Below are positions 1 through 64,000 of a stretch of DNA of 64,000 nucleotides, in pieces. The position numbers and the translations under genes are program-made. The stretch's first letter is position 1; every line of letters begins with the position of its first letter. This stretch comes from Dendrobates tinctorius (lineage: Eukaryota). The stretch spans positions 17,298,001-17,362,000 of the forward strand of contig NW_027361771.1 in the NCBI RefSeq assembly GCF_039654945.1, read 5' to 3'. The notes under the pieces were generated by a model. The model was given only the letters and a program-made list of their open reading frames with translations. It was not told the DNA's origin and searched no databases.

Positions 1-949
1 CTATTTCAGTCAAATTTGTGGTCCAAAATTGGTATAATTTTCCTTCCCCTCCGAGCCCTGCTGTGTGTTCAAACAGAAGTTTTTGACTACATGTTGGATA
101 TCTTCACGCTCAGAAGAAAGTAGGTAACAAACTTTGTGGTTCAATTTTTTTATGATACCACTTGCAAAACTGAAAACGTTGGGTCCAAATCATCATTTTT
201 GTGAAAAAAAGAACATTTTCTATATGCTGCTTCCTTTCAGAGCCCGGCTGTTTGTCCAAACAGAGGTTTATGAGCAAATCAGTATGCTCATAACAAACAA
301 GGTACTAAATAGTAAGGTCAATTTTTGTGTGCTATTCCTTGTAAAATTGAAAAATTTGGTGCTAAAGCAACATTTTAGAGTCAAAATTGCAATATATTTT
401 TTTTCATTTGACTTTGCATTCATTCCTGGGTAGCACTTGAAGGGTTAAAACTTTCCTTGACAGCAGTTTTGAAGTTTGAGGTTAGCCGTTTTTAAAATTG
501 TATCACTTTTGGGGAGTCTCCAATATATTGACCCTGCAAAGTCCATTCAAATCTGAATAAGTCTGTAAACAAACATTTTGAAAAAATGAGAAATTAATAC
601 TAAACTTTTAACCCTTCTAACATCCTAACAAAATTAAATTACATTTGAAAATTCATGCAGATGTAACTTGGACATATGGGAATTGTTATCTATTAATTAT
701 TTTGTAAAGCATGACCGGTTTAAGAACATAGACATTGAAAATTGTGAATTTTTCAAAATGTTCTACAAATTTCCAATATTTTCACAAATAAACAGAACTT
801 ACATCGACCTAAATTTACCACCAACAGAAAGAACAATGTGTCACTATGATACATTTAAGCATTAGTTATTACCTCATGAAGTGACACTGGTCAAATTTCC
901 AAAATTTGATCTGGTCATTATGGTTAAAATTGACTCTGTCACTAAGTGG
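1..949 (-). mobile_element. End of a TTAA-flanked piggyBac-like non-autonomous element (runs off the window start)
   Basis: Ends ...gtcactaagtgg followed by TTAA (950-953). Its reverse complement resembles the left ends at 7231 and 10783, and internal sequence matches theirs in reverse. Confidence 0.6.
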
Positions 950-1263
950 TTAAATTGACAGTTCTAGGTACCTGCAGGCATTATTAGAGGAACTTGCAAA
1001 GGACAGAATTACTATGTACAAGTATATTATCCAATTGAACTTCATAAAAAATTCACATTCAGTAAACTCCCCACAGTGGTGGTTTTAGGGAGGAATAATT
1101 TAATAATTTACCTATACAAAGGGAAACAAAACTATGCTCAAACAATATTTTAAACATAGTCGGAAAGAAACGTACCCATTTACTTTTGAAATCTGCACTT
1201 ACCCTTGAAAGCCATGAACTGCATATATTTTTTTATTTTACAAATTGCAACAATGTTCATGAT

Positions 1264-1362
1264 TAGGGATGAATGGACACAAAGATGTTCGGGTTCATCG
1301 GGTTCTGCCGAACTTGTGTCCAAAGCTTAGTTCGGATACCAGAACCTGAACTTGAACCCAAA
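1264..1362 (+). mobile_element. hAT-type MITE terminal fragment
   Basis: Starts TAGGGATG followed by gttcgggttc/ccgaac subterminal motifs, like other TAG(G/A)G(A/T)TG-ended elements in the window. Confidence 0.4.
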
Positions 1363-1369
1363 TATATAT

Positions 1370-2211
1370 TGTTGTGCTGCGGGGTTTACACAGTGCTACA
1401 GATGGGCAAGGACCACAGAAAGTTCAACATAAAATAGCTTTATTTTCAGGGCTCACTAACAGAAAACTATATCCTCTGGTTCACAGCTATGTTCCCAAAA
1501 GTTGTCCGTGTTCCAACCCATTGCTGTGGGCGATGGTACCGCTGTAATCCCAGGGTGCATCATCTGCTTTGAAGCCCTTGGCTCTGTGTTAGCTTCACAC
1601 AGGCCTCATGCCCTGCAGCTTGCAAAACTAAAACTGACACACCCAAGACAAAACCGAGAGAATAAATGGTAAGTATGGATATAGAGCCGCTCTCAAAATC
1701 CAGATTGGAGAGAAGAATTTGCCCCACTACCAAACCTGCAAATCCCCCGAAAAATTAAAGCCCATGACAGGTTGTGGTAAAATGTATTTATTTTACTCAT
1801 TTATATAGCGTCATTAATTCCACAGCTCTTTACAGACATTATTGGCACTGTCCTCGAAAGGGCGCACAATCTAAATTCCTTATCAGTATGTCTTTGGAAT
1901 GTGGGAGGAAACCGGAGTACCCGGAGGAAACCCATGCAAACAGGGGGAGAACATACTAACTCTTTGCAGATGTTGTCCTTGGTGGGATTTGAATCCAGGA
2001 CCCCAGTGCTGCAAGGCTGCAGTGCTAACTACTGAGCCACCGTGCCGCCCTGTGACTAATTTGACCAAATCCACACTTACTTTTATTTTGCCTTGCAATT
2101 CACAGGCATTTGTTGGAAACACCAAGCACTCCAGTGGGTATAATACACCTCTGTACGCATCCAGGGGGACACATACCAGCCCTCATATATGATCTCCCTC
2201 ACTGCCTCACA
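1370..2211 (-). repeat. 3' LTR of the Gmr1-like element (interrupted by a SINE)
   Basis: TG...CA ends. 1410-1770 and 2052-2135 align with 6730-7226, and terminal ccctcactgcctcaca recurs at 10290-10305. Confidence 0.8.
1785..2050 (-). mobile_element. tRNA-derived V-SINE-type SINE with L2-like tail
   Basis: Head GGGCGGCACGGTGGCTCAGT (A box) and GGATTCAAATCC (B box), core GGGTTTCCTCCGGGTACTCCGGTTTCCTCCCACA, 3' stem-loop tail. Confidence 0.85.
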
Positions 2212-2225
2212 TATCTCCCCTCCGT
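2212..2225 (-). promoter_or_regulatory. Polypurine tract
   Basis: Minus strand AACGGAGGGGAGATA immediately precedes the LTR's TG. Confidence 0.7.
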
Positions 2226-2331
2226 TCAGACTTGTGGGGTTGAACACTTGTCACCATACAGGGTGCCGTGACAAGGCATCTACATTTCCTTGAACCTTTC
2301 CGGCTCAATGTTCCACAGTGAAGCTAAAGTT

Positions 2332-3290
2332 TTACAGTGACAGGAACCGCCTGGTGACCCGAGCATTTCTCTCCTTGGCATTTCTCACCCACACCAAGAG
2401 TGAATCGTCTGTCACCATGCAAAACTGTTGTCCAAGCAAATAATAGCGTAGGGACTGCAAGGCCCACTTAATGACAAAGCACTCCTCCACTACACTATAA
2501 TTTTTCTCAGTCGGGGTAGGTTTCCTTCTCAGGTAGGTAACCAGATGTTCTTCTCCATTGACCTCCTGTGACAGGACAGCTCCTAGGCCTAGCTCAGAGG
2601 CATTTGTTTGCACGATGAAGTCTTTCTTGAAGTTGGGGCTAGTGAGGATGGGCTGTCTGCACACCAACTTCATAGATAGGTACACTTCCTCCCCTTGAGG
2701 GTTCCACTGGACCATGACTGACTTCTTTTCCTTTAAGAGATTGATCACGGGTGCTGTTCTCCCAGCAAAATTAGGTATGAACTGTTGATAATACCCAATG
2801 ATGCCGAAGAATGCTCTTACCTGTTTAGTAGTAACAGGCCGGGGCCAGTTTTAAATGGCCTCAATCTTTTTTATGTGGGGTTTGATAACCCCATGGCCGA
2901 TCACGTACCCTAAGTACTGGGCTTCCTCAAGACCTATCACACATTTTTCAGATTCGCTGTCAAGCCCGCATCTCTGAGAGAATTCACTACCACTTGTACC
3001 TGGGTAAAGTGGGTATGCAAGTACTAAACTTACTAAAGATGATGATATCATATAGTGATAAAGACCCTCCAGTATTATAAATGCGGTCTTTTCTTTCACC
3101 GACGCTGTAATAGGAACTTGCCAGTAACCCTTGATCAGATCAAGCGTGGTAAAGTAATGGGCCTGCCCCAGTCGCTCAATGAGCTTGTCCACCTGGGGCA
3201 TTGGATAAAAGTAAAATTTTGACACTTCTTTCAATTTTAGGAAAACATTACATAATATTAACTATCCGTATGGCTTTGGAATCAGTACAA
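2332..3290 (-). pseudogene. Gypsy RT-RNase H remnant
   Basis: YPMPQVDKLIERLG..TTLDLIKGYWQVP..EKTAF (RT). FIVQTNASELGLGAVLSQ..NYSVVEEC..W..YYLLG..VTD (RNase H). Frameshifted. Confidence 0.85.
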
Positions 3291-3329
3291 TGATTTTAGC
3301 AGATTTATATGATACAACTGTTCGTGTTT

Positions 3330-4800
3330 TCTTTTCCTAGGCTAGTATTCTCAGTACTTCATGCTCCCAAACTTTTCCTGGACTTAATACGGCCCTTGCC
3401 ACGTGACTATAAGCTTACTTTTGGAGGTGGGTGCTAAGACTAATACCCAATCTTCTTCCTTAAAGGACCGTACTGTGCCTGAGCATTCACTAAATGTTTT
3501 TTAACTATAGGCATGACTGCTGCAATCCGGTCCCGCATAATGGCCACGTGCTTTATTATACTCTTAGGCTCCTTAAATTATAATTCTGCCAGCAAAAGAA
3601 ATATAAAAATGCAAAATGTTTTTATTCAGCAAAAAATGTATATAAAATCAATACATACATTTAATAAACAGGGTGGGGAAAACCTCCTCGGGGGAAGTGC
3701 AAATAAGCTGTATATATCTACTCCATAAATGATAAAGGAAATCAATCCTTTATGGGCCACGGGAAGTATTCACAATGCATAATGTAATAGGGCATGAACT
3801 CACAAAAATGTCATGGTGCTTGACAAGAATCATCCCTGCAGGATAGCATATGAAGCTTTGACGCGACACAGCATTAAATCACAAGCAGTATAAGTAATGA
3901 GAGCAGCCTAAATGCTAAATAGTAGATCTGTCTGTGAAGCCATGCTTCTATAATGTACAAAATAACAAATATTTTGAATAGTATGTAGACATTACACAAA
4001 GTAAACTATAGTAAGGAGTACATTACCTGAATGATTAGAGCAACGGAGACCAGATATACAAGGGATTCAGCCATGCTGCAGCCTTGCAGCGCGAATCCCA
4101 GCAAGGACAACATCTGCAAGGAGTTTGTATGTTCTCCCCGTGTTTCCATGGGTTTTCTCCGGGTACTCCGGGATCCTCCCACATTCCAAAGACATACTGA
4201 TAAGGAATTTAGATTGTGAGCACCATTAGGGACAGTGATTATAATGTGTGCAAACTGTAAAGCGCTGCAGAATATGTTAGCGCTATATAAAAATAAAGAT
4301 TATTATTATTATTACACTTCCCTGACCCCTATGCTGTTTCGCATAACGCTTATTCTGGGGGGGTGACCATTGCTCTTCTAACCACACAGGTGATAAATTT
4401 ACCACTAAGTTGGTGGCCACGGGCGAATTTTACTATTGGTCCCACCAGATCCATTACAATCCACTAAAAAGTTACCTCTATAATGGGTAGAAGTACCAAT
4501 GGATTTCAGAAGTTGGTGGTGGGTGAGGTCAGTTGACACTCAGGACACATCTCGCAAAATTTCTGTACCTTGACGTAGACTGTAGATCAAAAGAATCATT
4601 GTGAAATATGTTCCTGTGTCTTTTTGATGCCTAAATGTCCACCCAGCATGTGTGTGTGAGCCATTTTGAGCACCGCCCGACTATAGGATTGGGGCACTAC
4701 CAGCTGTTCCACTACTTCATTCCCGATTTTGTCAACCCTATAAAGTAACTCCTAGTTGACCACCATGCTTCGAAATACCACCTCTGCACCTGGTTGCTAA
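3330..4800 (-). pseudogene. Integrase remnants upstream of RT, split by an insertion at about 3575-4370
   Basis: About 4530-4665 reads AHTHMLGGHLGIKKT...FCEMCPECQ (H2C2). About 3480-3560 reads HVAIMRDRIAAVMPIVKKHL (C-terminal part). Confidence 0.7.
4072..4313 (+). mobile_element. 5'-truncated V-SINE copy
   Basis: Same core as 1785-2050, ends with an (ATT)n tail. Confidence 0.8.
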
Positions 4801-5245
4801 GCCACCTCATTTACCTCTATCACTCTTTCCCATGAACAGGTCAGAGTGGGATCCTGGAGCTGGGCTGTCCCAATTGTTCCCCGGGCACTTCCAGTTCTGG
4901 AATTGTCTGGGTCTCTTCGATCTCTACTGCTATCACCTCTAGGGAAAACCTATTGGGGTCACATTCCTTCCCAATGAAGGTGACCCCACCGGCAGGAATC
5001 TCTGTCTCAGCATCTTCGGGCTCTGCATCCGGGAAAATATTTGCCCTGGGAGGGTTAATTTTATTCTTCCACAGGGCACAGAACAGGAGCAAGTCCCTTC
5101 CCAGCACAGCCCCACAAGGAAGGGTTTTAACTTCCCCCACCACGTGTTTAACATCCCCACATGTTGTAAAAAATGTAACTACCACTGTTGGATACTCACG
5201 AAGTTCACCATGAATGCATAGGACACCCACTTTTTTCTGAGAGGG

Positions 5246-6720
5246 TTATAACCTCGAGATTAATGACTCATGCACAAGTGTCACTATGCTCCCTGAGTCC
5301 AGGAGAGTCTCCGCCTGGTGACCGTTGATGCGCACCTGGCACAGATTGGATTCACCTGCTGGGATGAATGGATCTGTGGTGAAGTCGCCCTGGGCGTACA
5401 CTAACCCACTGCGAGTAAACCCGCTGTCCATGGGTTCCGCTGTCAGGGGCAGTTGGCAACAAAGTTTGTTGGCCCTCGGCACCGTCAACACATAATAGCT
5501 GTGTCATGGCTAGACCACAAGACCAGTTTAGGGAAACAGATCTCTTGTCATTCTCACTTTGGGGTACCCCATCAGTATGGGCTCGGGCCTGACTGGCCCA
5601 GGATCCTGAGCTGGCGGGGCCAGGCGTGATAACTGTAGTGGAGAAGAGTCCCATGTGATGTCCTGAGTGGCTGTATACTGCTCGATCAGGCTAACTACCT
5701 GGTCTAGGGTGACCAAATCCCATTGGTCCACCCAATGCAGAATAGTAGCTGGCAGAGTTCTCATCAGCCAATCAACAATCAGCCTCTACCATCTGGGAAG
5801 GAGTCATATGTCTGAGACCTGGCGGGTCGGGCCTCTACAAAGGACCACTGAAAAACCCATTGTGCCCTTACATACAACTCTGGCAAAAATTAAAAGACCA
5901 CCACATCAAAGCACTGTCATCGACAGCCCAATCACCAGACCTGAACCCAACTGAAAACCTCTGGAATGTAATCAAGAGGATGATGGATAGTCACAAGTCA
6001 TCAAACAAAGAAGAACTGCTTTAATTTTTGCGCTACGAGCAGTGTGAAAGACTGGTGGCAAGCATGCCAAGACACATGAAAGCTGTGATTAAAAATCATG
6101 GTTATTCCACAAGATATTAATTTCTAAACTCTTCCTGAGTTAAAACATGAGTATTGTTGTTTCTAAATGATTATGAACTTGTTTTCTTTACATTATTTGA
6201 AGTCTGAAAGCACTGGTTATTTACTTTAATTTTGACCATTTCTCATTTTTAGAAAAACATACAAAATTTATTGCTTGGAACTTCAGAGTCATGTTGTCAG
6301 TAGTTTATAGAATAAAAGAACTATTTACATTTTACTCAAAAATATACCTAGAGAAAAATCAGACAAACTGAGCATTTTGCAGTGGTCTCTTTATTTTTGC
6401 CAGAGCTGTCAGTGTAAACCCCCAGTTGGGCAAGAATCTCACCTTTCAGTTTCCCATAGTTCAGGGAATCCTCCCGACTGAAGTCAAAGTAGGCCATCTG
6501 GGCATCTCCGATCAGCAAGGGGGGCCACCACTTCAGGCCACTGTGAAAATGGCAAGCTCTCCAGCTCCATTGTACGCTCAAACAAGGTCAGGAAAGCTTC
6601 CATGTTCTTCCCAATGCTGACCGGACTTTGTCCTGGGCCTCAGAACGGATCAGGCTCGCTGGTGGGTGCGCCTCTCTCAATGCCGCAATCTGCTCCAACA
6701 AAAGGTTATTCATCTGCTGC
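5246..6720 (-). pseudogene. Gmr1-like gag (SCAN-related capsid) and protease remnants
   Basis: PLLIGDAQMAYFDF..LNYGKLKGEILAQLGV; RTLPATILHWV..TLDQVVSLIEQY; protease TLLDSGSIVTLV. Interrupted by a Tc1 derivative. Confidence 0.7.
5875..6408 (+). mobile_element. Internally deleted Tc1-like element
   Basis: TIRs caactctggcaaaaat / atttttgccagagctg, TA on the left, remnant SPDLNPTENLW. Confidence 0.8.
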
Positions 6721-6729
6721 TGCTGAGGC

Positions 6730-7226
6730 AGGGACCACAGAAATATCAACATAAAATGACTTTATTTCCAGGACTCACATAAACAGAAAACAATATCCTC
6801 CGGTTTTCAACCGGGTCTCCAAAAATAGTCCATGTTTCAACCCATTAATGTAGGCAATGGCACCGCTAAAACTCCTGGGTGCATCAGCTGCTTTGAAGTC
6901 CCTGGCTCTGTGTTAACTTCACACAGGCATGAGTGCACAGAGCTTCCTACTCTGCAGCTTGCAAAACTAAAACTGACACACCCAAGACAAAACTGAGAGA
7001 TTAAATGGGAATCGTGGACATAAAGCTACTCCAAAAACCTGCAGTGGAGAGAAGGATTTGCACCACTACCAAACCTGCAAATCCCTCTAGAAATAAAAGC
7101 CCATGTTGAGTTTTCCTAAAATCTGACTGGGTCAACTAATTTGACCAAATCAACACTTTCTTGTACTTTTATTTTGCCTTGTAATTCACAGGCATTTTGA
7201 GGTAAACCCAAAGCACTCCAGCGAGT
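6730..7226 (-). repeat. 5' LTR of the Gmr1-like element (remaining tip at 10288-10305)
   Basis: Aligns with the 1410-2135 LTR minus its SINE. Split by the TTAA element at 7227. Confidence 0.8.
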
Positions 7227-7230
7227 TTAA

Positions 7231-10200
7231 CCCCTTAGTGAAGGAGCCAATTTGCAGCTTAATGACCAGGCCAATTTTTACAATTCTGACCACTGTCACT
7301 TTATGAGGTTATAACTCTGGAATGCTTTAACAGATCCCGCTGATTCTGAGAGTGTTTTTTCGTGACATATTTTACTTCATGTTAGTGGTAAAATTTCTTC
7401 GATATGACTTGCATGTATTTATGAGAAAAAAGGAAATATGGCAAAAAATTTTAAAATCTTGCAATTTTCAAACTTTTCATTTTTATGCTCTTGAATCAGA
7501 GAGATATGTCAATCAAAATACTTAATAAAGAACATTTCACACATGTCTACTTTACATTAGCATGATTTTGGAGCCAAAATATTCTTCTGTTATAAGGGTT
7601 AAATGTTGGCCAGCGATTTCTCATTTTTACAGCAAAATTTACAAAACCATTTTTTTAGGGACCACCTCACATTTGATGTCACTTTGAGGGGTCCATATGA
7701 CAGAAAATCCCCAAAAGTGACACCATTCTATAATCTGCACCCCTCGAGGTGCTCAAAACCACATTCAAGAAGTTTTTTAACCCTTTACTTGCCTCACAAG
7801 TGTAAAAAGAGAAAATGAACCACAAAATTTGTTGTGCAATTTCTCCTGAATACACTGATACCCCATAGGTGGGGGTAAACCACTGTTTGGGCGCACAGCC
7901 GGGCTTGGAATGGAAGGAGCGCCGTCTGACTTTTTCAATGCAGAATTGGCTGGAATTGAGATCGGACGCCATGTCGCGTTTGGAGAGCCCCTGAAGTGCC
8001 TAAGCAGTGGAAACCCCCCCACAATTGACACCATTTTTGAAACTAAACCCCTTAAGGGACTTATCTAGATGTGTGGTGAGCACTTTGTACCCCAAAGTAA
8101 TCCACAGAAGTTTATAACGCAGAGCCGTGAAAATAAAAAATCATTTTTTACCTCAAAAATTATTTTTTTAGCCTGCTATTTTTTATTTTCACAAGGGTAA
8201 CAAGAGAAATTGGACCACACAAGTTATCATGCAATTTGTCCTGAGTACGATGATACCCCATATGTGGGGAGGATCCACTGTTTGGGCATATGGCAGAGCT
8301 TGGAAGGGAAGGAGCACTGTTTTGAAATGCAGACTGATGGAATGATCTGCAGGCGTCATGTTGCATTTGCAGAGCCCCTGTTGTGCCTAAACAGTGGAAA
8401 AGCTCCACAAGTGACACCATTTTGGAAACTAGACCCCTTAAGGAACTTATCTAGATGCGTGGTGAGCACTTTGAACCCCCAAGTGCTTCACAAAAGTTTA
8501 TAATGCAGAGCCGTGAAAATAAAGAATATTTTTTTTCCTCAAAAAATGATTTTTTAACCCGATATTTTTATTTTCCCAAGGATAAATGGAGAAATTAGAC
8601 CCTAAAAGTTGTTGTGCAATTTGTCCTGAGTATGCTGATGCCCAATATGTTGGGGTAAACCACTGTTTGGGCACACTTCAAGGCTCGGAAGGGAGGGAGC
8701 ACCGTTTGACTTTTTAAACACAAAATTGGCTGGAATCAATGGTGGCACCATGGTGCGTTTGGAGACCCCCTGATGTGCCTAAACAGTGCAAACCCTCAAT
8801 TCTAATTCAAACCCTAATCCCAACCCTAGTCATAACCTTAACCACAACACTAACTCCAACCCACCCCTAACCCTAATCTTAACCCTAATTCCAACCCTAA
8901 CCCTAATTACAACCCTAACCCTAATCCCAACCCTAACCCTAATTACAACCTTAACCCTATTTCTAACCCTAACCCTAATTCCAACCCTAACCCTAATTCT
9001 AAATCTAATGGAAAAATAAAAATAATTTTTATTTTATTATTTGTCCCTACCTATGGCGGTGATAAAGGGGGGTTTATTTACTAACCCCAACACACCCCTA
9101 ACCCTAATCCCAACCCTAACCATAACTCTAACCACAAACCTAGCCCCAACACACCCCTAACCCTAATCCCAACCCTAGCCATAACCCTAATCCCAACTCT
9201 AACCACAACCCTAACCATAATCCCACAACCCTAGCCATAACCCTAACCACAAACCTAACCCCAACACACCCATATCCCTAAATAGAAAAATCATATTTTT
9301 TCCACAAACATGATCATTTAGTCCCCAATATTTTGCTTTCCCAAGGGTAACAGGAGAAATTGAACCCCGAAAGTTGTTGTCCAGTTTGTCCTGAGTACGC
9401 TGGTAACCCATATGTGGGGGGAACCACTGTTTGGGCACACGCCGGGGCTCAGAAGGGAGGGAGCACCGTTTGACTTTTTGAACGCAAAATTGGCTGGAAT
9501 CAATGGTGGGGCCATGTTGCATTTGGAGACCCCCTAATGTATGTGAATAGTGGAAACCCCTCAATTCTAACTGAACCCTAACCCCAACACACCCCTAACC
9601 CTAACCACAACCCTAATTCCAACCCTAACCACAAGGCTAACAATAATCCCAACCCCAACACACCCCTAAGCCTAATCTTAACCCTAATTCCAACCCCAAC
9701 CCTAATTCCAACCCTAACCCTAATCCCAACCCTAACCCTAATACTAAGCCTCATCCTAACGCTAACCCTAGCCATAATCCCAACCCTAATCCAAACCCTA
9801 ATCCTAATCACAACTCTAAACCCTAATTCCAACCCAAACTCTAATTCCAACCCTAACCTTAATTTCAACCCTAACTCTAATCTAACTCTAACCCTAATGG
9901 GAAAATGAAACTAAATATATTTTCTTTATTTCATTATTTTTCCCTACCTATGGGGCTGATAAAGGGGGGATTATTTACTATTTTTTTATTTTGATCATTG
10001 TGATAGGATCTATCACAGTGACCAAAAATTAACCAATAGGAAAAATCTCACTATTGTTGCAGGGTGCCGGCCGGCAGATCTCGGTGGGCGCACTGCGCAT
10101 GTGCCCCCCATTTTTTTCTGGGAAGAAGATGGTGGTGCCCATGAGGAGAAGCACATGGGCCGGGGAGCACGGGAGAAAATCCGACTCTAGGGGGCGATAT

Positions 10201-10285
10201 ACACTTTTTCCACAGCATCTAATGGCGCTGTGGTTTAAGTACCCTTAACTACCGCTGTCAAAAGGTGTATCGGCGGGCGTTAAGG
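7231..10285 (+). mobile_element. piggyBac-like non-autonomous element A with internal tandem repeats and telomere-like arrays
   Basis: TTAA followed by CCCCTTAGTGA at the left end; right end truncated (gcgttaagg). Internal units of about 400 bp contain cctgagtacgctgataccccatatgtggggg. Confidence 0.7.
8800..9897. repeat. Degenerate (CCCTAA)n telomere-like arrays (8800-9000, 9083-9275, 9565-9897)
   Basis: Runs of aaccct with variants (aattcc, aatccc, aaccac). Confidence 0.85.
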
Positions 10286-10336
10286 ACCCCCCTCACTGCC
10301 TCACATAATATATATGTATATATATTCACACACACA

Positions 10337-10715
10337 CAGTGACATGTAAAAGTTTGGGCACGCCTGATCAAAATTACTGTTATTGGGAACAGTTAAGGAA
10401 GGTAAAGATTAAATGATGTCTAAAAGGCCTAACGTTAACGATGACACATTTCCTTTGTATGGTAGGCAAAAAATATATATGTATTGCCATTTTTACAATT
10501 TAAAAATTACAAGAAAGAAAATGGGCTGCTGCAAAAGTTTGGACACCCTGCATGGTTAGACTAGAAGCACCCCCTTTAGAAAGCATCACAAGTTTTACAT
10601 GCTTTTTGAGCCAGATAAGTCTGTCATTTTTTGTTTGAAGGATTGTCATCTATCCTTCCTTGGAAAATTCTTCCAGTGCTGTTAGATTCCTGGGTCATCT
10701 TGCATGCATTGATAC
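10337..10715 (-). mobile_element. Tc1-like fragment (one IR plus transposase 3' remnant)
   Basis: cagtgacatgtaaaagtttgggcac terminus with an internal direct repeat gcaaaagtttggacaccc. Confidence 0.55.
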
Positions 10716-10782
10716 TTTTAAATCTAGATGTCTCTGTGGTAATTTCCTGAAGAAGAAGCCATAGGCTTTAAAACAAGTTTAA

Positions 10783-13700
10783 CCCCTCCATGACCAAGCC
10801 TATTTTGACCTTAATGACCTGGCCATTTTTTGCAATTCTGACCAGTGTCCCTTTATGAGGTAATAACGCAGGAACGCTTCAACGCATCCTAGCGATTCTG
10901 AGATTTTTTTGTGACATATTGGGCTTCATGTTAGTGGTAAATTTAGGTCGATAATTTTGCATTGATCTGTGAAAAAAACGGAAATTTGGTGAAAGTTTTG
11001 AAAATTTCGCAATTTTCAAATTTTGAATTTTTATTCTGTTAAACTAGAGAGTTACGTGACACAAAATAGTCAATAAATAACATTTCCAACATATCTACTT
11101 TACATCAGCACAATTTTGGAAATAATTTTTTTGTTAGGAAGTATAAGGGTTAAAAGTTGACCAGCAATTTCTCATTTTTACAACAAAATTTACAAAACCA
11201 TTTTTTTTAGGGACCACCTGACATTTGAAGTCACTTTGAGGGGTCTATATGGCAGAAAATACCCAAAAGTGACACCATTCTAAAAACTGCATCCCTTAAG
11301 CTGCTCAAAACTACATTCAGGAAGATTACTAACCATTCAGGTGCTTCACAGGAACTAAAGCAATGTGGAAGGAAAAAATGGAAATTTTAATTTTTCCAAC
11401 AAAAATTTTCAGTTAGCATCAATTTTTTCATTTTTACATGGGTAACAGGATAAAATGGATCCTAAAATTTGTTGGGAAATTTCTCCTGAGTACACCGATG
11501 CCTCATATGTGGTCATAAACCACTGTTGGGGTGCACGGCAAGGCTCGGAAGGGAAGGAGCGCCATTTGACTTTTTGAATGGAAAATATGCTGGCATATTT
11601 AGCGGTTGCCATGTCGCATTTGGAGAGTTCCTGTGTGCCTGAACATTGGAGCTTCCCCACAAGTGACCCAATTTTGGAAACTAGACCCTCCAAGGAACTT
11701 ATCTAGATGCATAGTGCGCACTTTGAACCCCCAGGTTCTTCACAAATTGATCCATAAAAAAGTCCTTTTTTTCCACAAAATTTTCATTTACCCTCAATTT
11801 TTTCATTTTCACATGGGCAGCAGGATAAAATCGATCCTAAGAATTGTTGGTCAATTTCTCCTGAGTACACCGATACCTCATATGTGGTCATAAACCACTG
11901 TTTGGGCACATTGCAGGGCCCAGAAGGGAAGGAGCGCCATTTGACTTTTTGAATGGAAAATTAGCTCTAATCGTTAACGGACACCATGTCGCGTTTGGAG
12001 AGCCCCTGTGTGCCTAAACTTTGGAGCTCCCCCACTAGTGACCCCATTTTGGAAACTAGACCACTGTTTGGGTGCATGGCACAGAAGAGAAGGAGCGCCA
12101 TTTTGGAATGCAGACATGGAATGTTCTGCGGGCATCATGTTGCGTTTGTAGAGCCCCTGATGTGCCTAAACAGTAGAAACCCCCCACAAGTGACCCCGTT
12201 TTGGAAACTAGAACTCCCAAGGAGCTTATCTAGATGTGTAGTGAGCACTTTGAACCCCCAAGTGCTTCACAGAAGTTTATAAACGCAGAGCCATGAAAAT
12301 AAAAAAAATCATTTTTCTTTCCTCAAAAATGATTTTTTAGCCCGCTATTTTTAATTTTCCCAATGGTAACAGGATAAATTCGACCCCAAAAGTTGTTGTA
12401 CAGTTTGTCCTGAGTACGCTGGTACCCCATATGTGGAGGGGAACCACTGTTTGGGCGCACGACAGGGCTCAGAAGGGAAGGAGCGTCATTTGACTTTTTG
12501 AATGGAAAATTAGCTCCAATCGTTTGCGGACACCATGTTGTGTTTGGAGAGCCCCTGTGTGCCTAAACTTTGGACCTCCCCCACAAGTGACCCCATTTTG
12601 GATACTAGACCCCCTAAGGAACTTTTCTAGATGCATACTGAGCACTTTGAACCCTCAGGTGCTTCACATAAGTTTATAACGCAGAGCCATGAAAATAAAA
12701 ATATTTTTTTTCCTCAAAAAATGATTTTTTAGCCCGCTATTTTTTATTTTTACAATGGTAACAGGAGAAATTGGACCTCTAAAGTTGTTGTCCAGTTTGT
12801 CCTGAGTAAGTTGGTACCCCATATGTGGGGGGAACCACTGTTTGGGCACACGTCGGGGCTTGAAAGGGAAGTAGTGACGTTTTGAAATGCCGAATTGATG
12901 GAATGGTCTGCGGGCGTCATATTACGTTTGCAGAGCCCCTGATGTGCCTAAACAGTAGAAACTCCCAACAAGTGACCCCATTTTAGAAACTAGACCCCCC
13001 AAGGAACTTATCTAGATGTGTGGTGAGCACTTCGAACCCCCAAGTGCTTCACAGAAGTTTATAACACAGAGCCGTGAACGTAAAAAATCATTTTATTTCC
13101 ACAAAAATAACTTTTTAGCCCCCGATTTTTTATTTTCCAAGGGTACAGGAGAAATTAGACCTCTAAAGTTGTGCAATTTTTCCTGAGTACGCTGATACCC
13201 CATATGTGGGGGTAAACCACTGTTTCGGCACACATCAGTGATCGGAAGGGAGGGAGCACTGTTTGAATATTTGAACGCAAAATTGGCTGGAATAAATGGT
13301 GGTGCCATGTCGCGTTTGGAGACCCCATTATGTGCCTAAACAGTGGAAACCCCTCAATTCTAACTCCAACCCTAATCCCAACCCTAGTCATAACCCTAAC
13401 CACAACACTAACTCCAACCCACCCCTAACCCTAATCTTAACCCTAATCCCAACCCTAACCCTAATTACAACCCTAACCCTATTTCTAACCCTAACCCTAA
13501 TTCCAACCCTAACCCTAATTCCAAATCTAATTGGAAAAATAAAAATATTTTCTTTATTTTATTATTTGTCCCTATCTATGGCGGTGATAAAGGGGGGTTT
13601 ATTTACTTTTTTTTTATTTTGATCACTGTGAGAGTTTATCACAGTGAACAAAATAAAGGAATGAATCTGCAGCGTTGCAGATTCCGGCGGGTGCACTCCA

Positions 13701-14232
13701 AGATGACGGCACCCATGATCCGGGACGGCGGGACACTGGGAGTCAGATCGGTACTCGGAGGGTACTGGGGGGAGCGGAGGTGATCTGCCTGTGGGGGAGC
13801 GGAGGGAAGGGGAGGGGGAGCAGAATGTGATGGCAGTGGCAGATCGCTGCCCTCAGACTGTGGCAGGGGCCGATAGCCCCCACCAGCTGGTGTGGGGAGG
13901 TTCTGATCACGGTCTCCAGCCGTGTCCGATGCTACTGCAGCATCAGCCATGGCTGGATTGTAATATTTCATCAAGTTTTATTGATGAAATATTACTATCG
14001 CTCTGATTGGCTGTTTCACTTTCAACAGCCAATCAGAGCGATCATAGCCACAGGGGGGCTAAGCCATCCCCCGTGGGTAAAGCACAATGGGTGGGTCGGG
14101 TGACCTTTCAGTGACCCCGGTCACCTGACCCGCAGGAGGGTCATTTATACCATGACACCTACGTAGGCATCATGGGTCATAATGGCACAGCTTTTCATGA
14201 TGCCTACATAGGCATCATGGGTCGGGAAGGGG
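10783..14232 (+). mobile_element. piggyBac-like non-autonomous element B
   Basis: TTAA at 10779-10782 and 14233-14236, imperfect TIRs CCCCTCCATGACC / GGTCGGGAAGGGG, same internal units as element A, (CCCTAA)n array at 13358-13530. Confidence 0.8.
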
Positions 14233-14334
14233 TTAAAAAACTGCCAGAGTGTATTACAGCTATATCTGGATTCATTTTGTCACAGCAGTGTGAATATCAC
14301 CCACACATATTTATTATAACGTCTATTATAATCT

Positions 14335-14557
14335 GAGTCAAAGGCCATGATGACGCTACAGAGTGTGATGCAAGAAACTCACAAGTCCCTTGCATCAACA
14401 CCCTGCATTACCGCCAGCACTCAGGACCGGAGCTGCGGCTGCATAGAAATACATGCAGCCAAAATTCCGGTACTGAGTACCGGCGGCAGCACCGTGTGTT
14501 GATGCGAGAGACTCGTGTGAGTTTCTCGAATCACACACAGTAGTGTGATCCCAGACT
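14335..14557. mobile_element. Palindromic MITE (Harbinger-like)
   Basis: Imperfect palindrome centred on gctgcatagaaatacatgcagc, with TAA at the flanks. Confidence 0.55.
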
Positions 14558-14559
14558 AA

Positions 14560-17109
14560 GTGTCAGAATTTCTGGGTCAGCTGAGGGCTGGTGCTATTAG
14601 TCTAGGAAGGCCTTATCAGCCTATTAAGATAAGTCTGCAGCTGTCTCTTTAGCTTTTACTAGTTATTAAAAATATTGGGGACCTCACGTCTTTTTTGGCA
14701 GGTGTCATCTTTTTAATAACCAGTAAAGGCTAAACACATGGCTGTGACATGATATTAATAGGCTAGGAACATTTATTAATATAGGCAGCTACCCAGAACA
14801 ATAACACCAGCCCCATGTTATCTGCTTCCCTCAGTTTTTTATTAAAAATAGGGAAGACCCCACTTAGGTTTTTTCATTCATTTATTTATTTAATAATAAG
14901 TACAGTAAAATACACACCCAATGTAAACTTTTTTTCAGAGTCTCCAACTGTTCCAGCAGCTGGAAAACTCCAGTAACCCTAAAGAGTCCCTCAATGGTTC
15001 CCAAGAAATGCCTTGGCCTCACAGCTACTGGGAGACCAGCTGGCTGTGAACTCTTTTAAGGTTACTTGAGTTAACTGCCATTGTGTCTCAGGGTAGCTCA
15101 AGTGCTGGACTGTTGAATGCCGGAGTGCCGAGTGCCAGACTTGCAGCCATTCATCAGTCTGGCACTGGTGCTGCACAGTGTGAGAACCAGATGCCATGAA
15201 CTCAGGTGATTTTATACTAAAGATACCGCAGTTCACAGGATGGCTCACACAGAGCTTACCATGAGAACAGCCACATACTGTATGATCTGCGGTAACCTTA
15301 ATTACATCACCACTAGTCACTGCAGTCAGATTCTCACGATACTCTGAGTGTGTTCTGGCTGTTGTGCTCATCAGTCACATTACTGATGTCACCGCTCAGC
15401 ACTACATCCGGATGTAGCAGAGTCGGGGATTGTCATGGAACCTCATCATTATGAATTAACGGTGGACAGGTGAGGATTACTTAGATTTTCTTATTTTAAT
15501 GTTAATAAATGGGTGAAAGAGGGTAATTTGTTGTGAGTTCATTTTCCCCTTCACCTTTGATGTCTGATGAACTCCCTCTGTTGGTGAAGAGAGGTAGTGA
15601 AATTGATTGGGATGGGAAGAACCTGTTATCTGAACAGGCAGAGTGTGATTGGACATCTGGAATTTCGGAGTGGATATAAGGCAGCCGACGCCCTGCAGGG
15701 TTTGCTGGTGATCCTTTCTGCTCTGAGCTCTGGCATCCAGTTTTAGTTCCTGTCTACTAAAAGCTAAGTTTTTGCCCTACTACTATTCCATGAGATTTTG
15801 TCTGGTTTCCTTAGTGTTTGTATTCAGCCAGTCCTGGTTGGGACTTTATCAGGTGTCTTCCATAAGGGGAAGATGTCTGGTTCTTGTGTGAAATCCTTTA
15901 CACTATTTGGCCGCCTATAGGTTACCTATAGGTTTCCCCTCTGCTCTGTTTTGTGCTTTCCCTAATCTCTGTCTTGCTGTCTCTGCCTCTGTTTGTCTCC
16001 TTGTCTGCCCTCCATCCTGCCTGGTCCGTGTTCCTTAGCCTTCACTTCTGTCCCACTCCCTAGTCTCTGGCCTTTTCCCAGTCCTGTCCTTTTGCCTGCT
16101 GTCCGTTTGTCTTCCTCGTTGCTTCAGACTCCACTGCTCTGCATCTCTCCTCAGCCGCTCCACAGGGAGCTCCGTACTTTGGTTCTGGTGCAGCCTTCTC
16201 TCCTGTTTGTGGTCTCTCCAGTCCTTTGAGCCGCCCCTCTTGGTTCCAGCAGTCACGGTGTCTGATCGGTTCCACCTGGTGCGCTCGTCCCGGGGGCCTC
16301 AGTTCTGCGACCCAGAGGATCCACTCTCGGACGCTGCCAAAACCCCAGAAGCGTCACACTCTGTGTGTCTTTATCACTTTTGATAACGGGGTTAGTAATG
16401 GGGATGCCTTATAAACACCTCTCCTTTACTAATCTCTGGGATTGATGACAGCAGACATTACAAAGAAACTATTATGTCGCTTGCCAACATACCAGAGAAA
16501 GCGGGAAGAGCTGAGTCTAAGCGCCAGTACTGGTACATCTAATGGATGCACTATTTCTGGGGCGGCTGAGGGCTGATGTTATTAGGCTTGAATGGGGCCC
16601 ATACCAGCCTATTAATATCAGCCTGCAGCTGTCTGCTTTTCCTTAGCTGGTCATTAAAAATAGGGGGACCCCAAGCTAATGTTTTTAGGTTCCCCCCTAT
16701 TTTTAATGGCCAGCTAAGACAAATCAGACAGCTGCTGGCTATTGTTAATAGGCTGGGTAGCTCCATAGTCATTGGTCTTTTTACCAGTCTAAAAATAGCA
16801 ACCCCTTTTCCATCGCCTGGTTTTAAAAAGGAAAGGGACCACAAGTCATTTAAAAAATATATATATTTGTTTTAACTGTCCGGACAATCAAAGCCTTGCT
16901 ATTACTTGACATGGCTGTGACATGGCTGTGATGGAGCGGGAAGTGCCCACAGCCATAAAATTTGTTGATTGGTTGCACGGCAGTCTTTCAACTAGCTTCA
17001 TAAGACTGTCTAACCTGAAAATGAAACTGAAACTGGACAAACATAAGAAGTCTGTGTTCAGGGTCTGGTATGAACCCCAAACTTTCCACTTCGGGTTCCC
17101 TTATCCCTA
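14560..17109. mobile_element. Degraded hAT-type non-autonomous element(s)
   Basis: Right end gggttcccttatcccta. Repeated ctgagggctg..tattag..cagctgtc modules at 14580 and 16566. Confidence 0.4.
15529..16358 (+). mobile_element. Probable solo LTR
   Basis: TGTTGTGA...GTCACA ends, TATA box at 15675, pyrimidine-rich U5-like region. No TSD recognised. Confidence 0.45.
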
Positions 17110-17304
17110 GTCAAGGATAGTATTTGTGTTTCTTTTCATTGAAATATAACAGTATCTTTTATTGCTCTGTGCTCCATAAAATGCATCTGTCTAATATGTA
17201 AAATACTTTAAAAAAAAGTGATTACACAGAGTATTGCTGAAAAACCTTATGATTTTAAATAGTCACATACAGTATATGGCATTTATTTTATTCTGCTTTT
17301 ACAG

Positions 17305-17389
17305 TCAGCACAATCAGTTCCCATATTTAGATCTTTGTATGCACTTGAATCCCAGCCAGGAGACACAAAATGTTTGGCACTGGCGCACA
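17305..17389 (+). CDS. Candidate internal exon of an unidentified host gene
   Basis: Polypyrimidine acceptor ttttattctgcttttacag and donor GTAAGT; two open frames; lies in non-repetitive sequence. Confidence 0.4.
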
Positions 17390-17767
17390 GTAAGTCAATA
17401 TGCTGGTGCACAGTGCACATATTTATCGTACTGTCTACATGTCAGCAATTAGTTAATTATCCCTGCTGCTATGTATAGTGTGATTGTTTGGAAAAGTTTA
17501 GACTGAAGAGAATCTCACCATAAACATTTAATTGTTTATTTTCGGGTGCAAATGTGAGTCTCCAGGAATCTTCATTTATACAAAGAACAGGGTCTAAACT
17601 TTTCCTTGTTAAAGGAACATATAATATCAGTTGTCACAAAAATGACTTCAGCTAAAGGAGATAGAAATATACAGTATTAATATGATCTGAAGCAGCTGAA
17701 AAACAGCATAGGCAATATATATATATATATATATACAGTGAATATATATACAGAATATATATATATA

Positions 17768-19357
17768 CAGTGGGGCAAAAAAGTATTTAGTCAGTCAGCA
17801 ATAGTGCAAGTTCCACCACTTAAAAAGATGAGAGGCGTCTGTAATTTACATCATAGGTAGACCTCAACTATGGGAGACAAACTGAGAAAAAAAAATCCAG
17901 AAAATCACATTGTCTGTTTTTTTTTCATTTTATTTGCATATTATGGTGGAAAATAAGTATTTGGTCAGAAACAAGCAAACAAGATTTCTGGCTCTCACAG
18001 ACCTGTAACTTCTTCTTTAAGAGTCTCCTCTTTCCTCCACTCATTACCTGTAGTAATGGCACCTGTTTAAACTTGTTATCAGTATAAAAAGACACCTGTG
18101 CACACCCTCAAACAGTCTGACTCCAAACTCCACTATGGTGAAGACCAAAGAGCTGTCAAAGGACACCAGAAACAAAATTGTAGCCCTGCACCAGGCTGGG
18201 AAGACTGAATCTGCAATAGCCAACCAGTTTGGAGTGAAGAAATCAACTGTGGGAGCAATAATTAGAAAATGGAAGACATACAAGACCACTGATAATCTCC
18301 CTCGATCTGGTGCTCCACGCAAAATCCGTGGGGTCAGAATGATCACAAGAACGGTGAGCAAAAATCCCCGAACCACGCGGGGGACCTTGTGAATGAACTG
18401 CAGAGAGCTGGGACCAATGTAACAAGGCCTACCATAAGTAACACACTACGCCACCATGGACTCAGATCCTGCAGTGCCAGACGTGTCCCACTGCTTAAGC
18501 CTGTACATGTCCGGGCCCATCTGAAGTTTGCTAGAGAGCATTTGGATGATCCAGAGGAGTTTTGGGAGAATGTCCTATGGTCTGATGGTCTGATGTTTGG
18601 TAGAAACACAACTTGTCGTGTTTGGAGGAAAAAGAATACTGAGTTGCATCCATCAAACACCATACCTACTGTAAAGCATGGTGGTGGAAACATCATGCTT
18701 TGGGGCTGTTTCTCTGCAAAGGGGCCAGGACGACTGATCCGGGTACATGAAAGAATGAATGGGGCCATGTATCGTGAGATTTTGAGTGCAAACCTCCTTC
18801 CATCAGCAAGGGCATTGAAGATGAAACGTGGCTGGGTCTTTCAACATGGCAATGATCCAAAGCACACCGCCAGGGCAACGAAGGAGTGGCTTCGTAAGAA
18901 GCATTTCAAGGTCCTGGAGTGGCCTAGCCAGTCTCCAGATCTCAACCCTATAGAAAACCTTTGGAGGGAGTTGAAAGTCCGTGTTGCCAAGCGAAAAGCC
19001 AAAAACATCACTGCTCTAGAGGAGATCTGCATGGAGGAATGGGCCAACATACCAACAACAGTGTGTGGCAACCTTGTGAAGACTTACAGAAAACGTTTGA
19101 CCTCTGTCATTGCCAACAAAGGATATATCACAAAGTATTGAGATGAAATTTTGTTTCTGACCAAATGCTTATTTTCCACCATAATATGCAAATAAAATGA
19201 AAAAAAAACAGACAATGTGATTTTCTGGATTTTTTTTTCTCAGTTTGTCTCCCATAGTTGAGGTCTACCTATGATGTAAATTACAGACGCCTCTCATCTT
19301 TTTAAGTGGTGGAACTTGCACTATTGCTGACTGACTAAATACTTTTTTGCCCCACTG
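17768..19357 (+). mobile_element. Near full-length Tc1-like transposon in a (TA)n tract
   Basis: About 200-bp near-perfect inverted repeats CAGTGGGGCAAAAAAGTATT..., TA flanks. Confidence 0.95.
18135..19141 (+). pseudogene. Tc1 transposase (frameshifted, second catalytic D changed to G)
   Basis: [39 protein letters not shown]. Split into two ORFs. Confidence 0.9.
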
Positions 19358-20966
19358 TATATATATATACATATATATATATATCTTATATATATGTATA
19401 TATAAAAGCTTGAGATCAAAAGATCAGGCAAGATTCAAAGGACATTCCATTCACAAATAAATTATTCTCCATGAATTTAATGTCCTTTATCATTATATAT
19501 ACTTATGCGTATACTTATACTTAGCTTACAGCTTACCTCTCCCACCCCACTGCTATTAACCGTCACCTGTCCAGTCCTTCTTATCAACAACAGGAGGAAT
19601 CTATGTTAGCACATTAAAGATCACAACATCAGGATGTGCATCCTGACCTTGCACGCACACAGACAGAATTGTCTCGGGCCTCATGATAGATGAAAGTCAA
19701 AGCCTAATGTGAAAAGCCTGAGAGGTATGCTGCAATGATTCAAAGATGAAATGAGGACTGGACGGGTGATGGTGAGAGAGAGAGAGTGAAAGAGATAGAG
19801 TTCATGTCTCCAAGTTTCCAGTGAATTCAATAGGGCAATAGGGTTTGGGTTCTGGTTCAAGTTCTGGTGCCTGAACTAAAGTTTGGAATAATGTTCAGGT
19901 AGGGTACCAGAACCCATACTTCCACGGGTCCACTCTTCCCTAAATGGTGCCTAATGAGTCACCTTTTGTGAAGTTCGAGCTATTGTTATCAGATAGTAAC
20001 TCCTACAGAGAGAAGGATATGTCTCCTGTGTAAAAACCCACCTGAACTTAACTAAAGTTAACTCATTAGTCACCAAATACTTTGATTGTTAATATCTCCA
20101 CAACAGTGACAAAATAAAAAAAAACATTTATCACACTCTGAAGCCGCAATTACATTACATTTTACAATATGTAAAATTTGGTGAAAGGTCCCCTTTAAAG
20201 GGTTTGTCTAACTTTCATTTCAGTTATCTTTCATATCATTTCTCGTCGGTCACTTCCTGCGGCGCTTCCTGCTGTGACGACGAGCGACGGGTGGAGGCGG
20301 GCGGGAGGACGCAGGATCGCCTCGTCTGACAGGTAAGTAGCGACCCCCGTCCCCAGCGATGTTGCTGGTGAGATCTGCCTGTGTGGCAGCTCACTAGCGA
20401 CCACCCAGCGATGCACCAGCGATCCTGACTGCGTCATATCGCTAGTCGGGATCGCTGGTGCATCGCTAGGTGTAACGGTACCCTTAGTAAAGGTGCGCCA
20501 AGCTCCAAAGATAAGTGTGAGGTCCTGGACCTAGCAGCTCCACTTCCTGCTTGTGTTGGATTCAGGGTAGAATCTGCTATGTCTCCTGTGTCAGCACATG
20601 TTCAGTGCTGTATGTGAAGTGGGGTTGATTGAATGATTTATTTCAATAGCTAAGTAGATCCTTCTCTGGAGCAACTTATATATAGACATCCTGTAAAGGG
20701 AGCCCCCATAGTTATTGAAATGAGAAAGTCCACTTTACACAGAATCTTTCTAAATAAGCAATCATATTTTCTTTAGACATAGCATTAACTTATTAGGTTG
20801 ATATTTTATTTTCTAAGTCTGAGCACTAATCACAGAGACAATTTATTTTTATTACTTAAATGTACTCACCAAAAAAATTCAGATAAATAATTTTTACATC
20901 AATTATTAGAAAAGAAACTACAGATTGTGGTTATTATTATTATTATAGAACTTTTTATTCTTACAG

Positions 20967-20989
20967 ATGGAGAGGTCACTAAATTTTAA
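20967..20989 (+). CDS. Candidate last coding exon (..NGEVTKF*) followed by AT-rich putative 3' UTR
   Basis: Acceptor ctttttattcttacag, phase-compatible with 17305-17389. Several AATAAA downstream (about 21207, 21362, 21892, 22258). Confidence 0.35.
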
Positions 20990-22922
20990 ACTCTGTTCAC
21001 ATCAGATCATTACATTTGCTTCTAGTGGTGCTACAACATCTATGTCAGATGGGTTTTCATGGTCCAAGAGTTTTTCGGCTCCATGATGACTCGGTTAGAC
21101 CCCCCCACAAGTTCCAAAGCCATAGAAAATCCAAGATTCCGAGGCACCAGAGAAAACGGCTGTAATTTTTATTGTACAGGGTGGGCCATTTATATGGATA
21201 CACCTAAATAAAATAGGAATGGTTGGTGATTTATAAATGGCCCACCCAGGTGTATCCATATAAATGGCCCACCCTGTACTTCTGGCTTGAAAGGGCCAAA
21301 ACATTGCGTCACTTGTCTACCTCAATTGTATTTCACCGTGTGATTTTTGAGGAACAAATGGAATAAAGGTTATGTTTTATTCCCATTTTCTTTGGTGCCT
21401 CGGTATCTTGGATGTTCAGATGGGTTTTCAAATAGATATGGGAAAAATATTAACAGACTCCATAGACTTTGGTAGGACTTGGATATTCCATGATATACTG
21501 TAGCAATGCTAGATGTTATTGATATTGATATTCCTCTTTTGTCATGCTGGAAGTTGTGCATTGTTGTTTGTATTTCTGCATAGTTTCATAATTATGTTTA
21601 TGTGCAGTTGCTGATATTTCCAACCTTCACTTTATGGCTGTTTGATAATGCTTCCAGGTAAATCAATGGAAATAGGTTGAGGCATACTACAGTTTTGGCT
21701 CTTTTTTGGCAGGGTATCTTTGCCTCTTCAATGCTAACATTTTAAGGCACTAAAGCTGTTAAAGGAAGTTAATGCGTGGGGTATATTTTATAAGCACACA
21801 AACTCACTCTCCGTGATTTATAATTTCGTAATTTGTAAATTCGTTGAAGGAAGAATTTACTCACGACATTGTCTTTTTGACTTTTTTTTTAAATAAATTT
21901 CATGCATGTTGCTAAATGTATAGTCTTCAAACTAAAATGTTGAATATGTTGTATAGGCAATAAGTTCTACCATACGTGTAAGCTACTCAAATGGTGACAG
22001 CAGGACACAAAGGGTGTTTGAAGACAAGTTCAAGAATAGCAGAGGAGTTACTTCTAAATTATTTAATGAATCAGAACAGAATAATGGACCACCATGAGGT
22101 TCATTGATGGACACGCACTTTCCTTTCGTCTGACTTATGCTAAAAAAGAAATACATCCTTGACCTGACTCCCACTGCAGACATTGTCAGCATTTAGTTAT
22201 ATTTTGAGTATTACAAGCTTATAGCAAGTAATTATTACAGTATATTGTCACATTTCCAATAAACTAATATCCAGCTATGCATATACAAATGTTAAGTTCC
22301 ATAAATCTCATGTCGCTGTTGCATTTTTTTCTTTCTTGTATACAATCATAAGTACAGTAACATATAATCCCAATTGAATTCATTTTGTGCTGTGTGCATA
22401 TCCATATTAGCTACTGAGCCTAATGCTTACAGAATTTACATAAATAATTAATATTGAGAAATGGCTGACCAAGTCCTGACAAAATTTTACTAACATATAG
22501 ACCAGATAAGTAGATGAAAAATTATATTTGAAAGTAAAATTTGATGAATTATATCTATATTCACATTTCTAATCAAAACTAGAGATCCAAGTTAAATTCA
22601 AGTAAACCTTATAGATAGAGATGATTGAATTGTTTGGAATTCGAATTCGCTGGCTTCACCAAATTTTCTCATAGAGTGAAAACACTAGCCTAAAGTTGTC
22701 ATGAAAACAGGTTTATAACACTCGAAGGCCTAATTGTACTGTATTAAACTTCCTTTGAACACAGTCTTATTAATGTCTTAAGTAACTTATCTGGATGTGG
22801 AAAAATAGATAGTAACCATTGATAGCAACCAATCTATTTAACACCACACTGCAGTATCAAACATTTTAGGCTAATTAAATTGTACAAATAGTAAAAAAAA
22901 TATCTGTTTTTGGGGACACAAC

Positions 22923-23766
22923 TGTTAGGAACGGCGGAACGCACTAAATAAATAAATAATAAAGTGCTTTCGCCGCTCAGGGTCCACCGTGCAGAAGGTG
23001 TAAACACTGCTGCAAAATAATGGCAGACGCGCAAAATGGCGGTAAAATGCGCACGGGTTAAACGTCACCCGATGTGCCCGGAGCGGACTATGTTAGCTCA
23101 CAGAGGTGCCGTAACATAAACATAAACGCTGAGCCTGTTAGACTCACAGGTCTCAGTGGAATTGCACACACGATATCAGCTCACAGGACACGGGCCCAAG
23201 ACTGGGGTCGGTGTCCGTCTAGACCTACCGTGTGTGTGGCGTTGCTACCGCGGACACCGGTAAGTGCTGCTGACTGCAGCGCGGCGGCAGACTCAGCCGC
23301 TATGCGATAGTGCAGTATGAGACGTGACACCATCGGATGCAAGTATAGAGGTGCGGTGTGCACTGTGGCCTATGGCTTGCCACTGACTGGCGCTGACTCT
23401 TTCTTTAGTTCCCTATCCATGTGCATAATATCAGAGGGAGGGGAATCATAATAAGTCAGTCACCAGAATCATACATCCATCACCATTCACACATCTAGCA
23501 AGGAGAGTCTATACTAGTGCATGGCCGAGCGGCCATGCGAGCCTTTTATAGCCGTGCGCTGCCGGGACCTTCCAGATCTCTGAGATGGACCAATCAGATC
23601 TGGAGAAGGACCTGAGGATGTGACTCCCGACCTCCAATGGGGGATCATCTCGTGAGCGTGCTCAGTGGAGCTGCAGAGGGACTTAGCCACAGGAATGGCT
23701 TGTTGCAGGGCAGCATGTAAGGCTCTGGATTCCTGTTGTTCCGCTGCAGGAATCTGATGCCTAATA
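22923..23766 (-). repeat. 3' LTR of the sushi-type element
   Basis: TGTTAGG...CCTAATA ends, TATA box (reverse complement of cttttatagc at 23543-23552), highly similar to the split 5' LTR. Confidence 0.9.
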
Positions 23767-23812
23767 TTGCCCCCCCTCCTAGGGCCCCCTCCCTCCTGAG
23801 CCTTCCAATCCA

Positions 23813-24987
23813 CTAAAGTTTTTTGCCACGTACCACCTTGTGTCCCACAGGGGCATAGGCCTCAGGCTCATCCGAAGACAAGTCTGATGCCCCAGCAGAT
23901 GACTTGGAAAACCGGGACATGTGAACAGGTTTGAGAAGGGACACGTGGAAGGCGTCAGGGATGGCTAAGTCGCCAGGAGCAGAAGTTGGAGCGGGGCGCC
24001 AATGTGTGTCGGCGAGCGTCTTCATTCTCATTTTAGAGGTTTGAGTGACATGCGGGGTGCGACCCAGACTGTCGCGAACCTCCATTGCCCGGTCTGCCAC
24101 CGGCAGGGAATACAGTAACCCAGCCGGCCTCTGTTTAGAGGAGCTGCTCCGAGCACAAGAGGCGCATGCCTGAATGTATTTTTTAGTGTCCCGAGCACTG
24201 TGCAGAGACAAATAAGACCTTGCCAGGAGTTTTGTGGTCCTCTTGTAACCAAAATGAGCACCCACCCTGGACGCGTGTGCCCACGCGAGAACCTTGAGCT
24301 GCAGGTGAGGCAGGACAAAGGTCTTGCCCGTCGGCACTGGCTCAGGGATGACCGGAACCATGGACCCAGATTCCGAGTGAGGGGCACGGAAAGATCCACG
24401 GGCACCCTCACAGAGGCTACTTGGACACTGCCCCCCATGCACCTTCCCACACAGTCCTTGCTCCAGCCCAGTATACTCCCCGAGGGCCACTTTATATGAG
24501 GGGAGTGGCAACGGAGCCAGGGGAGTCCGAGAAGCACCTGGTCGATGCCCTTTGGCATAATGAGCAGGGACAGCGCCTCGTGATGAGACGGGGAGATTGA
24601 GAACCCCAGGGGTGCTGTCTGGTGGGTAATCTGAGATGATAAGGTAGATCCGTTAACCACCCTAACGGTCACGGGGTGAGGAAGTGGCACCAGTGGAATA
24701 GCGTGCTTTTGGGCGAAAGCCGAAGACATAAAATTTCCTTCTGCCCCAGAGTACACCGTGACCTCTATCTCCCAGGTGGAAGCTCCACTGTCTAACGTCC
24801 CTCGGAATACCGGTTTGGAGGAGAAGGTTTTCATATTAGGTAGATCCCCACCAACCACTATGGGAGGTGAACATTTTTTCGATCGCTGCGGACACCTGTT
24901 AGCCAGGTGGCCAGACTGTCGACACAAGTAACAGCATGTGGATCCCTGTGCCGGACACGGTTTGGGACCGGTACGAGTCACATCCAT
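23813..24987 (-). pseudogene. Gag Zn knuckle, protease and integrase/chromodomain remnants
   Basis: CYLCRQSGHLANRC; VYSGAEGNF (degenerate DSGA) and LLGLPWLR; HASRVGAHFG..CASC; FHVSLLKP. Confidence 0.8.
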
Positions 24988-25227
24988 GGGCTCAGGAGGT
25001 ATAACTTCCAGATCAGGGGGTTAAAGAAATTCAGAGAAATCGGGAGCCGACTCAATCTTTTATCTGGATTGAGTACGCTCCAGCCCACGCTCCGTAAAAC
25101 GGAGGTCAAAACGGGTGGAAATCATAATCAACTCCTCTAGGCTTAAGGGAACCTACCTGGTAGATAAAGCATCTTTGACATGCTCTGCCATCCCTCTACA
25201 GAACACAGGGATGAGTGTTTTATCAGG

Positions 25228-25749
25228 CTACTCCAGCTCGGAAGCCAGTGTCCGGAAACGGACGGCATACTGACTGACCGACAGGGATCCCTGAGTTAAC
25301 GCAAATACCCAGAGAGAGGTGTCGTGAGTGACCCGGGGTCCCAAAAAGACCTGCTTTAGTGATTTCAGAAACTGAGCAGCGCTCAGTACCACAGGGTCAC
25401 CACGCTCCCATAGTGGCGTAGCCCATTCCAACTCCCTGCCTGACAGGAGGGAGACGATAAACCCCACCTTAGCCCGCTCTGTAGGAAATCGCGTGGCTAG
25501 TAACTCGAGCAGGATAGAGCACTGGCTCACGAAACCCCTACAGGTGGCGCTGTCACCAGAAAATTTATCAGGCAACGGGAGGCGGGAAATTGTCGGCGTG
25601 GGCGTGGACATGGACACACGAGAGACAGCCTCTGCAATTTTCTGGGCAGCGACCACAGCAGCATCCGCAGCCAAAGTGGAACTCTCGAGGGCTGTCAACC
25701 TACCCTCCAGCTGCCGAATGTACCGCTGTAGCTGCTGCTGGTCCGCCAT
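25228..25749 (-). pseudogene. sushi-type Gag N-terminal part (PEG10/RTL-like family)
   Basis: LPLPDKFSGDSATCRGFVSQC..FPTERAKVGFIVSLLSGRELEWATPLWE. Confidence 0.85.
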
Positions 25750-25765
25750 TATTAGCCAGACCCTG

Positions 25766-25776
25766 GCACTAGTATA
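25766..25776 (-). promoter_or_regulatory. Self-priming primer-binding site
   Basis: Minus strand TATACTAGTGC just after the 5' LTR is the exact complement of GCACTAGTATA about 25 nt downstream of the LTR TATA box (23510-23520; 35145-35155 with one G:U). Confidence 0.75.
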
Positions 25777-27348
25777 ATATTAGGAACGGCGGAACGCAAT
25801 AAATAAATAATAAAGTGCGTTCGATGCTTGGGGTCCACCGTGCAGAAGGTATAAACACTGCTGCTAAATAATGGCAGATGCGCAATATGGCAGTATAGCG
25901 CGCATGGGTTAAACGTCACCCGATGTGCACGGAGCGGACTCTGTTAGCTCACAGAGGTGCCATAACATAAACATAAACGCCGAGCCTGTTAGACTCACAG
26001 GTCTCAGTGGAATTGCACACACGATATCAGGTCACAGGGCACGGGCCCAAGACTGGGGTCGGTGTCTGTCTAGACCTACCGTGTGTGTGGCATCGCTACC
26101 GCGGACGCCGGTAAGTAGTGTTAAGCATTCCGATACCGCAAGTATTGGGTATCGGCCGAAATTCACTGTATCGGAATTCCGATACTGAGTTCCGATACTT
26201 TTAGCATATCGAATACCGGAATCGGAAGTTCCCATAATGCTATGAGCCAGTTTGATTTGATTAAGCCAATGACAATCCTCAGAAGTGTGGGCACATCCTG
26301 TTAGGCATGTAGGCATGTTAACTAATGGCATGGCTGTGATTGGCTGCTGAAATGATGTCATGATGCACTATAAAAGCCGCCGCCGCCATTTCTGGTTCAC
26401 TCTGCTGTGAATTCAGTTAGGGACAGGCTGCTGTTCAAGACTCTGAGGGACAGTTAGTGATAGTGATTTTACCAAGGCTACATTCTCAATAAGTGTAGCT
26501 TTCTTTTGCCTTGCAGCAGTGTTCACAGCTGTCTGCAAGGTCTGTGTGAGTGCAGCTCACGCTGTAGTGTGTCCTGCAGGATCGTCTGCTTGTAGGCTGC
26601 TCAGCGTGCGTCACTGCCTCACACATATTTTTCTTTTATTGCAGCTAATTTTTAATTCTCCTATTAGTGTGCATCCATCCCTATCCATATACGGTGGTTG
26701 CAAACACTATAGGAGTAGACAGCGGACCCTCTCTGCAGCCTTTCAGTGCTAGTGCCCACTTATCTGCACTGTTCACGGCAGTCTGAGAGGTCTTTGTGTG
26801 TGTGAGTGCAGCTCACGCTGAGTAGTGTGTCCTGCAGCTACGTCTGGTTGTAGGCTGCTCAGCGTGCGTCACTGCCTCACACATATTTTTCTGTTATTGC
26901 AGCTCATTTTTTATTGTCCTATTAGTGTGCATCCATCCGTATCCATCTACATTGGTTGGTTGCAAACACTATATAGGAGTAGATAGAGGAACCTTTTTTC
27001 TAGCTTGTGCCCTTCAGCTGCAGCCAGATTAGTATTACCCTATTTTTTGGAGCCTCATCTTTTGCATTGTAGGTTACCTTCCTGTATTGTAACAGCTCCA
27101 AAAAGTTCGTGATACTATCGCTTTCAAATCTTTGGTCACATCCTTTTAGTTTTAAAAAAAAATAAAATAAAGTTCACCAAACACTACATTTGACAGTTGT
27201 GTAGGCCACATTAGCTCCTATTAAAGTGTAGTCCACACACACACTTCATAAAATTAGTGTTTCTAATACCTGTAACCAGCTGTTCAGGAATAAGAACACT
27301 AAGCCCCCCCCTTTGTACTTTTCTGCCTATCTTTATCAGTCAACCAAG

Positions 27349-30300
27349 ATGAAGAAGGCAGGGAGTAAGGCACATGGGCGTGGAGTTTCAGCAGGGAGAG
27401 GACGTGGGGATTCTGCAGGGAGAGGACGTGGGGATTCTGTGCCTGCTGCGGGCACCAGTAAGTCAGCATCCCCAAGTTTTAGCAGGCAACAGTCCTTTAT
27501 GCGCAGCTTTGTAGGACCTCGCCGTACCCCACTGCTGCGGGAGGAACAAATTGAAGCCGTTGTTGGATGGATGGCAGCTAACGCATCGACTTCAATGACT
27601 TCCACGTCCTCTCAGGGCCAGAGCACTGAAGAGCAACCATCTGTCTCTTCACCACCTGCCAAAGTGCCCAGACAGTCAGAGAGCCCTGGACAGGAGCCAT
27701 CACAGTCTCTACTTCTGTTGGCTTGGAAAGAGGGGGCCAGCCAAGCAGCACTCAAGAATGTGAAGAAGAGGGAGTATGCAGTGATGCGCAACTTCTTTGT
27801 CCCTCTGAATCTGAAGAGGTGGGTGGGCCAGTGCCTATGGTCAGCACACCTCAGTACGCATCAGATGTTGACGAGACTCAGGTGCCACCCTCTGGTGCGT
27901 ACGGTGCTGGCGAGACAACCCAGGAGAAGCAGGTGTTTGAAGAGGGGAGTGTAGATGATGAGGTCCTTGACCCATCATGGCGTGAAGAACAGGAAGGTGG
28001 TGGGAGCAGCTCTGAGGAAGAGATTCCCCAAACGACCAAAACAGGAGGGAGAGGGAGGGGGGAGACTTGGTTGCCTGTAGCCTCCACTTTGGCACCCGTT
28101 AGGAGCATTCCTCTTCCAAAAACCAAAACGGGCGCTCCCAAGACTTGCAGTGCGTGGTCCTTTTTGACATAGTTGCAGATGACATTTGCTTTGTCAAATG
28201 CAAGCTGTGTCATCAGAAAGTCAAAAGAGGGAAAAATGTCAGCAACCTCAATACCACAAATATGTGGAAACATGTGCGGACCAATCACGAGCTGGAGTTA
28301 CACAGATACACTGAAGACGTAGGCCAACGTACAGCACCACCTACCACCTCTTCAGCTCATGTTGGGGCCTCTTCCTCCAGCTCACACACAGCTGGTTCGG
28401 CTTACTCACAGGATCGCCAAGAAAGAACCTCTGGCACTGTTGCCCGGAGACCCAGTGACATTCCACCCACAGCACCACGTTCCCAGTCATCCTCACACTC
28501 CCAGGCCACTCTACAGCCATTGGTAGCACAAGCATGGGATAAAAGGTGGCCATACTCGGCAAACCATCCCTGAGCACAGGCTCTGAATGCTGGCATTGCC
28601 AAACTACTGGCCCTTGAAATACTTTCCTTCAGGCTGGTGGAGACTGACACCTTCCGGAAATTCATGGCATTGGCAGTCCCACAATACACCGTGCCCAGCC
28701 GCTTTTATTTCAGCAGGCAAGCCGTCCCTGCCCTGCAAAAACATGTGGAGGGAAAAATAAAACATGCGCTACTAAACGCCGTCAGTAGTAAGGTCCATCT
28801 GACCACCGATGCGTTGACCAGTAACCATGGACAGGGACGATACCTTTCCCTCACTGCCCATTGGGTCAATGTTGTGGAGCCGGGTACAGATCTGGAGAGT
28901 GGCGCTGTATGTGTTCTGCCAACTCCACGGATTGCAGGAATCCAGTCTGTACACATTGACTCCTCCTCCTACTCAAGTTCCTCAGAAACAGCGCTGCAGG
29001 AGCCTGTTACGACCAATATGAGCACAGCCGTGGCCAAACGTCAACAGGCCATACTGAAATTAATTTCTTTGGGGAATCGAAGCCACACAGCGCAGGAGCT
29101 CTGGAATGCCATCAAGCAGGAGAGTGACGTGTGGTTTCTGCCAGCGAATCTCCGAAATCTGGTGGCAGCTCTGGGCCTAGGCAACCTCACTCACATCCCA
29201 TGTCTGGCACATGTGCTGAACGTGGTCGTGCAGAGCTTTCTGAGGGACTATCCGGATCTTGATGCACTGCTGCACAAGGTCCGCATAGAGTGTGCTCACT
29301 TGCGGCCAGCACGGCAAGATCGCGCCTTGCTGCTCTGCAGCGCCGATTACGCCTTCCGGAACATTGCATCATATCTGACCTACCCACCAGGTGGAATTCA
29401 ACTTTACATATGTTGGAGCGGTTGTGTGAGCAGCAGGCAGCAGTCATGGAGTACCAGCTGCATCAGGCGCAAACAAGTCGCACTGTGCGCCGGTCACACT
29501 TCAGCACCACTGAGTGGGCCTCTATGAAGGACATCTGCCTCGTTTTGCATGCCTTCGATGATTCCACACAGATGGCGAGTGCAGATGATGCACTAGTCAG
29601 CATGACTGTCCCCCTTATCTGCCTGCTTTAAAAAGCACTGCAAGCACTAAGGGAGGAGGTTTTGGAAGAGGTGGAGGATGACGAGTCACAAATGCCATCT
29701 GCTTCTGGACAGTCTGCGCTACGTGGTTCCTCACAAAGGCCTAGGCAGGGGACACTTTGTGAGGAGGATGAGGAGGAGTCATTGGAGGAGGAAGACATCT
29801 CTCCAGAGGAGGGAGATATACAATGCTCTATTCAGTATGTACAGCGAGGGTGGGGTGATGCAGAGCAGGCAGAGATGACGACTCAAGCAGGGGACAGTGT
29901 TTCTTGGGCAGTTGGGAGTCTGCAGCACATGGTTTATTTCATGCTGCAGTGCCTGAGAAACGACCGCCGCATCGCCCACATTCTCAACACAGCTGATTAT
30001 TGGGTGTACACCCTCCTAGATCCTCGCTACCGGGACAACGTACAAAGAAACATACCACCATTGAACCGGGAGCGTAAAATGAGGGAGTACCAAGACACAC
30101 TGGTGCAGTCCATCATGTTCTCCATTCCACCCAACAGCAGTGCTGCTAGTGCTTTACAAAGCAACTCTGTGCGTCAAGGCAGTGGAGGAAGCTCTGCACA
30201 AAGAGGGAGCAGAGGCAGCGCCTCAGCACAAGGCAAGACCGCTATGGTCCAAATGTGGCAAAGTTTTGTATGTCCGCCACAAATGTCTACACCATCACAG

Positions 30301-30627
30301 ACGGCTCCTTTCAGCAGGAGGCAACGTTTCCGTCAGATGGTGACAGACTACATGTCTTGCCCTGTCAGTGTACGCCCAGATGGCTCTTCCCCCTTCAAGT
30401 TTTGGGTCTCTAAGCTGGATACATGGCCAGAGCTTAGCCAGTATGGAATAGAGGTGCTGGCTTGCCCTGCTGCCAGTGTATTATCGGAACGCGTCTTTAG
30501 TTCCGCAGGTGGTGTACTAACAGAGCGTCGCACGCGACTATCCTCCGATAACGTTGACCGGCTTACTTTTCTGAAAATGAACAAGGCCTGGATCTCGCCA
30601 GAATTTGCCAGTCCTCTTCCAGAATAA
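27349..30627 (+). pseudogene. hAT transposase with BED zinc finger (frameshifts and stops)
   Basis: AWSFF..KCKLC..NMWKHVRTNH (BED), HLTTD, HIPCLAHVLN (CxxH), TRWNS, SVLSERVFS (dimerisation region/E). Confidence 0.9.
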
Positions 30628-30837
30628 ATAATTGGCTGGCAACAGTATCCAGGTCTCCTGTTGTTTTCATGTTCCTACCACCTGAACTGTAATCCCTGGG
30701 CTTCAACACAGCCAGTTGTCGCTCAGAAGTGCCGTCTGCACAGAGAAAAACAGTAGCTCCTGTGTTAGTGGGGTTCAGTAACACCAGCTGCTCCCCTGCT
30801 GTGTGTACAGCAAAGTCTCCTGCTCCCTCCACAATCA

Positions 30838-31258
30838 AACTACTACAGATTTTTAACCGTGCTCCACTTAGGCCTCTGGCTCCACTGTCTCTAGTATTTC
30901 CCCTGGCCTCCAACCCCGCCAGTTGCTGCTCTGAAGTGGCGTCTGCACAATCCACACTTGTTCCTGTGTTACTGGGGCTCAGTCACGTCAGTTGATCCCC
31001 TGGTGTGTGTCCGGCAAGGTCTCCTGCTCTGTCCACATTCCCACTACTAGTAATGGGAATGTGGACAGAGCAGGAGACATTGCCGGACACACATCAGGGG
31101 ATCAACTGACGTGACTGAGCCCCAGTAACACAGGAACAAGTGTGGATTGTGCAGACGCCACTTCAGAGCAGTAACTGGCGGGGTTGGGGGCCAGGGGAAA
31201 TACTAGAGACAGTGGAGCCAGAGGCCATAGTGGAGCATGGTTACAATCAGTAGTAGTC
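30838..31258. repeat. Long loop-less palindrome 1 inside hAT
   Basis: Arms of about 210 bp, centre 31048/31049 (cccactact|agtaatggg). Confidence 0.9.
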
Positions 31259-32214
31259 TACAACCTATATAAAACTTGCTGCAAGTTGGCCTCCGCCTGC
31301 TGCATGATTGATCCTGGGCTTCAACACAGCCATATGTCGCTCGGAAGTGCTGTCCGCACAGAGAAAAACACTAGCTCCTGTGTTAGTGGGGTTTAGTAAT
31401 GCCAGCTGCTCCCCTGCTGTGTGGACAGCAAAGTCTCCTGCTCCCTCCACATTGACACAACATCCGATTTTCTACTTGTTCCAAGTAGGCCTCAGCCTGC
31501 TGAATGAATGATCCTAGGCTTCAACACAGCCAGTTGTCGCTCGGAAGTGCTGTCCGCACAGAGAAAAACACTAGCTCCTGTGTTACTGGGGTTCAGTAAC
31601 GTCAGCTGTTCCCCTGCTGTGTGGACGGCAATGTCTCCTGCTGTCTCCAAAATCACACTACATCTGGCCTCAGCCTGCTCCATGCTTGATCATGGGCTCC
31701 AACAACGCCAGTTGGTGTTCAGAAGTGCCGTCTTCACAGAGAAAAACACACTAGCTCGTGTGTTAGTGAGGTTCAGTAACATCACCTGTTCCCCTGCTGT
31801 GTAGACGGCAATGTCTCCTGCTGCCTCCACATGCAAAAAACATCAGGCCTCAGCCTGCTCCATGCTTGATCCTGGGCTCCAACAACGCCAGTTGGTGTTC
31901 AGAAGTGCCGTCTGCACAGAGAAAAATACATGCTCCAGTGTTAGTGGGGTTCAGAAACACCACGTGCTCCCCTGCTGTGTGGACGACAAAGTCTCCTGCT
32001 GCCTCCAAAATCACACTACATCTTATTTGCTACTTGCTCCAAGTAGGCCTCAGCCTGCTCTATGACTGATCCTGGGCTTCAACACAGCCAGTTGTTGCTT
32101 GGAAGTGCCATCTGCACAGAGAGAAGCACATGCTCCAGTGTTAGTGGGGTTCAGTAATGCCAGCTGCTCCCCTGCTGTGTGGACGGCAAAGTCTCCTGCT
32201 CCCTCCACAATCAA

Positions 32215-32632
32215 ACTAGTACTGATTTTTAACCGTGCTCCACTTAGGTCTTTGGCTCCACTGTCTCTAGTATTTCCCCTGGCCTCCAACCCCGCCAGTT
32301 GCTGCTCTGAAGTGGCGTCTACACAATCCACACTTGTTCCTGTGTTACTGGGGCTCAGTCACGTCAGTTGATCCCCTGATGTGTGTCCGGCAATGTCTCC
32401 TGCTCTGTCCACATTCCCATTACTAGTAGTAGGAATGTGGACAGAGCAGGAGACCTTGCCGGACACACATCAGGGGATCAACTGACGTGACTGAGCCCCA
32501 GTAACACAGGAACAAGTGTGGATTGTGCAGACACCACTTCAGAGCAGTAACTGGTGGGGTTGGAAGCCAGGGGAAATACTAGAGACAGTGGAGCCAGATG
32601 CCATAGTGGAGCACGGTTACAATCAGTAGTAG
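32215..32632. repeat. Long loop-less palindrome 2 inside hAT
   Basis: Arms of about 210 bp, centre 32424/32425, same arm sequence as palindrome 1. Confidence 0.9.
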
Positions 32633-33009
32633 TGTACAACCGATATAAAACTTGCTCCAAGTAGGCCTCAGCCTGCTGCATGATTGACACTGGGCTCCAA
32701 CATCGCCAGTTGCTGCTCAGAAGTGTCTTTGGCACGGGTACTCCCTCCTGCCCAGCCTGGTTCCAGCATGCCTGCTGTTTTCGGGGAGTGTCAACGTCAC
32801 TTTTCCACCAATACATTGTCCTGTCGTGTTGCGGTTGGGTTAGCCGAGTCTATGGTGCCTGCAGTTTAGGTGCTTCCTATGTGGGCTGCGGGTTCTGGTA
32901 ATAAAGGCTGGTTCCGTAGTGCCAATAGGACAAGCACCCCCTGTTGGACTGTGGGTTTCGGTAACTGTGGCCTGCTCGCAGCCATGCAACTTGGTTTATT
33001 ATGGGTACA

Positions 33010-34520
33010 TTCTGCTACCCATCCGGGTTCCAGCACTGTCAGCTGGTTCTCAGCAGTGCCTTTGGCCGAGGTGCCTCCTTCTCGGTATCCGAGTTCCAGC
33101 AACGTCTGCTGGTCCTTGGTAGTGTTTTGTAGCACAGGTACCTCCTGCTTAGTAACCGTGTTCCAGCACCGTTAGCTGGTCCTCGCTAGTTCCATTTGCT
33201 CTTGCAGCTTCTGCTACCCATCCGGGTTCCAGCACCGTCAGCTGGTTCTAGGCAGTGCCTTTGGCCTAGGTGCCTCCTTCTCGGTATCCGAGTTCCAGCA
33301 AGGTCTGCTGGTCCTTGGTAGTGCTTTGTAGCACAGGTACCTCCTGTTTAGCAACTGTGTTCCAGCACCGTCAGCTGGTCCACGGTTGTGCCATTGGCTC
33401 TTGTTCCTTCTGCTGGCCCTCTGGGTTCCAGCACCATCAGCTCGTCCTCGCTAGTTCCATTTGCTCTTGCAGCTTCTGCTACCCATCCAGGTTCCAGCAC
33501 CGTCAGCTGGTTCTCGGCAGTGCCTTTGGTCTAGGTGCCCCCTTCTCGGTATCTGAGTTCCAGCAATGTCTGCTGGTCCTTGGTAGTGCTTTGTAGCACA
33601 GGTACCTCCTGCTTAGTAACCGTGTTCCAGCACTGTCAGCTGGTCCACAGTTTTTCTATTGGCTGTTGTTCCATATGCTGCCCCTCCAGGTTCCAGCACT
33701 GTCAGCTGGTCCTCGCTAGTTCCATTTTCTCTTGATCCTTCTGCTAACCATCCGGGTTCCAGTACCATCAGCTGGTACTCAGCAGTTCCTCAGCCTTCTT
33801 GTACCTTCTGCTACTTTTTCAAATTCGAGCTTGTGGAAATGGTTTTTGGTTCTCAATCTGGATCTCCCTGATGACGACCCTGAAGACGACGACCCTGAAG
33901 ACCACACCGAAGAAGACCAAAAAGATGTCCCTGAAGAAGATGACCAAGAGGACAAAGAGCATGAAGACAACCACCAAGATGCAGAACAACAAGAGACAGA
34001 AGACCAAGAAGCTGAAAAACCAAACGCAGAAGAACATTAAGCATAAGACTAAAAATCAGAGTAAGCATAAGACTAAAAATCAGAGCAAATGATATTATCT
34101 AAATTAAAAGCAGAAGAAGACTAAGCAGTGTATGGGGGTGAGTCCGTTCCTCCTCGTGGTGCCCCTGGAAAATGCCTGCTGCTGCAGGTCAAACTGAACA
34201 CGGACAAATCCTGTTGTAAATCTTTTGTGACAGGCTGAACGGAAGGTGCAATCTTCAAACTTTTATAGATAACAACTACAGGAATGCCTGTCACAAATAA
34301 GAATATGAAGAAGAAGAAGAATAGGAAGAAGATGAAGAAATAGAATATGAAGACGAATAATAGTTGAATAAGAAGAATATGAAGAATGCAAAAAAAAAGG
34401 ATAATAGGAAGAAGGTGAAGAAGAAGAAGATGAATAAGGTGATGAAGAAGTTGATGAAAAAGATGCTGCTGCTGAGGATGATGAAGGAGAAAGTGTGGGA
34501 GAAGTAAAAAAGAAGGTGAA
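33010..34520. repeat. About 60-bp minisatellite followed by GAA-rich low-complexity tract in the hAT 3' region
   Basis: Units with ttccagcaccgtcagctggt; (GAA/GAT/GAC)-rich at 33870-34520. Homologous region lies inverted at 42570-44718. Confidence 0.8.
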
Positions 34521-35288
34521 GAGCATGGAAGTAGTGAAACATACATATCTGACAAAATATAAAAGAGGTTAACATAGTCAATATCTTTGCAACTCCGAAC
34601 TTCCTTAAAAATTTTTTTAATTCCTGCTATTCCATTTGATTGGGCTAAACCTCTATGGCTTTAATGTCTCTTACACCTCCCACAATACATTCTACATTAT
34701 TATTAGTTGTTTTTCATCATGTAGAATTAACCTACAAGGAAAGAAAGTTTTTTTTTTAATTCCGATATTTCTGTTTCATTGACTTGAATGGGACTTCCGG
34801 GATCGGAATCGGTGATACCCGATACTTTTTTGGTGTCGGCCGATCCAATCCGATCCGATATTTTTCAATATCGGGTGGTATCGCTCTACACTACCGGTAA
34901 GTGCTGCTGACTGCAGCGCGGCGGCAGACAGCCGCTGTGCGATAGTGCCGTATGAGATGTGACACCATCGGACGCTAGTGTAGATGTGTGGTGTGCACTG
35001 TGGCCTATGGCTTGCCACTGACTGGCGCTGACTCTTTTTCTAGTTCCCTATCCACATGCGTAATATCAGAGGGAGGGGAATCATAATAAGTCAGTCACCA
35101 GAATCATACATCCATCACCATTCACACATCTAGCAAGGAGAGTCTATACTAGCGCATGGCCGACTGGCCATGAGGGCCTTTTATAGCCGTGCGCTGCCGG
35201 GACCTTCCAGATCTCTGAGATGGACCAATCAGATCTGGAGAAGGACCTAAGCACATGACTCCCGACCTCCAATGGGGGATCGTCTCGT

Positions 35289-37314
35289 AAGTGGAGGCTA
35301 CAGGCAACCAAGTCTGCCCCCGCCCTCTCCCTCCTCTTTTGGCTGTTCGGGGAATCTCTTCCTCAGAGCTACTCCCACCACCTTCCTGTGGCTGACGCCA
35401 TGATGGGTCAAGGACCTCATCATGTCCACTCCCCTCTTCAAGCACCGGCTGGTCCTGGGTTGTCTCGCCAGCACCGTACGCACCAGAAATTGGCAACTGA
35501 GTCTCATCATCATCTGATGCATACTGAGGTGTGCTGACCATAGGCACTGGCCCACCCGCCTCTTCAGATTCAGAGGGACAAAGCAGTTGCGCATAACTGC
35601 ATACTCCCTCTTCTTCACGCTCTAGAATGCTGCTTGGCTGGCCACATCTTTCCAAGCCAACAGATTCTGAGAACAGAAGTAAAGATTGAGATGGCTCCTG
35701 TCCAGGGCTCTCAGACTGCCTGGGCAATTTGGCAGGTGGTGAAGAGACAGATGGTTGCTCTTCAGTGCTCTGGCCTTGGGAGGATGCGGAAGTCATTGAA
35801 GTGGATGCGTTAGCTGCCATCCATCCGACAATGGCTTCAATTTGTTCATCACGCAGCAGTGGGGTACGGCGAGGTCCTACAAAGCTGCGCATGAAGGACT
35901 GTTGCCTGGTAAAAGTGGGGGATGCCGGGTCACTGGTGGCCGCAGCAGATACCGAATCCCCACGTCCTCTCCCTGCTGAATCCCCCCGTCCTCTCCCTGC
36001 TGAAACTCCACGGCCACGACCACGTGCCTTACTCCCTGCCTTCTTCATCTTGGTAGACTGATAAAGATAGGCAGAAAAGTAAAAAAGGGGTGGCTTAGTG
36101 TTCTTATTCCTGAACACCTGCTAACCAGTATAAGAAACACTAATTTGGCTAAGAGTGTGTGTACTACACTTTAATATGATCTAATGTGGCCTAGACAACT
36201 GTAAAGTGGAATGTTTGGTGAACTTTATTTCCTTTTTTTTTTTGGGTGGGGGGAAAGGAAAGGATGTGACCAAAGTTTGAAAGCTATAGTATCACAAACT
36301 TTTTGGAGCGATTACAATGCAGGAAGCTAACCTACAATGCAATTGATGAGGCTCCAAAAAATAGGGTGATACTAGCCTGGCTGGCCCTGAAGGGCACAAG
36401 CCAGCAAAAAGGCTCCTCTATCTAATCCTATATAGTGTTTGCAACCAACCAATGACAATGGATGCAGTTGGAAGCACACTATAGGAGGAAAAATCTGGCT
36501 AAATTTGCTGCAAAAAAAGGACTATGTATGAGGCAGTGACGCACGCTGAGCGGACTACAGCTAGCGGTGGCTGTAGAACACACTGCAACGTGAGGTGCAC
36601 TCACACACAGAGAGACCTATCAGACAGCCAAAAACAGTGCAGAGAAATGGGCTATAGCACTGAAAGGCTGCTGAAAGGCTCCGCTGTCCACTCCTTTAGT
36701 GTTTGCAACCAACGTATATGGATACGTATGGAAGCACACTATACGGGAGAAAAAAAAAGCAGCAATAAAAGAAAAATGTGTATGAGGCAGAGACACACGC
36801 TGGCCGGCCTACAAGCAGACGTGCCTGCAGGACACACTACACAGCGTGGGTCTGCACTCACACAGCCCTTGCAGACAGCTGTGAAAACAGCGCTGCTAGG
36901 GAAAAGCAAGCTACAGTGGTCGTTTATGTAGCCTGGATAAAGCACAATATTGTTTTTAGAATCACTATTTCTAACTGTCCCTCACAGTCTTCAACAGCAG
37001 CCTGTCCCTAACTGAATTCACAGCAGAGGGACCAGAAATGGCGGCTGCAGCGCTTTTTATAGTGCATCATGACATCATTTCAGCAGCCAATCACAGCCAT
37101 GCCAGTAGTTAACATGCCTACATGCCTAACAGGATATGCCCACACTTCTGAGGATCCCCATTGGCTGAATCAAATCGAGCGGGCTCCTAGCATTATGGGA
37201 ACTTCCGATTCCGGTATTCGATATGAAAACAGTATCGGAACTAAGTATCGGAATTCCGATACAGCTAATATCGGCCGATACCCGATACTTGCGGTATCGG
37301 AATGCTCAACACTA
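35289..37314 (-). mobile_element. Left end (2 kb) of a second, related hAT element
   Basis: TIR TAGTGTTGAGC at 37314 on the minus strand. Homologous to 26116-28090 including the transposase N-terminus MKKAGSKARGRG. Truncated at the LTR junction. Confidence 0.9.
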
Positions 37315-38314
37315 CCCACGATGCATAATTATTTGATTGCAACACAGAGAACTTGTTCATCATAGCAACTAGAAGACACTGATAATTGAAATGCATGAAT
37401 ATGCTAAATACTTAAATCATAGATATTTACAACCATTCCCCGTTACTGAAGTGAAGGGAGTGATAATAACAAAAGTGCATGCCGATACCCTCCTCATAAG
37501 CAAACACATAGATTACAGTCAAATTGAGATGTGCGCACTAGTGGACATATTATTTCCCCAGTGAGTCAGATAATAGGGAATAAGACAGTGTAGCTCCTAA
37601 GTTGATCATACGTAATTCATGGTATGCATCACCCGGTCCTATTAAAGGAAAGGCTCCACATGAAAAACAGAGTCAAAAATACCGTTTTATTAACATAATA
37701 TATAAACAAAATAGCGCAAAGACACAGTCCAAAAATGGAGTGGTAAAAAAAAAAAATAAATAAAAAATTAATCACACCAAAGGTGTAAAGCCCTGAGTAG
37801 AATGCCAAGAATGATCTAATCCGAAAGGGGATAAGTAAATGCAGGAAAAGGATCCAGAAATACAATAGAGCTCATTTCAAGCAGACCAAAATCGGCTATG
37901 AAATAGAAATTCTCCACAAGCTCCCCCCATTGGCATCTACGAAATAAATATATACTAGTAACAGAGCACACTAGGGTGAAAAACATAATTGAACAGAATA
38001 CAAGACTCATAAGAGCAATAGAATTACAGAAAAACAACTGTATATGCTCATGACATAAGTCTAGATGACAAACAAATCTGGTCAAGGATAGAGTCCTTTA
38101 GGAGAAGTCCATAGTATAATAGAAGTGCAGATCATGTTGTAAGGCGTCAAGAGACCAACTTTATCCAGGTAACACCAAAAGGAGAGATAGATCTAAATTG
38201 AAGAAACAGAGGTCGAGAGCAAGTCTTCGAATCATGAGGTCCAGAACAGAAGAAGTGTGAGACTTAATACCCAGGATCTACAAAAACAGAAGGAAACTTG
38301 TAAAACAAACCAAA

Positions 38315-40369
38315 TCAAATCTGTTTGTAATATCCAGTAAATAATAAATCTTCATTTAATCCAAGAGGGGAACGACTCCAAAGGTGGAAAATCCACCTGG
38401 ATTCACGTTTCAGCAATTCCAACGAGACGTCCCCCCCTCTAATATTGGTCTGTACAGCTTCCAACCCCAAGACTCTAATACCAGCGCTACACCCATGGTG
38501 TTCACGCAAAAAATGCAAGGCTACCGGGGTTAAGGGTTTACCTTTATCACGATCCATTTTAGCTGTATTAATATTTGAGAGGTGCTGTTGAATCCTCTTT
38601 CTAAGTTCCTGTGTGGTTTGTCCCACATAAATTTTCGGGCATCGACAAACCAATGCATATATCAAGTTTTTGGACCTGCAATTAAAGAAAGTCTTAGAAA
38701 AGACCGAGAAAGTCAAGGTGGGTAAATTGACACCCTCACTACCAACAGTAAGATGACAGATACTACAACCACCACAAGCAAAAGTCCCAACCAGGCGTGC
38801 CCCTCTATTCAAACTGGTAACAGGTCTTTTAAAGTGGCTATGACACAAGGAATCCTTCAGGGATTTTGCTTTTCTGGCAATGAGGGTGGGTTGTGGTGCA
38901 ATATGCGGAGCCAACTTGGGCTCATCAACCAGCATACCCCAGTACTTCATCAAAATGCCTCGCAAGTCATGCCAGTGATTGTTATATGTAGTGACAAGAC
39001 CCAGAGGTCTATCGCACCTGGGCGGTCGTGAACACAGCAAATCAGCCCGATTGGCACCCCTGGTTGATTGAAAAGCCCTAGAAATTACCTTATGTGGGTA
39101 GCCCCTATCTTTAAAGCGTCTTGTCAGGTCCCTGGCTTGTGTCAAAAAATCCTGTTGGGTGGAGCAATTTCTTTTTAAACGGTAAAATTGTCCTTTTGGA
39201 ATCCCGTTCTTCAGATGCTTCGGATGAAAGCTTGAGTAATGCAAAATACTGTTGGTGGAGGACGGTTTACGAAAAAGCATCCTCTTAATAGAAGACCCCT
39301 CCAAGACCAATCTCAAATCCAAAAATTCAACCGCAGATCCTGCAAGATTAGCTGTAAGATGAATGTTTAAATTATTGTTATTGAGTTTGTCAACGAAATT
39401 TTTACATTCTTCCAAAGGCCCTGACCATAATAGGAGGACGTCATCGATATAACGCCACCATTTGAATACATGATCTCTAAACTCGGTAAGTGGGTAAACA
39501 TATGTCAACTCCCACCACCCGAGAAACAGGTTCGCATAGGATGGGGCACAACGTGCCCCCATTGCTGTACCTGAAACCTGCCTAAAAAATGCCCAGTCGA
39601 ATACAAAATAATTTTTGTCCAAAATGAAATACAACAGGTCAATTAAGAATGAATCATGTTGGCGATCACCAGTGGTGTGGTGTTCCAAAAAATAGGCGAT
39701 CGCCTGGATACCCAAATCGTGTCGGATATTGGTGTACAAAGATTCGACATCCAATGAAACTAAAAACTTGTTAGGCGGGATAGTCAAATCGTTTAGCAAA
39801 ACCAAAAGGTGTGAAGTATCCTTCACATGGGAATGGAGGGTAGTGACTAGGGGCTGAAGAAAAAAATCAACATAAATACAAGGTTTCTCAAAAATGCCAC
39901 CAATACCCGACACGATGGGTCGACCAGGAGGATCTATGGTAGATTTGTGCACCTTGGGTAACATATAAAAAGTTGGAACCCTCGGGTGGTGGGTAGTGAG
40001 GAATTCTCTTTCTTTTTTACTGATGACATTGTGGGCCTGGACCATATTTAAGAGTTTATCCAATTTGGAATTAAACACTGAATTGGGATCAGAAGGAAGT
40101 TTCAAATAGAAATGGGCGTTACTCAGTTGTCTCCTAGCCTCCTTAAGGTACTGATCAGCAGGCCAGATGACAATATTGCCGCCTTTATCAGCTTCCCTTA
40201 TAACAAGATCTTTGTTGTCACTAAGATTTCTTAGGGCCTTCCTTTCAGATTTGGTAATATTGTTCTGACAATCAGGTTTAACTCTAAGTTGCTGTATGTC
40301 CCTACATACCGCATCAAAGAAAATCTGGACCACAGGAAATAGCGAGAATTTAGGAGTTGCCAGCAGCAC
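38315..40369 (-). CDS. PLE reverse transcriptase + GIY-YIG endonuclease (uninterrupted, N-terminally truncated)
   Basis: ADKG, LPKVHK, PGRPIVS, LDVESLYTNI, GTAMG, RYIDD, FLD, CGGCSIC linker, LIY..C.C.KIYVGQT..R..H, E..WI..L....P.GLN. Confidence 0.9.
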   Translation of the reverse strand: MLLATPKFSLFPVVQIFFDAVCRDIQQLRVKPDCQNNITKSERKALRNLSDNKDLVIREADKGGNIVIWPADQYLKEARRQLSNAHFYLKLPSDPNSVFNSKLDKLLNMVQAHNVISKKEREFLTTHHPRVPTFYMLPKVHKSTIDPPGRPIVSGIGGIFEKPCIYVDFFLQPLVTTLHSHVKDTSHLLVLLNDLTIPPNKFLVSLDVESLYTNIRHDLGIQAIAYFLEHHTTGDRQHDSFLIDLLYFILDKNYFVFDWAFFRQVSGTAMGARCAPSYANLFLGWWELTYVYPLTEFRDHVFKWWRYIDDVLLLWSGPLEECKNFVDKLNNNNLNIHLTANLAGSAVEFLDLRLVLEGSSIKRMLFRKPSSTNSILHYSSFHPKHLKNGIPKGQFYRLKRNCSTQQDFLTQARDLTRRFKDRGYPHKVISRAFQSTRGANRADLLCSRPPRCDRPLGLVTTYNNHWHDLRGILMKYWGMLVDEPKLAPHIAPQPTLIARKAKSLKDSLCHSHFKRPVTSLNRGARLVGTFACGGCSICHLTVGSEGVNLPTLTFSVFSKTFFNCRSKNLIYALVCRCPKIYVGQTTQELRKRIQQHLSNINTAKMDRDKGKPLTPVALHFLREHHGCSAGIRVLGLEAVQTNIRGGDVSLELLKRESRWIFHLWSRSPLGLNEDLLFTGYYKQI

Positions 40370-41134
40370 TTAAAGAGGTGCCAGCCACACTGACATCCTC
40401 AAAAATCCCCTGTGCCTGAGTGGTCCAAGCTGCCTCCCTTGCTGGTAAGTCCATGATAAGACTAGAAATAAAAGTGTGTGCCAACACTCCTCAAAAGAAC
40501 AGTGGCAAGAAAACCACCAAAACAACAAATATAATAATGAAACCAAGGAGGGCACCACCAAATACAATAGTGGGATCCTCCTGCAGTCAGCAAGAAAATA
40601 GTACCATATACATGTAGAAAAGCTACTGACCAAAAAAGCAGGGATCACCAAAAAGATACGATAATTTTTATTTGACAACCATTGACAACACAAATATAAA
40701 AACAGTTAAAAGTCATAACACATGACAGATCATACACAAGGCTCCTAATAAAGCCAAACAGGCATCCCCCATAGAGCTGAGAAAATAATTGGGCAGTGGA
40801 ACAAAGTGTATAAAAAACAAATAACCTGAGGAGAGCAGTATATATCAGAAGGTAATCAGTAACAGTGATTCAAAATATGCACGGTTCAATACATACCACT
40901 AATAATAACCTGAAAAATATCCATGTATGGACTCAAACAATGTCCAACAAAACTGCTGCAGCAATATGAGTAAAGATGCAGGGACAGGTTAAGGTAGAAC
41001 CAAGGTAAATGAGAACAAGTCGTGCCATATAAGAGATAGACACACAAAACATGCTCTACAGAAAATACACAAATAAAATTGCCCAAAATGTCCTAATAAC
41101 CCTCTTACATATGGGGGAGCTTGTGGAGTGCCCT

Positions 41135-41176
41135 GCCTTACGCGTGTCGCTACCGCAAGGTAGCTTCGTCAGGGGC
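41135..41176 (-). ncRNA. Minimal type I hammerhead ribozyme-like motif (variant core)
   Basis: GCCC-CUGACGA-A-GCUACC-UUGC-GGUAGC-GACA-CGCG-UA-AGGC. Confidence 0.65.
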
Positions 41177-42205
41177 TAGAGAGTGTGTGCAATGAAAGTC
41201 ATATAAATACATACCATAATAAGCTTGATAAGTAGCAGCTGCGAGATTTAGTCTGATCGAACGCAATGTGTGAAGGAGCAAGGACGCGCATCAGGCCAGG
41301 GCCGGATATGTAACCCGTAACTCTCCACTCCTTCCGGGTACATGCAAGAGAGACGTGGTAACTTAAACTGCGCATGTGCCGAAGGCATGGTGGTTATAGC
41401 AACTAGAGGACGCTGATGTCGGCGATTATACAACAAGAATTAATAGTCATAATAATCAAGGAACGCACATATCGGCGATACATAACGGCTTGAAAAATTT
41501 GTATCTCAATTAAGCACTTTATATGAGGGCGCGAAAGCGCATATCAAATCATGGCCGGATGTATGACCCACTCCTTACAAGTAAATACAAAAGATATGGT
41601 GGCTCATACTGCACATGTCCAAAGACATGATAATTATAGTAACCAAGAGACACCAATACCGGCAAATGTGCACAGATAGTTAGTGATCATGGTGATCAAA
41701 AAAGTCGGCAAGGATCTAAAGCAAATACTTAGATTATTTAATATTTAAGACAGTTCCCCATAGCTACAGTGCAGGGGGAAATACCAATAATGCCGCATAT
41801 TAATACCCTACATATAAAACGCACGCATAGATTGTAATAACTGCATTAGTTCTAATCATATTAATAAATAAAAGATGAGGGATGAGTAACACGCCCTAAG
41901 ATAGAGACAAAGCTATAGACCGCAAAACATAATTGCTTAATTACGGCGAGAGAGGCTTGCTCGTCATAATAGCCAGAGAACGCTGGTAACTAGAATGAGT
42001 GACCCTGCTGAGTACTCAGATCATAAATATATAAGAAAACTCGCCGTTACTTCAATACAGGTAAGGATAGCAGCAGTGGTGCATGCCGATGTCAAGCACA
42101 GAAACGCATACATAGATTACAATTGCCACATTAGTTCTAAACATCTTATTTGGTAGCGGCTAGATAACGAGCCCTAAAAGTAGGGTCAAGGCTAAGACCC
42201 ACGAT

Positions 42206-44718
42206 TAGTGTTGAGCGATACCGTTCGATACCCAAAAATATCGTATCTGATGGTATCGTCCGATACGAAAAAAATATCGGGTATCGCCGATTCCGATACC
42301 GAAAGTCCCATTCAAGTCAATGGGACTTCTGGTATCGGAATTAAAAAAAGGCCTTTATTTCCTTGTTGGCTAATTCTACATAATTGAAAACAAATAAGAA
42401 TCATGTAGAATGTATTGTGGGAGGTGGAGGAGACATTAAAAGCATAGTGGTTTATTCAAATCACATGGCATAGCATTAATTCCAATTTCTTTTTTCAAGA
42501 CGTTCGGAGTTAAAAAGATATTGACTATGTTAACTTTTTTATATTTAGTCAGATATGTATGTTTCGCAACTTCCATGCTCTTCACCTTCTTTTGTACTTC
42601 TCCCACACTTTCTCCTTCATGATCCGCAGCAGTAGCATTTTTTTCATCAACTTTTTCTTCACCTTATTCATCTTCTTCTTCTTCACCTTCTTCCCATTAA
42701 TTTTTTTTTTCCATTCTTCATATTCTTCTTATTCAGCTATTATTAATTTTCATATGCTATTTCGTCATCTTCTTCCTATTCTTCTTTTTCTTCATTTTCT
42801 TATGGTGACAGGCATTCCTGTAGTACTTATCTATAAAAGTTATAAGATTACACCTTACGTTCTGCCTGTCACAAAAGATTTACAACAGGATTTGTCCGCG
42901 TTCAGTTTGGCCTGCAGTAGCAGGCATTTTCCAGGGGCACCACGAGGAGGAACGGACTCACCCCCATTTACTGCTTAGTCTTCTTCTGCTTATAATTTTG
43001 ATTTCTTCTATGCTGATTTTTTGTCTTATGCTTAATGTTCTTCTGCTTTCTGTTCTTCTGCTTTTGCTTCTTCTGCTTCTTGTTCTTCTGTCTTTTGTTC
43101 TGTATCTTGTTGGTTGTCTTCATGTTCTTTGTCCTCTTGGTCTTATTATTTAGGGTCATATTTCTGGTCTTCTTTGGTGTGGTCTTCAGGGTCGTCATCA
43201 TCAGGGTCGTCGTCATGGAGATCAATTAGGATTACCAAAGACAATTTCAAAAAGCTTGATCTTGGAAATGTAGCAGAAGGTACAAGAAGGCTGAGAAACT
43301 GGCGAGAACCAGCAGACAGTGCTGGCACCCGGATGGGTAGCAGAAGGAACAAGAGCCAATGGCACTACCGAGGACCAACTGACGGTGCTGGACCACGGTT
43401 ACTAAGCAGAAGGTACCTGTGCTAAAAAGCACTACCAAGGACCAGCTGACGGTGCTGGACCTCGGATACCGAGATGGAGGCACCTAGACCAAAGGCTGTG
43501 GCGAGAACCAGCAGACAGTGCTGGCACCCGGATGGGTAGCAGAAGGAACAAGAGCCAATGGCACTACCGAGGACCAACTGACGGTGCTGGACCACGGTTA
43601 CTAAGCAGAAGGTACCTGTGCTAAAAAGCACTACCAAGGACCAGCTGACGGTGCTGGACCTCGGATACCGAGATGGAGGCACCTAGGCCAAAGGCTCTGG
43701 CGAGAACCAGCAGACAGTGCTGGAACCCGGGTGGGTAGCAGAAGGTACCCATTGAAAGCAAAGTAGCCAGGCCGCAAGCCGGCCGCAGTTACCGAAACCC
43801 ACAGTCCTACAGGGGGTCCATGTCCCATTGGCACTACGGATCCAGCCTTCAGTGCCAGTTCCCGCAGCCCACATAGGAGTCACCTAAACTGCAGGCACCG
43901 TAGAGTCGGCTAACCCGGCCGCAAGACGACAGGACAACGGATTGGTGGCATAGTGACCTTGACACTACCCGGAAACAGCAGGCGTGCTGGAACCAGGCTG
44001 GGCAACAGGGAGTCCCCGTGCAAAAGACACTGCCGAGAACCAGCTGGCGGTGCTGGAACCCAGATGGGTAGCAAAAGCTATAAGAGCCAATGGCACTACC
44101 GAGGAACAGCTGACGGTGCTGGACCACGGTTACTAGGCAGGAGGTACCTGTGCTAGAAAGCACTACCAAGGACCAGCTGACGGTGCTGGACCTCGGATAC
44201 CGAGATGGAGGCACCTAGGCCAAAGGCTCTGGCGAGAACCAGCAGACAGTGCTGGAACCCGGGTGGGTAGCAAAAGGTACCCATTGAAAGCAAAGTAGCC
44301 AGGCCGCAAGCCGGCCGCAGTTACCGAAACCCACAGTCCTACAGGGGGTCCATGTCCCATTGGCACTACGGATCCAGCCTTCAGTGCCAGTTCCCGCAGC
44401 CCACATAGGAGTCACCTAAACTGCAGGCACCGTAGAGTCGGCTAACCCGGCCGCAAGACGACAGGACAATGGATTGGTGGCATAGTGACCTTGACACTAC
44501 CCGGAAACAGCAGGCGTGCTGGAACCAGGCTGGGCAACAGGGAGTCCCCGTGCCAAAGACACTGCCGAGAACCAGCTGACGGTGCTGGAACCCAGATGGG
44601 TAGCAAAAGCTACAAGAGCCAATGGCACTACCGAGGAACAGCTGACGGTGCTGGACCACGGTTACTAGGCAGGAGGTACCTGTGCTAGAAAGCACTACCA
44701 AGGACCAGCTGACGGTGC
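42206..44718 (-). mobile_element. Right end (2.5 kb) of a related hAT element
   Basis: TIR TAGTGTTGAGC at 42206. Inverted homologue of about 32700-34893, with a 532-bp higher-order duplication. Truncated by the PLE at 44719. Confidence 0.9.
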
Positions 44719-45939
44719 TGTGTTTGCTTATGAGGAGGGTATCGGCATGCACTTTTGTTATTATCACTCCCTTCACTTCAGTAACGGGGAATGGTTGTAA
44801 ATATCTATGATTTAAGTATTTAGCATGGTCATGCATTTCAATTATCAGTGTCTTCTAGTTGCTATGATGAACAAGTTCTCTGTGTTGCAATCAAATAATT
44901 ATGCATCGTGGGTCTTAGCCTTGACCCTACTTTTAGGGCTCGTTATCTAGCCGCTACCAAATAAGATGTTTAGAACTAATGTGGCAATTGTAATCTATGT
45001 ATGCGTTTCTGTGCTTGACATCGGCATGCACCACTGCTGCTATCCTTACCTGTATTGAAGTAACGGCGAGTTTTCTTATATATTTATGATCTGAGTACTC
45101 AGCAGGGTCACTCATTCTAGTTACCAGCGTTCTCTGGCTATTATGATGAGCAAGCCTCTCTTGCCGTAATTAAGCAATTATGTTTTGCGGTCTATAGCTT
45201 TGTCTCTATCTTAGGGCGCGTTACTCATCCCTCATCTTTTATTTATTAATATGATTAGAACTAATTCAGTTATTACAATCTATGCGTGCGTTTTATATGT
45301 AGGGTATTAATATGCGGCATTATTGGTATTTCCCCCTGCACTGTAGCTATGGGGAACTGTCTTAAATATTAAATATTCAGGATCTAAGTATTTGCTTTAG
45401 ATCCTTGCCGACTTTTTTGATCACCATGATCACTAACTATCTGTGCACATTTGCCAGTATTGGTGTCTCTTGGTTACTATAATTATCATGTCTTTGGACA
45501 TGTGCAGTATGAGCCACCGTATCTTTTGTATTTACTTGTAAGGAGTGGGTCATACATCCGGCCCTGATTTGATATGCGCTTTCGCGCCCTCATATAAAGT
45601 GCTTAATTGAGATACAAGTTTTTCAAGCCGTTATGTATCGCCGATATGTGCGTTCCTTGATTATTATGACTATTAATTCTTGTTGTATAATCGCCGACAT
45701 CAGCGTCCTCTAGTTGCTATAACCACCATGCCTTCGGCACATGCGCAGTTTAAGTTACCACGTCTCTCTTGCATGTACCCGGAAGGAGTGGAGAGTTACG
45801 GGTTACATATCCGGCCCTGGCCTGATGCGCGTCCTTGCGCCTTCACACATTGCGTTCGATCAGACTAAATCTCGCAGCTGCTACTTATCAAGCTTATTAT
45901 GGTATGTATTTATATGACTTTCATTGCACACACTCTCTA

Positions 45940-45981
45940 GCCCCTGACGAAGCTACCTTGCGGTAGCAACACGCGTCGGGC
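45940..45981 (+). ncRNA. Hammerhead ribozyme-like motif in 5' pLTR (G12 mutated)
   Basis: GCCC-CUGACGA-A-GCUACC-UUGC-GGUAGC-AACA-CGCG-UC-GGGC. Confidence 0.55.
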
Positions 45982-46661
45982 AGGGCACTCCACAAGCTCC
46001 CCCATATGTAAGAGGGTTATTAGGACATTTTGGGCAATTTTATTTGTGTATTTTCTGTAGAGCATGTTTTGTGTGTCTATCTCTTATATGGCACGACTTG
46101 TTCTCATTTACCTTGGTTCTACCTTAACCTGTCCCTGCATCTTTACTCATATTGCTGCAGCAGTTTTGTTGGACATTGTTTGAGTCCATACATGGATATT
46201 TTTCAGGTTATTATTAGTGGTATGTATTGAACCGTGCATATTTTGAATCACTGTTACTGATTACCTTCTGATATATACTGCTCTCCTCAGGTTATTTGTT
46301 TTTTATACACTTTGTTCCACTGCCCAATTATTTTCTCAGCTCTATTGGGGATGCCTGTTTGGCTTTATTAGGAGCCTTGTGTATGATCAGTCATGTGTTA
46401 TGACTTTTAACTGTTTTTATATTTGTGTTGTCAATGGTTGTCAAATAAAAATTATCGTATCTTTTTGGTGATCCCTGCTTTTTTGGTCAGTAGCTTTTCT
46501 ACATGTATATGGTACTATTTTCTTGCTGACTGCAGGAGGATCCCACTAATGTATTTGGTGGTGCCCTCCTTGGTTTCATTATTATATTTGTTGTTTTGGT
46601 GGTTTTCTTGCCACTGTTCTTTTGAGGAGTGTTGGCACACTCTTTTATTTCTAGTCTTATT

Positions 46662-47426
46662 ATGGACTTAGCAGCAAGGGAGGCAGCTTGGACCACTCAG
46701 GTACAGGGGATTTTTGAGGATGTCAGTGTGGCTGGCACCTCTTTAAGTGCTGCTGGGAAGGACTCAGATTTCGATGTTATTTCTAGAGAACTTGTCAGTT
46801 TACATAAAACTCTCACTAAGACATGGTGGAACATCAAAAGTCTTGATGAGTACAAAAGGTTTGGTCTTGTCCCAAGGGGACTTAGGGTGCAGATTTTCCC
46901 GGCTTGGGAGGTTGATTGTTCCTTTCGTAAGAAATGGGAAGATGGCCTTTTTTCATGTTCAACTATTATCATGAATTTACTCATCGAACATGATCGCACC
47001 CTACTAGCTGATTTAAAAGATAAAATTAGAATATGTGAAACTAAGCTACAAAAATTCGACATGAAAATCTTGGTCGAACCTTTTTTGGGCTGTCTTAAGA
47101 CCACAATTGACCTTTATGAGAACGAGATTATTGGGGGTAAGAAGAATAAATTTAAACGGGATCAGATGGACTTTAACAATGGAAAGGCTTATAAATGGGT
47201 CCATAGGGGCAATAAGAGACGTCCTGCCCCGGTCAACAACACTAACAGGGTTAATCTCTCGGTGAATGAGTCCCATTCCAGTGATTTTTTATCATCGGAA
47301 CAGAGCGACCTAGAAGGCGCCACAGGAGGGGTAGACGTGGCAGGAGAAGCCACAAGGAGGACCAAGAGACATCGCCAATGGTCTCCCAAATTTCGGAGAG
47401 ACACCAGACAGAACAGGAGGCATTAG
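46662..47426 (+). CDS. PLE ORF1 (254 aa from ATG)
   Basis: Intact ORF with WWN..SL..Y....LVPRGLRV motif (resembling PLE N-terminal domains), helical/coiled region and basic tail. Confidence 0.75.
   Translation: MDLAAREAAWTTQVQGIFEDVSVAGTSLSAAGKDSDFDVISRELVSLHKTLTKTWWNIKSLDEYKRFGLVPRGLRVQIFPAWEVDCSFRKKWEDGLFSCSTIIMNLLIEHDRTLLADLKDKIRICETKLQKFDMKILVEPFLGCLKTTIDLYENEIIGGKKNKFKRDQMDFNNGKAYKWVHRGNKRRPAPVNNTNRVNLSVNESHSSDFLSSEQSDLEGATGGVDVAGEATRRTKRHRQWSPKFRRDTRQNRRH
47285..47291 (+). promoter_or_regulatory. Candidate -1 ribosomal frameshift heptamer T TTT TTA
   Basis: In ORF1 frame (GAT TTT TTA). The -1 frame opens right after TGA at 47282-47284 and continues into ORF2. Confidence 0.6.
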
Positions 47427-49818
47427 CCCCCTGTGTGGCAACTTTGTCTAAATCTTCTGATACGGCACACCAACCTGAGGGTAAGTTGTCAATTATTAAT
47501 CTATCTAACTATAATCTGTCACAAATGGAGTACTCTATTTTACAACGTGGACTATCTTTTTGTCCTATGAATACTCTAGACAAATTTTTGTTTGTTAAAG
47601 ATTTATATTTATTTTGCAGACAACTCACCTTCAAATTACTATATCATCAACCCACGATTGTGGACACCTTACCGATGGAGGATAGACAAACATTTAGAGA
47701 TCTACTTTCTCTTTTGGAAGAAAATGATAACCCTGCTACTAGAAACCGTTTCACAGGACGATTACCCTCCCAGGCAACTCCTAAATTCTCGCTATTTCCT
47801 GTGGTCCAGATTTTCTTTGATGCGGTATGTAGGGACATACAGCAACTTAGAGTTAAACCTGATTGTCAGAACAATATTACCAAATCTGAAAGGAAGGCCC
47901 TAAGAAATCTTAGTGACAACAAAGATCTTGTGATAAGGGAAGCTGATAAAGGCGGCAATATTGTCATCTGGCCTGCTGATCAGTACCTTAAGGAGGCTAG
48001 GAGACAACTGAGTAACGCCCATTTCTATTTGAAACTTCCTTCTGATCCCAATTCAGTGTTTAATTCCAAATTGGATAAACTCTTAAATATGGCCCAGGCC
48101 CACAATGTCATCAGTAAAAAAGAAAGAGAATTCCTCACTACCCACCACCCGAGGGTTCCAACTTTTTATATGTTACCCAAGGTGCACAAATCTACCATAG
48201 ATCCTCCGGGTCGACCCATCGTGTCGGGTATTGGTGGCATTTTTGAGAAACCTTGTATTTATGTTGATTTTTTTCTTCAGCCCCTAGTCACTACCCTCCA
48301 TTCCCATGTGAAGGATACTTCACACCTTTTGGTTTTGCTAAACGATTTGACTATCCCGCTAACACGTTTTTAGTTTCATTGGATGTCGAATCTTTGTACA
48401 CGAATATCCGACATGATTTGGGTATCCAGGCGATCGCCTATTTTTTGGAACACCGCACCACTGGTGATCGCCAACATGATTCATTCTTAATTGACCTGTT
48501 GTATTTCATTTTGGACAAAAATTATTTTGTATTCGACCGGGCATTTTTTAGGCAGGTTTCAGGTACAGCAATGGGGGCACGTTGTGCCCCATCCTATGCG
48601 AACCTGTTTCTCGGGTGGTGGGAGTTGACATATGTTTACCCACTTACCGAGTTTAGAGATCATGTATTCAAATGGTGGCGTTATATCGATGACGTCCTCC
48701 TATTATGGTCAGGGCCTTTGGAACAATGTAAAAATTTCGTTGACAAACTCAATAACAATAATTTAAACATTCATCTTACAGCTAATCTTGCAGGATCTGC
48801 GGTTGAATTTTTGGATTTGAGATTGGTCTTGGAGGGGTCTTCTATTAAGACGACGCTTTTTCGTAAACCGACCTCCACCAACAGTATTTTGCACTACTCA
48901 AGCTTTCATCCGAAGCATCTGAAGAACGGGATTCCCAAAGGACAATTTTACCGTTTAAAAAGAAATTGCTCCACCCAACAGGATTTTTTGACACAAGCCA
49001 GGGACCTGACAAGACGCTTTAAAGATAGGGGCTACCCACATAAGGTAATTTCTAGGGCTTTTCAATCAGCCAGGGGTGCCAATCGGGCTGATTTGCTGTG
49101 TTCACGACCGCCCAGGTGCGATAGACCTCTGGGTCTTGTCACTACATATAACAATCACTGGCATGACTTGCGAGGCATTTTGATGTAGTACTGGGGTATG
49201 CTGGTTGATGAGCCCAAGTTGGCTCCGCATATTGCACCACAACCCACCCTCATTGCCAGAAAAGCAAAATCCCTGAAGGATTCCTTGTGTCATAGCCACT
49301 TTAAAAGACCTGTTACTAGTTTGAATAGAGGGGCACGCCTGGTTGGGACTTTTGCTTGTGGTGGTTGTAGTATCTGTCATCTTACTGTTGGTAGTGAGGG
49401 TGTCAATTTACCCACCTTGACTTTCTCGGTCTTTTCTAAGACTTTCTTTAATTGCAGGTCCAAAAACTTGATATATGCATTGGTTTGTCGATGCCCGAAA
49501 ATTTATGTGGGACAAACCACACAGGAACTTAGAAAGAGGATTCAACAACACCTCTCAAATATTAATACAGCTAAAACGGATCGTGATAAAGGTAAACCCT
49601 TAACCCCGGTAGCCTTGCATTTTTTGCGTGAACACCATGGGTGTAGCGCTGGTATTAGAGTCTTGGGGTTGGAAGCTGTACAGACCAATATTAGAGGGGG
49701 GGACATCTCGTTGGAATTGCTGAAACGTGAATCCAGGTGGATTTTCCACCTTCGGAGTCGTTCCCCTCTTGGATTAAATGAAGATTTTTTATTTACTGGA
49801 TATTACAAACAGATTTGA
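47285..49818 (+). pseudogene. PLE ORF2 RT + GIY-YIG (1-bp deletion near 48359, TAG at 49186)
   Basis: IINLS..L..GLSFCP, DKG and RT motifs, GIY-YIG. Lesions are evident by comparison with the minus copy. Confidence 0.9.
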
Positions 49819-51830
49819 TTTGGTTTGTTTTACAAGTTTCCTTCTGTTTTTGTAGATCCTGGGTATTAAGTCTCACACTTCTTCTGTTCTGGACCTCATG
49901 ATTCGAAGACTTGCTCTCGACCTCTGTTTCTTCAATTTAGATCTATCTCTCCTTTTGGTGTTACCTGGATAAAGTTGGTCTCTTGACGCCTTACAACATG
50001 ATCTGCACTTCTATTATACTATGGACTTCTCCTAAAGGACTCTATCCTTGACCAGATTTGTTTGTCATCTAGACTTATGCCATGAGCATATACAGTTGTT
50101 TTTCTCTATTGCTCTTATGAGTCTTGTATTCTGTTCAATTATGTTTTTCACCCTAGTGTGCTCTGTTACTAGTATATATTTATTTCGTAGATGCCAATGG
50201 GGGGAGCTTGTGGAGAATTTCTATTTCATAGCCGATTTTGGTCTGCTTGAAATGAGCTCTATTGTATTTCTGGATCCTTTTCCTGCATTTACTTATCCCC
50301 TTTCGGATTAGATCATTCTTGGCATTCTACTCAGGGCTTTACACCTTTGGTGTGATTAATTTTTTTTTTTTTTTTACCACTCCATTTTTGGACTGTGTTT
50401 TTGCGCTATTTTGTTTATATATTATGTTAATAAAACGGTATTTTTGACTCTGTTTTTCATGTGGAGCCTTTCCTTTAATAGGACAGGGTGATGCATACCA
50501 TGAATTACGTATGATCAACTTAGGAGCTACACTGTCTTATTCCCTATTATCTGACTCACTGGGGAAATAATATGTCCACTAGTGCGCACATCTCAATTTG
50601 ACTGTAATCTATGTGTTTGCTTATGAGGAGGGTATCGGCATGCACTTTTGTTATTATCACTCCCTTCACTTCAGTAACGGGGAATGGTTGTAAATATCTA
50701 TGATTTAAGTATTTAGCATATTCATGCATTTCAATTATCAGTGTATTCTAGTTGCTATGATGAACAAGTTCTCTGTGTTGCAATCAAATAATTATGCATC
50801 GTGGGTCTTAGCCTTGACCCTACTTTTAGGGCTCATTATCTAGCCGCTACCAAATAAGATGTTTAGAACTAATGTGGCAATTGTAATCTATGTATGCGTT
50901 TCTGTGCTTGACATCGGCATGCACCACTGCTGCTATCCTTACCTGTATTGAAGTAACGGCGAGTTTTCTTATATATTTATGATCTGAGTACTCAGCAGGG
51001 TCACTCATTCTAGTTACCAGCGTTCTCTGGCTATTATGATGAGCAAGCCTCTCTCGCCGTAATTAAGCAATTATGTTTTGCGGTCTATAGCTTTGTCTCT
51101 ATCTTAGGGCGTTACTCATCCCTCATCTTTTATTTATTAATATGATTAGAACTAATGCAGTTATTACAATCTATGCGTGCGTTTTATATGTAGGGTATTA
51201 ATATGCGGCATTACTGGTATTTCACCCTGCACTGTAGCTATGGGGAACTGTCTTAAATATTAAATATTCAGGATCTAAGTATTTGCTTTAGATCCTTGCC
51301 GACTTTTTTGATCACCATGATCACTAACTATCTGTGCACATTTGCCGGTATTGGTGTCTCTTGGTTACTATAATTATCATGTCTTTGGACATGTGCAGTA
51401 TGAGCCACCGTATCTTTTGTATTTACTTGTAAGGAGTGGGTCATACATCTGGCCCTGATTTGATATGCGCTTTCGCACCCTCATATAAAGTGCTTAATTG
51501 AGATACAAGTTTTTCAAGCCGTTATGTATCGCCGATATGTGCGTTCCTTGATTATTATGACTATTAATTCTTGTTGTATAATCGCCGACATCAGCGTCCT
51601 CTAGTTGCTATAACCACCATGCCTTCGGCACATGCGCAGTTTAAGTTACCACGTCTCTCTTGCATGTACCCGGAAGGAGTGGAGAGTTACGGGTTACATA
51701 TCCGGCCCTGGCCTGATGCGCGTCCTTGCTCCTTCACACATTGCGTTCGATCAGACTAAATCTCGCAGCTGCTACTTATCAAGCTTATTATGGTATGTAT
51801 TTATATGACTTTCATTGCACACACTCTCTA

Positions 51831-51872
51831 GCCCCTGACGAATCTACCTTGCGGTAGCGACACGCGTCGGGC
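51831..51872 (+). ncRNA. Hammerhead ribozyme-like motif in 3' pLTR
   Basis: GCCC-CUGACGA-A-UCUACC-UUGC-GGUAGC-GACA-CGCG-UC-GGGC. Confidence 0.6.
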
Positions 51873-52475
51873 AGGACACTCCACAAGCTCCCCCATATGT
51901 AAGAGGGTTATTAGGACATTTTGGGCAATTTTATTTGTGTATTTTCTGTAGAGCATGTTTTGTGTGTCTATCTCTTATATGGCACGACTTGTTCTCATTT
52001 ACCTTGGTTCTACCTTAACCTGTCCCTGCATCTTTACTCATATTGCTGCAGCAGTTTTGTTGGACATTGTTTGAGTCCATACATGGATATTTTTCAGGTT
52101 ATTATTAGTGGTATGTATTGAACCGTGCATATTTTGAATCACTGTTACTGATTACCTTCTGATATATACTGATCTCCTCAGGTTATTTGTTTTTTATACA
52201 CTTTGTTCCACTGCCCAATTATTTTCTCAGCTCTATGGGGGATGCCTGTTTGGCTTTATTAGGAGCCTTGTGTATGATCTGTCATGTGTTATGACTTTTA
52301 ACTGTTTTTATATTTGTGTTGTCAATGGTTGTCAAATAAAAATTATCGTATCTTTTTGGTGATCCCTGCTTTTTTGGTCAGTAGCTTTTCTACATGTATA
52401 TGGTACTATTTTCTTGCTGACTGCAGGAGGATCCCACTATTGTATTTGGTGGTGCCCTCCTTGGTTTCATTATTA

Positions 52476-53165
52476 GACTTCAATATTATCATAACAAGCT
52501 TGAGTTTGCAAAACACGATGAAACCTGGACAATAGAAGGTTGGAAATGGGTGATTTGGAGCAATGAGATGACAGTCAATAGAAAGGGCTCTGTTAGTGGT
52601 AAATGAGTTTGAAAGTTTTCTTAAATTTCTCAATCCATTATCTTTTTCCCTTATTTCTTTCAGTTTCAGTGGAGGAAGCCTGATGATATGGGGTTGTTTC
52701 ATAGCCAAAGGTGTTGAATCCTCGATCTGGATTAATGGTTGTCTCAATGCTGGTCTATATGTGAGTATCCTACAGGATGAGTTACTTTGTACACTCATGC
52801 ACTTTGGGTATGAAAACAACAACAGTATTCCAGCACGAAAATGATCAAAAACATACGTCAAGATTGGCGAAGAAATGGTACAATGAAAATTAAGTAGAGG
52901 TGCTGAATTGGCCCCCGCAGTCTCCAGACCTCAACCCAATCAAACATTTGTGGGTAGAGTTGAAGAAAAAACTATATGTAGCCAAGTGAGTCAACCAACT
53001 TTAGGAGTGTGTAGAAGAGAGCAGGGATCAGATTTCGGTCGAGACATGTTTCAATCTCATCAAGAGTATGCCCAGAAGGATTCAGATAGTGTTGAAACCA
53101 CAGGTAGATTTACAAATTACTAACAAAATAATAAAAATCTAAATTTATATTTTTAAGGAGCAAAA
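52476..53165 (+). mobile_element. Tc1-like transposase fragment
   Basis: [41 protein letters not shown]. Confidence 0.8.
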
Positions 53166-53499
53166 ACACGTTAGATTATACTCACCGGAGGGAGTGGTCC
53201 GGTCCGATGGGTGTCGGGGTCTGGGTCCGGCGCCTCCCATCTTCATACGATGTCACGGTCCGATGGGTGTCGCGGTCTGGGTCCGGCGCCTCCCATCTTC
53301 ATACGATGTCATCCTCTTCTTCCCTTCCACGCACTGCTCTGCCCCAGTCACACAGGAAGAGTGATGCAAAGTGTTTAGCTAACAGCCTATTGATGTCACC
53401 CATAATATTAGCAGGCGGGCTGCTCAGCACTTTATGTATACACCTCACAGAGACAAACACTCCAGTACACTAAGCCAACAAAAAGAGGCCTGTCTGCAT

Positions 53500-54562
53500 C
53501 CTGCAAAAAATGATAAAAAGTGCAATAAAAGATGAAAAAAGAATGCATATGATCAATACATTAAATGAGGTATTGGTTAATATTTTGGCCAAAATAGATA
53601 AGCTCGCAACCCAACGTCAAAGGTCCTCATGCTTGCGAGTCCTAACACTAATTTCAAAAATGGCTTGTATAGAAAAATTCAAAAAAACACATACCATAAT
53701 GATACAGCCTTCCCAAAACCTGTCAGATGACAAATGCACTAGCAGGATGCAGCAGTCCCCCTTTATCAGTTAGGATTTGCAAGCATGAGAACCTTTGGCA
53801 TGGAGTTGCAAGCTTATCTATTTTGGCCACAATATTAGCCAATATCTCATTTAATGTATTTATCACATGCAAAAATTTTTTCATCTTTTATTGTGCATTT
53901 TATCATTTTTTCAGAACCCTCCCAGAAGAAGTTACTGTGAAACGGCATCGGGGTTGGGGATGTGTAGCGGCCTTTTATCTGCTGGTTTACTTCACTATCT
54001 TTATCAATCTCAGGTGATGTAGTCTTTTGCTTTACTTACTTCTCTGTCACTATTGATCAAAAATGTCTTAACCTTTGTATGATTGTACTTAGGACAATGT
54101 CATTTCCTTATTTATACTGGAGCTTATAGTCCGCCCTCAACAAATTCCTTCAAATTAGACTTAGTCCTTTGCACTAAACATTGTATGCATTATGCCTTTT
54201 GATACTAAGTATTATTCTCTACAATAAGCATTGTTTGCACTTTGCCATTATTCTGAATTTGCATCTGATAAAGGATTTGTTTATATGGACAGAACTAAAC
54301 CTGTTGACATTTATGATAGGATTCTGGGCATGAGATTGCATTTATGAATATACTTGAAATGATTTGTGTGCATCAGCTTGCTTCAGTGTTATGAGCCTTA
54401 TATTAGATTGCCTAGGGGGGCGCAGCCTTACTATGGATTACACACATCCCCTCTTTGGAGGTTTATTCCCACCCTGTTTTCCAGTCTTCCCCCTACCCCT
54501 TTTCTTCTGTTTATGTATATTTTAAATCATGTGCCAATAAATTGCTACTTTTTAAAGAAACT
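53500..54562 (+). mobile_element. Possible non-autonomous PLE-derived (retrozyme-like) element with an inverted 5' segment
   Basis: About 130-bp inverted repeat (53507-53637 vs 53780-53910), degenerate hammerhead-like motif at 53915-53955, AATAAA near the end. Confidence 0.35.
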
Positions 54563-54610
54563 ATTGATGAATCTCTCTATATCCTAAGGCGAAAAATGAT
54601 CGCTAGTTAA

Positions 54611-54878
54611 TAGAGTTGAGCGACTTTGGTCGGATCGGGTTTCATGAAACCCGAATGAAACAAAATTTGAGTCGGATGAAACTGGTCCGACTAGAGCAAA
54701 AAAAGTCGGAGTTTCGTCCGAAACCCGACCCCAATGCAAGTCAATGGGGAAAAAAAGTCGCCATTGAGTGGATGAAACTCCGACTTTTTTTGCCCTAATC
54801 GGACCAGTTTCATCCGACTCAAATTTTGTTTCATTCGGGTTTCACGAAACCCGATCCGACCAAAGTCGCTCAACCCTA
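54611..54878. mobile_element. Palindromic hAT-type MITE
   Basis: TAGAGTTGAGCG / CGCTCAACCCTA termini, arms of about 110 bp, TSD CTAGTTAA / TTAGTTAA. Confidence 0.9.
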
Positions 54879-56456
54879 TTAGTTAATATAAGTGTGAGTT
54901 GTTAATTTGGAGTGTCTAGCACTTTTAATTACGTGCTTTGGACCGTAATGTTGAATCAACATTAGTAATCTATCTGACAGATAACTTTCCACTACTATCA
55001 CAGGGACTTTGTATCAGCCAGTGTTTTTTGTCACCAATGGGCTGTTGTTCCCCCTTCTATTTTTGTATTGTGCCTAAGGGCTAATAGGGAGGTAGTTGTT
55101 ACCTTTATTTCCTGTTATGCCTGGTGCTGATCTCTGCCAGCACAGAGCAGTCACAGACGACTCCTGCTGATGATTCAGTGATTTACACTTATGTCACATT
55201 GACAGAGAAGCAGCTTCTCTTTCACTCTTCTCTGTTGATGGGGCATGATTGCCGATGTCATGTTGGTTGAAAGTTGGCTCCAACTATATAACTGTAGTCA
55301 GCTAGTTGTTTTTCAGCATGACATTGGAAGTTGTGCCCCCATCATCAGAGCAGAGTGATAGAGAAATGTTCCTATGTTGATGTGGAGCAGCAGAATCACC
55401 ATCAGGAGCGGTAAGTGACCACTATGAGCCAGGCAATTTCTAGTAAAAAAAAAATCCTAATTACTCTATCACAGGGGTATTGAGAAGAGCCGGGTTATGC
55501 CAAAAAATTAGACCATGCAATGTGACAGGCCACCTTTAAAATGACTTCTGATTGGTGTCTTAAGGTTGTGAAGGGACCAATATCTTTGAATTTCCCCTTC
55601 TGATGTATCAATTAGCTTGCTGCTGTTATTTTTACCTTGGCTGGTTATGTAGATTGAGAGAAATTTATGTTATTTTTGTTTTCTATTTATTTATGCAGAA
55701 TAAAGCAGTCTGTATCCACTATACCGGGGCCATTTATTTGTGTGTTTTTAGTAGGAATCGGTAATTTTAGGCCTTTTTGAGCCCCTGGTAACAGTATCAA
55801 GCTAACACAGATTAAAATGTTGACTCATGAAAGAACCTAATTTACACACGAGGTCAAAATTGTTGGTACCCCTCGTTTAATGACAGAAAACCCCACAATG
55901 GTGACTGAAATCACTTGAATCTGACAAATGTAATAATAAATAAAAAATCTATGAAAATGAACAAATGAAAGTCAGACATTGCTTTTCAACCATGCGTTCA
56001 CAGAATTTTTAAAAAATAAAACTCTTGAAGTAGGCCTGGACAGAAATGATGGTACCGTTAACTTAATATTGTTTTGCACAATCTTTTGAGGTAATCACTG
56101 TAATCAAACGATTCCTGTAACTGTCTGTTAGGGTTGGTAGATTACACTAAATTAAATTAAACTATAAAGTGCAATCACAACCCGGGGTCCACTGTGCAGA
56201 GATGAATAACTGCTGCTAGTGTGAATAATGGCAGATAAAAAAACTACCAAACACAATGCGTTAAAACCAAACAGAGCAAACGGGAAACAAAGTACCTAGC
56301 TCAGCTAACCACCGAGCAGCACTAAAAAAATATAAGTACCAAACTCAGCTAACCACTGAGTGGCACAGAAAATAAAAGTACCAAGCTCAGCTAAACACCA
56401 AGCTGCACAGAAAAATAAGAAAAGTGCAATACCCTGTCAAACCCACAGAGATAGAA

Positions 56457-58275
56457 TAGGGATGGGCGAATCCTGAAATACTCGGAATCGCTAGACTCTA
56501 ACGAGTCCGACTCGGAAACTCGCTATTCGTTGCAAGTCTAGCGAGTCCAATGTTAATGAATGGGGATGCGAGTATTGCAGCGATTCCTGTGCTGCCATTT
56601 TTTTTACTCTTTACTCTCACAAGTGGCCCCTAGCTTAGCGATTTAGAATTCATCCCTAAAGCACAGAAAATCATTTCTACATCACGCTAGAAGCTAAACA
56701 GGAAGTCGCCTGTGCTAACCGATTTACTGCACACGCTGATCTGATATTCTGCACACACAGGCAGATCTGATCTGCACACACAGGGCGATCTGATCTGCAC
56801 ACACAGGGCGATCAGATCTGCACACACAGGCCCACCAAAGATGTGTAGCAGACGTGATACAGAGAGGCTGATCGGCCTGATTGAAGAGTGGCCCCAGCTG
56901 TGGCAGCCAACCCAACCTGGCTATGGTGATGAAAGACAGCGAAATATGGCTTGGAGGTCCATCGCCAGAAGTATGTTCCCGACATTTGATCACGCTGGAG
57001 AAGATGGGCAGGCAAACATGGGTAAGAGTTATGTGATGTCATTTCTTCTATTTTCTTTTACTGTACCCTTTTTTGGATTAGGAGAGAGTGAGATTTCTTG
57101 TGTCACCATTGGCGTCTGTGACGCACTGAAACCGTGGTACCCAGCATCGGGCCGGGATATGCTTCACTGGGGGATGTGATGTGACCCGTGCTGTAGTCTC
57201 AGGGGATGCACAGTGCAAAGGGGATAACTACAGGGGACTGTAATAGGAGGACAATCAAGGCTAGTGATGCGTATTGGCACAGCAGGAAGGTAACGTGCGT
57301 GCTATTAGCTGGTAGCAGAGAAGCCCTGCACTCTCCCTAAAAAAATTGTTTAGTGCGCAAAGGCAGTCACCTAGGTGGACTGTGGTGCTGTCTGCGTCAC
57401 CGCTCTGGGGTGAAGTGCGTGCTGTAACTTAGCAGAGAAGCAATGCACTCTCCCTGAAAAAATTGTTTAGTGCACACAAGAAGGCAGCGTGCGTGCTATT
57501 AGCTGGTGGGATAGATAGCAGCAACGCACTGGTCTGCCACAGAAACAATAACGCTGCAGGGGTAAATATGACCCCAATAATATCTGGTGGAAAAAAAAAA
57601 GAAAATTTGCTCAGCTATGCTTCTGATTTCAGCTCTGATGGAAGCTGAGTGAGTAAGCTAAGCTCTGAGGATGGTGCTGTATGCACTGTAAGGCTGCTCC
57701 TGCCTTTCTCCCTGCCTACAGTCCTCTACAGTACTCCTCCGTCCTGGTAGTTCTGAAAAGAACTTTTGTGTTATATGTGAGGAATCTTGAGGTCCTACAC
57801 TGACTAACAGTCCCTAGATCTGCTCTATGTCTCCAACTCGCCCTACACTAGCTCAGATCGTCACAGGAATGTGCCCAAAATGGCGGGGGCAGGGTTTATA
57901 TACAGCCTTGCCTGTGATACATGACATAGGCATCACGATGGACAGCAGCCAATCATAGTAGTGCTCTTCACAGTTTTCTCACCTAACAAACTAGGCTGTC
58001 TCTGAAAATTAACATATTCTGTATTCTGCGAGTCCCGAATACAGTATATAGGAGTCCTAGACTCGCAAAGACTCGCTGCTGACAGCGGGACACAAAATCG
58101 CTAAGAAACTAGGATTGCTTGTATTAAACTCTGAAAAAACTAGGATTGCCATTGATTTGCATTGGACTCATTACTGTGCGAGTAATCGCTTGGAAACTCG
58201 CAGAGTACCGACTCCTGCGAGTCCCCTACTACTCGCAGAGTAACGAGTCCTAATGAGTAGATTCGCCCATCCCTA
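56457..58275 (+). mobile_element. Non-autonomous hAT-type element carrying a MADF-like exon
   Basis: TIRs TAGGGATGGGCGAATC, 8-bp TSD AGATAGAA (56449-56456, 58276-58283). Confidence 0.92.
56841..57021 (+). CDS. MADF/Myb-SANT-like first exon fragment
   Basis: DTERLIGLIEEWPQLWQ....Y.D..QRNMAW.SIA..MFP, followed by donor G|GTAAGA at 57022. Confidence 0.6.
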
Positions 58276-59025
58276 AGATAGAAGCAAATGGCAAGCTAGG
58301 TGTGAAACCCTATCGTTCTCCCAGGGAAATATAGGCTAGTGGTAGGGTTTGCTCTGTAACTCAGTTGTGCTAACCGCTCACATGACCTGAGACAGATGCT
58401 AAGCAAAGTGGAGTTTTCCCACCCTACACTGCCTGTCAAGACACAGTCACTGGTAAACACCGGCACACACACATGCAAGCAGAGTGGTAGCATATCCACA
58501 TACAATCACAAATGATGATAGCACGCTCGCGTGTGGCGCTGGAAGCCTTTTATTTGCTAGGCTTCACCCCAAACACTCACGCCCAGATGGACAGGGTGTC
58601 GCACGTGGCCCAATCCGGAGCTGCCACATCACCAAAGCAGTCTGCGTCCGAGCACCAATGAGAAGGCGCCTCATCATGGACATGCTCACTAAAAAGATTT
58701 CTGGACTTAGACTCCAGAGGGTAGGGCTGCCTCTGTATACCACTGGTTACCATAGACTTAGCTGGAGAGCCAGCAGTAACCACATGGACACTACGAAGCA
58801 GTACAAGATGCTGGGACCGAAGTCTGTGCTAAGCAACAATCCCAGCAGCCGGGCCTGAATGAGAAAACACAGAGGCAGACAAGACCTGGGATCCATCCCA
58901 CACTGTGGAAGATTCCGACGCCTAACACTGTCAGTGAGACTTCTGCACCCCTTGACAGGTATTTTGGCCCACTCCTCAAGAGCAAACTGCTCCAGCTGTC
59001 TCATGTTTTAAGGTTGCCTTTTCTA

Positions 59026-59511
<486 letters not shown>

Positions 59512-60829
59512 TTATGATTTTTTTTTCAACAACGGTGTCCTCCTTGGTCGTCTCCCATGAAGTCCACTTTGGCTCAAACAACGACGGATGGTGTGATATG
59601 ACACTGATGTTCCTTGAGCTTGAAGTTCACCTTTAATCGGTTTAGAAGTTTTCTGGGCTCTTTTGCTACCATTCATATTATCCGTCTCTTTGATTTGTCA
59701 TCAATTTTCCTCCTGCGGCCACGTCCAGGGAGGTTGGCTACAATCCCATGGAGCTTAAATTTCTGAATAATATGTGCAACTGTAGTCACAGGAACATCAA
59801 GCTACTTGGAGATGGTCTTATAACTTTTACCTTTAAAATGTTTGTCTATAATTTTATTTCTAATCTCCTGAGACAACTCTTTCCTTCGCTTCCTCTGGTC
59901 CATGTTGAGTGTGATACACACCATGTCACCAAACAGCACAGTGAGTATCTGTAGCCCTCTATACAGGCCCACTCACTGATTCCAAGATTGTAGACACCTG
60001 TAATGCTAATTAGTGGACGCACTTTGATTTAACATGTCCCTTTGGTCACATTATTTTCAGGGGTACCATCATTTTTGTCCAGGCCTATTTCATGAGTTTT
60101 ATTTTTTTTAAATTCTGTGGAAGCATGGTTGAAAAGCAATGTCTGAGTTTCATTTGTTCATTTACATAGATTTTTGATTTCATTATTACTTTTGTCAGAT
60201 TTAAGCTATTTCTTTGATCATTTTGGGTTTTTCTGCCATTAAACAAGGGGTACCAACAATTTTGACCACGTGTGTATTTATATAGAAATTTGGGATGGGA
60301 AGGTCCTTATATACTGGTTACTAATCTTAAAATAATAGCTTGCATCCGTCCAAGGAACAAATTATTACATTGAATGGACTGTTTCTAGGCGTAACCAATT
60401 CCTTCCTAGACATCATGATGAATTAGGCAGTGAATTAATAGTAATGGGGTGTCAATTTAGGAGACGACAATACATTGCTGGCTGACACTGAGCCCCGTCA
60501 AGAATTATTTAAAGTGTCTGTCACATGCTTACATTACTAATGCTATAAAAAAAAGTGTTATAAAAACAAAAATACTTTATTTAAAACCAAGCTAACAAAA
60601 CCATTACTCTACACCATCCACTTGATTATTTTATTAACAAACATTCAATACAACTATGCTGGACTGCCTTGGATAACTACATTTAGTGGGTCCAATGTAG
60701 TTCATCAAATTTCATCAAATCCAACATCGTCCATATAATAATAAGAAAAATGAAAAAAATATCTGATAGTTTCACACTCTTTATCTTAATGTACACAGTG
60801 CTGTCCAACTTTTTTGTTTCAGACTTAGC

Positions 60830-61700
60830 CTTACTTATTTTGATAGTAAATGGATGGTGAATCCCAAGGACAATTCTCTGGTGGACCCCGTTTTCTCAGT
60901 CCATAACTGGTTTCAATAGTGCAAATCAGAAAGTTCTCTGGCTGACATTGTGTTTGCAAAGTCAGGGGAGTGTGCTTCCCTACATTAGAGTGGTTGAAAT
61001 GAGAAGACACTCTCCTGGCTACTACTGCAACCTTCCTCAAGCAGATATACTTTTGAAAGAAATGTTGCACAATTAAATTGAGGGCATGTTCCATACAAGT
61101 AGCGTGAGTTGCTTTATTCAACTGCAAAGGATCCAAAATCTTTAGGGCATTGTCAACCTCAAAAACTCCCAGATGTAGTTCACAAGAAACCAAATAATTT
61201 GATTGCTTCTGTGCAAAACTATGTATGCACTGTATGCTTTTCTCACCCATGCTTTCAAGCTGTAAAAAAAGTGGCAGTGCTTTCCATTGCATGAGCAAAA
61301 ATATTTAGGGTGGTGTGTTGATAAAAGCACTGTGACAGGTGACTGTTGAGGACAGGGTCATGTCTGCTGAGCAGCATTCGGAGGAAGTGTAAGAGACAAA
61401 TAATACCCACCAGTTGGTTGAAACATACGCAGCTCCCAGTCTCAGAAGTTTCATCCTCTTTGCCAGTTGTGGTGTTGCATTGCTATTGTCAAAACATAAG
61501 CCCATTGGGCCATGAAATTCAAAGTCATGTATTGTTTGTATTTTTTGCTTGTTTGTATTACATTGCCTATAGTTGCAACTCTGATTACTTCCAACTACCC
61601 AAAAATTATGATGTAACAAATGCCAGGAGATGGGAAAATTGCTTAAAAATGTTGCAACAGCCCAAAGTTTAGTTGTGGAAGGTACAATTGCCAAATATGA
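60830..61700 (-). pseudogene. Ancient hAT transposase relic
   Basis: HATCMEHALNLIVQHF (CxxH motif), ARRVSSHFNHS. Confidence 0.6.
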
Positions 61701-62074
61701 ATTTTAAAATCGGTATGAAAGTAAACATTATCATCCCATCCACTTGACAAAAAATGTAACTTGGAATGCTACATTGGTTAGTAGGTACCTGCACAGAAAG
61801 GAACTTGTGGCATTGAGAGCAGTATCTTTGGAAGCATACTCTTGTTAAAAATAGTGCTTGTGAAACAGTTATGCTAAAATGTACCCACTTTTTATTGCAG
61901 TTCTAGGTATTATTTTTTAAAAATTTTAACCCCTTAACAAAAGTTCAGTGGGGAAGCTGTGTGGGCTGACATACAAGCTGGCATATATATAGGGATAAGC
62001 TACAGATGTGTCTAATCAGTGCTGCGCTCTCATAACCGCATATGATGCGGGTCCACGGCACATGTCACATATAT

Positions 62075-63225
62075 ATTATTATTTATTTATTTATATAGCA
62101 CCATTAATTCCGTGGTGCTGTACATGTGATGGGGATACATCAAAATACAAATATTACTTACAGCAAACAAGCTAACAATGACAGACTGGTACAGAGGAGA
62201 GAGGACCCTGCCCTTGCAGCTTACATTCTACAGGATTATGGGGAAGGAGACAGTAGGTCGGGGGTTACAGTAGCGCCGATGGTGTTGAGGTGGCCGCTTG
62301 GTCATTACAGGTTGTAAGCTTTTTTGAAGAGATGGGTTTTCAGATTCTGTCTGAAGGATCCAAATGTAGTGGATAGCCGAACATGTTGGGGCACAGAATT
62401 CCAGAGGATGGGGATATTCGAGAAATCTTGGAGGTGCTTGGATGAGGAGCGAATAAGTGTGGTGGAGAGAAGGCGGTCTTGAGAGGACCGGAGATTACGT
62501 GAGGGAAGATATTGAGAGATTAGTTTGGAAACATACAGAAGAGAAGGGTTATGGATGGCTTTATTGTTCAGTGTTAGTAGTTTAAACTGGATATGCTGGG
62601 AAATTGGGAGCCAGTGAAGGGATTTGCAAAGAGGGGAAGCAGGAGTGTAGCGAGGAGAGAGATTAATTAGTCGGGCAGCAGAGCAGCAGAGTTAAAGATG
62701 GACTGGTGGGGTGCAAGAGTGTTAGAAGGTAGGCCACAGAGGAGGATGTTGCAATAGTCGAGGCGGGAGATAATTAGGGCATGCACAAGCATTTTGGTAG
62801 AGTGAGGGTGGAGGAAAGGATGGATTCTGGAAATATTTTTGAGCTGGAGGTGACAGGAGGTGGCGAGAGCTTGGATGTGCAATTTGAAGGACAGGGCAGA
62901 GTCAAGGGTTACTCCAAGGCAGTGGATTTCTGGGACAGGGGAAAGTGTGATTTCATTTATTGTGATAGATAGATCAGGTAGGGAAGGTATGCCAGATGAA
63001 GGAAAGATAATTCATTCAGATTTGTTCAAATTAAAACTTGAGGAAGCGAGAGGAGAAGAAAGAGGATATGGCTGATAGACACTCTGGGATTCTGGACAGC
63101 AGAGAGGTGACATCTGGGCCAGAGAGGTAGATCTGAGTGTCATCAATATATAGATGGTACTGGAAGCCATAGGACTTTATGAATTGTCCCAGGCCAAGGG
63201 TATAGATTGAGAAGAGATGGGCTCA
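62075..63225 (-). mobile_element. 5'-truncated L2 LINE
   Basis: [36 protein letters not shown], 3' stem-loop plus (AAT/AAAT)n tail. Confidence 0.9.
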
Positions 63226-63245
63226 AGCACACAAGTGGTGAAGCG

Positions 63246-63251
<6 letters not shown>

Positions 63252-63297
<46 letters not shown>
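63252..63297. repeat. (TA)n microsatellite
   Basis: Direct observation. Confidence 0.95.
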
Positions 63298-63301
<4 letters not shown>

Positions 63302-63919
63302 TGTATATACATACATATATACATCTTACAACATGAACATTTTGTGAGAAACAGTTATGTTAAAATTTCTGGATTGTGGCAATTATGCTTTTCGCCTTTA
63401 AAAAAATTGGATTTCCCTATCTCATAAGCCAGGAAGCAAACATTATGCTACACACCAGACATACTTTGGATTAGCAGCATAATTAGGACAGAGGGGTATT
63501 GAAAATCCTCTCCTTGTTTGCAATGTGTGAATAATAAAAAAAAATCATCTACTAAGGTGCAATTGCTGCAATATAACAGGTCAATCAATTCACAGTCACA
63601 CTGAGTGAGTATGCAGGTATAGCATGGTCTGTGACACACAAGCCTTTGTATAGCTTGTAATATGTCATTTGATTCTTTGGATTATTATTCACAGACTCAC
63701 TAGCCCTCCCATTTTCTCTTTGCTCCAGCACTACAGTAGTACACCACCAACAGAGTAGGTATTTTCTAGTAACGGAATAAGCTGTGCTCTCTCACCTCCT
63801 ACCCCTACATTTCAAAGTCTGGCTTAACAGGATGAGAATTCAATGTATCTTATGTGATCTCAAAAGCTTCTTCGCTTTCTTTATATCTTCATGTTGGTCT
63901 TGGTATCTTATATATGATT

Positions 63920-64000
63920 AATTATTATTATTATTATTATTATTATGCATTTATATAGCACCATTTATTCCATGGCGCTTTATATGTGAAAAGGGGAAAA
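63920..64000 (-). mobile_element. 3' tail of an L2 or L2-related SINE
   Basis: (ATT)n plus tttatatagcacca...gcgctttat, as at 62075. Confidence 0.65.

Follow-up and report, generated by a model that had tools for sequence, protein, structure and literature searches.

How a retroelement came to lie between two transposon ends that both point at it is the question raised by a locus of Dendrobates tinctorius. In the window (the whole stretch analysed, 64,000 nucleotides), a single unit of a Penelope-like element (PLE) is bracketed by two parts of a hAT transposon, with one copy of an 8-bp target duplication at either border. A preliminary description had read this inside-out arrangement as a hAT element that struck a circular PLE monomer, the composite circle then having integrated after a break within the hAT. 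The anatomy underlying that proposal is real, and the features of the locus are as follows.

22923..35288, minus strand: old gypsy-like LTR element (self-BLAST, alignment, Pfam)
26115..34893, plus strand: hAT copy 1, complete, 8779 bp (termini, target duplication, empty site)
35289..37314, minus strand: hAT copy 2, left part (identity to copy 1, terminus sequence)
37315..37322, minus strand: target-site copy CCCACGAT (ATCGTGGG on the PLE sense strand), adjoining the hAT left terminus
37323..42197, minus strand: single, circularly permuted PLE unit (98.7% identity to 44913-50806; Pfam)
42198..42205, minus strand: second target-site copy CCCACGAT, adjoining the hAT right terminus
42206..44718, minus strand: hAT copy 2, right part (identity to copy 1, tandem repeats)
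44719..52475, plus strand: PLE plus-strand copy, 1.3 units (self-BLAST, Pfam, empty sites)

Tc1-like and other repeats occur in the flanks, left of 22923 and right of 52475.

The hAT ends and their target

The left end of hAT copy 2 stops at 37314 and its right end begins at 42206, both abutting CCCACGAT, and the minus-strand order given in the preliminary description (hAT right end, one PLE unit, hAT left end) holds to the base. Both ends carry the perfect 11-bp inverted terminus TAGTGTTGAGC, which ends at 37314 in reverse-complemented form and starts at 42206, so placed that both termini point into the PLE unit. On the plus strand the 8-mer CCCACGAT is found at 37315, 42198 and 47651. Its complement ATCGTGGG lies at 44905 and 50798, where the plus-strand PLE copy has two intact, unfilled sites (44905-44912 and 50798-50805), one in each pLTR as had been noted. 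Read on the minus strand, one filled junction runs ...TTATGC ATCGTGGG and then the hAT left end, and the other runs from the hAT right end through ATCGTGGG into TCTTAGCC...; both sites of the plus-strand copy read ...TTATGC ATCGTGGG TCTTAGCC..., a perfect match of empty and filled site. These junctions support placement of the element at ATCGTGGG in this PLE by a hAT transposase.

The identification as hAT is likewise sound, with 8-bp target duplications at copy 1 (CCGGTAAG) and copy 2 (ATCGTGGG) and short terminal inverted repeats that are exact over 11 bp in copy 2 and near-identical in copy 1. The CCGGTAAG that flanks copy 1 has its unfilled counterpart intact in the other gypsy LTR, at about 23258. 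The transposase of copy 1 is split into several ORFs, one of which (29662-30627) contains the dimerisation domain Dimer_Tnp_hAT (Pfam PF05699, E = 6e-14), a region that copy 2 lacks entirely. The left part of copy 2 matches the reverse complement of 26115-28089 at 86% identity (11.65% substitutions); it starts internally at the equivalent of 28089 and carries the 5' part of the transposase ORF. The right part, about 82% identical to the reverse complement of ~32690-34893, extends into a subterminal region of 66/199/532-bp tandem repeats and is cut off at 44718. In the numbering of the complete copy, positions 1-1975 and ~6576-8779 are kept and the ~4.6 kb between them are absent, with no DNA or translated match for this interior in the window outside copy 1. 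The retained parts are therefore not adjacent halves of one element, and a composite circle broken just once inside the hAT does not account for them, although the parental hAT of copy 2 may have been shorter than copy 1. On whether the two ends belong together, of the positions listed, only 2 in one end and 1 in the other carry a letter that is not the majority one in the high-copy family, which fits an assignment of both to one young subfamily.

A read check across 36900-42600 returned short contigs of low coverage that derive from high-copy relatives. They contain the empty site, which is the commoner form of this PLE (joint 42196 to 37314), as well as further hAT insertions; among the pieces listed, none crosses a filled junction. 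They also contain dimers of the form hAT end, 8 bp, hAT end, the 8 bp differing from ATCGTGGG; such dimers show the inside-out pattern of the present locus without any captured segment, and a free PLE circle is not required for them.

Such dimers bear on a reading in which two hATs of one subfamily entered the same 8-mer, in the same orientation, in both repeats of one PLE arm and afterwards lost sequence from their outer sides. At hAT targets the pattern is usually nTnnnnAn, which ATCGTGGG only half-matches; moreover, the site is empty in the common PLE form, both sites of the plus-strand copy are unfilled, and two truncations are needed as well. What speaks for two insertions is the huge abundance of hAT termini, with word depths of 2-6 x 10^5 vs 15-500 for the PLE, and the attribution of dimers of this kind to double insertion at one target, the hAT element hobo included (PMC5932611). 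On balance this reading is quite improbable.

An assembly artefact is improbable too; in that case the 98.7%-identical PLE sequence would have caused two genuine PLE::hAT junction loci from different places to be joined, or a longer array to be collapsed. Tandem and inverted PLE structures are a known source of assembly trouble (PMC8557442), and among the low-coverage short contigs listed none spans the filled junctions or the single unit. Against this, the window is gap-free (N count 0), and its four junctions join unlike sequences, which collapse cannot produce. Even with a misjoin within the unit, the presence of two hAT fragments at the same 8-mer would need an explanation, and the ~1% divergence and a 1017-bp deletion should be enough for long accurate reads to separate the copies.

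The PLE arms and their surroundings

The minus-strand unit (37315-42197, 4883 bp) is exactly one permuted unit. As the preliminary description had it, the permutation is circular: the sequence is colinear at 98.7% with 44905-50806 of the plus-strand copy, across the tail-to-head junction at 46584/46585, save for a 1017-bp deletion at 40360/40361 relative to 46757-47772. The borders of this deletion have GG in common and offer no GT-AG in any register, and a spliced retrocopy was rejected as its source. One ORF of 684 aa (38315-40369) encodes a reverse transcriptase (RVT_1, residues 197-336) followed by a GIY-YIG endonuclease (568-618; Pfam), the arrangement of EN+ PLEs with a C-terminal GIY-YIG. 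Frog relatives of the protein, at no more than 58% identity, have the same domains; the protein search retrieved only unnamed amphibian proteins, with no match above 58%, and recovered no further copy from this genome.

The plus-strand copy has pLTRs at 44719-46584 and 50612-52475, a unit of 5893 bp and broken ORFs. By self-BLAST it forms a partial tandem (pLTR) with an adjacent inverted copy (37315-42205); the two arms stand head-to-head, the inverted one adjoining the upstream pLTR, and ~2.5 kb of hAT separates them. No hammerhead ribozyme family of Rfam matched at E <= 0.1 in 22000-54000 or at E <= 10 in 44700-46700, and hammerhead support for a circular RNA was set aside accordingly; the pLTR may carry a divergent motif.

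Substitutions amount to 0.88% between the minus-strand unit and the body of the plus-strand copy, and to 1.02% between the two pLTRs of the latter. A three-way comparison of the unit with both pLTRs over 1680 bp gives a star tree, with 7, 8 and 9 private changes. The arms are thus of equal age, and this, with the star tree and the head-to-head layout, suggests that the minus-strand unit was probably made in place along with the plus-strand copy.

The gypsy-like element is far older by the same measure. Its LTRs (22925-23653, and 25780-26116 plus 34893-35288) are 6.5% apart in substitutions, and gag and protease ORFs occupy 23813-25749 (Pfam gag, aspartyl protease, zf-CCHC). hAT copy 1 splits the right-hand LTR, which then runs up to the left outer joint of the composite (35288/35289, gypsy LTR to hAT), where there is only AG/AAG microhomology. 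At the right outer joint (44718/44719, hAT to plus-strand PLE) there is only TG. With LTRs 6.5% apart, vs ~1% for the PLE that the hAT entered, and 2-3 bp of microhomology, integration of the gypsy into the hAT was rejected, and the left joint is seen as a later break joint.

Several other candidates were discarded. Nested insertions into two full hAT copies predicted hAT remainders left of 22923 and right of 52475, and the window outside copy 1 has no DNA or translated match to the hAT interior. A single inversion fails on paper, as both hAT parts point the same way and the right end precedes the left. Internal capture by a hAT (Pack-type) fails because the termini point inward and leave the PLE outside the element. 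For a single alternative transposition, by reversed ends or between sister chromatids, the published outcomes split the target halves between products (PMC3744419).

Routes to an inside-out target duplication

A target duplication split over both ends of one unit implies a circular or tandem topology at some stage, and that much of the earlier claim of a circular target stands. The obligatory free PLE monomer circle does not, since the 8-mer occurs twice, as a direct repeat, in a linear plus-strand copy and is not single-copy per element. With ATCGTGGG doubled in an ordinary insertion, a linear chromosomal origin of hAT-unit-hAT becomes possible; unequal exchange, replication template switching, template jumping by reverse transcriptase and a second insertion can all yield it. 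A target duplication found inside out does not prove that the target was circular, and free circular PLE DNA is unnecessary for the layout.

The reading favoured here, with rather less than even confidence, is that a hAT inserted in the normal way into the inverted arm on the chromosome, and that repeats then drove a duplication or permutation. We infer the order of events and the recombination mechanism as follows. The block 35289-52475 would have begun as a single ordinary complex PLE insertion beside or into the old gypsy LTR, in which the inverted arm (the present minus-strand unit) stood head-to-head with a direct arm carrying the pLTR, and each arm would have held ATCGTGGG twice, in direct repeat one unit apart. 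A young member of the very abundant hAT family would then have inserted at one inverted-arm site by cut-and-paste, with 8-bp duplication. The inside-out layout would have come later through the PLE direct repeats, either by unequal exchange to hAT-unit-hAT or by replication template switching in which one jump went by way of the repeat. The outer hAT portions would have been lost at two further joints with microhomology (AAG at 35288/35289, TG at 44718/44719).

In favour of this sequence of insertion and reshuffling are the perfect relation of empty to filled sites and the two target copies of each normal insertion; the star tree, the near-equal divergence of arms and pLTRs, the older gypsy and the microhomology joints; and the non-adjacent hAT parts, with their interior missing from the window and ends that fit a young subfamily. 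It costs several steps after the PLE insertion: a hAT would have had to insert, a single jump or exchange by homology to follow, and two joints to form without homology. One complex replication event with three switches is the alternative. The parts that would have been lost (the tail end of the inverted arm, the hAT middle and a second left or right end) have no remnant in the window, and the non-overlap of the hAT parts is equally expected from one hAT opened on a circle. Nor does the arrangement before the rearrangement turn up among the low-coverage short contigs or at another locus.

The same polarity and joints can be read at the level of RNA. Here the inverted arm would have been reverse-transcribed, during one PLE insertion, from a read-through PLE::hAT RNA; at its source locus, a linear PLE would have carried the hAT in its 3' pLTR, at ATCGTGGG. 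The LTR 3' end would have primed at microhomology inside the hAT left part, and synthesis would have run through the PLE body, jumped by homology from 5' pLTR to 3' pLTR sequence (either the jump that usually forms tandems or passage round a circular RNA), and continued past the 8-mer into the hAT right end before stopping (5' truncation) and meeting the cDNA of the plus-strand arm at 44718/44719. The "circle" would then be terminal redundancy of the RNA. Two events suffice, and the polarity is that of twin priming: hAT and PLE share the same sense, plus-strand 35289-44718, taken in the 5' to 3' direction, corresponds to antisense cDNA made on a PLE-sense RNA, AAG lies at the priming joint and TG where the arms meet, and less than one turn of hAT plus unit is retained. 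PLEs are found as complex tandem and inverted insertions with frequent 5' truncation (PMC8557442), and a PLE reverse transcriptase initiates internally on its own RNA, the transcripts being described as multi-unit (PMC11167929). Yet two distinct RNAs would have to have served as templates for the arms, of which only one carried the hAT and the 1017-bp deletion; even so, the minus-strand unit has no surplus of private changes. Unlike canonical arms, the inverted arm has no PLE 3' tail at its outer end. The donor locus is not known, no Rfam hammerhead in the pLTR backs a circular RNA, and the alignments reveal no intron loss in the hAT parts. An RNA-level origin is judged unlikely.

Somewhat less likely again is a DNA circle of one PLE unit with a hAT, opened inside the hAT and end-joined between the gypsy LTR and the plus-strand copy. 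The circle could have come from pLTR-pLTR recombination, with the hAT already inside or arriving afterwards, or from free PLE cDNA. Exactly one unit with a split target duplication, non-overlapping hAT parts as predicted for one hAT cut open, and microhomology of the end-joining type at both outer joints agree with it. However, a single clean break is insufficient with ~4.6 kb of hAT interior gone, and a re-integrated circle is unlikely to have landed 2.5 kb from its coeval sibling, just where a canonical inverted copy would lie. Since RNA copying in EN+ PLEs is understood to take place at the target (PMC11167929), no free cDNA circles would be expected, and a full-text literature search on PLEs and extrachromosomal circles found no relevant report. 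The version first proposed, a hAT hitting a free PLE monomer circle, has only a very slim chance.

Across both levels, it is possible but doubtful that the composite is the fossil of a circular intermediate with one PLE unit and a hAT, whether as an extrachromosomal DNA circle that re-integrated or as a PLE::hAT RNA, circular or with terminal redundancy, of which the PLE reverse transcriptase copied less than one turn. If true, this would give Penelope-like elements their first structural trace of such an intermediate, DNA or RNA, and would bear directly on their transposition cycle, in which the mechanism that forms tandem and inverted structures is still undefined; the nested transposon, with its split target duplication, marks the exact point where one unit closed on itself. 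Repeat-driven exchange or template switching, which is more likely, would make the locus a tidy but ordinary case of nested-repeat reshuffling in a large amphibian genome.

Comparison with known systems

Complex PLE insertions were reportedly described by Evgen'ev and Arkhipova. In canonical form, a partial tandem (pLTR) is accompanied by an inverted, 5'-truncated copy at its 5' end (Craig et al. 2021, PMC8557442). The present locus agrees in its plus-strand copy of 1.3 units with a 1866-bp pLTR, its head-to-head minus-strand copy of equal age, an ORF with reverse transcriptase and C-terminal GIY-YIG, and a tail-to-head junction kept in both arms. It departs from that form in an inverted arm that is permuted, bounded by an internal 8-mer instead of the PLE tail and bracketed by hAT fragments, with 2.5 kb of hAT between the arms.

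Double insertion gives rise to tandem transposon dimers whose junction contains the target duplication, those of hobo (hAT) among them (McGurk and Barbash 2018, PMC5932611). As in those dimers, right and left hAT ends face each other across an 8-bp target, and bare 8-bp versions are present in the reads of this genome; here, in contrast, a whole 4.9-kb retroelement unit stands between the target copies and both hAT copies are truncated.

Unequal recombination between the terminal repeats of retroelements, which forms solo and tandem LTRs, likewise uses direct repeats one unit apart, homologous exchange giving tandem gain or a one-unit circle. The repeats at this locus differ in being pLTRs of a PLE, and a DNA transposon is nested in the segment exchanged.

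Alternative transposition of hAT elements in maize also involves a segment between transposon pieces that has a left end on one side and a right end on the other, facing each other (Zhang et al. 2013, PMC3744419). The published junctions each carry one target half, on different chromatids, and no published outcome puts both halves around one segment; the present layout could not be derived from a single such event. Reversed-ends transposition of facing hAT ends would free the intervening segment as a circle (PMC3744419). The present layout is itself a reversed-ends substrate, and a hAT transposase at work there should set the PLE unit free in circular form.

Layout of the composite and its junctions

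Self-comparison of the window, junction read-outs and Pfam scans provided the map below, in which all coordinates are on the + strand. The window is free of N runs. By their defining features (junction read-outs, Pfam), the elements concerned are a hAT transposon and an EN+ Penelope-like element (PLE), the latter with partial-tandem terminal repeats (pLTRs).

Features of the block
22923-35288, minus strand: gypsy-like element, old
23813-25749: gypsy gag and protease ORFs, within the gypsy-like element
22925-23653, and 25780-26116 plus 34893-35288: gypsy LTRs
26115-34893: hAT copy 1, complete, 8779 bp, interrupting the right-hand gypsy LTR; target duplication CCGGTAAG; ORF with a hAT dimerisation domain
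35289-37314: hAT copy 2, left part, reverse-complemented; 86% identity to 26115-28089
37315-37322: 8-mer CCCACGAT, first copy
37323-42197, minus strand: single PLE unit
42198-42205: 8-mer CCCACGAT, second copy
42206-44718: hAT copy 2, right part; about 82% identity to ~32690-34893 of hAT copy 1
44719-52475, plus strand: PLE + copy, 1.3 units; pLTRs 44719-46584 and 50612-52475

What the preliminary description had said of the sequence itself proved correct throughout in the self-comparison and junction read-outs. The 11-bp hAT termini TAGTGTTGAGC on both sides point at the PLE unit, and the filled junctions, where the 8-mer abuts a hAT terminus, match base for base the two empty sites in the pLTRs of the + copy (44905 and 50798; …TTATGC ATCGTGGG TCTTAGCC…). 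The sequence between the 8-mers is one permuted PLE unit, colinear with 44905-50806 of the + copy, and this colinearity runs across the tail-to-head junction at 46584/46585. The structure is a hAT insertion made by transposase in the PLE of this locus, and the halves of its target duplication now flank precisely one permuted unit. The sole large difference between this minus unit (37315-42205) and the + copy is a 1017-bp deletion in the former (40360-40361 against 46757-47772), with GG at both borders and GT-AG in no register, which from its sequence looks like a microhomology deletion or a slip of the reverse transcriptase (RT) on its template, and not a spliced intron.

Elsewhere in the window, a Tc1/mariner-type element (17756-19369) that looks very young ends in inverted repeats of 219 bp, 100% complementary to each other, and contains a 250-aa ORF in which HTH_Tnp_Tc3_2 and DDE_3 domains are present. 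Another element (55843-60276) is bounded by inverted repeats totalling ~215 bp, in two matched segments (105 and 119 nt, 84-92%), and contains, on the minus strand, a fragment of a DDE_3 ORF (59023-59502), along with a MADF-like ORF (56841-57179). A large degenerate tandem-repeat field lies at 7794-13650, with many self-matches of 73-86% and a strong C-over-G skew around 8-10 kb.

The hAT family and the evidence from reads

On the complete copy, the counterparts of the two pieces of hAT copy 2 are positions 1-1975 and about 6576-8779. The intervening 4.6 kb, which takes in most of the transposase gene, has no match elsewhere in the window in DNA or translated searches, and because it is absent, the single break inside the hAT by which the proposed circle was thought to have opened is insufficient. 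Either a large loss at the break or a shorter parental hAT derivative could account for the missing interior. The two hAT copies differ by 12-14%. Copy 1 also contains a block of 180-200-bp tandem repeats (30694-32725) with two palindromes of ~420 bp (30839-31257, 32215-32633), which gave sub-threshold matches to miRNA-precursor models (MIR477: 39 bits, where the gathering score is 65) and are probably mere hairpin repeats.

The only public runs that cover the region consist of short contigs; three of these runs are from one sample, probably of low coverage, and a fourth is from another study, and the stretch compared was 36900-42600. In the three runs of one sample, word depth reached 2-6 x 10^5 at the hAT ends, as against 15-500 across the PLE. 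The high depth covers the terminal few hundred bases (36900-37314 and 42206-42600), and the left end was met beside many other flanking sequences; the termini therefore belong to a hugely amplified family, probably MITE-like. Whether both ends of copy 2 come from one subfamily had been proposed as a check, and their few departures from the family's majority letter (two listed positions on the left, one on the right) are compatible with a single young subfamily. In three runs the PLE was present in its empty-site form, joining 42196 to 37314, at a depth of 18-29, and the filled junctions were bridged by none of the listed pieces in these short contigs of probably low coverage. That the arrangement is a misassembly is considered improbable.

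Contigs from the three runs of one sample also show the left and right ends of a hAT just eight other letters apart (e.g., GTCATGAG). Such contigs represent hAT dimers arranged head to tail, the junction containing a target copy, and have the same inside-out pattern as the locus with nothing captured. McGurk and Barbash explained dimers of this class, of hobo and P among others, by two insertions at a single target site (PMC5932611). At the present locus, a second hAT insertion at the sister site would give the same layout, and two independent insertions of this kind are judged less probable again than misassembly.

Relative ages and the origin of the inside-out layout

The minus unit has 1680 bp in common with both pLTRs; over this stretch it shows 7 private changes, the 5' pLTR 8 and the 3' pLTR 9, which on these counts is a star tree. 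Substitutions amount to 0.88% between the minus unit and the + copy (body) and to 1.02% between the pLTRs of the + copy; the minus unit is therefore coeval with the + copy and derives from essentially the same template. Its RT-endonuclease ORF (38315-40369) is an unbroken 684 aa despite the permutation; that of the coeval + copy (47378-49818) is in three ORFs owing to a frameshift and a stop. The minus unit stands head-to-head with the + copy, next to its upstream pLTR, and one would not expect a randomly re-integrated free circle to lie 2.5 kb from a coeval sibling in exactly that orientation. A DNA circle followed by re-integration is thus unlikely.

The gypsy LTRs are 6.5% apart, so the gypsy element is far older than the PLE and the hAT insertion, and the joint at 35288/35289 is thus a later break joint; its reading as a gypsy integration was ruled out on that divergence. 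Only AG/AAG is common to LTR and hAT there. At 44718/44719, TG is common to the hAT repeat and the PLE, and the right part of hAT copy 2 ends within its own subterminal tandem repeats (44718).

The split target duplication had been taken to imply a circle. Topology does demand a circular or tandem stage, but a free circle is unnecessary, because an ordinary PLE insertion, as seen in the + copy, already holds the target 8-mer twice, in direct orientation and one unit apart. A homology-guided jump between PLE repeats, whether by unequal sister exchange, replication template switching or an RT template jump, would turn "unit-hAT-unit" into "hAT-unit-hAT". The arrangement is real and unusual, with the tandem or circular stage supplied by the PLE's own repeat structure, and the specific proposal that a hAT struck a free monomer circle is the least probable of the readings weighed here. 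Attempts to obtain the layout from one alternative transposition, one inversion or internal capture by the hAT did not succeed.

Our preference, a tentative one held at somewhat less than an even chance, is that the hAT entered the chromosomal inverted arm of the PLE by normal insertion and that the inside-out layout then formed at the locus itself by way of the direct repeats of the PLE, the outer hAT parts being lost through two microhomology joints. This could have come about by an unequal exchange and two deletions, or by a single replication event with three template switches: from the LTR to the hAT interior (AAG), back over the repeat (homology), and from the hAT repeat to the + copy (TG).

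An RNA-level origin is rather unlikely, if less so than a re-integrated circle. Here the inverted arm would be an LTR-primed reverse transcript of a read-through RNA from a PLE with the hAT in its 3' pLTR, with the usual homology jump between pLTR sequences. The polarity, the fact that hAT and PLE run in the same sense, the microhomologies at the joints and the "less than one turn" content all fit, and few events are needed. Internal initiation by PLE RTs has been reported, on transcripts described as multi-unit (PMC11167929). Against this origin, the arms would have had to be copied from different templates, yet private changes are not in excess in the minus unit, and there is no known donor. 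A hammerhead is expected in PLE pLTRs, yet covariance models gave no Rfam family match to one in 22000-54000, nor in 44700-46700 even at E <= 10.

Comparison with known systems

The arrangement is a marker of moderate interest for the reshuffling of PLE arrays, and its interest would become high only if a circular DNA or RNA intermediate were indicated by long reads together with a census of the genome. In the alternative transposition of maize Ac, the "reversed ends" substrate has the configuration of the present locus, and the segment between the ends is freed as a circle (PMC3744419). By this analogy, the locus could thus be the source of a PLE circle and not the record of one.

Follow-up and report, generated by a model that had tools for sequence, protein, structure and literature searches.

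A conserved U6 run at the −1 overlap between ORF1 and the reverse transcriptase-endonuclease frame of Neptune-type Penelope-like elements in Dendrobates tinctorius: a probable programmed frameshift site

Described Penelope-like elements and known slippery sites

Penelope-like elements (PLEs) are the sister group of telomerase. Programmed −1 frameshifting is a device typically met in retroviruses and in LTR elements. In the accessible parts of Craig 2021 (PMC8557442) and Frangieh 2024 (PMC11167929) the canonical endonuclease-bearing (EN+) PLEs are described as single-ORF elements, whereas the element reported here has a separate ORF1 and a reverse transcriptase (RT) frame at −1. The Poseidon element PAc of Anolis is given in the excerpt of PMC11167929 as a single ORF with a modelled N-terminal extended helix (residues 27-173) fused before the RT. 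The predicted ORF1-RT-EN product discussed below resembles this helix-RT fusion, although homology of the helix to ORF1 would be a guess.

According to the legend of Fig. 1 in Craig 2021 (PMC8557442), which leaves the clade unnamed, a frameshift with a pseudoknot can set ORF1 of a PLE apart, and a frameshift in the present element is not the first for a PLE, since one is already drawn there for some PLE. Like the PLE in that drawing, the element reported here has an upstream ORF1, coiled-coil in kind, and a change of frame before the RT. We take such frameshifted PLEs to be the rotifer Athena/Terminon elements, reportedly treated by Arkhipova et al. in 2017. Athena elements are telomeric and lack an endonuclease, unlike the vertebrate EN+ element of this work, in whose own lineage no pseudoknot was found.

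Two-ORF Neptunes are also on record. A killifish Neptune is listed with ORF1 at 73-492 and ORF2 at 666-2669, the mechanism being left unstated in the accessible part of PMC12602865, and the 173-nt gap between these coordinates amounts to a −1 offset. In contig CL27, inspected by eye in an excerpt of the supplement to the same paper, the end of an esterase-like ORF1 overlaps the RT frame by four codons at G UUA AAU, and the RT frame carries the RT N-terminal motif with no ATG before it. The excerpt of PMC5408684 speaks of esterases in Neptune-like PLEs from fish and molluscs. No programmed shift is mentioned in the accessible parts of PMC3846280, PMC6431247, PMC13159263 and bioRxiv 10.64898/2026.07.22.740005, nor is Penelope in that of PMC5009743. 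The literature search found no description of a frameshift in a Neptune or in any amphibian PLE, though subscription papers and Repbase, which lay outside the search, may hold one; a metagenome scan for the junction pattern gave 109 matches, none of them confirmed.

A known counterpart of the junction is the U UUU UUA slippage site of HIV-1 gag-pol and of alphavirus 6K/TF (PMC2569925 and PMC5009743, both in part), with which the present site shares the heptamer, its phase, the frame-0 Phe-Leu and the −1 frame overlap. In these accessible texts the efficiencies of the viral sites have been measured, and a hairpin or pseudoknot usually lies 3′ of them, whereas shifting in the frog element is predicted from sequence; the frog element differs further in that U UUU UUG is common in its family, while the textbook slippery consensus requires the last letter Z not to be G (PMC2569925, in part), and in that its ORF1 has no capsid match. 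The alphavirus site was itself identified by a similar conservation argument and later confirmed by mass spectrometry, as given in the accessible part of PMC2569925. Both general statements from which the earlier note on this DNA had started, that U UUU UUA is an HIV-1 type site and that EN+ PLEs are usually described as single-ORF, agree with the accessible parts of PMC2569925 and Craig 2021.

A two-gene element in the window

The window, that is, the whole 64,000-nucleotide stretch of D. tinctorius DNA analysed, contains an element which, as judged from its sequence, is a two-gene Neptune-type PLE in which the RT-EN frame opens at −1 while ORF1 is still running. It is 5.9 kb long and is accompanied by a partial tandem repeat and an inverted partner copy. 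The upstream pseudo-LTR-like repeat (44719-46584, forward strand, as are the features below unless stated otherwise) pairs at 98.9% identity with the downstream partial tandem copy at 50612-52475, the period being 5893, and the inverted 5′-truncated partner copy, which does not include the junction, lies on the reverse strand at 37314-40361 and matches 47773-50806 at 98.7%. A hammerhead-like motif, a motif match only, is located 5′ of ORF1 at 45937-45990 with a CTGACGA core at 45944. A second such motif with a different core is found at 41174 on the reverse strand; an Rfam search of 36000-54000 detected neither of them, with zero matches at E≤1, hammerhead included. Other repeats of the window, at 7700-13600, 30700-34500 and 43000-44700, comprise arrays in which CCCTAA variants resembling telomere repeats and units of 380-780 nt occur, nested 200-nt inverted repeats, and 199/532-nt tandem units together with a Glu-rich simple repeat adjoining the element.

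ORF1 codes for 254 aa and occupies 46662-47426, from the ATG at 46662 to the TAG at 47424-47426. Near its end it reads GAT TTT TTA, so that T TTT TTA, a heptamer of the form X XXY YYZ when read in frame with ORF1, stands at 47285-47291 with the RT-EN frame at −1, exactly as the earlier note had read it; its further statement that the −1 frame is closed by a TGA directly 5′ of the site (47282-47284) and is then open for 31 codons of an Arg-rich linker up to the first ATG was confirmed as well. The TGA stands directly before the run in 37/55 copies of the window lineage and is not general. From the site on, the −1 frame reads FFIIGTERPRRRHRRGRRGRRSHK, reaches its first ATG at 47378-47380 after these 31 codons and enters the RT motif KLSIINLS from 47483. 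The stretch 47285-47426 is therefore a dual-coding overlap, with an acidic-then-basic ORF1 tail in frame 0 and the Arg-rich linker in frame −1, to judge by the stop counts and pN/pS values given below.

Downstream of the site the window copy is damaged by a frame break near 48360 and by a TAG at 49186-49188, where the inverted partner has 681 open codons. The first part of ORF2, consisting of the linker and the RT N-terminal motifs, spans 47285-48373 and ends at the copy-private frame break; the RT core and thumb follow at 48268-49188 (PF00078, E 4e-6, below the curated cut-off), ending at the copy-private TAG, and a Cys-rich linker with CGGCSIC and a GIY-YIG endonuclease occupy 49189-49818 (PF01541, E 2e-6).

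The RT with a C-terminal GIY-YIG domain is the hallmark of EN+ PLEs, and the arrangement of pseudo-LTR, partial tandem and inversion (44719-46584 repeated directly at 50612-52475, plus the truncated partner in inverted orientation) is likewise of the PLE type. The usual single-ORF description does not apply, there being two overlapping frames, at −1 in 71/104 near and 91/98 far loci (see below), which does not exclude membership in the EN+ PLEs because two-ORF Neptunes are on record. A CX2-5CxxC motif between RT and EN marks Neptune and is shared with Nematis (Craig 2021, PMC8557442, in part), and it is matched by the CGGCSIC in 49189-49818. The Cys-rich linker and EN region also resembles, when compared by eye, the Neptune-1_Ac row in the available part of the Craig 2021 supplement. 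Placement of the element in Neptune is thus probable and goes by the linker motif and this likeness rather than by an RT tree with named references; a PDB sequence search with the RT gave nothing relevant. The named relatives among the protein matches are from frogs only. Families of ORF1-bearing Neptunes are very abundant and partly very young, each query giving about 11,000-12,000 first-look candidates, many with identical scores.

The junction in near and far relatives

A DNA search of the source genome gave 43 matches, 30 of which were retrieved and 28 of which span the junction; a T run of at least six followed by A is present in 28/28 of the latter and is longer than six in 4. Two larger samples were drawn from protein searches, with no near or far locus picked for the presence of the heptamer. 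The near loci are 110 of 150 scored matches (30 taken automatically and 80 hand-picked from lower ranks), of which 104 were scorable and 6 were without an RT start. The far loci were found with the distant frog proteins P0020 and P0023 as queries; 100 of 294 matches were taken, 60 automatically and 40 by hand, and 98 were scored. Together they represent five lineages with an ORF1 identity of 26-50% between lineages and with different flanks on both sides of the run. The copies share ancestry and their counts are not independent events, so the five lineages are the more honest sample size.

The offset from ORF1 to the RT is −1 in 71/104 near loci, the others being in frame (17) or at +1 (16), and −1 in 91/98 far loci, with 4 at +1 and 3 in frame, although the ORF1 of the far loci is only about 24-34% identical to that of the window. 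We read the 33/104 near loci that are off −1 as decay. Among the 82 near copies with exactly six T, the frame from the site on is −1 in 66, +1 in 13 and in frame in 3. The alignment of family members for the heptamer and the −1 offset, which the earlier note had proposed as a check, thus found the arrangement kept across lineages about 26% identical in ORF1. Outside this genome, 10/11 ORF1 relatives (39-49% identical) end in D-F-L followed by a separate tail of their own, and the eleventh, like two proteins annotated in Hyla sarda and Ranitomeya imitator, runs through D-F-F-I into the Arg-rich linker and the RT. This read-through, compared between proteins and not between codons, looks like the junction predicted for a −1 shift. 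Among four more distant named proteins the tail Phe-Leu is present in 3 and absent in P0021.

That the element might be a normal single-ORF PLE, one T having been lost in the window copy or in its assembly, could be suspected from the other private lesions of this copy and from the 17/104 near loci in frame. The split state is nevertheless the majority in every lineage and ORF1 has a conserved tail and stop of its own, while the in-frame copies are scattered tips, so this explanation is refuted unless the assembly systematically shortens T7 to T6, and we give it next to no probability. A T-run indel private to this copy, the possibility set out beforehand as contrary to the frameshift reading, is ruled out with it: the relatives are not one continuous ORF, and the longer runs sit on scattered tips of the tree.

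The length and phase of the run are nearly constant. Near loci have six T in 82 cases, more in 19 and fewer in 3 (n=104), that is, at least six in 101, and 97 have it in phase. Within the overlap, 85/91 far loci and 55/70 near loci have a T6A/G in phase, 10 of the 15 misses in the latter having the run together with a later private stop. The control rate of T6A/G is 30 in 199,980 bases, or 0.023 per 150 nt. In the window copy alone, which has 7 T6A/G runs in its ORF1-ORF2 stretch, the heptamer is weak evidence, with a chance of about 0.1 of falling in phase within the overlap, or 0.02 by the control background; it is the conservation in the family that places it far beyond chance. The run is followed by G (U UUU UUG) at about a fifth of the sites, namely 24/104 near and 15/91 far. 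In one T6G lineage 11/14 copies have a sister at least 98% identical, by which this U6G lineage appears to be young and multi-copy.

Transcriptional slippage, in which RNA polymerase II or the RT of the element would add one U and so give a continuous ORF in some of the RNAs, would agree with the longer runs in 19/104 near copies (11 of them T7, of which 8 are in frame) and with the fused proteins of other frogs. Such slippage would be independent of codon phase, but 97/104 near copies and five lineages have the run in phase; the T7 copies found no subfamilies, and among the 98 far loci there are 0 with T7 and 3 with T8 or T9. Six T is, moreover, short for slippage by polymerase II. On the tree, the 19 rows with longer runs need 18 changes against a shuffled mean of 17.8, and because the two values match, the longer runs are regarded as scattered tips and not as a fused subfamily. 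Slippage of this kind is considered very improbable. In several copies (L044, L045, L056, L070, L081, L084, L104) the run has gained 4-7 bases at once, to T10-T13, which suggests stuttering by the RT of the element or an assembly error.

The spelling of the run is as restricted as its phase. Phe-Leu pairs of the tail are spelled T TTT TTR in 81/87 near and 90/91 far loci (171/178 together), compared with 30/180 control Phe-Leu pairs from the ORF1 core and the RT of the same loci, in which 40 spellings are used. The run is therefore conserved beyond the coding need. A pyrimidine tract would be another reason for a run of T, and it is conceivable that the run belongs to a 3′ splice site, with a spliced RNA bringing an upstream start into the RT frame. 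Spliceosomal introns are known in PLEs (legend of Fig. 1 in Craig 2021), and in three far lineages the letters at the site, TTTTTTAG, resemble a splice acceptor, with AG immediately after the run (TAG in 37/39, 28/28 and 4/4 copies, in one phase per lineage). In the window lineage, however, the first AG is that of CAG, AAG or GAG in three different phases, and in the young T6G lineage the TAG is missing. C ought to be acceptable in a pyrimidine tract, as it is for Phe-Leu coding, yet only 7/178 tail pairs are spelled with C, and splicing has no need for a fixed phase relative to ORF1. The check for spliced copies covered 2 of the 43 DNA matches plus two others, and the two copies that start just past the site have different flanks and are inversion-type 5′ truncations, not spliced copies. 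We consider splicing unlikely. Contigs from three sequencing runs presumed to be RNA, compared with the window and with locus L147, neither bridged the site nor had a joint ending at it, and so speak neither for nor against splicing. The two truncated copies, L022 and L023, are independent of each other and both begin at window position 47299-47300, 8 nt past the site; the shared start point may be due to chance or may be a stop point of the RT.

The overlap itself behaves as coding sequence in two frames. In 63 clean copies, the 138 nt after the site contain 4 stops in frame 0, 11 in frame −1 and 113 in frame +1, and the 138 nt before the site contain 547 in the −1 frame. Between the site and the first ATG, pN/pS among 42 representatives of under 92% identity takes the values 0.54 (frame 0), 0.69 (frame −1) and 1.11 (frame +1), and the value for frame −1 upstream of the site is 1.0-1.3. 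On these values frames 0 and −1 are both constrained, the latter modestly and more weakly than frame 0. Beside this, the octamer AGGAGGGG at 47324-47331, 33-40 nt past the site, is 93-100% conserved in the 42 representatives, including at positions free to vary silently in both frames, and is possibly a protein-binding or pairing element.

Another reading is that ORF2 is translated independently, through reinitiation or leaky scanning or from a non-AUG codon, with the run kept for another reason. In its favour, there is a −1-frame ATG before the RT motif in 41/55 copies of the window lineage, and in two far lineages there is one upstream of the site. At 47378, though, the ATG shares letters with a Trp codon that is conserved in ORF1, and is itself not conserved, its counterpart in relatives being GTG or TTG; 85/85 far copies have no ATG from the site to the RT motif, and in one lineage the open −1 frame is free of ATG throughout (28/28). 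The −1 frame is, furthermore, already constrained before the ATG, the distance from the site to the ORF1 stop ranges over 45-156 nt, stop and start do not overlap in a fixed way, and the spelling of the run would be left without an explanation. Independent translation is thus distinctly improbable.

Programmed −1 ribosomal frameshifting on the family-conserved U6 run is therefore considered to be the best explanation of the junction, with a probability of roughly 0.8.

Stimulatory structure, the ORF1 protein and the predicted product

Two short stems had been proposed 3′ of the site in the earlier note, GCGACC..GGCGC (47305-47310 with 47316-47320) and GCCAC..GTGGC (47319-47323 with 47337-47341). 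Both are present as letters within 47305-47341, overlapping each other at 47319-47320, but they found no support as a stimulator. The GCCAC/GTGGC pair varies freely among relatives, and the small GCG/CGC hairpin consists of three pairs that are forced by the two reading frames. Folding of the region downstream of the site did not produce the expected structure: in five windows the folds of the window copy (z from +0.57 to −0.98) and those of 42 representatives (mean z from −0.07 to −0.32) were no better than shuffles. Alignment folds and a helix scan, the latter also serving as the probe for pseudoknots, found no long conserved helix near the site in the window lineage, and a scan for long-range duplexes found a strong partner for the arm at +6..+22 in 0/35 representatives. 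A 5-bp pairing of 47328-47332 with 47381-47385 is present in 97% of cells, but there is no case in which both of its sides have changed, and it lies 36 nt away from the site at its start; it is unconvincing as a stimulator. Ribosomes queuing at the ORF1 stop do not fit as a general stimulus either, the site being 45-156 nt from that stop.

One far lineage is different in that a stem of 11-15 bp is predicted 6-9 nt after the site in 3/3 representatives, with z from −2.4 to −6.4. In these copies with the U6G site (L171, L172 and L227; G000 C159, C202 and C37) the +6..+22 arm pairs with a partner about 65-85 nt downstream which falls inside the RT N-terminal motif, and in L203 that coding region is engaged in a comparable pairing of 12 bp. 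The pairings of L171/L172/L227 and of L203 are regarded as candidate stimulators. Single representatives of two other far lineages also score below −2, as does the upstream control now and then.

The ORF1 protein was modelled with a pLDDT of 71.7 as four helices and a disordered tail. A helical hairpin or coiled-coil takes up about residues 37-172; in the disordered tail behind it, S-S-D-F-L falls on the slip site and is followed by an acidic patch and then a basic end. No Pfam family was found at E≤0.1 and no CCHC knuckle is visible in the sequence; a structure search with the model returned generic helical bundles only (best Z 8.0), with no capsid among the top 50 matches, and an ESM Atlas search gave no usable match for ORF1 or P0020. 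The comparison with gag-pol made in the earlier note accordingly stands for the layout and not for the protein, which is modelled as a helical hairpin, and ORF1 may be gag-like in role at most.

In all lineages the ORF1 tail ends with a short basic motif (47390-47423 in the window; L141-L240), which is ETRQNRR-like in the window lineage and M-x-T/L-R-S-Q or Y-x-L-R-N/T-R in the far lineages. This basic end may be comparable with the anchors by which LANA, IL-33 and foamy-virus Gag bind the acidic patch of the nucleosome, and it would be carried by the unshifted ORF1 protein only.

The proposed course of translation is as follows. Most ribosomes would finish ORF1 and release the 254-aa protein with its helical domain and acidic and basic tail, and a minority, in which UUU is occupied by tRNA-Phe and UUA or UUG by tRNA-Leu, would slip back by one base on U UUU UUR after about residue 209, the slippage being either tandem or single. 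The shifted product would be an ORF1-RT-EN protein of about 1,050 aa, made up of 209 residues of ORF1 and about 843 more, in which the Arg-rich linker replaces the ORF1 tail, and the ratio of ORF1 to enzyme would in this way be held at a high value. The earlier suggestion of an abundant ORF1 protein accompanied by a rarer ORF1-RT-EN fusion is upheld as regards the −1 junction, which is conserved at U6A, and the making of the fusion by frameshifting remains a matter of probability.

A conserved slip site would give the true N-terminus of the enzyme, which is needed for expressing active Neptune protein, and would imply control of the ORF1-to-enzyme ratio in a TPRT-type element; the family offers many natural variants, with U6A and U6G and with and without a stem. 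It may be suggested, tentatively, that two-gene Neptunes across animals make their enzyme by −1 frameshifting, with U6A/G in frogs and the same −1 overlap in a fish Neptune having an unrelated esterase-like ORF1, and that many lineages shift without nearby RNA structure. If so, ORF1 would swap a chromatin-anchor-like tail for the RT-EN in frogs, database entries for Neptune RTs would be mis-started systematically, with internal Met codons taken as the beginning, and many hundreds of natural frameshift cassettes would be present in a vertebrate genome.
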